A DNA stretch of 64,000 nucleotides from the NCBI GenBank assembly GCA_965655095.1, contig OZ296651.1:20646001-20710000 (forward strand). The letters are read 5' to 3'. This document shows, one piece after another, positions 1-64,000 of the stretch (its first letter is position 1; each line of letters opens with the position of its first letter). A program made the position numbers and the translations under genes. The notes under the pieces are model-generated. The model was not told the origin of the DNA. It made no database searches and saw only the letters and a list, made by a program, of their open reading frames with translations. The stretch is from Haplodiscus bocki. Lineage: Eukaryota.

Positions 1-3000
1 AGCAACAAGTAAAGGGATCAATTTTTCATCGATCTTGTGTCAGGTACTTGTTCATTTTCATGTTGTTTACTGTGCAAACTTCTCAGACAATAGGTACCAG
101 AAAAGCATTAACATTAGGAAAAGTCATATCTCACATATGACTTTTAGAATGAGACTGTGTCAGGTACTTGTTCATGTTCCTGTTGTTCACTGCGAATTTC
201 ATAGACATCCGGAAGCGTGAAAAAGTAACATGAAAAGGGATATATGACTTATCATTTCGTGGTTGAGACTGCGTCAGGTTTTTGTTCATTTTCCTGTTGT
301 CTAGTGTAAAAAACTCTCTTACATTGAGCAACAAGAGTGAGTTACTTCAAATGGCGTATCTGATATATCAGTTTCCCAATGAGACTGTGACAGGTAAGGT
401 TCCTTTTTCTTGTTACTATTTTTGCAGTGCAAACTCCTGCTACATCTGACTTATCATTTCGTGACTGAGTCTGCGTCAGGTTTCTGTTCATTTTGCTGTT
501 GTCTAGTGTGCAAACTTCTGACACATTGGGCAACAAGAGTGAGTTACATCAAATGGCGTATCTGATATCTCAGTTTCCCAACGAGACTGTGACAGGTAAG
601 GTTCCATTTTCTTGTTAGTATTTTTGCAGTGCAAACACCTGTTACATTGCGCAGCAAAATGTAGCACCTTGAAAAAACATGCCTGATAAAGCAATTTTTT
701 GTTGACTGTCAAGTCTTCGGTCATCTTACTTTTTTTTATTGCACGAGCTTCTTAGACGTTGGGCAAGAGAAAAGAGTAAAACGACAAAACATACATATCT
801 GACATATCAATTTTTGAACGAGACTGTGTCAGGCATTTGTTCATTTTCCTGTTGTTTACTGTAGCAATCTTCTCAGACATTGGGCAACAAGAAGAAGAAA
901 CATGTAAAGACTTCAATATTTTAAGGATCTTGTCAGATACGTGTTCATTTTCCTGTTGTTTACGGTGCAAACTTCTCAGACATTAGGTACCAGAAAAGCA
1001 ATAACATTAAAAAAGTCATATCTGACGTATCATTTTTAGAATGAGACTGTGTCAGGTACTTGTTCATGTTCCTGTTGTTTACTGCGAACTTCATAGACAT
1101 CGGGAAGCATGAAAAAGTAACATGAAAAGGCATATCCGACCTATCATTTCGTGATAGAGACTGCATCAGGTTTTTGTTCATTTTCCTGTCGTCTACTGTG
1201 AAAACTTCTCAGATATCAGGCACTAAGTATGAGTTACTTCAAATGGCGTGTCTGATATATCAGTTTCCCAATGAGACTCTGTCAGGTAAAGTTTCTTTTT
1301 CTTGTTATTTACTGTGCAGTGCAAACTCCTTATACATTGCGCAGTAAAAAGTAGTACCTTGAAAAGACATGCCCGATGAACCATATTTTGATTAAGACTG
1401 TCAAGTATTCGGTCTTCTTCCTTTTCTTTATTGCGCAAGCTTCTTAGACGTTGACGAGAGAAAAGAGTAAAATGACAACAGTTAAATGACATATCGATTT
1501 GTGAATGAGACTTTGTCAGGCATTTGTTCATTTTCATGTTGTTTACTGTGCAAACTTCTCAGACAATAGGTACCAGAAAAGCATTAACATTAGGAAAAGT
1601 CATATCTCACATATGACATTTAGAATGAGACTGTGTCAGGTACTTGTTCATGTTCCTGTTGTTCACTGCTAATTTCATAGACATCCGGAAGCGTGAAAAA
1701 GTAACATGAAAAGGGATATATGACTTATCATTTCGTGGTTGAGACTGCGTAAGGTTTTTGTTCATTTTCCTGTTGTCTAGTGTAAAAAACTCTCACAGAT
1801 TGAGCAACAAGAGTGAGTTACTTCAAATGGCGTATCTGATATATCAGTTTCCCAATGAGACTGTGACAGGTAAGGTTCCTTTTTCTTGTTACTATTTTTG
1901 CAGTGCAAACTCCTGCTACATCTTATCATTTCGTGACTGAGACTGCGTCAGGTTTCTGTTCATTTTCCTGTTGTCTAGTGTGCAAACTTCTGACACATTG
2001 GGCAACAAGAGTGAGTTACATCAAATGGCGTATCTGATATCTCAGTTTCCCAACGAGACTGTGACAGGTAAGGTTCCATTTTCTTGTTAGTATTTTTGCA
2101 AAGCAAACACCTGTTACATTGCGCAGCAAAATGTAGTACCTTGAAAAAAGATGCCTGATAAAGCAATTTTTTGTTGAGACTGTCAAGTCTTCGGTCATCT
2201 TACTTTTTTTTATTGCACGAGCTTCTTAGTCGTTGGGCAAGAGAAAAGAGTAAAACGACAAAACATACATATATGACATATCAATTTTTGAACGAGACTG
2301 TGTCAGGCATTTGTTCAATTTCCTGTTGTCTACTGTGCAAACCTCTCAGACATTGGGCAACAGGAATGAGTTACTTCAAATGCCGTATCTGATATATCAT
2401 CAGTTTCCCAATGAGACTGTGTCAGGTAAGGTTTCACTTTCTTGTTATTTACTGTGCCGTGCGAACTCCTTATACATTGCGCAGCAAAAAGTAGTACCTT
2501 GAAAAGACATGCCCGATGAATCAATTTTTGATTGAGACTGTCAAATATTCGGTCAACTTCCTTTTCTTTATTGCGCGAGCTTTTTAGACGTTGGGCAAGA
2601 GAAGAGTAAAATGACAATACACAACTGACATCATTTTTTGAATGAGGCTGTGTCAGGCATTTGTTCATTTTCTTGTTTTTTACTGAACAAACTTCTCAGA
2701 CATCGAGCACCAGAAAAGCAATAACAATAAAGAAATCGTATCTAACATATCAATTTTAGAATGAGACTTTGTCATGTACTTGTTCATGTTCCTGTTGTTT
2801 ACTGCGATTTTCTTAGAATTTGAATAGTAGGAAAGATTTACTTGAAGAAGCATATGTGATATATCAGTTTCCCGATGAGATTGTGTCAGGTACTTGTTCT
2901 TTTTCCTCTTGTTTACTGTGCAAACTTCTCAGACATTACGTACCGGAAAACAATAACACTAAAAAAGTCATATCTCATGTATCACTTTCAGAATGAGACT

Positions 3001-6000
3001 GTGTCAGGTACTTGTTTAGTTTGCTGTTGTTTACTGCGAACTTCATAGACGTCCGGAAGCATGAAAAAGTAACATGAAAAGGCATATCTGACCTATCATT
3101 TCGTGATGGAGACTGCGTCATGTTTTTGTTCATTTTCCTGTTGTCTACTGTGAAAATTTCTCAGATATCGGGCACTAAGTACGAGTTACTTTAGAGGGCG
3201 TGTCTGATATATCAGTTTCCCCTTGAGACTGTGTCAGGTAAGGTTTCATTTTCTTGTTATTTACTGTGCAGTGCAAACTCCTTATACATTGCGCAGTAAA
3301 AAGTAGTACCTTGAAAAGACATGCCTGATGAACCAATTTCTGATTGAGACTGTAAAGTTATCGGTCGTCTTTATTTGCTTTATTGCGCTACCTTCTTAGA
3401 CCTTGGTCGAGAAAGGAGTAAAATGGCAAGACATATCTGACATATCAAGTTCTGAAAGAGACTTGTCAGGCATTTGTTTAATTTCCCGTTGTTTACTGGT
3501 CAAACTTCTCAGACATTGGGCAACAAGAAGGAGTAACATGTATTGACATCATTTTTTAATGATCTTGTGTCAGGTACTTGTTGATTTTCCTGTTGTTGAC
3601 TGCGAAATTCATAGACATCCGGAAGCATGAAAAAGTAACATGAAAAGGCATATCTGGCTTGTCATTTCGTCACTGAGACTGCGTCAGGTTTCTGTTGATT
3701 TTGTCCTGTTGTCTAATGTGCAAACTTCTCACACCTTGGGCAACAAGAGTGAGTTACTTCAAATGGCGTATCTGATATATCAGTTTCCCAATGAGACTGT
3801 GACAGGTAGGGTTCCACTTTCTTGTTACTATTTTTGCAGTGCAAACTCCTGTTACATTGCGCAGCAAATTGTAGTACCTTGAAAAAACATGCCTGGTAAA
3901 CCAATTTTTTGTTGAGACTGTCAAGTCTTCGGTCATCTTCCTTTTCTTTATTGCGCGAGCTTCTTAGACGTTGGGCAAGAGAAATGAGTATAATGACAAG
4001 ACATTTCTGCGATATCAATTTTAGAATGAGACTTTGTCATGTACTTTTTCATGTTCCTGTTGCTTACTGCGATTTTCTTAGACTTTGAATAGCAGGAAAG
4101 ATTTACTTGAAGAAGCATATGTGATATATCAGTTTCCCAATGAGATTGTGTCAGGTACTTGTTCTTGTTCTTTTTCCTCTTGTTTACTGTGCAAACTTCT
4201 CGGACATTAGGTACCAGAAAACAATAACTTTAAAAAAGTCATATCTCATGTATCACTTTTTGAAAGAGACTGTGTCAGGTACTTGTTTATGTTCCTCTTG
4301 TTTACTGCGAACTTCATAGACATCAGGAAGCATGAAAAAGTAACATGAAAAGGCATATCTGACCTATCATTTCGTGATAGAGATTACGTCAGGTTTTTGT
4401 TCTTTTTACTGTTGTCTACTGTGAAAACTTCTCAGATATCGGGCACTAAATATGAGTTACTTCAAATGGCGTGTCTGATATATCAGTTTCCAAATGAGAC
4501 TGTGTCAGATAAGGTTTCATTTTCTTGTTATTCACTGTGCAGTGCAAACTCCTTATACCTTGCGCAGTAAAAAGTAGTACCTTGAAAAGTCATGCCCGAT
4601 GAACCAATTTTTGATTAAGACTGTCAAGTATTCGGTCATCTTCCTTTTCTTTTTTGCGCAAATTTCTTAGACGTTGGGCGAGAGAAAGTAGTAAAATGAC
4701 AAGACATATCTGACATATCAAGTTCTGAATGAGGCTTGTCAGGCATTTTTTTAATTTCTTGTTGCTTACTGGTCAAACTTCTTAGACATTGGGGAACAAG
4801 AAGGAGTAACATGTAAAAACTTCAATATTTTAAGGATCTTGTCAGGCTTTTGTTCATTTTCCTGTTGTTTACTGTGCAAACTTCTCAGACATTAGGTACC
4901 AGAAAAGCATTAACATTAAAAAAATCATATCTGACGTATCAATTTTAGAATGAGACTGTGTCAGGTACTTGTTCATGTTCCTGTTGTTTACTGCGAACTG
5001 CATAGACGTCGGGAAGCATGAAAAAGTAACATGAGAAGGCATTTCTGATTTATAATTTCTTGATCGAGACTGCGTCAGGTATGTTGATTTTCTTTTTGTC
5101 TACTGTGCAAACTTCTCAGACATTGGGCAACAAGAATGAGTTACTTTAATTGGCGTATCTGATATATCAGTTTCCCAATGAGACTGTGTCAGGTAAGGCT
5201 TCATTTTCTTGTTATTTACTGTGCAGTGCAAACTCCTTATACATTGCACAGTAAAAAGTAGTACCTTGAAAAGACATGCCTGATGAACCAATTTCTGATT
5301 GAGGTTGTAAAGTAATCGGTCGTCTGTATTTCCTTTATTGCGCTACCTTCTTAGACATTGGTCAAGAGAAATTAGTAAAAAGACAAGACATGTCTGACAT
5401 ATCAAGTTCTGAATGAGGCTTGTCAAGCATTTGATTAATTTCCTGTTGCTTACTGGTCAAACTTCTCAGACATTGGGCAACAAGAAGGAAAAACATGTAT
5501 TGACATCAATATTTTAATGATCTTGTGTCAGGTACTTGTTGATTTTCCTGTTGTTTACTGCGATATTCATAGACATCGGGAAGCATGAAAAAGTAACATG
5601 AAAAGGCATATCTGACTTATCATTTCGTGATTGAGACTGCGTCAGGTTTCTGTTCTTTTTCCTGTTGTCTAGTGGGCAAACTTCTCACACATTGGGCAAC
5701 AAGAATGAGTTACTTCAAATGGCGTATCTGATATATCAGTTGCCCAATGAGACTGTGACAGGTAAGGTTTCATTTTCTTGTTACTATTTTGCAGTGCAAA
5801 CTCCTTTACAAAGCGGAGCAAAAGGTAGTACCTTGAAAAGACATGCCTGATAAACTATTTTTCTGTTGAGACTGTCAAGTATTCGGTCATCTTCCTTTTC
5901 TTTTTTGCGCAAGCTTCTTAGACGTTGGGCAAGAGAAAAGAGTAAAATGACCAGACATAACTGACATATCAATTTTTGAATGAGACTGTGTCAGGCATTT

Positions 6001-9000
6001 GTTCATTTTCGTGTTGTTTACAGTGCAGTCTTCTCAGACATTGGGCAACAAGAAGGAGTAACGTGTAAAGACTTCATTATTTTAACGATATTGTCAGGTA
6101 TTTGTTCATTTTCCTGTTGCTTACTGTGCAAACTTCTCAGACTTCGAGCACCAGAAAAGCAATAATATTAAAGAAATCATATCTAACATATCAATTTTAG
6201 AATGAGACTTTGTCATGTACTTGTTCATGTTCCTGTTGTTTACTGCGAACTTCATAGACATCGGGAAGCATGAAAAAGTAACATGAGAAGGCATTTCTGA
6301 TTTATCATTTCTTGATCGAGACTGCGTCAGGTTTCTGTTCCTTTTCCTGTTGTCTAGTGTGCAAACTTCTCACACATTGCGCAACAAGAGTGAGTTACTT
6401 CAAATGGCGTATCTGATATATCAGGTTCCCAATGATACTGTGTCAGGTGAGGTTTCATTTTCTTGTTATTTACTGTGCAATGCAAACTCCTTATACATTG
6501 CGCAGAAAAAGTTGTACCTTGAAAAGACATACCTAATCAACCATTTTTTCATTGAGACTGTCAAGTCTTTGGTCATCTTTCTTTCTTTCATTGCGCTAAC
6601 TTCTTAGACATTGGGCAAGAGAAAGGAGTAAAATGACAAGGTATATCTGACATATCAAATTTTGAATGACACTTGTCAGGCATTTGTTTAATTTCCTATT
6701 GTTTACTGGTCAAACTTCTCAGACATTGGGCAACAAGAATGAGTAACATGTAAAGGGATCAATTTTTCAATGATCTTGTGTCAGGTACCTAGTTTTTTTC
6801 CTGTTGCTAACTGGTCAAACTTCTCAGACATTGGGCAAGAAGAAGGAGTAACATGTATTGACATCATTTTTTTTAATGATCTTGTGTCAGGTACTTGTTG
6901 ATTTTTTTGTTGTTTACTGCGAAATTCATAGACATCCGGAAGCATGAAAAAGTAACATGAAGAGGCATATCTGACTTATCATTTCGTGACTGAGACTGCG
7001 TCAGGTTTCTGTTCCTTTTCCTGTTGTCTAGTGTTCAAACTTCTCACACATTGCGCAACAAGAGTGAGTTACTTCAAATGGCGTATCTGATATATCAGGT
7101 TCCCAATGATACTGTGTCAGGTAAGGTTTCATTTTCTTGTTATTTACTGTGCAGTGCAAACTCCTTATACATTGCGCAGTAAAAAGTACCTTGAAAAACA
7201 TGCCCGATGAAACAATTTTTGATTAAGACTGTCAAGTATTCGGTCATCTACCTTTTCTTTATTGCGCAAGCTTCTTAGACGTTGGGCAAGAGAAGAGTAA
7301 AATGACAATACATATCTGACATGTCATTTTTTGAATGAGACTGTGTCAGGCATTTGTTCATTTGCCTGTTGTTTATTGTACAAACTTCTCAGACATCGAG
7401 CAGCAGAAAAGCAATAACAATAAAGAAATCGTATCTAACATATCAATTTTAGAATGAGACTTCGTCAGGTACTTGTTCATGTTCCTGTTGTTTACTGCGA
7501 ACTTCATAGACGTCGGGAAGCATGAAAAAGTAACATGAGAAGGCATTTCTGATTTATAATTTCTTGATCGAGACTGCGTCAGGTATGTTGATTTTCTTTG
7601 TGTCTACTGTGCAAAATTCTCAGACATTGGGCAACAAGAATGAGTTACTTTAATTGGCGTTTCTGATATATCAGTTTCCCAATGAGACTGTGTCAGGTAA
7701 GGTTTCATTTTCTTGTTTTTTACTGTGCAGTGCAAACTCCTCATACATTGCGCAGTAAAAAGTAGTACCTTGAAAAGACATGCCCGATGACTCAATTTTT
7801 GATTAAGACTGTCAAGTATTCGGTCATCTTCTTTTTCTTTATTGTGCAAGCTTCTTAGACGTTGGGCAGGAGAAAAGAGTAAAATGACAACACAAAACTG
7901 ACATATCGATTTTTGAATGAGACTTTGTCAGGCATTTGTTCATTTTCCTGTTGTTTACTGCAGCAGTCTTCTCAGACATTGGGCAACAAGAAGGAGTAAC
8001 ATGTAAAGACTTCAATATTTTAACGATATTGTCAGGTACTTGTTCATTTTCCTGTTGTTTACTGTGCAAACTTCTCAGACTTCGAGCACCAGAAAAGCAA
8101 TAATATTAAAGAAATCATATCTAACATATCAATTTTAGAATGAGAGTTTGTCATGTACTTGTTCATGTTCCTGTTGTTTACTGCGAACTTCATAGACATC
8201 GGGAAGCATGAAAAAGTAACATGAAGAGGCATATCTGACTTATCATTTCGTGACTGAGACTGCGTCAGGTTTCTGTTCCTTTTCCTGTTGTCTAGTGTTC
8301 AAACTTCTCACACATTGCGCAACAAGAGTGAGTTACTTCAAATGGCGTATCTGATATATCAGGTTCCCAATGATACTGTGTCAGGTAAGGTTTCATTTTC
8401 TTGTTATTTACTGTGCAGTGCAAACTCCTTATACATTGCGCAGTAAAAAGTACCTTGAAAAACATGCCCGATGAAACAATTTTTGATTAAGACTGTCAAG
8501 TATTCGGTCATCTACCTTTTCTTTATTGCGCAAGCTTCTTAGACGTTGGGCAAGAGAAGAGTAAAATGACAATACATATCTGACATGTCAATTTTTGAAT
8601 GAGACTGTGTCAGGCATTTGTTCATTTGCCTGTTGTTTATTGTACAAACTTCTCAGACATCGAGCAGCAGAAAAGCAATAACAATAAAGAAATCGTATCT
8701 AACATATCAATTTTAGAATGAGACTTCGTCAGGTACTTGTTCATGTTCCTGTTGTTTACTGCGAACTTCATAGACGTCGGGAAGCATGAAAAAGTAACAT
8801 GAGAAGGCATTTCTGATTTATAATTTCTTGATCGAGACTGCTTCAGGTATGTTGATTTTCTTTGTGTCTACTGTGCAAAATTCTCAGACATTGGGCAACA
8901 AGAATGAGTTACTTTAATTGGCGTTTCTGATATATCAGTTTCCCAATGAGACTGTGTCAGGTAAGGTTTCATTTTCTTGTTTTTTACTGTGCAGTGCAAA

Positions 9001-12000
9001 CTCCTCATACATTGCGCAGTAAAAAGTAGTACCTTGAAAAGACATGCCCGATGACTCAATTTTTGATTAAGACTGTCAAGTATTCGGTCATCTTCTTTTT
9101 CTTTATTGTGCAAGCTTCTTAGACGTTGGGCAGGAGAAAAGAGTAAAATGACAACACAAAACTGACATATCGATTTTTGAATGAGACTTTGTCAGGCATT
9201 TGTTCATTTTCCTGTTGTTTACTGTAGCAGTCTTCTCAGACATTGGGCAACAAGAAGGAGTAACATGTAAAGACTTCAATATTTTAACGATATTGTCAGG
9301 TACTTGTTCATTTTCCTGTTGTTTACTGTGCAAACTTCTCAGACTTCGAGCACCAGAAAAGCAATAATATTAAAGAAATCATATCTAACATATCAATTTT
9401 AGAATGAGACTTTGTCATGTACTTGTTCATGTTCCTGTTGTTTACTGCGAACTTCATAGACATCGGGAAGCATGAAAAAGTAACATGAAGAGGCATATCT
9501 GATTTATCATTTCTTGATCGAGACTGCGTCAGGTTTCTGTTCCTTTTCCTGTTGTCTAGTGTGCAAACTTCTCACACATTGCGCAACAAGAGTGAGTTAC
9601 TTCAAATGGCGTATCTGATATATCAGGTTCCCAATGATACTGTGTCAGGTAAGGTTTTATTTTCTTGTTATTTACTGTGCAGTGCAAACTCCTGTTACAT
9701 TGCGCAGTAAAAAGTACCTTGAAAAACATGCCCGATGAAACAATTTTTGATTAAGACTGTCAAGTATTCGGTCATCTACCTTTTCTTTATTGCGCAAGCT
9801 TCTTAGACGTTGGGCAAGAGAAGAGTAAAATGACAATACATATCTGACATGTCAATTTTTGAAAGAGACTGTGTCAGGCATTTGTTCATTTGCCTGTTGT
9901 TTATTGTACAAACTTCTCAGACATCGAGCACCAGAAAAGCAATAACAATAAAGAAATCGTATCTAACATATCAATTTTAGAATGAGACTTTGTCAGGTAC
10001 TTGTTCATGTTCCTGTTGTTTACTGCGAATTTCATAGACGTCGGGAAGCATGAAAAAGTAACATGAGAAGGCATTTCTCATTTATAATTTCTTGATCGGG
10101 ACTGCGTCAGGTATGTTGATTTTCTTTTTGTCTACTGTGCAAACTTCTCAGACATTGGGCAACAAGAATGAGTTACTTTAATTGGCGTTTCTGATATATC
10201 AGTTTCCCAATGAGACTGTGTCAGGTAAGGTTTCATTTTCTTGTTTTTTACTGTGCAGTGCAAACTCCTTATACATTGCCCAGTAAAAAGTAGTACCTTC
10301 AAAAGACATGCCTGATGAACCAATTTCTGATTGAGACTGTAAAGTTATCGGTCGTCTTTATTTCCTTTATTGCGCTACCTTCTTAGACCTTGGTCGAGAA
10401 AGGAGTAAAATGGCAAGACATATTTGACATATCAAGTTCTGAAAGGGACTTGTCAGGCCTTTGACTACTTTCCTGTTGTTTACTGGTCAAACTTCTCAGA
10501 CATTGGACAACAAGAAAGAGTAACATGTAGAGACATCAATTTTTTAATGATCTTGTGTCAGGTACTTGTTGATTTTTTTGTTGTTTACTGCGAAATTCAT
10601 AGACATCCGGAAGCATGAAAAAGTAACATGAACAGGCATATCTGACTTATCATTTCGTGACTGAGACTGCGTCAGGTATGTTGATTTTCTTTTTGTCTGC
10701 TGTGCAAACTCCTCAGACATTGAGCAACAAGAAGGAGTAACATGTGAAGATATCAATTTTTTATTGATCTTGTGTCAGGTACTTGTTCATTTTCCTGTTG
10801 TTTACTGTGCAAACTTCTCAGACATTATGTACTAGAAGAGCATTAACGTTTGAAAAGTCATATCTCACGTATCACTTTCAGAATGAGACTGTGTCAGGTA
10901 CTTGTTCATGTTCCTGTTGTTTACTGCGAACTTCATACATCAGGAAGCATGAAAAAGTAACATGAGGAGGCATATCTGACTTATCATTTCGTGACTGAGA
11001 CTGCGTCAGGTTTCTGTTCCTTTTCCTGTTGTCTAGTGTGCAAACTTCTCACACATTGCGCAACAAGAGTGAGTTACTTCAAATGGCGTATCTGATGTAT
11101 CAGGTTCCCAATGAGACTGTGTCAGGTAAGGTTTCATTTTCTTGTTTTTTACTGTACAATGCAAACTCCTCATACATTGCGCAGTAAAAAGTAGTACCTT
11201 GAAAAGACATGCGCGATGACTCAATTTTTGATTAAGACTGTCAAGTATTCGGTCATCTTCTTTTTCTTTATTGCGCAAGCTTCTTAGACGTTGGGCAGGA
11301 GAAAAGAGTAAAATGACAACACAAAACTGACATATCGATTTTTGAATGAGACTTTGTCAGGCATTTGTTCATTTTCCTGTTGTTTACTGTAGCAATCTTC
11401 TCAGACATTGGGCAACAAGAAGGAGTAAAATGTAAAGACTTCAATATTTTAAGGATCTTGTCAGGCACTTGTTAATTTTCCTGTTCTTTACTGTGCAAAC
11501 TTCTCAGACATTAGGTACCAGAAAAGCATTAGCATTAAAAAAATCATATCTGACGTATCAATTTTAGAGTGAGACTGTGTCAGGTACTTGTTCACGTTCC
11601 TGTTGTTTACTGCGAAATTTAGAGACATCGGGAAGCATGAAAAAGTAGCATGAAAAGGCATATATGACTTATCATTTCGTGATTGAGACTGCGTCAGGTA
11701 TGTTGATTTTCTTTTCGTCTACTGTGCAAACTTCTCAGACATTGGGCAAAAAGAATGAGTTACTTTAAATGGCGTTTCTGGTATATCAGTTTCCCAATGA
11801 GACTGTGTCATGTAAGGTTTCTTTTTCTTGTTATTTACTGTGCAGTGCAAACTCCTTATACATTGCGCAGTAAAAAGTACATTGAAAAACATGCCCGATG
11901 AAACAATTTTTGATTAACACTGTCAAGTGTTCATTCATCTTCCTTTTCTTTATTGCGCAAGCTTCTCAGACGTTGGGCAAGAGAAAAAAGTAAAATGACA

Positions 12001-15000
12001 ACCCATAACTGACATATCGATACTTGAATGAGACTGTGTCAGGCATTTGTTCGTTTTCCTGTTGTTTACTGTAGCATTCTTCTCAGACATTGGGCAACAA
12101 GAAGGAGAAACATAAAAAGACTTCATTATTTTAAAGATCTTGTCAGGCACTTGTTCATTTTCCTGTTGTTTACTGTGCAAAATTATCAGACATTAGGTAC
12201 CAGAAAAGCATTAACATTAAAGAAGTCATATCTGACGTATCAATTTTAGAATGAGACTGTGTCAGGTACTTGTTCCTGTTCCTGTTGTTTACTGCGAACT
12301 TCATAGACATCGGGAAGCATGAAAAAGTTACATGAGAAGGCATTTCTGATTTATAATTTCTTGATCGAGACTGCGTCAGGTATGTTGATTTTCTTTTTGT
12401 CTACTGTGCAAACTTCTCAGACATTGGGCAACAAGAATGAGTTACTTTAATTGGCGTTTCTGATATATCAGTTTCCCAATGAGACTGTGTCAGGTAAGGT
12501 TTCATTTTCTTGTTTTTTACTGTGCAGTGCAGTACCTTCAAAAGACATGCCTGATGAATCAATTTCTGATTGAGACTGTAAAGTTATCGGTCGTCTTTAT
12601 TTCCTTTATTGCGCTACCTTCTTAGACCTTGGTCGAGAAAGGAGTAAAATGGCAAGACATATTTGACATATCAAGTTCTGAAAGGGACTTGTCAGGCCTT
12701 TGATTACTTTCCTGTTGTTTACTGGTCAAACTTCTCAGACATTGGGCAACAAGAAAGAGTAACATGTATTGACATCATTTTTTTAATGATCTTGTGTCAG
12801 GTACTTGTTGATTTTTTTGTTGTTTACTGCGAAATTCATAGACATCCGGAAGCATGAAAAAGTAACATGAACAGGCATATCTGACTTATCATTTCGTGAC
12901 TGAGACTGCGTCAGGTATGTTGATTTTCTTTTTGTCTGCTGTGCAAACTCCTCAGACATTGAGCAACAAGAAGGAGTAACATGAGAAGACATCAATTTTT
13001 TATTGATCTTGTGTCAGGTACTTGTTCATTTTCCTGTTGTTTACTGTGCAAACTTCTCAGACATTATGTACTAGAAGAGCATTAACGTTTGAAAAGTCAT
13101 ATCTCACGTATCACTTTCAGAATGAGACTGTGTCAGGTACTTGTTCATGTTCCTGTTGTTTACTGCGAACTTCATAGACATCAGGAAGCATGAAAAAGTA
13201 ACATGAAAAGGCATATCTGACCTATCATTTCGTGATAGAGATTGCGTCAGGTTTTTGTTCATTTTCCTGTTGTCTACTGTGGAAACTTCTCAGATATCGG
13301 GCACTAAGTATGAGTTACTTCAAATGGCGTGTCTGATATATCAGTTTCCCAATGAGACTGTGTCAGGTAAAGTTTCATTTTCTTGTTTTTTACTGTGCAG
13401 TGCAAACTCCTTATGCATTGTGCAGTAAAAAGTAGTACCTTGAAAAGACATGCCTGATGAACCAATTTCTGATTAAGACTGTCAAGTATTCGGTCATCTT
13501 CTTTTTCTTTATTGCGCAAGCTTCTTAGACGTTGGGCAGGAGAAAAGAGTAAAATGACAACACAAAACTGACATATCGATTTTTGACTGAGACTTTGTCA
13601 GGCATTTGTTCATTTTCCTGTTGTTTACTGTAGCAATCTTCTCAGACATTGGGCAACAAGAAGGAGTAACATGTAAAGACTTCAATATTTTAAGGATCAT
13701 GTCAGGCACTTGTTCATTTTCCTGTTCTTTACTGTGCAAACTTCTCAGACATTAGGTACCAGAAAAGCATTAACATTAAAAAAATCATATCTGACGTATC
13801 AATTTTAGAATGAGACTGTGTCAGGTACTTGTTCACGTTCCTGTTGTTTACTGCGAAATTTAGAGACATCGGGAAGCATGAAAAAGTAGCATGAAAAGGC
13901 ATATATGACTTATCATTTCGTGATTGAGACTGCGTCAGGTATGTTGATTTTCTTTTCGTCTACTGTGCAAACTTCTCAGACATTGGGCAAAAAGAATGAG
14001 TTACTTTAAATGGCGTTTCTGATATATCAGTTTCCCAATGAGACTGTGTCATGTAAGGTTTCTTTTTCTTGTTATTTACTGTGCAGTGCAAACTCCTTAT
14101 ACACTGCGCAGTAAAAAGTACCTTGAAAAACATGCCCGATGAAACAATTTTTGATTAAGACTGTCAAGTGTTCGGTCATCTTCCTTTTCTTTATTGCGCA
14201 AGCTTCTCAGACGTTGGGCAAGAGAAAAAAGTAAAATGACAACCCTTAACTGACATATTGATACTTGAATGAGACTGTGTCAGGCATTTGTTCGTTTTCC
14301 TGTTGTTTACTGTAGCAATCTTCTCAGACATTGGGCAACAAGAAGGAGAAACATGTAAAGACTTCAATATTTTAAGGATCTTGTCAGGCACTTGTTGATT
14401 TTCCTGTTGTTTACTGTGCAAACTTCTCAGACATTAGGTACCAGAAAAGCATTAACATTAAAGAAATCTTATCTGACGTATCAATTTTAGAATGAGACTG
14501 TGTCAGGTACTTGTTCATGTTCCTGTTGTTTACTGCGAACTTCATAGACATCGGGAAGCATGAAAAAGTAACATGAGAAGGCATTTCTGATTTATCCTTT
14601 CTTGATCGAGTCTGCGTCAGGTATGTTGATTTTCGTTTTGACTGCTGTGCAAACTTCTCAGACATTGGGCAACAAGAATGAGTTACTTCAAATGGCGTTT
14701 CTGATATATCAGTTTCCCAATGGGACTGTGTCAGGTAAGGTTTCATTTTCTTGTTTTTTACTGTGCAGTGCAAACTCCTTATACATTGCCCAGTAAAAAG
14801 TAGTACCTTCAAAAGACATGCCTGATGAACCAATTTCTGATTGAGACTGTAAAGTTATCGGTCGTCTTTATTTCCTTTATTGCGCTACCTTCTTAGACCT
14901 TGGTCGAGAAAGGAGTAAAATGGCAAGACATATTTGACATATCAAGTTCTGAAAGGGACTTGTCAGGCCTTTGATTACTTTCCTGTTGTTTACTGGTCAA

Positions 15001-18000
15001 ACTTCTCAGACATTGGGCAACAAGAAAGAGTAACATGTATTGACATCATTTTTTTAATGATCTTGTGTCAGGTACTTGTTGATTTTTTTGTTGTTTACTG
15101 CGAAATTCATAGACATCCGGAAGCATGAAAAAGTAACATGAACAGGCATATCTGACTGATCATTTCGTGACTGAGACTGCGTCAGGTATGTTGATTTTCT
15201 TTTTGTCTGCTGTGGAAACTCCTCAGACATTGAGCAACAAGAAGGAGTAACATGTGAAGACATCAATTTTTTATTGATCTTGTGTCAAGTACTTGTTCAT
15301 TTTCCTGTTGTTTACTGTGCAAACTTCTCAGACATTATGTACTAGAAGAGCATTAACGTTTGAAAAGTCATATCTCACGTATCACTTTCAGAATGAGACT
15401 GTGTCAGGTACTTGTTCATGTTCCTGTTGTTTACTGCGAACTTCATACATCAGGAAGCATGAAAAAGTAACATGAAAAGGCATATCTGACCTATCATTTC
15501 GTGATAGAGATTGCGTCAGGTTTTTGTTCATTTTCCTGTTGTCTACTGTGGAAACTTCTCAGATATCGGGCACTAAGTATGAGTTACTTCAAATGGCGTG
15601 TCTGATATATCAGTTTCCCAATGAGACTGTGTCAGGTAAGGTTTCCTTTTCTTGTTATTTACTGTGCAGTGCAAACTCCTTATACATTGCCCAGTAAAAA
15701 GTAGTACCTTCAAAAGACATGCCTGATGAACCAATTTCTGATTGAGACTGTAAAGTTATCGGTCGTCTTTATTTCCTTTATTGCGCTACCTTCTTAGACC
15801 TTGGTCGAGAAAGGAGTAAAATGGCAAGACATATTTGACATATCAAGTTCTGAAAGGGACTTGTCAGGCCTTTGATTACTTTCCTGTTGTTTACTGGTCA
15901 AACTTCTCAGACATTGGGCAACAAGAAAGAGTAACATGTATTGACATCATTTTTTTAATGATCTTGTGTCAGGTACTTGTTGATTTTTTTGTTGTTTACT
16001 GCGAAATTCATAGACATCCGGAAGCATGAAAAAGTAACATGAACAGGCATATCTGACTGATCATTTCGTGACTGAGACTGCGTCAGGTATGTTGATTTTC
16101 TTTTTGTCTGCTGTGGAAACTCCTCAGACATTGAGCAACAAGAAGGAGTAACATGTGAAGACATCAATTTTTTATTGATCTTGTGTCAGGTACTTGTTCA
16201 TTTTCCTGTTGTTTACTGTGCAAACTTCTCAGACATTATGTACTAGAAGAGCATTAACGTTTGAAAAGTCATATCTCACGTATCACTTTCAGAATGAGAC
16301 TGTGTCAGGTACTTGTTCATGTTCCTGTTGTTTACTGCGAACTTCATAGACATCAGGAAGCATGAAAAAGTAACATGAAAAGGCATATCTGACCTATCAT
16401 TTCGTGATAGAGATTGCGTCAGGTTTTTGTTCATTTTCCTGTTGTCTACTGTGGAAACTTCTCAGATATCGGGCACTAAGTATGAGTTACTTCAAATGGC
16501 GTGTCTGATATATCAGTTTCCCAATGAGACTGTGTCCGGTAAGGTTTCATTTTCTTGTTATTTACTGTGCAGTGCAAACTCCTTATACATTGTGCAGTAA
16601 AAAGTAGTACGTTGAAAAGACATGCGCGATGACTCAATTTTTGATTAAGACTGTCAAGTATTCGGTCATCTTCTTTTTCTTTATTGCGCAAGCTTCTTAG
16701 ACGTTGGGCAGGAGAAAAGAGTAAAATGACAACACAAAACTGACATATCGATTTTTGAATGAGACTTTGTCAGGCATTTGTTCATTTTCCTGTTGTTTAC
16801 TGTAGCAATCTTCTCAGACATTGGGCAACAAGAAGGAGTAACATGTAAAGACTTCAATATTTTAAGGATCTTGTCAGGCACTTGTTAATTTTCCTGTTCT
16901 TTACTGTGCAAACTTCTCAGACATTAGGTACCTGAAAAGCATTAGCATTAAAAAAATCATATCTGACGTATCAATTTTAGAGTGAGACTGTGTCAGGTAC
17001 TTGTTCACGTTCCTGTTGTTTACTGCGAAATTTAGAGACATCGGGAAGCATGAAAAAGTAGCATGAAAAGGCATATATGACTTATCATTTCGTGATTGAG
17101 ACTGCGTCAGGTATGTTGATTTTCTTTTCGTCTACTGTGCAAACTTCTCAGACATTGGGCAAAAAGAATGAGTTACTTTAAATGGCGTTTCTGATATATC
17201 AGTTTCCCAATGAGTCTGTGTCATGTAAGGTTTCTTTTTCTTGTTATTTACTGTGCAGTGCAAACTCCTTATACACTGCGCAGTAAAAAGTACCTTGAAA
17301 AACATGCCCGATGAAACAATTTTTGATTAAGACTGTCAATAGTTCGGTCATCTTCCTTTTCTTTATTGCGCAAGCTTCTCAGACGTTGGGCAAGAGAAAA
17401 AAGTAAAATGACAACCCATAACTGACATATCGATACTTGAATGAGACTGTGTCAGGCATTTGTTCGTTTTCCTGTTGTTTACTGTAGCAATCTTCTCAGA
17501 CATTGGGCAACAAGAAGGAGAAACATGTAAAGACTTCAATATTTTAAGGATCTTGTCAGGCACTTGTTGATTTTCCTGTTGTTTACTGTGCAAACTTCTC
17601 AGACATTAGGTACCAGAAAAGCATTAACATTAAAGAAATCTTATCTGACGTATCAATTTTAGAATGAGACTGTGGCAGGTACTTGTTCATGTTCCTGTTG
17701 TTTACTGCGAACTTCATAGACATCGGGAAGCATGAAAAAGTAACATGAGAAGGCATTTCTGATTTATCCTTTCTTGATCGAGTCTGCGTCAGGTATGTTG
17801 ATTTTCTTTTTGACTGCTGTGCAAACTTCTCAGACATTGGGCAACAAGAATGAGTTACTTCAAATGGCGTTTCTGATATATCAGTTTCCCAATGAGACTG
17901 TGTCAGGTAAGGTTTCATTTTCTGGTTTTTTACTGTGCAGTGCAAACTCCTTATACATTGCCCAGTAAAAAGTAGTACCTTCAAAAGACATGCCTGATGA

Positions 18001-21000
18001 ACCAATTTCTGATTGAGACTGTAAAGTTATCGGTCGTCTTTATTTCCTTTATTGCGCTACCTTCTTAGACCTTGGTCGAGAAAGGAGTAAAATGGCAAGA
18101 CATATTTGACATATCAAGTTCTGAAAGGGACTTGTCAGGCATTTGATTACTTTCCTGTTGTTTACTGGTCAAACTTCTCAGACATTGGGCAACAAGAAGG
18201 AGTAACATGTATTGACATCATTTTTTTAATGATCTTGTGTCAGGTACTTGTTGATTTTTTTGTTGTTTACTGCGAAATTCATAGACATCCGGAAGCATGA
18301 AAAAGTAACATGAACAGGCATATCTGACTTATCATTTCGTGACTGAGACTGCGTCAGCTATGTTGATTTTCTTTTTGTCTGCTGTGGAAACTCCTCAGAC
18401 ATTGAGCAACAAGAAGGAGTAACATGTGAAGACATCAATTTTTTTATTGATCTTGTGTCAGGTACTTGTTCATTTTCCTGTTGTTTACTGTGCAAACTTC
18501 TCAGACATTATGTACTAGAAGAGCATTAACGTTTGAAAAGTCATATCTCACGTATCACTTTCAGAATGAGACTGTCAGGTACTTGTTCATGTTCCTGTTG
18601 TTTACTGCGAACTTCATAGACATCGGGAAGCATGAAAAAGTAGCATGAAAAGGCATATATGACTTATCATTTCGTGATTGAGACTGCGTCAGGTATGTTG
18701 ATTTTCTTTTCGTCTACTGTGCAAACTTCTCAGACATTGGGCAAAAAGAATGAGTTACTTTAAATGGCGTTTCTGATATATCAGTTTCCCAATGAGTCTG
18801 TGTCATGTAAGGTTTCTTTTTCTTGTTATTTACTGTGCAGTGCAAACTCCTTATACACTGCGCAGTAAAAAGTACCTTGAAAAACATGCCCGATGAAACA
18901 ATTTTTGATTAAGACTGTCAAGTGTTCGGTCATCTTCCTTTTCTTTATTGCGCAAGCTTCTCAGACGTTGGGCAAGAGAAAAAAGTAAAATGACAACCCA
19001 TAACTGACATATCGATACTTGAATGAGACTGTGTCAGGCATTTGTTCGTTTTCCTGTTGTTTACTGTAGCAATCTTCTCAGACATTGGGCAACAAGAAGG
19101 AGAAACATGTAAAGACTTCAATATTTTAAGGATCTTGTCAGGCACTTGTTGATTTTCCTGTTGTTTACTGTGCAAACTTCTCAGACATTAGGTACCAGAA
19201 AAGCATTAACATTAAAGAAATCTTATCTGACGTATCAATTTTAGAATGAGACTGTGTCAGGTACTTGTTCATGTTCCTGTTGTTTACTGCGAACTTCATA
19301 GACATCGGGAAGCATGAAAAAGTAACATGAGAAGGCATTTCTGATTTATCCTTTCTTGATCGAGTCTGCGTCAGGTATGTTGATTTTCTTTTTGACTGCT
19401 GTGCAAAGTTCTCAGACATTGGGCAACAAGAATGAGTTACTTCAAATGGCGTTTCTGATATATCAGTTTCCCAATGAGACTGTGTCAGGTAAGGTTTCAT
19501 TTTCTTGTTTTTTACTGTGCAGTGCAAACTCCTTATACATTGCCCAGTAAAAAGTAGTACCTTCAAAAGACATGCCTGATGAACCAATTTCTGATTGAGA
19601 CTGTAAAGTTATCGGTCGTCTTTATTTCCTTTATTGCGCTACCTTCTTAGACCTTGGTCGAGAAAGGAGTAAAATGGCAAGACATATTTGACATATCAAG
19701 TTCTGAAAGGGACTTGTCAGGCCTTTGATTACTTTCCTGTTGTTTACTGGTCAAACTTCTCAGACATTGGGCAACAAGAAGGAGTAACATGTATTGACAT
19801 CATTTTTTTAATGATCTTGTGTCAGGTACTTGTTGATTTTTTTGTTGTTTACTGCGAAATTCATAGACATCCGGAAGCATGAAAAAGTAACATGAACAGG
19901 CATATCTGACTTATCATTTCGTGACTGAGACTGCGTCAGCTATGTTGATTTTCTTTTTGTCTGCTGTGGAAACTCCTCAGACATTGAGCAACAAGAAGGA
20001 GTAACATGTGAAGACATCAATTTTTTTATTGATCTTGTGTCAGGTACTTGTTCATTTTCCTGTCGTCTACTGTGAAAACTTCTCAGATGTCAGGCACTAA
20101 GTATGAGTTACTTCAAATGGCGTGTCTGATATATCAGTTTCCCAATGAGACTCTGTCAGGTAAAGTTTCATTTTCTTGTTTTTTACTGTGCAGTGCAAAC
20201 TCCTCATACATTGCGCAGTAAAAAGTAGTACCTTGAAAAGACATGCCCGATGACTCAATTTTTGATTAAGACTGTCAAGTATTCGGTCATCTTCTTTTTC
20301 TTTATTGCGCAAGCTTCTTAGACGTTGGGCAGGAGAAAAGAGTAAAATGACAACACAAAACTGACATATCGAGATTTTTGAATGAGACTTTGTCAGGCAT
20401 TTGTTCATTTTCCTGTTGTTTACTGTAGCAATCTTCTCAGACATTGGGCAACAAGAAGGAGTAACATGTAAAGACTTCAATATTTTAAGGATCTTGTCAG
20501 GCACTTGTTGATTTTCCTGTTGTTTACTGTGCAAACTTCTCAGACATTAGGTACCAGAAAAGCATTAACATTAAAGAAATCATATCTGACGTATCAATTT
20601 TAGAATGAGACTGTGTCAGGTACTTGTTCACGTTCCTGTTGTTTACTGCGAAATTTAGAGACATCGGGAAGCATGAAAAAGTAGCATGAAAAGGCATATA
20701 TGACTTATCATTTCGTGATTGAGACTGCGTCAGGTATGTTGATTTTCTTTTCGTCTACTGTGCAAGCTTCTAAGACATTGGGCAAAAAGAATGAGTTACT
20801 TTAAATGGCGTTTCTGATATATCAGTTTCCCAATGAGACTGTGTCATGTAAGGTTTCTTTTTCTTGTTATTTACTGTGCAGTGCAAACTCCTTATACACT
20901 GCGCAGTAAAAAGTACCTTGAAAAACATGCCCGATGAAACAATTTTTGATTAAGACTGTCAAGTGTTCGGTCATCTTCCTTTTCTTTATTGCGCAAGCTT

Positions 21001-24000
21001 CTAAGACATTGGGCAAAAAGAATGAGTTACTTTAAATGGCGTTTCTGATATATCAGTTTCCCAATGAGACTGTGTCATGTAAGGTTTCTTTTTCTTGTTA
21101 TTTACTGTGCAGTGCAAACTCCTTATACACTGCGCAGTAAAAAGTACCTTGAAAAACATGCCCGATGAAACAATTTTTGATTAAGACTGTCAAGTGTTCG
21201 GTCATCTTCCTTTTCTTTATTGCGCAAGCTTCTCAGACGTTGGGCAAGAGAAAAAAGTAAAATGACAACCCATAACTGACATATCGATACTTGAATGAGA
21301 CTGTGTCAGGCATTTGTTCGTTTTCCTGTTGTTTACTGTAGCAATCTTCTCAGACATTGGGCAACAAGAAGGAGAAACATGTAAAGACTTCAATATTTTA
21401 AGGATCTTGTCAGGCACTTGTTGATTTTCCTGTTGTTTACTGTGCAAACTTCTCAGGCATTAGGTAACAGAAAAGCATTAACATTAAAGAAATCATATCT
21501 GACGTATCAATTTTAGAATGAGACTGTGTCAGGTACTTGTTCATGTTCCTGTTGTTTACTGCGAACTTCATAGACATCGGGAAGCATGAAAAAGTAACAT
21601 GAGAAGGCATTTCTGATTTATCCTTTCTTGATCGAGACTGCGTTAGGTATGTTGATTTTCTTTTCGTCTACTGTGCAAACTTCTCAGACATTGGGCAAAA
21701 AGAATGAGTTACTTTAAATGGCGTTTCTGATATATCAGTTTCCCAATGAGACTGTGTCATGTAAGGTTTCTTTTTCTTGTTATTTACTGTGCAGTGCAAA
21801 CTCCTTATACACTGCGCAGTAAAAAGTACCTTGAAAAACATGCCCGATGAAACAATTTTTGATTAAGACTGTCAAGTGTTCGGTCATCTTCCTTTTCTTT
21901 ATTGCGCAAGCTTCTAAGACATTGGGCAAAAAGAATGAGTTACTTTAAATGGCGTTTCTGATATATCAGTTTCCCAATGAGACTGTGTCATGTAAGGTTT
22001 CTTTTTCTTGTTATTTACTGTGCAGTGCAAACTCCTTATACACTGCGCAGTAAAAAGTACCTTGAAAAACATGCCCGATGAAACAATTTTTGATTAAGAC
22101 TGTCAAGTGTTCGGTCATCTTCCTTTTCTTTATTGCGCAAGCTTCTCAGACGTTGGGCAAGAGAAAAAAGTAAAATGACAACCCATAACTGACATATCGA
22201 TACTTGAATGAGACTGTGTCAGGCATTTGTTCGTTTTCCTGTTGTTTACTGTAGCAATCTTCTCAGACATTGGGCAACAAGAAGGAGAAACATGTAAAGA
22301 CTTCAATATTTTAAGGATCTTGTCAGGCACTTGTTGATTTTCCTGTTGTTTACTGTGCAAACTTCTCAGACATTAGGTAACAGAAAAGCATTAACATTAA
22401 AGAAATCATATCTGACGTATCAATTTTAGAATGAGACTGTGTCAGGTACTTGTTCATGTTCCTGTTGTTTACTGCGAACTTCATAGACATCGGGAAGCAT
22501 GAAAAAGTAACATGAGAAGGCATTTCTGATTTATCCTTTCTTGATCGAGACTGCGTTAGGTATGTTGATTTTCGTTTTGACTGCTGTGCAAACTTCTCAG
22601 ACATTGGGCAACAAGAATGAGTTACTTCAAATGGCGTTTCTGATATATCAGTTTCCCAATGAGACTGTATCAGGTAAGGTTTTATTTTCTTGTTATTTAC
22701 TGTGCAGTGCAAACTCCTGTTACATTGCGCAGCAAAAGGTAGTACCTTGAAAAGACATGCCTGATAAACCAAAATTCTGTTGAGACTGTCAAGTATTCGG
22801 TCATCTTCCTTTTCTTTGTTGCGCAAGCTTCTTAGACGTTGGGCAAGAAAAAAGAGTAAAATGACAAGACATAACTGACATATCAATTTTTGAATGAGAC
22901 TGTGTCAGGCATTTGTTCATTTTCGTGTTGTTTAAAGTGCAATCTTCTCATACATTGGGCAACAAGACGGAGTAACATGTAAGGACTTCAATATTTTAAG
23001 GATCTTGTCAGGTACTTGTTCATTTTCGTGTTGTTAACTGTGCAAACTTCTCAGACATTAGGTACCAGAAAAGCATTAACATTAAAGAAATCATATCTGA
23101 CGTATCAATTTTAGAATGAGACTGTGTCAGGTACTTGTTCATGTTCCTGTTGTTTACTGCGAACTTCATAGACATCGGGAAGCATGAAAAAAAAACTTGA
23201 AAAGGCATATCTGGCTTATTTTTCCGTGATTGAGAATGCGTCAGGTTTTTGTTCAATTTCCTGTTGTCCACTGTGCAAACTACTCAGACATTGGTAAACA
23301 AGAATGAGTTACTTCAAATGGCGGCTCTGATATATCAGTTTCCCAATGAGACTGTGTCAGGTAAGGTTTTATTTTCTTGTTATTTACTGTGCAGTGCAAA
23401 CTCCTGTTACATTGCGCAGCAAAAGGTAGTACCTTGAAAAGACATGCCTGATAAACCAATATTCTGTTGAGACTGTCAAGTATTCGGTCATCTTCCTTTT
23501 CTTTGTTGCGCAAGCTTCTTAGACGTTGGGCAAGAAAAAAGAGTAAAATGACAAGACATAACTGACATATCAATTTTTGAATGAGACTGTGTCAGGCATT
23601 TGTTCATTTTCGTGTTGTTTAAAGTGCAATCTTCTCATACATTGGGCAACAAGACGGAGTAACATGTAAGGACTTCAATATTTTAAGGATCTTGTCAGGT
23701 ACTTGTTCATTTTCCTGTTGTTTACTGTGCAAACTTCTCAGACATCGAGCACCAGAAAAGCAATAACATCAAAGAAATCATATCTAACATATCAATTTTA
23801 GAATGAGACTTTGTCATGTACTTGTTCATGTTCCTCTTGTTTACTGCGGTTTTCTTAGACATTGGATGGTAGGAAAGATTTACTTGAAGAAGCATATGTG
23901 AGATATCAGTTTCCCAATGAGATTGTGTCAGTTACTTGTTCATTTTCCTGTTGTTTACTGTGCAATCTTCTCAGACACTGGGCAACAAGAAGGAGTAACT

Positions 24001-27000
24001 TGTACAGACTTCAATATTTTAAGGATCTTGTCAGGTACTTGTTCATTTTCGTGTTGTTAACTGTGCAAACTTCTCAGACATTAGGTACCAGAAAAGCATT
24101 AACATTAAAGATATCATATCTGACGTATCAATTTTAGAATGAGACTGTGTCAGGTACTTGTTCATGTTCCTGTTGTTTACTGCGAACTTCATAGACATCG
24201 GGAAGCATGAAAAAGTAACATGAGAAGGCATTTCTGATTTATCCCTTCTTGATCGAGTCTGCGTCAGGTATGTTGATTTTCGTTTTGACTGCTGTGCAAA
24301 CTTCTCAGACATTGGGCAACAAGAATGAGTTACTTCAAATGGCGTTTCTGATATATCAGTTTCCAAATGAGACTGTGTCAGGTAAGGTTTCATTTTCTTG
24401 TTTTTTACTGTGCAGTGCAAACTCCTTATACATTGCCCAGTAAAAAGTAGTACCTTCAAAAGACATGCCTGATGAACCAATTTCTGATTGAGACTGTAAA
24501 GTTATCGGTCGTCTTTATTTCCTTTATTGCGCTACCTTCTTAGACCTTGGTCGAGAAAGGAGTAAAATGGCAAGACATATTTGACATATCAAGTTCTGAA
24601 AGGGACTTGTCAGGCATTTGATTACTTTCCTGTTGTTTACTGGTCAAACTTCTCAGACATTGGGCAACAAGAAGGAGTAACATGTATTGACATCATTTTT
24701 TTATTGATCTTGTGTCAGGTACTTGTTGATTTTTTTGTTGTTTACTGCGAACTTCATAGACATCCGGAAGCATGAAAAAGTAACATGAGGAGGCATATCT
24801 GACTTATCATTTCGTGACTGAGACTGCGTCAGGTTTCTGTTCCTTTTCCTGTTGTCTAGTGTGCAAACTTCTCACACATTGCGCAACAAGAGTGAGTTAC
24901 TTCAAATGGCGTATCTGATGTATCAGGTTCCCAATGAGGCTGTGTCAGGTAAGGTTTCATTTTCTTGTTTTTTACTGTACAATGCAAACTCCTCATACAT
25001 TGCGCAGTAAAAAGTAGTACCTTGAAAAGACATGCGCGATGACTCAATTTTTGATTAAGACTGTCAAGTATTCGGTCATCTTCTTTTTCTTTATTGCGCA
25101 AGCTTCTTAGACGTTGGGCAGGAGAAAAGAGTAAAATGACAACACAAAACTGACATATCGAGATTTTTGAATGAGACTTTGTCAGGCATTTGTTCATTTT
25201 CCTGTTGTTTACTGTAGCAATCTTCTCAGACATTGGGCAACAAGAAGGAGTAACATGTAAAGACTTCAATATTTTAAGGATCTTGTCAGGCACTTGTTCA
25301 TTTTCCTGTTCTTTACTGTGCAAACTTCTCAGACATTAGGTACCAGAAAAGCATTAACATTAAAGAAATCATATCTGACATATCAATTTTAAAATGAGAC
25401 TGTGTCAGGTACTTGTTCACGTTCCTGTTGTTTACTGCGAAATTTAGAGACATCGGGAAGCATGAAAAAGTAGCATGAAAAGGCATATATGACTTATCAT
25501 TTCGTGATTGAGACTGCGTCAGGTATGTTGATTTTCTTTTCGTCTACTGTGCAAACTTCTCAGACATTGGGCAAAAAGAATGAGTTACTTTAAATGGCGT
25601 TTCTTATATATCAGTTTCCCAATGAGACTGTGTCATGTAAGGTTTCTTTTTCTTGTTTTTCTTGTTATTTACTGTGCATTGCAAACTCCTTATACACTGC
25701 GCAGTAAAAAGTACCTTGAAAAACATGCCCGATGAAACAATTTTTGATTAAGACTGTCAAGTGTTCGGTCATCTTCTTTTTCTTTATTGCGCAAGCTTCT
25801 CAGACGTTGGGCAAGAGAAAAAAGTAAAATGACAACCCATAACTGACATATCGATACTTGAATGAGACTGTGTCAGGCATTTGTTCGTTTTCCTGTTGTT
25901 TACTGTAGCAATCTTCTCAGACATTGGGCAACAAGAAGGAGAAACATGTAAAGACTTCAATTTTTTAAGGATCTTGTCAGGCACTTGTTGATTTTCCTGT
26001 TGTTTACTGTGCAAACTTCTCAGACATCGAGCACCAGAAAAGCAATAACATCAAAGAAATCATATCTAACATATCAATTTTAGAATGAGACTTTGTCATG
26101 TACTTGTTCATGTTCCTCTTGTTTACTGCGGTTTTCTTAGACATTGGATGGTAGGAAAGATTTACTTGAAGAAGCATATGTGAGATATCAGTTTCCCAAT
26201 GAGATTGTGTCAGTTACTTGTTCATTTTCCTGTTGTTTACTGTGCAATCTTCTCAGACACTGGGCAACACGAAGGAGTAACTTGTACAGACTTCAATATT
26301 TTAAGGATCTTGTCAGGTACTTGTTCATTTTCGTGTTGTTAACTGTGCAAACTTCTCAGACAATAGGTACCAGAAAAGCATTAACATTTAAAAAGTCAGA
26401 TCTGACGTATCAATTTTAGATTGAGACTGTGTCAGGTACTTGTTCATGTTCCTGTTGTTTACTACTGCGAACTTCATAGACATCGGGAAGCATGAAAAAG
26501 TAACATGAGAAGGCATTTCTGATTTATCATTTCTTGATCGAGACTGCGTCAGTATGCTGATTTTCTTTTTGTCTACTGTGCAAACTTCTCAGACATTGGG
26601 CAACAAGAATGAGTTACCTCAAATGGCGTTTCTAATATATCAGTTTCCCAATGAAACTGTGTCAGGTAAGGTTTCATTTTCTTGTTATTTACTGTGCAGT
26701 GCAAACTCCTTATACATTGCGCAGTAAAAAGTAGTACCTTGAAAAGACATGCCTCATGAACCAATTTTTGGTTTCATTCCACTAACTTCTTAGACGTTGG
26801 GCAAGAGGAAGGTGTAAAATGACAAGACATATCTGACATATCAAATTTTGATTGACACTTGTCAGGCATTTGTTCAATTTGCTGTTTTTTACTGGTCAAA
26901 CTTCTCAGACATTGGGCAACAAGAAGGAGTAACATGTATTGACATGAATTTTTTAATGATCTTGTGTCAGGTACTTGTTGGTTTTCCTGTTGTTTACTGC

Positions 27001-28116
27001 GAAATTCATAGACATCGGGAAGCATGAAAAAGTAACATGAAAAGACATATCTGACTTATCATTTCGAGATTGAGACTGCGTAAGGTTTCTGTTCTTTTTC
27101 CTGTTGTGTAGTGGGCAAACTTCTCACACATTGGGCAACAAGAATGAGTTACTTCAAATGGCGTATCTGATATATCAGTTTCCCAATGGACTGTGACAGG
27201 TAAGGTTTCATTTTCTTGTTACTATTTTGCAGTGCAAACTCCTGTTACATTGCGCAGCAAAAGGTAGTACCTTGAAAAGACATGCCTGATAAACCAATAT
27301 TCTGTTGAGACTGTCAAGTATTCGGTCATCTTCCTTTTCTTTGTTGCGCAAGCTTCTTAGACGTTGGGCAAGAAAAAAGTAAAATGACAAGACATAACTG
27401 ACATATCAATTTTTGAATGAGACTGTGTCAGGCATTTGTTCATTTTCGTGTTGTTTAAAGTGCAATCTTCTCATACATTGGGCAACAAGACGGAGTAACA
27501 TGTAAGGACTTCAATATTTTAAGGATCTTGTCAGGTACTTGTTCATTTTCCTGTTGTTTACTGTGCAAACTTCTCAGACATCGAGCACCAGAAAAGCAAT
27601 AACATTAAAGAAATCATATCTAACATATCAATTTTAGAATGAGACTTTGTCATGTACTTGTTCATGTTCCTCTTGTTTACTGCGGTTTTCTTAGACATTG
27701 GATGTTAGAAAAGATTTACTTGAAGCATATGTGAGATATCAGTTTCCCAATGAGATTGTGTCAGTTACTTGTTCATTTTCCTGTTGTTTACTGTGCAATC
27801 TTCTCAGACACTGGGCAACAAGAAGGAGTAACTTGTACAGACTTCAATATTTTAAGGATCTTGTCAGGTACTTGTTCATTTTCGTGTTGTTAACTGTGCA
27901 AACTTCTCAGACATTGGGCAACAAGAAGGAGTAACATGTAAAGACGTCTTTTTTTAATGATCTTGTAGCAGGTACTTGTTCTTGTTCCTGTTGTTTACTG
28001 CGAACTTCATAGACATCAGGAAGCATGAAAAAGTAACATGAAAAGGCCTATCTGACTTATCATTTCTTGATTGAGACTGCGTCAGGTATTTGTTGAATTT
28101 CCTTTTGTCTACTGTG
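1..28116. repeat. Complex tandem satellite array of ~100-120-bp monomers (six main variants plus a rarer seventh) in higher-order repeats
   Basis: Every monomer shares a core like gagactgtgtcaggtacttgttcattttcctgttgtttactgtgcaaacttctcagacatt. Variants recur in fixed order: A (aagaatgagttacttcaaatggcg), B (ccttatacattgcgcagtaaaaagtagtacc), C (gacgttgggcaagagaaaagagtaaaatgac), D (short; aagaaggagtaacatgtaaagacttc), E (aggtaccagaaaagcattaac), F (catcgggaagcatgaaaaagtaac). Near-identical spurious ORFs recur at 682-bp offsets (11268/11950, 13509/14191, 16681/17363). The array runs off the left edge and stops abruptly at ...actgtg (28116). Confidence 0.97.
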
Positions 28117-28292
28117 AATAATATAGGATGTTGCTGATAATACCAGTAACTCCTCGCTCGTTCGCTTTGAGCTCACTTCACTCGTCCCACTGATTTTATC
28201 CGGCAACATCCACGCTCGCTCGTCACTTCGTTCTTCACCGGCTTTCTCTCAGTCAGCTTCTCGCTTATATTATTGCTCGGCTACGCCTCGCC
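28117..28292. other. Hairpin-forming left boundary of the viral fragment, with GCTC-type repeats
   Basis: ggatgttgctgataataccagt (28126-28147) pairs imperfectly with actgattttatccggcaacatcc (28189-28211). aataatata (28117-28125) pairs with tatattatt (28266-28274). The loop and flank contain ctcgctcgttcgct, cgctcgctcg and gctcggctacgcctcgc. Confidence 0.6.
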
Positions 28293-28966
28293 TTTTTTCC
28301 TCTCCACTAATAAAAAATTCACAAACATTTTCTCCACTTCACTAATAAAAAACTCATTCCACTTTCCACACATTCCACTTTTCCAGCTGCATTATGAAAA
28401 AATCGTCTACAAAATTTTAGGTCATTGTATGCCTCCCGAACAAAATCCCGATCAAATGCTCTAGCTCAAACAAATGAAAATGAAATTGTTCTTTTAAGAA
28501 AATTTATAAGCTTTCTTTTCATTAGATAGAATTCTATCATAAAATCTTACATTCCTTTCACCACATAAAATATATATTTTTTAAATTTATCATTTTTTTA
28601 ACGAGTCTAGTTTTTTCAATTACTTTTACAACCATTTATAAGATAACAAATACGATTAAGTTGTTAAACATTTGAAATATTACTTACTTCTAGCCAAGCT
28701 AATACGTTTTCTCAAATCACAATATTGTTTTTTAATATCACTCTCGTTGCCTAAATAAAATTTTTCTATTATGAGATTTTTTTGGGAAAGTATTAATAAC
28801 AAAGGAAACATCTCTTAAATGTATTTTCCATTATACATTACTATCATATAAGCACGTATGTCTTCTAAATTCCCAGTGGCTGCGTGTTTCTTTATATTGC
28901 ATATTATCATACTATCAATAAAGTTTAAACAAAAACTGATTTCATCTCCTTTTGTATAGTAAAAAA

Positions 28967-29764
28967 TTATGTTCTACAAATAACACATTTTATTATATCA
29001 ATATCACCTTTATCTTGATAACATTCTTCACAATTACACTGATGACCACACTGTTTAAATTTATAATCACTATCACGTTCAAGGCATTTAACACATTTTT
29101 GATTGAAGTTTTTTACAACCTCATTGTTTCCGTCGGTATATTCTAGTTCGTGTATATTATCCTCTTCAACATGCTCTTCAATATACTCTTCAATAATTTC
29201 TTCCATATCACCACACTCCATTTTAAGCCAAGAACTATGGATTCTATTACACTGTAACAACTTTTCAAAACAATCCATTCCTTTTTTACTAAGGTGATAA
29301 TCATATGGATCCAAGCTATCATTTGATGAATTTAATAACACACCTTCCTGAATTTTATCGTTTCCAATAATTTTGTAATGAGTTGATATGAAATATGTAA
29401 ATTTCTCTCCATCCGCGAAAGTGTAAGGAATCATACTATTGCCCATTAAGGATAAATAATCTAGAATTTTATCATCAGTTCTGAATTCGAAAATCTCAAG
29501 TCTTGAAATATAAACGTATTTGCTATCCTCACATTCTAGTAAAATAGTATTACCATCGAAGTTCAAGTTTTTTAGAGCTCCATAAAATTCTGTCGCATGA
29601 CAAACCCTTGATTTACCAACAAATATTTTTTTTGATTGAAAAGAAAAGAATGGTTTGTCAAATTTTTATTTTTCATATTTATAGACGGAGACGTAGGTAT
29701 TTTTGTTTATCACAACTAAATATATAGATCGATATTTATATTGCATCAAGTAAATATCCATCAT
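28967..29764 (-). pseudogene. C3HC4 RING-finger protein (putative E3 ligase) fused to an N-terminal domain resembling an NCLDV hypothetical family; one premature stop
   Basis: C-terminus CVKCLE...QCGHQCNCEEC...KCVICRT fits a RING. The frame extends upstream of the tracked ORF (KKIFVGKSRVCHATEFYGALKNLNFDGNTILL) to ATG 29764 in TAAATG context, with one in-frame TAA. An acidic linker precedes the RING. Confidence 0.75.
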
Positions 29765-30024
29765 TTATTATACAATATTCTATCTTCGAGATTCTCAATT
29801 CTACTATTTTTCATTTTTAATTCTTTATCTAAATCTGTTATTGTTGTACCCATTTTATTTTTCAAGTTTTCAAGAAAAACATTTTGAATCAAAGAATCAT
29901 ATCATATTTTTGATTGATATCTTATGAGGATCTTTTTTAATTAGATTTAATAAATCATCCATTTATCATATGGAGAAAATTAAGATCTTATATAAAATCG
30001 TTTCAAATACTCTCACCCAAATAA

Positions 30025-30222
30025 ATGGACATTGATAATAATCATGAAGTTATTTTTTGTGAATAAGATAGAGAATATAGAGTATACTGTGAGATTTGTG
30101 ATAAACTTTGTATAGAAAGTTATTATACAAATCATTTGAAATCAGGAAATCATAGTTTTATTTTTTATATAAGACCAGATTCAATAATTATTAATTCTGC
30201 TTTGACAAAACCAAAACAATGA
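30025..30222 (+). pseudogene. Small C2H2/U1-like zinc-finger protein with one premature stop
   Basis: Manual translation: MDIDNNHEVIFCE*DREYRVYCEICDKLCIESYYTNHLKSGNH...; CxxC...HxxSxxH spacing; TAAATG start. Confidence 0.55.
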
Positions 30223-30331
30223 TTGAAATACCATCTAAAGCTTACATTGATAGCTTATATGATGAAAATAAACAGTTCTAAAGGGATATAAATCATCAAA
30301 TTTTTCTTTGTTTTCATTAAAGTAAAGGTAT

Positions 30332-30535
30332 GTGATGAATGTTACTGATTACGATAATATGACTGATGATTATAACGATACTTTGTCAAAAAATAATCAT
30401 TGTACAGATAATGAAAATATTGTTGATATAATTATACCATCATTATTACCAACAATACCATGTGGTCTATCATTTTTATGTTTAACGAGTTTGATGGTGT
30501 ATACTTTAATCAAACCTTTCTTCAATAATAAATAA
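30332..30535 (+). CDS. Small viral protein with an acidic/Asn-rich N-terminus and one C-terminal hydrophobic segment
   Basis: 67-aa ORF (IIIPSLLPTIPCGLSFLCLTSLMVYTLI); its stop TAA directly abuts the ATPase ATG. Confidence 0.45.
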   Translation: MMNVTDYDNMTDDYNDTLSKNNHCTDNENIVDIIIPSLLPTIPCGLSFLCLTSLMVYTLIKPFFNNK

Positions 30536-31277
30536 ATGGAGAAACTTTTATATCGAACTCATCCATTTACGTGTATTATAACAAGCCCTTCAGAATGTGG
30601 TAAATCAGTGTTTCTAACAAATTCAATTTTATATATTATATTTGAATATGATAAAATGTATATCAACTCACCAAGTCTTCATCACGATTTATATCAAAAA
30701 TTAACCAAATGTTTTAGTAACTATGTACCTATTAATATAATACCAAATATTCTCAATGAAGAAGATCTAGACGTAGTAATTGAAGAGATAGTTAATAATA
30801 AAGACTTTGAAAAAGCTGATACTGAGCTAGAGACACATGAATCGATAGAAGAATTAAAATTTCTTCAAGAATATTATGATGGTGGCATTTTTAAAGCAGA
30901 CGATCTCAATGAAAAAGAAATGGATGATCCTAGAGTACAAGAAATGTTCTAGCAAACGATCTAGTTACAATAACCTATCTATTTTTATAATCAACCACGA
31001 TTAATATGAACTACCAAAACGAACTAACCGAGTTAATGGAAATATCTATCATATATTCAAACCTAAGAATTTCAGAGATGTTCAAAATCTTTTTCAAGAT
31101 AAAGCTTCAATGGATATGACTCTCAATTATTTCAAATATTTAACTATTACTTGTTGGAATGAAATATATCAACCTCTCACCATAGATATGACTAAAGATC
31201 GAGAACAAGGTCGATATAGATTAGGATTAAATAGTATATTTGTTCCGAATGGCTGTTCTTTTCAAGTTAATAAATGA
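30536..31277 (+). pseudogene. A32/FtsK-HerA-type DNA packaging ATPase, frameshifted
   Basis: Walker A-like IITSPSECGKS and Walker B-like IFKADD. After a frameshift at ~30950 it reads KRSSYNNLSIFIINHD*YELPKRTNRVNGNIYHIFKP...LTIDMTKD...GRYRLGL, matching the A32 arginine-finger/sensor region (RHxNxSxxxxxQ). Confidence 0.88.
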
Positions 31278-32203
31278 GTATTTATTCTAATGTAGCTGAA
31301 CAATATTTAAGTAATCTACGTAACTTAGCAGAATAACAGAAAAATCCACGAGCTCTTAAATGTAAAAATAGAGTATTAAAACAAACTCATGATAGTAAAT
31401 TAGCAGAAAGCCTATCACCTATCACTAAAAAATTAGATGAAGTTAATCAATCCACTAAAAAGAAAAGTGGAGTTATTGAAAAATCAAATTGTGAAAATGG
31501 AAGTAATCAAGAGATAGTTCCTGTTGAAATTGATTCCGACAGTTCTGAGGGTGACAAAACCAAATTTAATATAAAAGCTCTTCCAAACAGTTCCATTTTC
31601 AGTGAATCAATGGCTAAAACATTAGGCAGACTAATGTCTAGTCCCAATTCTTCACAATTGAAACCATCTTCATCTGGTCCAACAATTCTTGAAGTTCCTA
31701 TATATACTCTATATATACTCTAGGTGGTGATAAATTGAGAGAACGTGATAATGATTATGATCCAACTCCAGAAATATATAAAGCCTTATGTTTTACAGGT
31801 TACACCGGTAAATCTATGAAGAATGCAAGTGCTATTTTAAGGATGAATAATTTTTTAATTGATTTAGGTCAACAGGTATTGGTGATAGAGATTCGAAAAG
31901 AAAAACAATTTTAACAAAAACACCTCCAAAATTAGTTGACGAAATTAATAACGAAACTTTTGAAGAAATTACAGACAGCTCCGATGATTTACAAGGAGAC
32001 GGAGTAAAAGTTATCATACCTTCAAACATAGTTGATATCTACACCAGACTCGAAGCCTTACTCGGCTTAAAATTAGCCGGACATAGCGAAGGACTGCCGG
32101 ACTGACAGAAGCAAGCAACATAATCGATGAATTATACAAAAGAGGTGGAATACAAAACAAACAACAATATCGAATTGCTCTTAATAAGTTTCATACTGAA
32201 TAA
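31274..32203 (+). pseudogene. Uncharacterised Polinton-type protein with a coiled-coil-like N-terminus; disrupted
   Basis: Starts MSIYSNV...LAESLSPITKKLDEV. Ends LQGDGVKVIIPSNIVDIYTRLEALLGLKLAGH...EASNIIDELYKRG...ALNKF, resembling from memory the Polinton motif RLxLL...AG...E...IIxEL. Several frameshifts. Confidence 0.55.
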
Positions 32204-32985
32204 ATGGAAATACCAAGTAAAATATTAGAACAAATTGCTCATAATACAAGACCCAAAATAGAAGAATATTTCCTGATTGTCATCGATGAAAGTAGTCATG
32301 AAGAGCATTTATCTCAACCATTACAGACCAGTCATAAACAATTTGAAATCGCAGTCACGTTTCTAACTGGGTACAATGGCGTTTTTAACGTTGTAATTTG
32401 AAATAGTAAATTTTAATTCCTAAAATCTATTACTAATGAAGATGGTTATAGAATAATAACCATTCCACCGTGTGCTTACGAAATAGAATCATTCAACAAT
32501 GAAATCAAGAGGATTATTACTGATGAAGAACATAACACCGAATCAAATTACCCATTTACAATCAAACCAAACTTTTCAACACTTGGATCTATTATACAAA
32601 TATCCACTCAAGGACCAGTAATTACAATCGTACCCGATGATAGTATTAGAGATCTTTTAGGACAACAATATATGAAGAATATAACTTATCACAAAATCCC
32701 GTCGTTATATTATCGTTTGACAGTATTTTTCTCGAATGTGATATCGTTCAGGGAATGATTTTGAAAGGTAGAAGATCTGGAATAATTCATAATTTTAGTA
32801 TGGATGTTGATCCGGGGTACAAATACATAGAAAATTTTCGCGGTGGAGTGCAATGGTTTTTGATGGAAAATAAAGATATTATTTCAAGTATTTCTATCAA
32901 ATTAAAAAATGAGAATAACCAAAAAGTATCATTCAACGGACAATCAATAACATTTAGTTTATCGATCAAAGAAATTTCAACATAG
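32204..32985 (+). pseudogene. Minor capsid protein (penton, single jelly-roll), disrupted
   Basis: Fragments join as ...FEIAVTFLTGYNGVFNV...ITIPPCAYEIESFNNEI...IRDLLG...LSQNPVVILSFDSIFLECDIVQG...IIHNFSMDVDPGYKYIE...ISSISIKLKNENNQKVSFNGQSITFSLSIKEI, a motif pattern typical of Polinton/adintovirus minor capsid proteins. It lies just upstream of the MCP. Confidence 0.8.
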
Positions 32986-32988
32986 TAA

Positions 32989-33144
32989 ATGCCTCGAACA
33001 TTAATAAAATCGAGATTACATCCTAATAAACACATACCTAAAATTAAACAAGAACCGTATAATACTAAACCAGCATTACCCCTACATCTTCAATCACTTA
33101 AACAAAAACTATTATCAGGAAATGGTTTTTTAGTATATAAATGA
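32989..33144 (+). CDS. 51-aa basic, Pro-rich protein; candidate protease-processed core protein (not in the ORF track)
   Basis: MPRTLIKSRLHPNKHIPKIKQEPYNTKPALPLHLQSLKQKLLSGNGFLVYK*. TAAATG start; the stop overlaps the MCP ATG (ATGA). Contains LSGN-G. Confidence 0.55.
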   Translation: MPRTLIKSRLHPNKHIPKIKQEPYNTKPALPLHLQSLKQKLLSGNGFLVYK

Positions 33145-34430
33145 GCTTAGAAGATTTTCAAATATTAGATAAGGAACCAATTGATAATAGCATCATGGAA
33201 AGAGATTTTTTAAAAGTATACCATCAACAAGGGGCACAATTATATCAATCAGATCAAAATATTGAATTTATTTCCGGTGAGAACAACAATAATTATCAAA
33301 TAGGTAATGCTTATTTAGAATTTGATATTATAGTACGGAAAAGTGATACTACGAATTTTCATCGTGAAGATCGTATTCGTTTAGTAAAGAATGGTTTCGC
33401 ATTTTGTTTTAAAGAAGCTCGTTTGTCTACAACAATCGGTGGTGATATTGAACCTAAGAAATTTTGTGGTCAAGTATCTACTATTGTGAGAGTGATATCA
33501 AATAAAGATGATGACCTATTATCTCAATTTGGTAATATTAATGAAAATGATATCCCACTTTTAGAGAGACTTACTGACTTACCACCACAAATTAGAGATA
33601 CACCACATCAAAAAATGTTAATAGATAACCATACTGATCCTAACAATGGTAAATTAAAAGGATATCTAAATTTAGAGGATATCTTTGGATTTTGTAAAAC
33701 TTTTAAAAAAGTAACCAAAAAGTTACGTTTTCACCTTATGCTTAAAAGAGCTAACCTTCAAGATTTTATAGATACATCTATGACTGATGATATAGTTGTA
33801 AATAATAATAATTTGTATCTATATGTACCAAATTTAGTACCATCTGTGGAAACTCATTTACTGTTCAATCAAGCTACTCAAAATAATTACAAGATATCTT
33901 TTGACGATTGGTATACAGAAAGGCGATTAATATCAGATTTATTAGTTGAACACGATATAGGATCGGCCCAACAAGTGAATTCTCCTAAATATTTAATCAG
34001 TGCCCACCAAACAAGTCAGAACAACCACTCTTGATAAAAAATTAATATAGCGATATTTGATAACCTAGATCTTCGAAAATATTATGTTGAGATTGACGGT
34101 CAAAGATATCCTAGAGATAGCTTTCTCATCAATTATGAAGAAAATGATTATATTCCGCAATATAAAAATTTAAAACTATTTTTTGAAGAATATATCAGAG
34201 AAGCAATTTTAAGTCCTCTTATATCATATCCAGACATGAAAACAAAATACCCTATTCAAATGATTGACCTCAGACATCAACCTGATCATATAACATCCAA
34301 AAAAGTTCAACTACTGCAAGAATACGGCACTGATCCTGACAAGGCTAGATTGTTTTTAATCGTCATCAGACGAAAAGAAATAGAATTGATAAGTGATGGG
34401 AATAAATTAATAGAAGTTAAAGTTGTATAA
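33141..34430 (+). pseudogene. Major capsid protein (double jelly-roll, adintovirus hexon-type), with a frameshift near 34030
   Basis: 297-aa ORF with DNSIMERDFLKVY...NAYLEFDI...IRLVKNGFAFCFKEARL...GQVSTI...LNLEDIFGFCKTFKKV...LYLYVP. A second frame continues IAIFDNLDLRKYYVEIDGQRYPRD...YPIQMIDL to the stop at 34430; ~430 codons in total. Confidence 0.85.
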
Positions 34431-34436
34431 ATAACA

Positions 34437-34840
34437 ATGCTTAATTTTAAAGATTTTATGAAAAAATATAAATTAAAAAAAGATACTATGAATGAATCGG
34501 AAATACAGAAATATTATAATCATCCCATATACCCTAGAGATAGTAAGATATATTCAGACAAAGGATTTGTTATTATAGACGATGGTAGTATGAATGGAAC
34601 TCATTGGACGTGTTTCATAATAAAAGACAACAAATAATTTTACTTCGATAGTTTCGGAAGTCAGCCTGATTAGTTTCTACTAAACCAATTACCTAAACCA
34701 ATAATATATCATAATCATAAGTTTCAAGATATGAATTCTGAATTATGTGGTTCATACTGCCTATTTTTTTTTATTCAATTGGTAGAATGATTTATTATGA
34801 TACTATTTCAAAAATGTATTTTGTAAGCGATAAATTATAG
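34437..34840 (+). pseudogene. Adenain/Ulp1-like (clan CE) cysteine maturation protease, with premature stops
   Basis: GTHWTC (His), *FYFDSFG (Asp), FQDMNSELCGSYC (Gln, Cys): the catalytic motifs are in canonical order. Confidence 0.88.
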
Positions 34841-34876
34841 AATTATATGAGTGCGTATAATTATTCTGAATTAAAT

Positions 34877-35291
34877 ATGCCTATCAATGTATTTAGAAAC
34901 TCTTCTCATGATAATAATAATAATTGATACATCTCTATTTGCACAAAAACCATATTTGAGAACAAATTAAATTGAGTCTACTATCGAAGAAGACATTGAC
35001 TTGAAAAATCAATTTAGAAATGAAAATTTATTGATCCTATTAGTATTAGAGAAGCAGCTTCAAAAAATTATGTTGATAATTTATTCAACGATCCTAGTAT
35101 AGTAAAGAACACTGCACATATAGATTTGAATGATAGAAGTATCACTAATGCTAAATTTATTCAAGTTAATCAAATGCCTCAAATTGATAGTCATTCAGCA
35201 ACAAATTTATATGTTGATAACGCTATAGATGAAATATCAGTAGTTAGAAATGATCAAGATAATGATTTTAACAATAGAAACTTAACTGATA
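34877..35291 (+). pseudogene. Fibre/spike-like repeat protein, truncated
   Basis: Repeats DPISIREAASKNYVDN and PQIDSHSATNLYVDNAI (AxxKxYVD-type trimeric stalk motif) alternate with DLKNQF/DLNDRSITN/DFNNRNLT units. Confidence 0.6.
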
Positions 35292-35370
35292 TATAAATAT
35301 ATAAATATAGATAAATATTTATCAGTTAAGTTTTTATTGTTAAAATCATTATCTTGATGATTTCTAACTA
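35241..35370. repeat. Fold-back inverted repeat with 51-bp arms, running into the N gap
   Basis: 35241-35291 tagttagaaatgatcaagataatgattttaacaatagaaacttaactgata is the reverse complement of 35320-35370 with 2 mismatches; the spacer is AT-rich. Confidence 0.9.
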
Positions 35371-35570
35371 NNNNNNNNNNNNNNNNNNNNNNNNNNNNNN
35401 NNNNNNNNNNNNNNNNNNNNNNNNNNNNNNNNNNNNNNNNNNNNNNNNNNNNNNNNNNNNNNNNNNNNNNNNNNNNNNNNNNNNNNNNNNNNNNNNNNNN
35501 NNNNNNNNNNNNNNNNNNNNNNNNNNNNNNNNNNNNNNNNNNNNNNNNNNNNNNNNNNNNNNNNNNNNNN
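35371..35570. other. Assembly gap (200 N)
   Basis: Run of N; true size and adjacency across it are uncertain. Confidence 1.
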
Positions 35571-38500
35571 CATGAAAAATTCCTTTGAGCACACTTCAAC
35601 GAAACGTGGTAGGAGGTATTGTTGCCCATGACTGCGATGTTTAGAAAGTGGTCCCAATGTGGTTGGTCTGGGCTAATGTTATCCGTAGTGTTGGTTTTCA
35701 GTATTTGATGAGTTTGTTTAACCATGGCTATGGTTTTCACGTGCTTTATGTTTTCGTGCTTTTTGCTAATGCTGGCTGTTTCATCGTTTGTTTCAACATT
35801 TTGGCAGTGAAAACTGTGCCTCTGACCGTCAGTATGGCATTCGGTTCTTATGCGTGTCTGGTGGAACTCGATATTGGAGCTATCACGACAGATAGCGCCT
35901 TGGACCGCCTCAAAGGTAACGCAAACATGTACCTTGAGAAAACGTCGAGCGCGGTGAGGATGTGTGTGGAACCGTTGGATAATGGTCCTAGAAGATCGAT
36001 TTCCAACAATTCTTTGGGTCCATTGCTGGGGTCATAGATCTTCTGCAGTCGCGGTTGTAAGTGCTGTTTGGCGATTGGTTCCGACTTGACGCATGTTTGC
36101 CAGTTGTTTATGAACGCTTGTACTCCAGCGGCTAAGTTAGGGCAATTAAATCTCTTTCAGGTGATACAATATCTTTGAACCCGGGTCTCCTTGCACAATG
36201 TCTTAATGCATTGTCAAAATGTCCTTTATACACTCAGCTGGTGTTACTGCTTGTTGGTAAATGACTTTACCCATGTTGTCAACGTGCTTTTTGTACAAAG
36301 TCCTTTTAAGGACCTCTAAGTGTTTTATGTGTTCGTGAAGTTATTAGGAAAACAGGCTTTCAAAGTCCACGTGTGTCCGTCGTGCCAGTTGTTTCAAAAA
36401 AAATTCCCTAGGTTTTCGAATTTCATTAGTGTTTTCCTGGAAGACTTGTAAATTAACCGTATTAAATGGAGTAACGCTGTTCATTGCGCGGGGTGACAAT
36501 AATCTGGTGTTTACAACTTTGATGAAGGTCGCCTTGTCTTCCATCGTTGTTTTCCGATGTCTATCGTCAACGTGTGCTGTCAACTGGTGGACATCGTTTT
36601 CTGTCAGTTTGGGTTGCTGTTGACTTAATGGTTTGTCATCCCGTGTGTTTGACCGATGTTTTCGGATGACTTTGGATGTTTCCATCAGCTTCATTGTGAG
36701 AGTAGTAGTCGGTCTCCTCTTCTTCTTGGTGTGGCAGCTTTGCGGCGACATCAACTTCCAATTGAAACACTAGAAAGGAATCAGTTACTTTCAAATGTAT
36801 TCTATCCTCAAATTGAGCTTTTAGGCGTGACAGGTAATCAGCCACCGGGTTCTCAACCCCGAGAACATGAGCTAAAGAAAAGTGAACTGCAACGTTTGAT
36901 CACCAAAACTCGAATGTTTCAGAAGGATGTGTTTGGCCGAAACAAATCTAGAGAGCGCTTTGTTTTTTGTCGTTTCTATGATAAGTTTTTTGTTTCCCCA
37001 CAAGATGTGTCTAAACTTATCAAAAACTAAATGCATGGCTAAAAATTTTTCTGCGTACACTGTTAATGACATTTGCCCTGTGGTCAAATTTTCGACCCAA
37101 GTGTAGACGGTGCGAACTTGCTAGTCTCTATTATTCTCTTCATCTGTGTAGTCATCGATTAGAAGGACATAACCAGCTGCGTGTTCACTTGCATCATACA
37201 TGAATACTAATTGTTTTTCCAGTAGAAGAAATCTTAAAGACACTTTTGATACTTTCAACAGGCACTTCTCAATCTCAAAAGTCGCGTCACTATGTTGTTG
37301 TGTATCCTTGTAAGGAATATCTTTTCGTAGCAGTAAATGTAACGGAACTATTTATCGGCACGTCTAGGAATGTACATCCTAAACAGTGGTGTATTGTTTC
37401 GACACTACTCGGTTATTTTAAAATTTTCAGACATTTTGAGATCCGTTTTCCGATGGGTGCAATTTCTGCTGTGGAGATGGCCTATCCTAAAAATCCAATC
37501 GAAAGTATACGAAACTGACATTTTTCATTGGACGCTTTGACACTTTCTTTTTTATGTTGGTGAAACACGAGGTCAAGGTTTTCCATCACTCCTGCTGCGG
37601 TGTGGGCCGCTACACCCATGTTATCTACATGATGCCCGTATCCATTCACTTTCACTACAGGGCCCAAGTATTGACTAATTACATTAATAAATGCTGACAA
37701 AAAACTACTTAAACCTTGAGCTAAACGTTTTTGGGAAAAGCTCTTGTACTAAAATTAAAGAAGAGCAACTGTACTGACTGCTCATCTGCCACCTGTATGT
37801 AGTGGTAGGCTTGAGAGCAGTCTAGTTTACAGATGTACTTCTTCCTGGCCATGCGCTTTGCGGTGTTTGAGATCGTTCCATCAGGTGGTGGTACTCTCCA
37901 AAGTCGTGTTTCATCAAGTGGTTGAGTCGACGTAAGTCAACCAAAAACCTGATCATAGCGTTCAGTTTGCGCTGAGCAAACATCGGTCACGAGTTTTTTC
38001 TGAAAGGAAGGGTGATTATAAACCCGTAATCTTGCATCTGTTCAAGTTGAAACAACAGATTGTCCTTCAAATTTGTTGGAAACGGGAGACTTTGCCATAA
38101 AAGTGGTTTTTCTTGTTGTGGTGTTGAGGTAACTTTGAACTCTGTGTTTTTACTTATGTCTAAACGATGCCTAGCAAAAATTGAATAATACTGTATTAAC
38201 AGAGCTGCACTCTGGTTTTCTCGGCCGCATTGAGTAATGATTCATCTCAAGTGATCTCTGACAAAAACTCTTTTGTCGGTTTCAACTGCTCTTTGCCTCG
38301 GAGAATGATGATCTCATCGTTGAAACGTCTCTGTTCTGTTGAGTTTGGTTGGATAATCATGCGTCTCCGGAGTCGCGTACCGTCATTTGACATCGTTTTC
38401 CGTATTTTTGTGGAACAACTGACTCAGAATGTGTTCACACTCCTCTGAGTGGTTGTTCATGAGCAGCACGTGCGCGTGTTCGCTGTTGTTGCGGGGTCAT

Positions 38501-41433
38501 CACTTTGGAGTTAGCTAAGACTACACAAATGCCAAGTGTGTATGAATGGTTGTGCAGCCTGATAGCCTGTATCATCATTTTCCCTTCTGTCAATTTGACT
38601 CGTGTTGGTGAGAACAAAAGCGCTTTTCTCTCAATTGACGGTGTTGCCAATACGGCGTTATTCCTAGGAGTGTGGGTAACTTCATCTCCGACGGGTACAT
38701 CCACTTTCTGGATTCTGGAACGGCGGTACCACTGTCTTCTGTGTTGTCTGTAAAACCTAAAAACTATTCAGATACTTGTCTTTCGTTTTTTTAGGGACTC
38801 GCATCGAAGTGTCCGGAAGGTGTAGTAAATGATTTCTTAAGTCAAGAGTTACAAAATAGGTTTTAAAAAATAACTTTCCTGTCAGTACCATACCCATTGT
38901 TGGTAGTCACAGGAAAGTTTCTTCAAAGCTACATACTGCCAAAGAAAACGTGATAAAACTTGTTTCTTAACTTTGACTAAGCTACCGCATCAAGATGACT
39001 TTCAAACTCGGGGCTGGCATTTCCCGTAGTAACGCTTCTGTGTCTGCAGTCGTTTTTTTGAAGTTCCGATTCTAACATTGCACTTTGGACTGCTCCGGTG
39101 TCCAAAAGTCCGTTAGTTTTGTGCATTTTAAAACAGAGAGGGGCATACAACATTTTATGCTTTTTAACAAATTATAGTGTCGGGCTAAGGACTTTAAAAT
39201 GTTGTGGGAGTCTTGTTTTGTTCTTATTCATGGAACCGAAATCAAACGTGATACTATGTTTGGTTTTCGGATGAAAACCGATGAAGTCTGTCGTCGTTGT
39301 GTTTGTCGTGTCTGGAGTCCGTGTTGGCCGCTGGTTGGTTGGCGTGTCGTCATCAGTTTTGCCAAGCTGATGAAATGTGATGCCGTCCTGGATCAGCTCG
39401 TGAGACAATGCGTTGTATCGGTTAACCATCTGTGGCTTTTGAACGGAGTTGTTGCTTGGCCGTCATCTAGAGTTTGCATGTTGGCCAGTTGTCTCGCGTT
39501 GTCTGCTTTCTCCGCTGATGGTGGTCTGGTCATTGTTGGTCGTCTGTAGATTTGGCCGTCTGTTCAATCAGTCGTCGCCCATCCGTTATGTCGTCGGCAA
39601 AAGATGCGGTTTATTCAGTTTAAAGAATCATTGTCATCATACTCCTATTTGTACTCGGGTGGGCCATGAAACCCACAGTCTTCCGTATACTGTTTGATTT
39701 CAGTACCTTTTTGTTATCCCCTGATCTCTCGTCTGTGGTTTGGCCTTTCGTTTTATGTTTGTTTCTCATACGGTATCTGGCGGTATGCTGAAATTTTTTT
39801 CTGTCGCTGGTTGCCGTATTTGCCGGAGTGTCCGGTGCACCCACAGATCTGGCATACTAACTTTGGAATTTAATGAGAGCCGTCCTCTGTCTTCTGTTGC
39901 CGTTCTCTAGTGATGACGGTTCCATTCTCTACATCACGGTCTCTCTGCTGCTGGCATTTTGCTTGCCTGTGACCAACCATGTTGTCACAGTAGAAGTACT
40001 TCCTTTCAAACTTTTTTGTGTGTTTGGCGTTTTGCGGTTGTGGCTTTGTCTTCGGTTTTCCATCGTTGTCGCCTAAGAGAAAGGATGAGGCATTGCTACT
40101 TGGGTAAACCAGCTACACTGTTGGAGTCTCTGCAGGAAAACGTTTTTTCGCTTCTAGTGTTCTCCTTGCTGCTCTTAAGAAAATTGCGCTGGATTGAGAT
40201 CCCGAGATTGCCGAAGATAAACGTCTCGATGTATTCTTCGGCGTTATCTTGAAGCGTTTGTTCGGCGTTAACTTTCAATGGCTTGAGGAAGTCTGGAAAA
40301 ATTTTTGCTGTGAGATTGTATTTTGCTTGGTCTCATTTGTAGCTTGCGACTTCCTTGAGGTCATTTTTTGTGGAATTTTTTCGAAACTTTGTCAACATCT
40401 CCTTCAGTGTGGTCTCCGTGGTGATAGTAGGCGATTGGTGAAATAGGATTGCTTCCTTTCTGAGAAGACTCTGAAAGTACTGGAGCTTCGTTTCTTCTGT
40501 GGATCTGTTATTCATCAGGCGCAAATGGTTAACTCCGTAAAGTTGTTTTTTGCTCCTCTGAACGTTGCTACTTGCGTCTGAAACAATGTGGGATTGTTCG
40601 TTTTTATTTGGCTGGGTAATGTTGTAATGGCGTTGAGTAAGTGTTCATACGTGTCAGTCAATTCGGAAGTGGTTCGCTGTCGAAATTGTCTCTCATACTC
40701 GTTGTACGTTTTTTCGCCGCTAGTATTGGGGCTGGTCATCGATTGTCGTCTGTTTCGGGTTCGGGTGCCTCCTGTCACCGTGTCGGACTGATTGTGGCTA
40801 TACCAGAAGTGGTACCAAACGTCAGTCCTCAGATGCGGTGTCGTCACCATTTTTTGCACCAAGCTAGTCAGTTCCTCCAGCTGGCGGTTTAGGGGAGCAA
40901 AAATTCCTTTAATTCGCTCGTTGAATGCATCTTGGGTCAACGTCTGAATCTCGGAAACTTCTTCATGACTTTGACTGACGATTTTCCGACTACGTCTTCT
41001 TCGGAACCATTCTTACTCTTTGCGTGCTCTCTAGATGTGTTGTACCGTTTACCGTTTCTAAGACCTCTGTTTTCTTCGGAATCAAGCATTCAGGTAGCAA
41101 AACTTGAAGTCATTGATGATTCTGTATCCAGCGGGTAGATTATATGCGAGTAAGTTTACAAAGTACGCAAAACATTGAAATTTGTAGTTAGAGTTGATGC
41201 AAGCTATATGGCGCCCATTGTGCTATTAGCACTGTGTAATGCACGTTGTCGCTCTGGCAAACCTGAGCTGAACTACTGAATGCGCATAATTTGCGTTGGT
41301 GGACCTGCGTTGTCACGAGACCGATGATAAGACAAATTCTCAGCATCGGCATGTTCTCATTGGCTCTTCTGCTTTATCAGTATTTAATCATTTAGAGTGT
41401 GAAACCCAATTCTACCGCAACCATGGGGCTACA
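35571..41433 (-). mobile_element. Degenerate Ty3/Gypsy LTR retrotransposon (gag-PR-RT-RH-IN); 3' end lost at the gap
   Basis: Minus-strand motifs in Gypsy order: protease GLLDTGAVQS (~39100); RT IRFLVDLRRLN (~37940), KLDCSQAYHY (~37820), RLAQGL and HHVDNMG (decayed YVDD, ~37625); RNase H MYDASEHAAGYVL (~37185) and EKFLAMHLVFDKFRHILWG; integrase LLEIDLLGPL...LTALDVFSRY (~35930-36010). Gag-like fragments at ~39600-40900. Many stops and frameshifts. Confidence 0.92.
41219..41433 (-). repeat. Candidate 5' LTR (~215 bp) followed by a putative primer-binding site
   Basis: The minus strand begins TGTAGCC and ends TAGCACA, followed after 1 nt by TGGGCGCCA (PBS-like TGG start). The second LTR is not visible, so this is unconfirmed. 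Confidence 0.4.
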
Positions 41434-43094
41434 TACATATACCAACGTAATTGAGCAATTTTGTTGCAACAAGTTTGCATAAGTTCACTATGGCGGATTG
41501 TAGCTAATCTATCTTTCACAAACGTCAAACATTTGCTAAAAATGAAAATTCAGGTATTAGCGCATTCCCTACTGCATTTGTATTGTTTTCATTGTTAATC
41601 CACGTTACCTTCAATCTGTTTCAGTTTTCCCTGATATTATTCATTTCGTCTATATCTACTCGTACTATTCAATGCTTAAACGCTGCTAGCTCATAGCTTG
41701 AATGAGTTCCGATATAATTTAAGCAAGCACGTGTCATAGCTCTAGCACAGTTCATGAAACTTTGAGTTGGGTCAATGCTGCATCGTATCGATAGATAATG
41801 ATAAAAAGTATTCTTTTTAGCAAAAACTGTTATCAATAAATAACGTTGAGTTGAGTCACGGCTTTCACCCTGTTGATGAAAAAAGATGTACTTGGAACAA
41901 TCTGGCGGTCTATATGGGAAATTTTTATCGTTTGGATGAAAACTGACGAAAAATTAAAGTACTGTTAAATGGCACAGTCATATATTTACACGGTTCGAAG
42001 ATAAATCGATGGGTTTCGTTTTGTCTTTTAGTCCGTTCCGCTGTTACTTTTAGGCTTAAGAACGTCGATAAATATTCTTTGCTCCATGATATTCTATTTT
42101 GCGATATGTTAGGAACAAATTAAGGAGGGGAAACATCATTCTGATGTTTTCCGATGAAAGTGTAATCTAGCTCTTTCAGTGTCCTATTGGTCTGGTCGCT
42201 ACAGATGGCATTTTTAGTGGCTGAGGATGATCCGGTTGGAGCATTCCGGTGTATTCTAAGTTACTTCTAGTAACGTTGAGATTTCATCGTAATCTGTCTT
42301 TTTCGTCGAAATGTCCTGCGCATTGGTTTTGGATGGATAGCGATGCTTTTATGTGCTCAGCGATATTTTTTCCATAATACATATTGATGTTTACCTAATA
42401 CATAAATCGCGTTCATATAGAGGGGAAGGGAAGTAATAGAACATAAATTCATTTATACCTCTGTGCGTGTCTTGGCTACCGAAATTGCATTAAGATCTTA
42501 GTAATGATAATGACTTCATACATTTAAAACATACCGTATGTTTAGGGACATGTAGATTTCTCATATTTCCCTTATGCGGGCATGACCTTCGTATACTTTC
42601 TGATGACGTCAAAATTTCAAGTTGTTGGCAACTTTGAAAAAAAGCGTCAAGGTTGCCGGGAATTAAGCGGTAGGATTTCAGAAACTGAAAAATAGCAAAT
42701 AGTAAACTCATAACACCGATTTGACAAAAATCAGAGTTGGCCAAATTCAGTAGAAAATTCCAGTGCGTCGAACATTGAAGGCTCCAATTGTCCGGAGATT
42801 TCGGCTTTTCAAATGAACAATTTGCAATTTTTCGACGCTTTGAGAATTATCATTTTTTCGACGCGATGTGTAGTCAATAATTTGAAAAAAGGGAAGATGC
42901 GCATGAAAATGATAAACTTGACAACATTGAATCCAATATTGTACTGGATTCATGTATTTATAGACTGTGCTTGCATGCTTTAAAACACTCTGGAGCAATT
43001 TTTTCTATTAATTAGTCTGCTTTTATTTTATTTTATTTTACCGCGGCATTCTACCAATTCATTAGAAGACATTGCTGTCTGGTTCACAACTTCA

Positions 43095-43184
43095 GGTACC
43101 TTTTTGGCTTAGCGGTCAATATCTTTGGGAATCACCGTAGTTCAGTTACTACGAAGACCCAGGTTCGAGTCCCAGAAACTGCCA
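43095..43184 (+). pseudogene. tRNA-like sequence (pseudo-tRNA or tRNA-derived SINE head)
   Basis: A box TGGCTTAGCGG (43105-43115), B box GGTTCGAGTCC (43162-43172), internal hairpin cgtagt-tcagtt-actacg, 3' aactgcca. The acceptor stem pairs poorly. Confidence 0.55.
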
Positions 43185-44809
43185 GATAAACTTTCAAACA
43201 CCGATGTTCTATTCATTAGTTTTTGATTTTATTTTCACTTCTATAAAATATAAAACTGGTACTTTTTTGTATTTTCAATTATTTGGAGTGAAGCTTCAAA
43301 ATTTAGCCGATATCATTTTTCACATTATTCACTCCATGATAGTTTGCGTCACTCTTCATGTAGAAAACATCTGGTCATGCTTTCTGAATACTGCCTCGAA
43401 TTTTCCCGATTTCTCAGCAGCTATTGTCGCTAAATATTTCTGTTTAAAATTGACCCTGAAACCAACTCAAAGAATGAGGTTCTGCAACAGCGGGAAATAC
43501 TTCTAGGATAATCTCAACACTTAAACTTCGATTTTTAAATCAAGACTCAGCAGCTTCAATTCGTTATAAAACTCTAACTTTAGTCAACTTCTAAATATAA
43601 AGGCCCCATATGTGGGTTCTGAATAACTTCAATTGTTACATAGCAATTCCATGACCTTGGAATAAAATTTATGCAAACGACGGTTTCAAAACGCGGAACT
43701 TTTGTGACACTCCCGTACCCCAACTTTTGCATGAGCTCTCAGCGTACTTCAGTGACGGGCATCTAAATTAAAATCAATGGTATCATTCAAACGATCTTTC
43801 AAATCTTTAAGCTATTTTTCATGAAAATACTTGGTTAAATGATTTTATAAATTTTCGCCCAGAATTTCATAATTGCAAATCATTCGTTCAATTTTCAGAT
43901 ATTTTACATCAAATTTGCCAATTGCACGCGGGAACAAAAAGGGGCATAAAAATATTTCACAAATTTCAAACAAATTTGTCGTAGAATGTGTCGTGGTCTT
44001 TCTCAAAACATAGTTTTTGTTGCCAAAATTTCAGTTTTTTTGCAAAAATATCGATTTTCGAAGCAGTTTTGATTTTTTCCGTTTGAATTACGGCATTATA
44101 ACGTTTCTTCCGTAATTTGGAAGGCGGAAATATACTCGAGCTAGCAGGGCGTCTTGTTTTCCTTTAAATAAATTATCAGCAATTTTTGCGATTGAAGAAA
44201 GAACCTGAAGGTATTCGAGCCTTGGAAATCAATGGTACATTTAACCCATTATACGGCAAAAAAATAACAACAGTAGTAGTTGTAAAGTTCAATTTTCACG
44301 GGGGAGGTTGAGTGAGTAACCAAATATGGTCTTTTACTCAACCCACCCCGAGCCAAAAATTATTACGTAGTCGCGAGAGGATAGACTACAATGACGTAAC
44401 CGACAGGTCAATCTGGTTATTTGTTTGGCGTGCAGCACACAAGTTGTAGGGCAATTCCGAGTGATTGTGAATGTCGACATCGAGAAGCAACAATGGCGTC
44501 ACCATTAAAACTGAATTATAGAATCCTTTCCGAATATGGAGTTATCATAAGATTTTACCGGCCGACAGTGACGACACGTAATCGAAAAAACCTGAATTAT
44601 GGCAATTCACTCCTCAGCGAATGCTCTTGACATCATCGAAGCTCGACCACAACCGGAAAACTCTGAGACTTATTCAAAACTCAGAGCGGAAATTTTTGTA
44701 AACAAATTTCCGAAACCATTCCGAAAAATACTCGCATGTCTTACAACGCTACCAAGTTAACACTTGAACAGCTATTCGACCTTTTTGCAGCTGCTATGAT
44801 GGGTCTCCG

Positions 44810-47665
44810 ATCTTTTTCGGCATTTGAAGATTGCAAAGGGAAAAATCGGAAACAACAAAGACAGGCAAAAAAAACTATAACAATTGGAAACTTTCAATCT
44901 GAGAAACTCCTCTTTCTAGAGTTTATTTTTGCAGATAGATTGAAAATTCAGTAAATTTTTGCAGCACATGTGAAGTTCTTGACAATTTTGGCACTGTGAA
45001 TTTCTACAAATGCAAAAGAGGAATCTGCAAAGACAATTATTTTTTTGTTCCAGTTTCTGAGTTTTGACTCGGATATTTCGAAGCAGAGAGTTCAATTTTG
45101 CTGGGAAAAGGAATCTCTATTTGTCAATCTGAGAGAAACTACTTTTTCTGAAGTTATCGGCATGGTGAGACATGATCAAGAATTTAAACATCAGTAAGGA
45201 AATGGAGACAACTTACTGCGGTTTCAACGTTTATATGTAGCGAACAAAAATGTGTTTAATAGTGTTCAACATTACTGCTATTTAGAACTTCCATATAGCA
45301 GTCTCAAAAACTGTATCAATTCCGGGCTTTCCGGCACTGTGAGAATGGAAGGGAAAAAATAGATGCGTATAGGTTGGAACAATTCGTTGCAATTTGAAAA
45401 AATCAGTGTTCGTAATCTACTTTATACTGTTCACTCTCTCTGTTAATTCGATTCCTTATTGGCAAGTCTGAGGCACTGTGAAACAATTCGAAAACTTCTG
45501 AACTGTGACAATTGAACAGAACATTTTGAAAGAGGCAAAGCAATGAAAATTTTTGTCGGAAATTTGACGATTTGAACGTCCGGATCCAAAATTGGAGAGT
45601 TCAAAAGTGCTGAAGAGTGCAATTTCTGCTGACAAATTTAAAGTTTTGTAATCTTTTGCCGTTTTCGGCATTGTGAGACTTGATCGAAAAATATAAAATG
45701 AGCAAGGGATTGAAAAGAAAACTGTTTAATACTTGAACAAATAAACGTAGAGAATTTTTATATTAGTGTTTGATTTTCCTGAGAAAAGAACCTCGATAAA
45801 ACTTTTTGAGGAACTGTAACACGTCCGGCCTTTTTGACATTGCCAACTTCAAGGGAAATTTCAAAGCTAACAGAATGTTAGAAAATCCTAATACATTTTG
45901 AAAATTTCACGTGAAAAAATTTCACAGAAAGTGTAATCGCTGATGGTTACTCTTAAAATGTATTTCTGAAGAGTTTCGAAGCTTCTAACAATTTCGGCAC
46001 TCTGGATTTTATTTGAAAAGTTTCAACAAGTTAAAAAATGGCAAAATTGCAACAATCTAAAAGTTTAGATGTGGGTAATTGATCCACAAAATTGATGCTG
46101 CTCATTAGAAACTCGGTTTAGGTACCTTCGACACTACTACCTTTCAAAAATTTTCGGCACTGTGAGTTTGAATAGACAACTATAAAGAGAGCAAAAAATC
46201 CAGAACACCTATTGCAATTTGATTTTTTTGTTGGTGAAGGTTTTTGAAGTGTATGTAGGTATGCTAATGGCGACAAATGGAAGTTTTAGTGAAACCTATG
46301 AGGAACTGTAAAACTTTTTGACAGTTTTGGAACTGTAAGTTTCGATGGATAGAAAAGGTTCGAATGAACACAAAAATTTGCCACAACATGAAAGTTTACG
46401 GGCGGGGCACCTAAATCATACCGTTCAATTTTATGCAGGAGGCGAATCAATACGTAAAAGAGAAACTTCAACGTTTCCTGCACGTTCGGCACTGTGGAAC
46501 TATTTGGACAAAAACAACGAAAGCTATATTTTGAGACAATAGATTGAATTTTGAAATTTTGGAGGTACAGCTTTTACGCAGTGTTTGTTATCGCTTATAA
46601 CTAGCACATTTATTGGAAAAATCAAAACGATATAAAATTTGCAAATTTTTCGGAACTGTGCGAGTCGTTTGAAAAAGTTCGATGGGGCAAAACTTGAAAA
46701 ATTGTCGCAACTTGAAAGTTTTGACGTAAAAATCTTGAATCATAAAGTTTAATTTTGTTGGTCAATAGAAACTGCTGAAAATTCTGTGAAAATGTTACAA
46801 TTTTGAAGCTTTCGACAACATGAGACTTGGTGGGGAAAAAGGAAGAGAGCAAGATATTGAAGAAATCTATTTGAACTAGAAAACTTCAACTAGAAGACTT
46901 GATCCATAGCCTTTGTTACTGCTGATAAATGGAGTCTATATTGGCGTTCCTGAGGAGTTCTGAGGTTACGCACATTTTTGGCAGTCTGGGTTTGTTTGAA
47001 ACTTTTCATCAAGGTAAAAAAATTGGAAAAAAGTGCTTTAAATTGAAAAATGAAACGTAACAATCTTGTTTCGTAGAGTTCAGTTTTAATGCTCACGAGA
47101 AATTTTGTTCATTGACTTTTGGAACTTTTGTGTTTCTGGAGTTTTTGACACCCTGAGACTTGATGACAGAATACAAAGACATCGAGAAATTGAGAAAACC
47201 AATTCCTACTTGAAAATTTTGTAAGAAGCCTGCTTCATAGTGTCTGATGCTGCTGCTATCCAGAGTTTTTACGACCAATTCAGCGAAAATGTATTATATA
47301 CCGCAACTCCAGCTTTGTATGACTTGTGTGAAAGATTTGGACGCAGCAAAAACACAGATGAAAATTGGTACAATTTGGAAGTTCAAATATGGGGAAGCAA
47401 CTTATCTAATACAGAATAAAAATGTTCAACATTACAAGCTCTTTGAACAAACTTGATAATTTGAATTTTTTTTGGAATTTTCAGCCCCATGACAATAATA
47501 CTCGGTGGAGAATTCTAAAAAGAGCAAACAAAAGATATAACGTGTCTCAGTGTGAAGATATCAGTTTGAGAGTTTGGCTATAGTTTTCTCAAATTTTTAT
47601 TGAAAAGATTTTCTTCAAACAATAGTGAGAAAAAGTAGCAATGCCAACATTTCCGCCACGGTCAG
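44810..47665 (+). repeat. Highly degenerate ~166-bp tandem repeat inside the arm (mirrored at ~54560-57330)
   Basis: A ttcggcactgtgaga-like motif occurs at 44817, 44988, 45157, 45331, 45498, 45665, 45834, 45994, 46154, 46327, 46486, 46650, 46812, 46978 and 47145 (mean spacing ~166 bp), with weaker copies to ~47650. Confidence 0.75.
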
Positions 47666-49497
47666 TTTCCAAAGAGCAATCCACAAGATGGTAAAACAAG
47701 TGCAGTTCACGGTAACAACTTCAATCTGCTGCAATTGATAAATGTTGTGACAACTGCTTTATTCAAAGTGTTTAATTTTTACACCGACAGATGAGAAACA
47801 GTGAATTCTGAGACAATTTTCTCTAAGAGAAATTGAAAAGTTTCTGAATAAAGTGAAACCCAGAGTGCCTTCGAGAGAACTAACTTGCTTTCAAGAAAGT
47901 TTTTTCATTCTTCTTGTACATGAAATTGTCATAGGTTTCAGTAAAAGATTGATGTGTGCATGTCTGAAAACTCCAAAAGTATAAGAGTTGCTCGGAAAAA
48001 ACCTAACAAAGACTAACGCTTAACTTTCTTTCTTTTCATCAAAAAAGTTTCACCTCAACCTATAAAATTGGTTTACAACTGTAAGAACCGAGTAGACCTC
48101 TCTATGTGCAATTGCAGATTAGAGCGTTTTTTGTCATTCTCTGCAGTTTGTTTCATGCTCGGAAAGTCGCAAAAAGACGTAAGTTTATGTTTTCTTGTAA
48201 GTTTTTGTTTTTGTTCAAAAAACTGAAACTTTTGTGCTAAAGCAAAAACTGAAGGAAACTTTCATGCAGAAATTGAAAAAACGAAATTTTCGCAAAACTA
48301 TGTTCAGTGTCAGGTTATATGATTTTCTCTTATCGTGGTAGTTGAGGAACAAATTAATTTGCCCAGACTAGCTTTATGCAGAGTAGTAAGAGCTGATTTT
48401 GTTTTGAGCTCGAAAAAGGTAGTCAGTATGTTTACTGAAGTCAAACTTCTGCAAAGCTCCACTCTCGGAAACTGAAACTCTAGGTTTCAAAAGAATCGAT
48501 GGCAATTTATAGCCACTTTTTTCACCAACTCTCTCTGTCAGACGAGAAAGAATAAAGTGTTTTAAGCTTCTTTCTGGCACCCTCAGAAACATTGAAGAAG
48601 TTGTATGTCCTCATCAGGAGTTTTGATAAAAAATTTCGTGAAATCTGTTGGAGTTGGTAGAAGTGCAAGTTCTTGCGTGTCAGCGAAGTCCCCGTGGTAA
48701 GTTTTTCGTTAAAAGTTTTGGTTTAACTCGTGACACCAAGCCGACAGAGGTCGCAGTTGTTCTCAGTCATGACTTTTGTGTGTCAACCAAGTAGAAAGCT
48801 CCTTTACTTCATGAAAATTTGAGCAGCTTGGAAAAGTGAGAACAGGAAGATCAACTGCTCTGCTTCTGACAGCGTAGAGACAACATCTAGACAAGCATTA
48901 ATTGCATATACATAGTGTGGTACTTGGATCATGATGGAACAGCTGAAACCACCGAAAGTGTTGGATTGAATCATCAAGAATAACAAAGATTTAAAATTTT
49001 CTGAAAAGGTCCTCAGAAGAGTGCTTTTGGAAAATTCCGCTGCAACGAAATGTCAGAAAGCTACAAAAAATGAATAATAGTCTGAAGTTTTGATGAACAT
49101 ATTTCGTCTAAAAACTGCAGAAGCAGAAAAAATATTGGTTTCAACAGGTGTCAGCGTTGTCTCGCATTAGAAAACACATTGGCGAGAAAACGACATCCAT
49201 CAAATTTTTTCACATTAGCTGGAGTTATTCGTTCAGGAATTAGTTTTTAATCCGTATGTGATCATCCCAGACAAGAACAATTTATCTGGTGATAGTCACA
49301 GCTGGATTTTTTCTGACAAGCGTTCATTTGATTCAGTTGAAATTTTTCAGCGCATATGAAATGAAAAAAATCATGAATAGTTTCAATTCTTTCAAAATTG
49401 TTCTCGAGAGGGGCAAGTTTTCCAGAAAAACGGAAAGAAAGAGTTCCTCTGAATCAGGATTTGTGACCTGTGAAGCGTTTAACGCCGAAATGGAAAC

Positions 49498-49499
<2 letters not shown>

Positions 49500-49530
<31 letters not shown>
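49500..49530. repeat. (GT)n microsatellite at the inner end of the left arm
   Basis: About 15 GT units seen directly. Confidence 0.95.
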
Positions 49531-49532
<2 letters not shown>

Positions 49533-52500
49533 GCTGCGGAATAATCAACTAGATGTGAACGTAGTTAAGAAAGTCATAAGTTTTCGTGAAATTTCGAAAC
49601 TTTCACCTTTCATCGAAACTACAAATGACCGATCCAATCAAAACAGTCATTCGAAGTTGTGCTCTTTTTTCGATCTCCAGAGTTTTGATGTGACTTTTCA
49701 TAGCTCTAAAGTCACTTTGATTACGCTTATGGTTACAAAACCTGACAATTTTGCAGCAGCGATGAAAGTATTTGCTGCCACACTATCACCACTGACTTGA
49801 TTATAAAGCGAAAACTACACAAATTCAGGTAGGAACAATTTGAAGAAATTAAAACGTGCCTAGAAATTGGTTTGCAAACATTGAATTCTGTTCAAGTTCA
49901 GCATGAGAACGACTCCAGTTCCATCTTAAGCTCCCCAAATCCCAACGGGTGGTGATGAAAAATCAATTTTTTCAAAATGAAATCAATTAACTGCAGGATA
50001 GGTGAAAATGAAACATCACGAGGTGAATTAAATATTGTTCAAGAAAAATTCTTGGCAAATGTAACATTGGGGAACTTCCGTTGTTGATCAAACGGTTCCC
50101 TTTCGCAACTTTCAAAGTCCCAGGTTTTGAATTCTGTCTAGATGAGTTTTGTATTTTTGAAAGATGACAACATCGCATTTTCGGTGAAAACAGAAAAATC
50201 TGGGAAAACGGATAAGTAGGTTGGAGGAGAAATTTCGCAAAGAATCAACTTCCGGAAAAGAATGCGACTGAGCAATGTATTACAAAACGAAGCGACGAAA
50301 CAGCAACAAGGATGGAATGGAAAAATGAATAGAGAATTCAACCAAAAATAGTACAATTCCGGTCATCCAATCACAAGAAGCCAGCGGAGATGTCCATCAA
50401 GTGGCGTTGTTAGCAGTACAAAAAACATAGACATATTGGATAGAATTCTTTGCGAGTAAGGCTGTCAACATGCAAAGGAAAAAAGACAAAGCAAGTCTGC
50501 TCCAACGTTTTCTGCAGCATTTGTACGAAGGAATAAAATCTTTGAAATGTGAACGCCTCGTGACAACAATCTGAAAAAATTATGGAATAATTACTATCTT
50601 TGATAAAGTCAGACTTTTTAGCAGTCGACAACACCCAGTCAAAGCTGCAGAAAAATTCTATTCTCTGTGATTTTCGTAACACTCTGGTCTAGATAAGTCC
50701 AAAGGGTGACCCATTGTATCTGAGACTTTTTCTCTAAGAGTGCGATATCGGTGAACACTTCGCCAGAATTTGTTTAGCTTCAAGTCCACGATTTTTTGAA
50801 GGTACTCTACCGTGGATTTTTCAGTCAGCCATGGAAGTGAGTTGTAGCAATCAAGATGTACCAGCAGACAAAAGGCCACAAAAAAATTTTCCGAGCAAGC
50901 ACAACATTAAATGTTTCCAGAAACTGTCGTCAAAATGTAGTTGTTGGCCAGTTCATGTCACACATGTTCGTTCAACGACTTTTCCTTTCTTTGCATGGAA
51001 TGAATTTTTTCCCTAAAGCAACATTATAAAAACAAAACTTTCTTTACCAAATTCAGCGAAACAAACCTGATTGTTGCAGTTTTGTCCTTTTCGGCAATTT
51101 TCTATTGTATTGGTGTGCAGTAAGCATATATGATAATGGACCGTCCCTACGTTGAAATTTGAATCAAGTGGAAGCTACTATAATTTTGTCCCACCTGTTA
51201 AAAACTGCTTTTTATTTTCACACAGTGTGTGAGAACAACCAGCGGACAAACTGCAAACAAACCAAATGTTTTTGAACGGAAGACTTTCAGCTTCTCAACT
51301 TACAATGTTAAACTCGATACAATTGACTTCTTTCCAATGATACTTTTTGCGTTCATTGAACGAAACGACTGAGTTAATTTTCTTACATTAGTCACCGATT
51401 ATTTTTTTGAATGAGGGGAAATTCAAATCATATTTGTTTTCTTTGTCATTGGCAAACCTTTTATAAAATAGAAGAATCTTTTAAAGAAGAAAAGATGACA
51501 ATTTGTTCTTCTTGTGAACGATCAGTGAACCCACACTCAGTTCAAAAAGATCAACCATTTCAAAATCATTTATGTTTGTAAAACTAATACACAAGCGAAC
51601 CACTGCAGTTACGAAAACAGGTCAGTATCGAATTTCGAAAAACTTAAAGTTCAGTTTCGGAAAAGTAAATTGCATATCAGCCATTGCTCTGCCAAAGGAA
51701 CATTATCAACTTGAACTTTAGCTGAGCAATGCCAACACTGGTAATTCTACTCTTGATTACTGTTTCTCCGATGATATCCACACTTCCTTTTTGTGCCAAC
51801 AAGACGGCATTCACGTTTTGGACAAAACATATCACCAATTACGTCCACTGATAAATCAGGGACAGGCTTTTGGAATTTCTTCTTTTTTCTTTCGTCTTTT
51901 GTTTTGATAACAAGAAACGGTCACCCAATCAGCAAAAGTTGAGTAAAATGAAGTTTTAGTTTTTCGCTGAAAACGATGTCATGAACTAATTTTTAATCGG
52001 CGAGGGCGAAACTGAACACTTTCCGAAGACAAAACTGGGAGCATGTCCTACAGCAAAATTCCAAAACTAGTAATTGACCGAAAACAACCTGAGGAATGAA
52101 ATGTTTCTGTAGAAACTAAGAGGTTCCATGACCTTTTTCTCACCAAGCAAGAACGGAGCTCAAGTTTTTTTCAGCTACTGTTTGTTGATTGACTAAAGTA
52201 GAAGGAAAAAACCTGCGAAACATCACCGTGAGTTGAATCGTTTTGTTGGTGAATTTGGTCAATACACATGCTCGGGTGGAAAACGATCGAAATAGAAAAA
52301 ACTGTGAACGAAAATTGACACACCAATAGGTATTTGACAATAAATTTTATACGTCCTCTTGGTTAAAAAGTGGGTGATGCAACATTGAAAACCTTCTCCA
52401 GGTTTTTTGAGCAATTGATGATACATAGTTTGTGAAAAACAAATCGAATGATTTTCAATTTTAAAAAAACTAATATCACCCAAGCAAACATTCAGCTTAC

Positions 52501-52560
52501 ATATTTAAAGACTTCCAGAGAAGATGAACGAAGGCTGGCAATTTCTCTAGTGAGGGTCAG

Positions 52561-52598
52561 CACACACACACACACTCTCTCTCTCTCTCTCTCTCTCT
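52561..52598. repeat. (CA)n(CT)n compound microsatellite at the inner end of the right arm
   Basis: Seen directly. Confidence 0.95.
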
Positions 52599-55500
52599 AC
52601 TTTTCTTACTCGCCCNNNNNNNNNNNNNNNNNNNNNNNNNNNNNNNNNNNNNNNNNNNNNNNNNNNNNNNNNNNNNNNNNNNNNNNNNNNNNNNNNNNNN
52701 NNNNNNNNNNNNNNNNNNNNNNNNNNNNNNNNNNNNNNNNNNNNNNNNNNNNNNNAAGGCTTCACAGGTCACGAAACCTGCTTCGAAGGAACTCTTTTCG
52801 TATCTCTTGAAAACTTGCCCCTCTCGAGAACAATTTGGAAAGAATTGACACTGTTTGGGATTTTTTTCATTTCGTATTCGTTGAAAAATGTCAACTGAGT
52901 CAAACGAACGCTTCCCAGAAAAAATCCAGCTGTGACTATCTCCAGTTGAATTGTTCTTGTCTAGGATGACCACATACGGATTGAAATCTATTTCTTGAAC
53001 GGATAACTTGACCTATTTTGAAAAAGTTTCATAGGTGTCATTTTCTCCCCTTTGTGTTTTCCAATGCAAAACAACGCTGACACGTGTTGATACCAGTACT
53101 TTTTTGCTTCTGCAGTTTTTAGATGAGATACCTTCATCAAAACTTCAGGCTACACTATTTTTTTGTACTTTTCTGACAATTCGTTGCAGCATAATGTCAA
53201 AAATACTTTTTTCAGGACCTTCTCAAAAAATTACAAATCTTTGTTATACTTGATTATTCAATCGAACACTTTCGGGAGTTTCAACTGTTCCATCATTTTC
53301 CAAGAACCACGCTATTTTTATGCATTCAATGTTTGTCTACATGGTGGCTACGTTCTCAGAAGCAGAGCAGTTCATCCTCCTGTAATCACTTCTGCAAGTG
53401 GCTCAACTCTTCATGACGGTAAAGGAGCCTTATACTTGGTTGACATACAAAACTCCTCACTGAGAACAACTGCGACCTCTGTCGGCCTAGTGTCACGGGC
53501 TACACCAAAATTATTTATGGAAAACTTACCATGGGGACTTCGCTGACATGCAAGAATTTGCACTACTACCAACTCCGACAGATTTTATGAATTTTTTTAT
53601 CGAAGCCATTGTTGAGTGCAAACAACTTTTTCATAGTTTTCTGAGGATGCCAGAAAGATGCTTAAAACAGTTTATTCTTTCTGGTCTGACAGAAAGAGTT
53701 GGTGATAATAGTTTATATTTTGCCATCGATTCTTCTGAACCCTAGAGTTTCAGTTTTGGAGAGTGGAGCTATGCAGAAGTTTGACTTCAGTAAACATAGT
53801 GACTACCTTTTTCGAGCTCAAAACAAAATCAGCTCTTACTACTATGTATAAAGCTGGTCTGGGCAAAGTTTTATTGTTCCTCAATGCCACGATAGGAGAA
53901 GTGCATATAACCTGACACTGAGCATAGTTTTGCGAGAAATTCGTTTTTTCAATTTCTGCAAGAAAGTTTCCTTCAGTTATTGCTTTAGCACAAAAGTTTC
54001 ACTTTTTTGAACAAACACAAAAACTTACAGAAAAAACATAAACTTACGTCTTTTTGCGATTTTCCGAGCATGAAACAAGCTGCAGAGAATGACGAAAAAC
54101 GCTCTAATCTGCAATTGCACATAGAGAGCTATACTCGGTTCCTACAGTTGTAAGCCAATTTTATAGGTTGAGGTGAAAGTTTTTTGATCAAAAGAAAGAA
54201 AGTTAAGCGTTAGTCTTTGTTAAGTTTTTTCCGAGCAACTCTTATACTTTTGGAGTTTTCAGACATTCACACATCAATCTTTTACTGAAACCTGTGACAA
54301 TTTCATTTACAAGAAGAATGAAAAAACTTTCTTGAAAGCAAGGTATTTTTCCGGAAGGCACTCTGGGTTTCATTTTATTCAGAAATGTTTCATCTTTTTT
54401 CCAGAAAATTGTCTCAGAACTCACTGTTTCTCATCTGTCGCTGCATATATCAAACACTCTAAATAAAGCAATTGTCACAACACTTATCAATTGCAGCAGA
54501 TTGAATTTGTTACCGTTAACTGCACTTGTTTTACATCTTGTGGATTGCTCACTGGAAACTGACCGTGGCGGAAATGCTGGCATTGTTGCTTTTTCTCACT
54601 ATTGTTTGAAGAAACTCTTTTCAAGAGAAATTTAAGAAAACTATAGGCAAACTCTCAAATTGATATCTTCACACTGAGACACGTTATATCATTTGTTTGC
54701 TGTTTTTAGAGTTCTCCACCAAGTGTCAATGTCATGGTGCTGAAAATTCCAAAAATGTTTCAAAATATTAAGTTTGTTCAAAGAGCTTGTAATGTTGAAC
54801 ATTTTTTTTTCTGTATTAGATAAGTTGCTTCCCCATATTTAAACTTCCAAATTGTACCAATTTTCATCTGAATATTTTGCTGCGTCCAAATCTTTCAAAC
54901 AAGTCATACAAAGCTGGAGTTGCCGTATTTTATACACCTTCGCTGATTTGGTCGTACAAATTCTAGACAGCAGCAGCCATATCAGACACTATGAAGCAGG
55001 CTTCTTACAAGTTTTTCAAAGAAAAGTTGGTTTTCTCAACTTCTTGATGTCTTCGTATTCTCTCAACAAGTCTCAAGGTGTCAAAAACTCCAGAAACGTA
55101 AAAGTTCCAACATTCAGTGAACAAAATTTCTCGTGAGCATTAACACTGAATTCTACGAAGCAAGATTGTAACGTTACTTTTCTTAAATTAGTGCAGTTTC
55201 CATTTTTTATCTTGTTGAAAAGCTTCAAAACGTCCAAGTGTGCCAAAATTGTGCGTAACCTCGGAACTCATCAGAAACGCCAATAGAAACTCCATTTATC
55301 AGCAGTAACGAAAACTATGGATCAAGTCTTTTAGTTGAATTTTTCTATTTCAAATTGGTTTCTTTAATAACTTGCTTCCTTCATTTTTCCTCCCCAAGTC
55401 TCATGTTGCCGAAAGTTTCAAAATTGTAACATTTTCAAAGAATTTTCAGCAGTTTCTATTGACAAACAAAACTAAACTTTATGATTCAAGATTTTTACGT

Positions 55501-57757
55501 CAAAACTTTCAAGTTGCAACAGTTTTTGAAGTTTTGCCGTATCGAATTTTTTCAAACGAGCCGTATAGTGCCGAAAAAGTTGGATTTTGAACATTTTCTT
55601 GAAATTTCTTTTGAGGGTGCAAATTATCAACCAAACAAGCACGTCACGAACTGCTGTTCATTTCAAAATCAAGTTTCAATAGGTTCGCCAAATACGGCTC
55701 TAAATTTTTTTCTCCATGAAGTCTCACAATGCCGAAAGTGCAAAAAACGTTACGGTTTCTCTTAATTGTACAAATTCTACTCATCCATTAGATTGCACAC
55801 TCTGATTTCTGTTTTCTGCCAAAAAAGTTTCACGTTGTAGGTTTTTTTAACGTTTTTTGCCGAACGCGATTGATCCGTTGAGTCTCACAATTCCGAATCT
55901 GACGAAAACTTTGCAGTTTTTCATTGATTTCAATGAACATTCCATTCATCACCAATGATAAGCTTTTCAAAAACCTTCTCCAACGAAAAATTCAAATTGC
56001 AATAGGTCTTCTGGATTGGTTGCTTTCTTTAGTTTTCCATCGAGTCTCACATTTCCCAATGTTCGGGAAAGCTGATATTTTCTAAGATCTCTAAACCGAT
56101 TTTTTAATGAGCAGCATTAAACTTGTGAATCGATATCCGACGTGTAGACATTTAGATTGTGACAATTCTGCCTTTTTTCAACTTGTTCATACTTTTCAAA
56201 CGAGATCCACAGTGCCAAAATTGTCACAAAATTTGAACCTCAAAAAGTACTTTTGAAAGTTCTAGTGATTAGCGGTTAAAAAAGCTGTGAAAGTTGTTCA
56301 AATCAAGTTATAAAGATGCAATAGATTATATCGTTAAGTTGCTGGCCTCTTATCTTCCCATCAAATCTCAGAGTGTTAGAAAGGCGGAAGGTGTTACAAT
56401 TCCCTGGAAAGCTTTTAGAGAAGCTCATTACATTAGGATGATTGAAGACTAATGAACAATTTCTCTCTTGTTGGTTTCATATTTTTGATCATGTCTCAAA
56501 GGCCGGAAACAACGGAAATGAGAAAATTTTTTACATTTGTAAGCGGGAATTCTACTGTCCAGCATTTTGAGTTCTCTAAATTAAGATCCGTACGTTTAAG
56601 TTGTCAGAATTCTAACGGGTAATTTCAATCTTCTGCCTCTTTCAATCAAGTTCCACAGTGCTGAAAAAGTCGAAACAATTCATAGGCCCTCAGATTTGCC
56701 AGTGATAGTTCGTATTAACAGCAGGGTTGAACAGTAAAAAAAGATTCCGTCCATCGGTTTTTTCAATTTGCAATAAGTTATTTCAACCTACACCCATCAA
56801 ATTTTTTTCCCATCGAGTCTCAGAGTGTTGAAAGTGCCTCAAATGATACTATTTTCCGGACTGTTACAAGGAAGTCCTGAACATCAGTAAAATTGAACAC
56901 TATTGATCACATTTTAGTGCACTACATTTAAACTTTGGAACTCCATTATTTTTTTCTCCATTTCTGACTTTTTTCAAGTTTTTGAGCAAGTCTCACTGTG
57001 CCAAAAACTTCGGAAAAATCAGTTTCTCAGACTGATAAATAGAGCTTCCACTTTTCAGCAATATTGAACTATCTGATTCAAAACATCGAAGTTTCAACTC
57101 AAAAACTGGAACAAAAAAAACAATCTTTGCGAATTACTCATTTTAATCTGTCCAACTTCACAGTGTCGAAATTGTCAGAAACTTCACAGTTCTTCAGAAA
57201 ATCCGCTAAATGTTCAATCTACCTGAAATGATAAACACTCTAAAAGAAGTTCCTTACGTTGGACCTTTCCATTCGTTGTAGGCTTTTTTTGCTGATTTCA
57301 AATTTTCCTTTTGCAGTCTCGCAATGCCGAAGAAAGATTGGAGACCTATCATAGCAGCTGCAAATAGGACGAATAGCTTTTCATGAGTTAACTTGGTAGC
57401 TTTAATAAATATGCGATGATATTTCGCAATGGTTCAGGAATTTCGAGGATAAAATTTCCCGCTCTGATTTTTAAAAAGGTCTGAGTTTTCCGGCTTTTGT
57501 CGAGCTTCGATGATGTAAAGAGCAATCGCTGGGGAGGGAATTGCCACAATTCAAGTTTTTTCGATTGTTTCGTTGCTGTCGGACAGTAAAATCTTGTGAT
57601 AACTCCATATTCGGGAAGGATTTTGTAATTCAGTGGTAAACCTCGCGATTACGTAATTTTTGGCTCAGGGTGGGTTGAGTAAAATACCATATATGGTTAC
57701 TCACTCAACCCTCTTCCCTCCCCCCCCCCCAGCAAATTGACCTTCACAACTACTACT
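52561..57757 (-). repeat. Right arm of the giant inverted repeat (contains a 140-N gap at 52616-52755)
   Basis: Reverse complement of the left arm; starts with (CA)n(CT)n. Lacks ~115 bp present at ~44390-44505 and has a C-run expansion at ~57720. Confidence 0.93.
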
Positions 57758-59127
57758 TCCAAAACTAGGCATATACTATATTTGTTTAAACTAAAAGTCA
57801 GATTATTTGAGAATTATACCAAATTTGACAGTTCGTATAACTCTAAAAGGTAAAATGGTATAATTAATTGCCTCCTTTTTCATCGAAAATGTTTCAAGTT
57901 CCTGTTATTTCTGGCTAGTTCAAAGGATTGTTTCGTATCGTGCCGAGCTCTTATCGTGAAGTTTGTATTTTACATCATTCAACATTGGCTGATTCTTAGT
58001 GAAATGGGCTACCATTTCCAGTCGGTGTTTTACTTCATTAAAAATCCGCCAGAAGGCCCCAGTCGTCTAGAGAGTAGGACAAATAGTTTTTCAGACACAG
58101 ACTCTGTTTCGAGACTAGTAAGTCCAATTTTAGTCCAATACCACAAATTTATTTTCTCTGTATACTCCGAAACTCCTACCACGAAAAATTTTATGCTACT
58201 CCTTTATTATTTCCAGCCTTTGCGCGCAGCGCAACAACTTGTTTATATGACAATTACCTCTCATCAAATTTCCATTATCCGGTTATTCATTTTACTATTC
58301 TCAAGTTATACAAAAAAATAGTATATATGAACACTCTGATTTCTAGAGTCAAGAAGTTCAGCAGAAGTCTTAGAACGGATACATCTATGCATTATATACG
58401 ATCAACCTAATCCTCCTAAAAGCGATCTACACAAGGAGATATAGCCTAAAACCGGAACGATAGATGTGATTAGAAAATGGACACGATTGAAACTTTCAAT
58501 CCTTCTTAGGTTGCAGTTAATGAATAGTGGCCATATTTCAAACCATTGCGACATGTTCTTCAAGAAAGTCATTAGTTCAGACATTAATGGTATGTATATG
58601 CCTATGCATTTTTTTGTACATGAAAGCATTATGTTTGCTTTCTGTACTGGTTGTACTGAGTAATATATATCCTTTTTTGATGAAGCTTCTTCTCTTGCGA
58701 GTGCACGAAATGAATTGATTCTTCATTTTCGTCAAATACACGTTTTTGCATCAATTTAAGAACAGCAATTAGGTGAAATTTTGATGCAGTATTGTCAACT
58801 GGTACAAACAGTATAAGTTGTACTATTTAGAAGGGTAGTATGAGAAGTCAATTTGAATACAAAAATTGGGAGTCAAAAAATCATCAAACAACTTCGCACA
58901 GAAAACTGATGGCTAATTACAATACAGAATGATTATCTGGGTCAAGTCATCAAACAAGAAATTCAGAATTTATGCAAGAATATTATGTCACAAAACCTGA
59001 CTTTTTTTAAACATGAAAACGAAAAGAATAATTCAAACGATATGTGCAACATTTGATATTTTCTCCATATATTAGTACGTAATTGAAATTCATAATTTCA
59101 TAGCTGACAACAGTTTTGAAGATCAAA

Positions 59128-59316
59128 CTATTTGCGGATTGAGCACATCAAGAACTTGAAAAATTCCTCCATGAACGATTCGGGTTGATCTCGGTAGCAA
59201 GGGTGGCCAGCATTTTTGACTTCAAAGGTTTTGCTGTTTTTCAGCTTGCCCAAAACTTCTTTGGAGTGGAATCCCATGCCAGTGTCTTGCTCACCGTAAA
59301 TGACCAAGGTTGGAGT
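59128..59316 (-). CDS. ABHD14B: Terminal coding exon of an ABHD14-family alpha/beta hydrolase (ABHD14B-like)
   Basis: TPTLVIYGEQDTGMG...KLKNSKTFEVKNAGHPCYRDQPESF...FL matches the ABHD14 C-terminus (catalytic Asp and His; GxxD and AGHPCY). Acceptor ttctaacgttgcttcag has a CTAAC branch site; 189 nt, phase 0, stop TAG. ABHD14A vs ABHD14B orthology is not resolved. Confidence 0.88.
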   Translation of the reverse strand, partial: TPTLVIYGEQDTGMGFHSKEVLGKLKNSKTFEVKNAGHPCYRDQPESFMEEFFKFLMCSIRK

Positions 59317-60359
59317 CTGAAGCAACGTTAGAAAAAATAAGCACCCACATTCGACCTCGTACAAGAACAAGCTGGGTCAATATTTTTCAAAAGTTTTTGC
59401 ACAGCAAAGGTCAATCACTATTTTCGTTGGGGATTTTTGGTTTCCTGTTCTATTCTATTTAACTTTCTAATATCAACAAGATTACTTTGAAGAATGAAAT
59501 GTCTTGTTTCAACACATGCATACTCGGCATTGCTGGGGTTCGCATCCAAAAAAAACTGGGAATGAAAATATATTTTCCAATTATGCACGTTTCCAGTTAA
59601 GAAAAGTAAAGGAATAGTCGATGATTCCAAAAATACTCCCAAATAATTCGGAAATACAAAATGGATCTTTTCCGAAAATTATAAATTACTTGATACACTA
59701 TTTTGTATAGATCCGGTCAAATCAGAGCATTCAGCTGTAGTGGAAGTCATTTGCTAGACAAATTGCCGCCTCACATATTAAATTCGAATTTTCGTAACCT
59801 AACGCTGTCACTATTACGACGATCTTCATAAACTTGGAAATCGAAAGTTTAATTTCAAAAAGGTAGGCCCTAGCGGCGCTCGGATATCGGAGCACAAGAA
59901 GTTGAAACAGCATTCAGAGGTTAGCAAATGAAAAACATGGCATCCTTGCGTGTGAGGACGCTCTCTTTTGGTGCAAGAAAATCGATCCCATAATAATAAA
60001 AAAAAGCTTGAAACAATTGTAGAAGTAGGGATTTCGAACATGCATTTGAATTTAAAAAATGATTTAGAACACTGAACATTCAGAATATATATGGCGAAAC
60101 TGGTTATTTCGGCTTCTGAAATATGTTTTTTTAACCAAAATACCCAAAAAATTTGAAACGATTGCCAAAAAAATAAAAAGCTGACTGGCAAGACAAAAGA
60201 GCAAAAAGTTCCGGAAAAAGAAAAATCTATTTTTGGTCAATTCTAAAGCACTCACATGACCTCTATAGTAAGAGAATTAGAGAAATCCGTAGATTTGTCC
60301 AAAAGAAGTGTTTCTATATTGATTTGAAATGGACTAGTTGTTAGAAAGTTGATCTAGAT

Positions 60360-61187
60360 GGGAAAATGAACAATTACTTGACACAGTCTTAGAGTGAAAA
60401 CTGATATGTCAGATATGTCTTTTCATACAACTGCTTTTTAGTGCCTAATGTCTAAGTTTGCTCAGTAAACAACAGGAAAAAGAACAAGTACCTGTCAAAG
60501 TTTCATTCAGAAATTGATATCTCAGATAAGTCTTTTGATGTTACTCCTTGCTGTCCAATATTTCGTTGCCACAATTAACAGCAAGAAAATGGACAAGTAC
60601 CTGACAGTCTCTTTCAAAAAATGATAAGTCAGATATGTCTGTTTATTTTACTCCTTTCTCTTGCCCAATGTCTAAGAAAACTGCACAGTAAAATAAAGGA
60701 AAACGAACGAGTACCAGACACAGTCTCAATCAAAAATTGGTTCATCAGGCATGTCTTTTCAAGTTACTACTTTTTGCTGCCCAATGTACATGGAGTTTGC
60801 ACTGCACAGTAAACAGCAGGAAAACAAACAAGTACATGACGCAGCCTCAATCAAGAAATGGTAAGTCAGATATGCCTTCTCATGTTACTCCTTCATGCCT
60901 CCCGATGTCTAAGAAGTTCGCAGTAAACAACAGGAACATGAACAAGTACCTGACACAGTCTCATTCTAAAATTGATATGTTAGATATGATTTCTTTAATG
61001 TTATTGCTTTTCTGGTGAGTAATGTCCGAGAAGTTTCCACAGTAAACAACAGGAACATGAACAAGTACCTGACAGTCTCATTCTAAAATTGATACGTCAG
61101 ATATGATTTTTTTAATGTTAATGCTTTTCTGGTACCTAATGTCTGAGAAGTTTCCACACTAAACAACACGAAAATGAACAAGCACCC
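60360..61187 (-). repeat. Isolated, inverted island (~7 monomers) of the same satellite family, intronic
   Basis: Reverse-complement monomers such as cagtaaacaacaggaacatgaacaagtacctgacacagtctcattctaaaattgatatg; the same spurious peptides (MVHQACLFK..., NNRNMNKYLTQSHSKID) appear on the + strand. Confidence 0.92.
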
Positions 61188-61826
61188 GTCGAAAAGAGGA
61201 CGTTTTCGACCGTGTACACTAGATAACTGACTGCACTCTCCAGTGGAGTTGAAAAAATGCTAGGTTTGGACATGAAAAAACTAAGCATAAGCCGCTTTTC
61301 AACACACATTCTTTCTTTCAGTCAGCATGTGTAATGAAAAACAACAATTACTTGAAAAGCAAAATTAGTTCGGAATGAATGGTGTTCACATTTGGAAGGT
61401 CCAAAAAAGCACGCATAAAAAGACTGCTTTCTAATCGACAGGTATTACGTACTTCCTCACTTTTCTGGCTTCATCTCTCATTTCCCCCAGCCAACCTGTT
61501 CGTGTAAGAAATGTCAGCGAAGACAGAAACAGATATCAAGGAAGCATCAAGTCTTAAGAAATTAGCTAGCATATTAAAAATGGCTGGATTGAATCAATTC
61601 GAGGAAAACAGGCCATTTTAAAAAATCAAAATATAATGCGAATAAAACTTCAGAGTACATTTGAATTGATCATCGCTTGAAGGTCAATTCAATTTCTCAT
61701 AATCTCCACCCGAAAGCGAGCGGAGGGAAAAGAGACGTTAATATACATACAAGTTTAGTAGAATTAGATTAAAACATCGCGATGGTTCCTCAAAAGTTAG
61801 CTAAGACTATTCCACTCGCTCCGAAA

Positions 61827-62293
61827 AAACGCTGTTCGGTTAACGAATTTTGAACGTAGATGGATTTTGATTTGAATTTCAAATATTCGATAGATTTCCG
61901 ATTCGATTTCGATTATTGCGAGTATATAATTAGCTCCACTCCAGACATTTTATTCTTAGAGTGAGGCGATATTTTTCCCCTCACTTGAGCCAAATAGCCT
62001 CTTTCGAGCAGTAACCCGGTAACTACCGAAGTCTCCACGACTCATGAGGTAGATTTAACACAATAAAGATATTTTGTGAAATAAATACAATGATGTTAGT
62101 TAACGTAGCTATCCACACGCTGTTATTTACTGTTTTCCTGATCATATAAATACTTGTTTGAATCAACGAAAATCGAAAGCAGACTTTCATATAATTCATT
62201 TTCGCATTAAATTTTATAGAAGTCTGCGATCGATTTTCGATTGCCATGAGAAATTCGATTTCCGATTTCGAATCGATTAATCGAACAGCCCTA
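61827..62293. mobile_element. Old hAT-like MITE (~470 bp)
   Basis: Right end aatcgattaatcgaacagcccta (reverse complement TAGGGCTGTTCGATTAATCG); decayed left end aaacgctgttcggttaacg; subterminal tcgat/ttcga repeats at both ends. Flanks ctccgaaa and cgccaaaa match at 6/8, like a decayed 8-bp TSD. Confidence 0.5.
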
Positions 62294-63201
62294 CGCCAAA
62301 ATTCGTTCCTTCTTTTCGTTTGAATCGTGAAATCGCTCTCCGTAGCTTCACTTCTTTTTCCGTCAAGCTTCCAAAATGATGCAAGACCAGTAAACACAAA
62401 ATCGAGATGAAACTATACCTAAACATAATCAATAAATCTCGTGTCGTCCATGTGTTCTGATTTGCTGACATTTACATGTTCACTATCCGTTGAAACTGTC
62501 ATTACCGTAGTCTATGGACATCTTTTCCGAGCTGCAAGTTGTTACGATTGGCGCCAGGTAAGTATCTGCGAGCGAAACGAGAGCAGGCACACCGCCTGCA
62601 TAGCAAACTGTTATTGATGATGGTTCATCAAAGTTTCAATTTTATGTTTACGGGTTATATCATTTGGGACGTCATCCAAAATGGAAAACGATAAACACAT
62701 ACCCGCCCATAGCGCATAAGACCTCGGAAAAGTTTAGGGATAATTATTGGGTCCCCTTTGACCTTTAATGCGTTTTCCCGCGAGCTGAGATGAATGAATT
62801 CAAAAGTTCCTGGAGTTTATACTTTTATATGTACATTGACTGGGGAACAAGACCAGACAAGTCATTCTTATTTGCTCGCTATCGCAGCTAATAAGATGTT
62901 CCGTATAGTCCCTCCTGTACACCCACGCAGATTTGCTGCATTTTGAAAAAAAATCAATATCTTTTCGTTATTTCATGCGAGCTCGCAAAATGTGTGGAAG
63001 AGCGTCCAAAAAATCGAGTAACACTTTAAATACGTCGTAAATTAAAATATTCCGAAGTCCCAGTAAAATTTTTACAAAAATCCAAACTCCTAAAAACAAG
63101 CGTTGACAAATGAAAATGGAAATGTACATTAATGGTTGACTACCGATAGAATTTTCATATTCTTAACTATACGTCATCTTTCGCATAGATCATCAACTAA
63201 C

Positions 63202-63286
63202 CTTAATGGTATCAAAATCTGTTTGTGTTAAGGCATCCAAATTCCCAGGAGCAACAGCTACGAAGCCGGCAAACTTGTCGTTTCGT
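63202..63286 (-). CDS. ABHD14B: Penultimate coding exon of the same ABHD14-family gene (not in the ORF track)
   Basis: cttcag|A CGA AAC GAC...ATT AAG|gttagt encodes RNDKFAGFVAVAPGNLDALTQTDFDTIK (cf. the GFVPVAP motif). It ends in phase 0 and splices in frame to the exon at 59316 (K-TPTL). Upstream exons were not found in the window. Confidence 0.82.
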
Positions 63287-64000
63287 CTGAAGCAGAATAC
63301 TCATTGACTTTAGAACTGACGAAAGATGGCAACTGTCAGTGAATACAAATAGTCGTTCAATAACATCATGAAAGATGATTATATTATTTTAAAGAAGCAA
63401 GCCGAGGACGGCCAAAGTTAGCTCCACCCGGAAGGCTCAAAGTATATCTATGAGGAATACCTGTTTTTGGAACTTTTTGCCGGTGAAAAAAAAATTTAAA
63501 TCGAAAGTGTTAAAATCTTTTTCAAAACATAGGCATCAAGAATGCAAGGCATTAAGCGCGTTAAGAATCCAGAATAGTAAGCACAGAGGCAAACCGGAAC
63601 TTCGCAACACCTTCTGACTAGTCTATTGAGATCAATGATACTGGAAGACATTTGAAACCTTGATAGGAGATGCGATTGAAATTTCTAGAAATACTAAACA
63701 GCTCTAAATCAAAAAGTTCGTCCGAAAAAAAGTCGAAATGAAACGAATAGTCCAAGTGTCACGTCAATCCTGTCTTCTTAGATTACATCATTTTACAGCC
63801 CACTGTCTGAGAGATAAGCGCCGTAAACAACACAAAAACGAACAATTACCCGCTCTTATTACATCAGAATCAAAAAATGACTTTGCTGAATGCGGTTGCG
63901 TATTCTTATCAAACCATAAGCATTTCTTAGGAGGCGAAATTAAAAGGTGCCCGTCAAATGTTTCAAAATGGGCCCGTTTTGACCATTTGCACTAGATGAC

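What the first reader, a model, noticed from the sequence alone, without database searches (positions are those of the whole stretch)
44272..57757. Gene-less 13.5-kb element with Polinton-type (AGT)3 ends and ~5.2-kb inverted arms: candidate giant non-autonomous Polinton or satellite of an endogenous virus
Seen: the termini are AGTAGTAGT...ACTACTACT, the arms mirror each other for ~5 kb around a 3-kb spacer, and no recognisable gene is present. Established: Polinton/Maverick TIRs start with AG-initiated short repeats used in protein-primed, slide-back replication, and are usually hundreds of bp to about 1 kb. Inference: about 78% of this element is TIR and its length approaches autonomous Polinton size. 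It may be a cis-only parasite that keeps origins plus stuffer DNA, replicated, integrated and perhaps packaged by a helper like the capsid-encoding family seen 9 kb to the left.
Basis: partly seen in the sequence, partly recalled or inferred. Interest (0 to 1): 0.8.

Follow-up and report, generated by a model that had tools for sequence, protein, structure and literature searches.

The report
Gene-less Maverick-ended element, giant inverted arms
A 13.5-kb stretch with no detectable genes carries the end signature of Maverick/Polinton virus-like transposons and consists mostly of two 5-kb inverted arms; it is a single old fossil, and nothing shows that it was ever copied by a helper.

Summary
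Window 44272-57757 begins with (AGT)3 and ends with (ACT)3. One BLAST match pairs 44272-49479 with 57757-52756 (about 81% identity) and stops exactly at those motifs. The arms end inward at the only two TG/CA microsatellites in the window, which mirror each other around a roughly 3.0-kb spacer. The right arm abuts the N run. An independent ENA contig confirms the left flank, left arm and spacer, and carries sequence past the N run's left edge; I did not read those letters.

No gene was found: no Pfam match, open-frame content as in random sequence, no codon periodicity in arm divergence, no protein relatives. The (AGT)n//(ACT)n ends match the published Maverick end motif, and the length falls in the Maverick range. 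The arms are 3.6 times the longest vertebrate Maverick terminal repeat.

There is no target-site duplication, no second copy, and no element sharing these ends in the window. Arm divergence is a mosaic (K2P 0.11 to 0.39), which a single duplication cannot explain. The capsid-like neighbour belongs to a family of more than 2,000 relatives but shares nothing with this element.

Best reading: a fossil non-coding derivative of a Maverick-type element. The "satellite of a helper virus" idea remains untested.

The parts
44272..57757 (.). Whole element, 13,486 bp: arm, spacer, inverted arm
   Evidence: BLASTN self-comparison ends exactly at these bases.
44272..44280 (+). Left terminal motif (AGT)3
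   Evidence: It matches the Maverick end motif described in PMC8097293.
57749..57757 (-). Right terminal motif, (ACT)3 on the + strand
44272..49479 (+). Left arm; probably runs on to the (TG)15 tract ending at 49530
   Evidence: Confirmed at 99.94% identity in an independent ENA contig.
52756..57757 (-). Right arm, the inverted copy of the left arm; its inner end abuts the N run
44299..44350 (+). Left subterminal palindrome (24-nt arms, 4-nt loop), 28-79 nt from the end. It is the best-conserved piece of the arms (94-95% identity).
   Evidence: (I22).
57667..57712 (-). Right subterminal palindrome, the counterpart of the left one
44392..44516 (+). 125-nt stretch present only in the left arm (the largest indel between the arms)
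49500..49530 (+). (TG)15 microsatellite at the inner end of the left arm
49531..52560 (.). Spacer, about 3.0 kb, unique in the window. No Pfam match and no excess of open frames.
   Evidence: Colinear with the ENA contig up to 52454.
52561..52598 (+). (CA)7(CT)12 microsatellite, the mirror partner of (TG)15, just left of the N run
52616..52755 (.). N run (140 letters, length uncertain), lying inside or at the inner edge of the right arm
   Evidence: Continuity was argued from the mirrored microsatellites and from coordinates of an independent contig. The letters were not looked up.

Best explanation
This is the fossil of a non-coding (non-autonomous) derivative of a Maverick/Polinton-type element. 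Shown: it has that class's terminal signature, (AGT)n at one end and (ACT)n at the other, sitting exactly at the limits of the inverted repeat. A conserved palindrome lies 28-79 nt inside each end. The length is at the low end of the Maverick range. No gene is detectable. Inferred: the giant arms arose when one end of a linear or broken copy was copied in inverted orientation onto the other end. Terminal-repeat homology anchored the copying on the outside, and it ended at a TG microsatellite on the inside. This is the layout of a copy-back defective genome (end, unique part, inverted copy of the same end). A polymerase and integrase supplied in trans would then have had to replicate and insert the product. 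Since then the locus has decayed. The arms have partly homogenised each other or been overwritten by relatives, which gives the mosaic divergence. It is inert today.
For: The inverted repeat stops exactly at AGTAGTAGT and ACTACTACT. An inverted duplication with arbitrary limits would hit one of the three published 6-nt Maverick end motifs about 7 times in 10,000 (my own estimate). The published end motif 5'-(AGT)2//(ACT)2-3' is linked there to slide-back in protein-primed replication (PMC8097293). The length of 13,486 bp compares with 12,723-24,620 bp for intact vertebrate Mavericks. Terminal repeats of about 2 kb, and polymerase-less derivatives that stayed mobile, are reported for insect polintons (bioRxiv 10.1101/2025.02.07.637071). 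The terminal 120 nt (K2P 0.11) and the subterminal palindrome (0.06) are much better conserved than the adjoining 2 kb (0.385; p about 1e-5 to 2e-6), as expected for cis-acting ends. Gene-lessness: 73 stop-to-stop pieces of at least 55 aa gave no Pfam match better than E 0.0097. Open-frame content equals a first-order Markov expectation, whereas the capsid-like block shows 19 long frames against 6.1 +/- 2.4 expected. Arm mismatches show no 3-base periodicity. No protein relatives were found, and no Rfam family or tRNA. The arms' inner limits are the only two TG/CA microsatellites in the window, mirrored. This points to one copying event rather than two independent truncations. Because the repeat does not run into flanking DNA, the terminus was either a physical end or an existing repeat boundary when the arms formed.
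Against: There is no target-site duplication: aacaac against tccaaa, 3 of 6 matching. By my own binomial estimate, a decayed duplication would look this bad with p about 0.09 at 19% divergence and about 0.22 at 30%, so this is weak evidence either way. Only one locus is known, and the single copy-number proxy found only the locus itself. No gene-bearing element with the same termini is in the window. Arms of 5.2 kb are 3.6 times the longest vertebrate Maverick repeat and 2.6 times the insect case. Arms copied from a gene-bearing parent should still show gene remnants at about 10% decay per arm, and they do not, so the parent's first 8 kb was itself non-coding or of unknown content. The mosaic divergence needs an extra assumption. 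The junction between spacer and right arm is hidden by the N run.
Confidence: 0.5

Rival explanations
1. The locus holds two separate, partial copies of one Maverick-ended family, lying tail to tail about 3 kb apart. Each keeps the same terminal 5.2 kb. There is no single 13.5-kb element.
For: No target-site duplication links the two outer flanks. Arm divergence is a mosaic with a sharp step at about 46.7 kb and well-conserved termini, as seen between members of different subfamilies. The region is a transposon-rich island inside satellite DNA, where nested and neighbouring insertions are common.
Against: Both copies would have to be truncated at the same homologous point, the mirrored TG/CA microsatellites, which are the only two in 64 kb. 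Neither arm has a second terminus at its inner end. Neither arm taken alone is flanked by a convincing duplication. No further copy or solo end lies in the window.
Confidence: 0.2
2. It is a non-autonomous member of a different or undescribed class of terminal-inverted-repeat transposon whose ends happen to begin with AGT repeats. A cut-and-paste transposase would mobilise it, not protein-primed replication.
For: No Maverick gene is present, so the assignment rests on 9 terminal bases and on size. A subterminal palindrome near each end would also suit a transposase binding site. Very long inverted arms are known in foldback-type elements (my own knowledge).
Against: The arms contain no tandem subrepeats, which are the hallmark of foldback arms. 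From my own knowledge, the end motifs of the described cut-and-paste superfamilies (hAT, CACTA, Mutator, PIF, piggyBac, Tc1/mariner, Ginger) do not fit. The base just outside AGT differs between the two ends, so a hAT-like CAG start is excluded. (AGT)n is a published Maverick end motif.
Confidence: 0.12
3. It is a host palindrome: an inverted segmental duplication in heterochromatin, unrelated to any mobile element, whose limits fall on AGT repeats by chance.
For: The locus lies between satellite arrays of opposite orientation. It has no genes, no target-site duplication and no second copy.
Against: Both limits of the repeat fall exactly on a 9-nt motif that is expected 0.27 times in the whole window. 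The ends are better conserved than the adjoining sequence. Homology does not extend into the flanks.
Confidence: 0.04
4. It is an assembly or scaffolding artefact: the right arm was placed or oriented wrongly at the N run, or a fold-back chimeric read created the palindrome.
For: The right arm starts at the first base after the N run. A short hairpin palindrome abuts the other N run of the window.
Against: The arms are only 81% identical, whereas fold-back artefacts are near-perfect. The mirrored microsatellites lie on opposite sides of the N run. An independent ENA contig of 171,694 bp is colinear with window 37236-52454 at 99.94% identity. A gene is called there that starts at the equivalent of 52448 and is 134 aa long, so that contig has no break at the N run's left edge.
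Confidence: 0.04

Closest known systems
Maverick/Polinton elements (polintoviruses), including polymerase-less derivatives and long-repeat forms in insects
   Same: Terminal motif (AGT)n//(ACT)n. Terminal inverted repeats. Overall length of 13.5 kb, within the reported 12.7-24.6 kb. Long repeats (about 2 kb) and mobile copies lacking the polymerase have been described.
   Different: No polymerase, integrase, capsid, ATPase or protease remnant. The arms are 5.2 kb against 46-1,447 bp in vertebrates and about 2 kb (gene-bearing) in butterflies. No 5-8-bp target-site duplication. Single decayed locus.
Copy-back (panhandle) defective viral genomes. From my own knowledge, not checked in a held paper: incomplete adenovirus genomes with long inverted terminal duplications.
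   Same: Layout of one genome end, a unique stretch, then an inverted copy of the same end, which gives two identical origins (definition in PMC13506859).
   Different: Those are extrachromosomal by-products of a known parent and carry parental gene fragments. Here the parent is unknown, the sequence is non-coding, and the unit is integrated and old.
Foldback (FB-type) transposons
   Same: Very long inverted arms around a short middle piece, often without genes (my own knowledge).
   Different: FB arms are built of tandem subrepeats. These arms have none, and FB ends are not AGT repeats.
Transpovirons and Tlr1-type elements
   Same: Linear or integrated elements with terminal inverted repeats that depend on another virus or element (PMC5499653).
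   Different: Both encode proteins (helicase and others). Transpovirons are about 7 kb and associate with giant viruses. No such genes are present here.

Membership tests
Maverick/Polinton | Conserved end motif, most often 5'-(AGT)2//(ACT)2-3', at the very termini | tested here: met
   (AGT)3 at 44272-44280 and (ACT)3 at 57749-57757, exactly at the limits of the repeat. The motif is as published in PMC8097293.
Maverick/Polinton | Terminal inverted repeats (reported 46-1,447 bp; 100-1,500 bp; about 2 kb in butterflies) | tested here: met
   Inverted arms are present but measure 5.0-5.2 kb, outside every reported range.
Maverick/Polinton | Target-site duplication of 6 bp (5-8 bp) | tested here: not met
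   The flanks are aacaac and tccaaa, and no 5-8-bp match exists in any register. Decay could have hidden one (my estimate, p about 0.09-0.22).
Maverick/Polinton | Encodes a protein-primed family B polymerase and a retroviral-type integrase (by definition; PMC5499653) | tested here: not met
   No Pfam match in 73 pieces of at least 55 aa, and no excess of open frames. It is therefore not a Polinton in the strict sense, at most a non-autonomous derivative.
Maverick/Polinton | Capsid morphogenesis module (major and minor capsid, ATPase, protease) | tested here: not met
   No similarity to the capsid-like gene of the neighbouring block.
Maverick/Polinton | Length about 13-25 kb | tested here: met
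   13,486 bp, against 12,723-24,620 bp.
Non-autonomous (cis-only) derivative of a mobile element | Shares its termini with an autonomous partner in the same genome | not testable with these tools
   The termini occur only at the element's own ends in the window.
Non-autonomous (cis-only) derivative of a mobile element | Several copies at different sites, each with its own target-site duplication | tested here: inconclusive
   A called 72-aa ORF of the left arm finds only its own locus among 5.8 billion proteins, and a 139-aa arm piece finds nothing. This is a weak proxy, because the ORFs are spurious and rarely called.
Foldback elements | Arms made of tandem subrepeats | tested here: not met
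   TRF at score 30 finds only short microsatellites in 44-58 kb. No direct repeats appear in the self-BLAST.
Copy-back defective genome | One end, a unique part, then an inverted copy of the same end | tested here: met
Copy-back defective genome | Derivable from an identified parental genome | not testable with these tools
   No parent is known, and the arms and spacer carry no gene remnant.
Fold-back assembly artefact | Near-identical arms, usually at a contig end | tested here: not met
   81% identity. The locus lies deep inside an independent 171.7-kb contig.

The most novel reading that the evidence does not exclude
The locus is an endogenised copy-back genome of a Maverick-type virus-like element: a gene-less molecule made almost entirely of duplicated origin-bearing ends plus filler. 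Its near-genome length would have let it be replicated, and perhaps packaged and integrated, entirely at a helper's expense. That would make it the first satellite-like, cis-only parasite described for this class.
Probability: 0.15. Interest if true: 0.7.

Novelty: new variant of a known kind. Interest (0 to 1): 0.4.

Why it matters
Mavericks/Polintons are thought to replicate as linear, protein-primed genomes, but direct traces of that stage are scarce. An integrated unit whose inverted repeat ends exactly at the slide-back motif, and whose layout is that of a copy-back product, would be a sequence-level trace of such an intermediate. It would also show that terminal repeats in this class can grow to 5 kb, and that wholly non-coding derivatives can reach genome size. 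As it stands this is one decayed locus with no target-site duplication and no known relatives. Its present value is as a lead for a genome-wide survey, not as a demonstrated new system.

Tried and rejected
Coding remnants: I ran Pfam on 73 element pieces and a piece-by-piece BLASTP of element pieces against all other pieces of the window. I also tested codon periodicity of arm mismatches and open-frame counts against Markov shuffles. All were negative.

Protein relatives of arm ORFs: the search found nothing, or only the locus itself. The length limits of that search and the spurious nature of the ORFs make this weak evidence.

RNA genes: none in Rfam, and no tRNA.

Tandem subrepeats and subterminal repeats: none beyond the palindrome.

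Spacer as a nested transposon: it has no terminal or long repeats of its own.

Capsid nature of the neighbouring family: no PDB sequence match, for a single protein or a profile. Two AlphaFold2 models were poor (pLDDT 36.6 and 50.4). Foldseek against BFVD and PDB gave nothing at E <= 0.001, so those matches are meaningless. Only the Pfam membership stands: a full-length relative scores 48.7 bits against a cut-off of 27. One paper also matches an adomavirus hexon to that Pfam family.

Host identity: not obtained. The ENA analysis accession appears in no held paper, and the sources give no names.

Right-of-gap anchor: 16 ORFs right of the N run were looked up, and none is in the protein collection. 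Colinearity of the independent contig beyond the N run could therefore not be checked by coordinates.

Papers not held: Kapitonov & Jurka 2006 and Daniell & Mullenbach 1978.

Rejected ideas: a hAT-like CAG start, because the outside bases differ between ends; RIP-like mutation, because transitions and transversions are about equal (466 and 486); a LINE with a microsatellite tail, because there is no reverse transcriptase and the ends are of Maverick type.
Full report
**1. Observation.** The window reads AGTAGTAGT at 44272-44280 and ACTACTACT at 57749-57757. The 9-mer occurs three times in 64 kb against 0.27 expected; the third, at 36701, lies inside an unrelated retroelement. A self-BLAST of the element gives only inverted matches: 44510-49479 against 57634-52756 (79.6% over 4,999 columns), and 44272-44377 against 57757-57642. 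A global alignment gives 81% identity, 952 mismatches and 41 gap events; the largest gap is a 125-nt stretch present only in the left arm. Homology stops at the first and last base of the terminal motifs and does not enter the flanks. The first 24 nt and the core of a subterminal palindrome occur nowhere else in the window. The described structure is therefore real and far beyond chance. The arms are old copies, not mirror images.

**2. The N run, tested first.** The right arm begins at the base after the N run (52616-52755), so the junction between spacer and right arm cannot be seen. No reading frame of interest crosses it. Two lines of evidence favour continuity.
- Twenty bases past the left arm's last aligned base lies (TG)15 (49500-49530), and just left of the N run lies (CA)7(CT)12 (52561-52598). 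These are the only TG/CA tracts of 7 or more units in the window, and they are mirror images in place and strand. The right arm therefore most likely continues through the N run to its own microsatellite. The spacer is then about 3,030 bp (49531-52560).
- An exact-protein look-up led to an ENA contig (ERZ26859043, ctg85089, 171,694 bp) that is colinear with window 37236-52454 at 99.94% identity. Its end coincides with the window's other N run (35371-35570). A gene called on it starts at the equivalent of 52448 and is 134 aa long, against 120 codons when the window is read through the N run. An independent assembly therefore has sequence, not a contig end, past the N run's left edge. The length of the N run may be inexact.

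I kept the fetched flank short of the N run and did not read or fetch its letters. Colinearity to the right of it remains an inference.

**3. Coding content.** Seventy-three stop-to-stop pieces of at least 55 aa gave no Pfam match better than E 0.0097, which is chance level for 73 queries. Counts and lengths of open frames in both arms and the spacer equal those of first-order Markov shuffles. The capsid-like block, used as a positive control, has 19 long frames against 6.1 +/- 2.4 expected. Mismatches between the arms show no three-base periodicity anywhere. Element pieces resemble no other piece of the window. A 139-aa arm piece has no relative, and a called 72-aa arm ORF finds only its own locus. 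There is no Rfam family and no tRNA. The translations read as low-complexity noise. Each arm is only about 10% away from the arms' common ancestor. Remnants of a polymerase or integrase would still be detectable, as the weak but real hits to the far more fragmented retroelement next door show. The arms were therefore non-coding when they were duplicated.

**4. Mosaic divergence (unexplained).** K2P distance between the arms varies by block:

| Block | K2P distance |
|---|---|
| terminal 120 nt | 0.11 |
| subterminal palindrome | 0.06 |
| 44801-46750 | 0.385 |
| 46751-48500 | 0.11 |
| 48501-49479 | 0.18 |

The change at about 46.7 kb is a step within about 100 nt (outer against inner block, p = 6e-48). 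Transitions and transversions are about equal (466 and 486). One duplication followed by uniform decay cannot give this pattern. Either the arms later converted each other over the inner block, or they descend from diverged relatives. The better conservation of the extreme ends fits cis-acting function during at least part of the divergence.

**5. Comparison with what is known.** Vertebrate Mavericks have conserved end motifs, most commonly 5'-(AGT)2//(ACT)2-3', which the authors tie to slide-back in protein-primed replication. [quoted passage not shown] Nematode work gives repeats of 100-1,500 bp and duplications of 5-8 bp. A recent preprint reports about 2-kb gene-bearing repeats and polymerase-less but still mobile polintons in butterflies. 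Polintons by definition encode the polymerase and integrase (PMC5499653). The element meets the end-motif, inverted-repeat and size criteria. It fails the gene criteria and the target-site duplication (aacaac against tccaaa). By my own estimate, decay could hide a duplication with p about 0.09-0.22, so its absence is only mildly negative. The element is not a Polinton in the strict sense. The best fit is a non-autonomous derivative with arms 2.6-3.6 times longer than any reported.

**6. The neighbour and the helper idea.** A low-GC block (about 28.1-35.4 kb, 28-30% GC) holds a gene at 33141-34427 (+) that is interrupted by one in-frame stop, with no frameshift between its two parts. Its parts were searched separately. 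The C-terminal part matches Pfam PF21738 (double jelly roll-like) below the cut-off. A full-length 430-aa relative matches above it, at 48.7 against 27 bits. The family is very large: 2,023 relatives among 90% clusters, the best 120 all from ENA at 74-88% identity, and 2,046 clusters at 50% identity, mostly fragments. One paper reports this Pfam family as the HHpred match of an adomavirus hexon. Structure prediction failed, so the capsid fold is not independently confirmed. Within the window the block shows no polymerase or integrase. The weak integrase-like match reported for the surroundings is not in the capsid-like block. I assign it, by elimination, to the adjacent retroelement on the minus strand, next to its weak RNase H and reverse-transcriptase matches. 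The block is cut by the first N run and has no AGT-type end at its satellite junction. It shares no DNA, termini or protein similarity with the 13.5-kb element, and its GC content differs. Nothing links the two beyond proximity.

**7. Mechanism.**
- *Shown:* two identical-type ends with a conserved palindrome, and arms that end outward at the terminus and inward at mirrored microsatellites.
- *Inferred:* one end was copied in inverted orientation onto the other, from the terminus inward to the microsatellite. This is the copy-back layout (definition in PMC13506859). From my own knowledge, incomplete adenovirus genomes with long inverted terminal duplications are the nearest protein-primed precedent.
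- *Reasoning:* the repeat does not run into host DNA, so the terminus was a physical end or an existing repeat boundary at that moment.
- *Unknown:* whether this happened in a free linear copy or during repair of an integrated copy, and whether the product was ever replicated or integrated by a helper.

**8. Rivals.**

| Reading | Confidence |
|---|---|
| Non-coding Maverick-type derivative (best explanation) | 0.5 |
| Two partial copies tail to tail | 0.2 |
| Another or undescribed inverted-repeat transposon class | 0.12 |
| Chance host palindrome | 0.04 |
| Assembly artefact | 0.04 |

The two-copy reading fits the missing duplication and the mosaic, but needs identical truncation points.

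**9. Steps left out, and a slip.** I did not scan public contig collections with the termini, and I did not look up contigs of the capsid-like family. The collections open to pattern scans also do not include the ENA assembly this locus matches, so the yield would have been low. I did not read the letters under the N run.

The slip: my notes 1 and 3, and several tool calls, carry the bounds of the two ORF pieces of the capsid-like gene. By implication these place its single stop. This report gives only the gene's outer bounds, and nothing was deleted.

**10. Verdict.** The finding is a real, unusual structure of Maverick type. It is a gene-less single fossil. The satellite-of-a-helper reading is possible but unsupported.

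Noticed in passing
window 1-28122 and 60358-61194: A satellite of about 114 bp (with higher-order periods of 231 and 336 bp) fills the first 28 kb. It reappears in inverted orientation at 60.4-61.2 kb, so the 32-kb transposon-rich island holding the element sits between satellite arrays of opposite orientation.
   Followed up: partly
window 33141-34427 (+), inside the low-GC block at about 28.1-35.4 kb: A capsid-like gene (Pfam PF21738, double jelly roll-like) is interrupted by one in-frame stop. It belongs to a family with more than 2,000 relatives, modal length 430 aa, with the closest all from ENA assemblies. The fold was not confirmed because the AlphaFold2 models were poor.
   Followed up: partly
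window 28970-29665 (-): An ORF with a C-terminal RING finger (zf-C3HC4_3, 29 bits) lies in the same low-GC block. It is the only tested ORF of that block present as an exact protein in the public collection, on ENA contig ctg85776 of 192,895 bp.
   Followed up: partly
window about 35.6-38.3 kb (-); GC 41-43% out to about 42 kb: A decayed retroelement pol lies on the minus strand. Weak matches to reverse transcriptase and RNase H fall on separate stop-to-stop pieces, so the pol frame is broken repeatedly; a weak integrase-like match in the surroundings probably belongs to it as well.
   Followed up: partly
window 35241-35370, abutting the N run 35371-35570: An AT-rich hairpin palindrome (63-nt arms, 90% complementary, 4-nt loop) sits at the very edge of the first N run. 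By coordinates, one independent ENA contig ends about 420 bp to the left of this N run and the other within about 15 bases of its right edge. This is either a fragile palindrome or a contig-end fold-back artefact.
   Followed up: partly
window 57758-60350: The right flank of the element has an excess of open frames: on the minus strand, 9 pieces of at least 55 aa against 4.0 +/- 1.7 expected, and a 155-aa piece on the plus strand. None has a Pfam match. It may be an unrecognised decayed gene or transposon.
   Followed up: no
window 35587-52454 against loci L003 and L004: The ENA metagenome-assembly contig matches the window at 99.93-99.94% identity, not 100%. The window therefore comes from a different assembly or haplotype of the same organism. 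The organism could not be identified.
   Followed up: partly
window about 46700: Arm-to-arm identity steps abruptly from about 57-71% to about 84-95% within about 100 nt. This looks like the edge of a conversion or recombination tract.
   Followed up: partly
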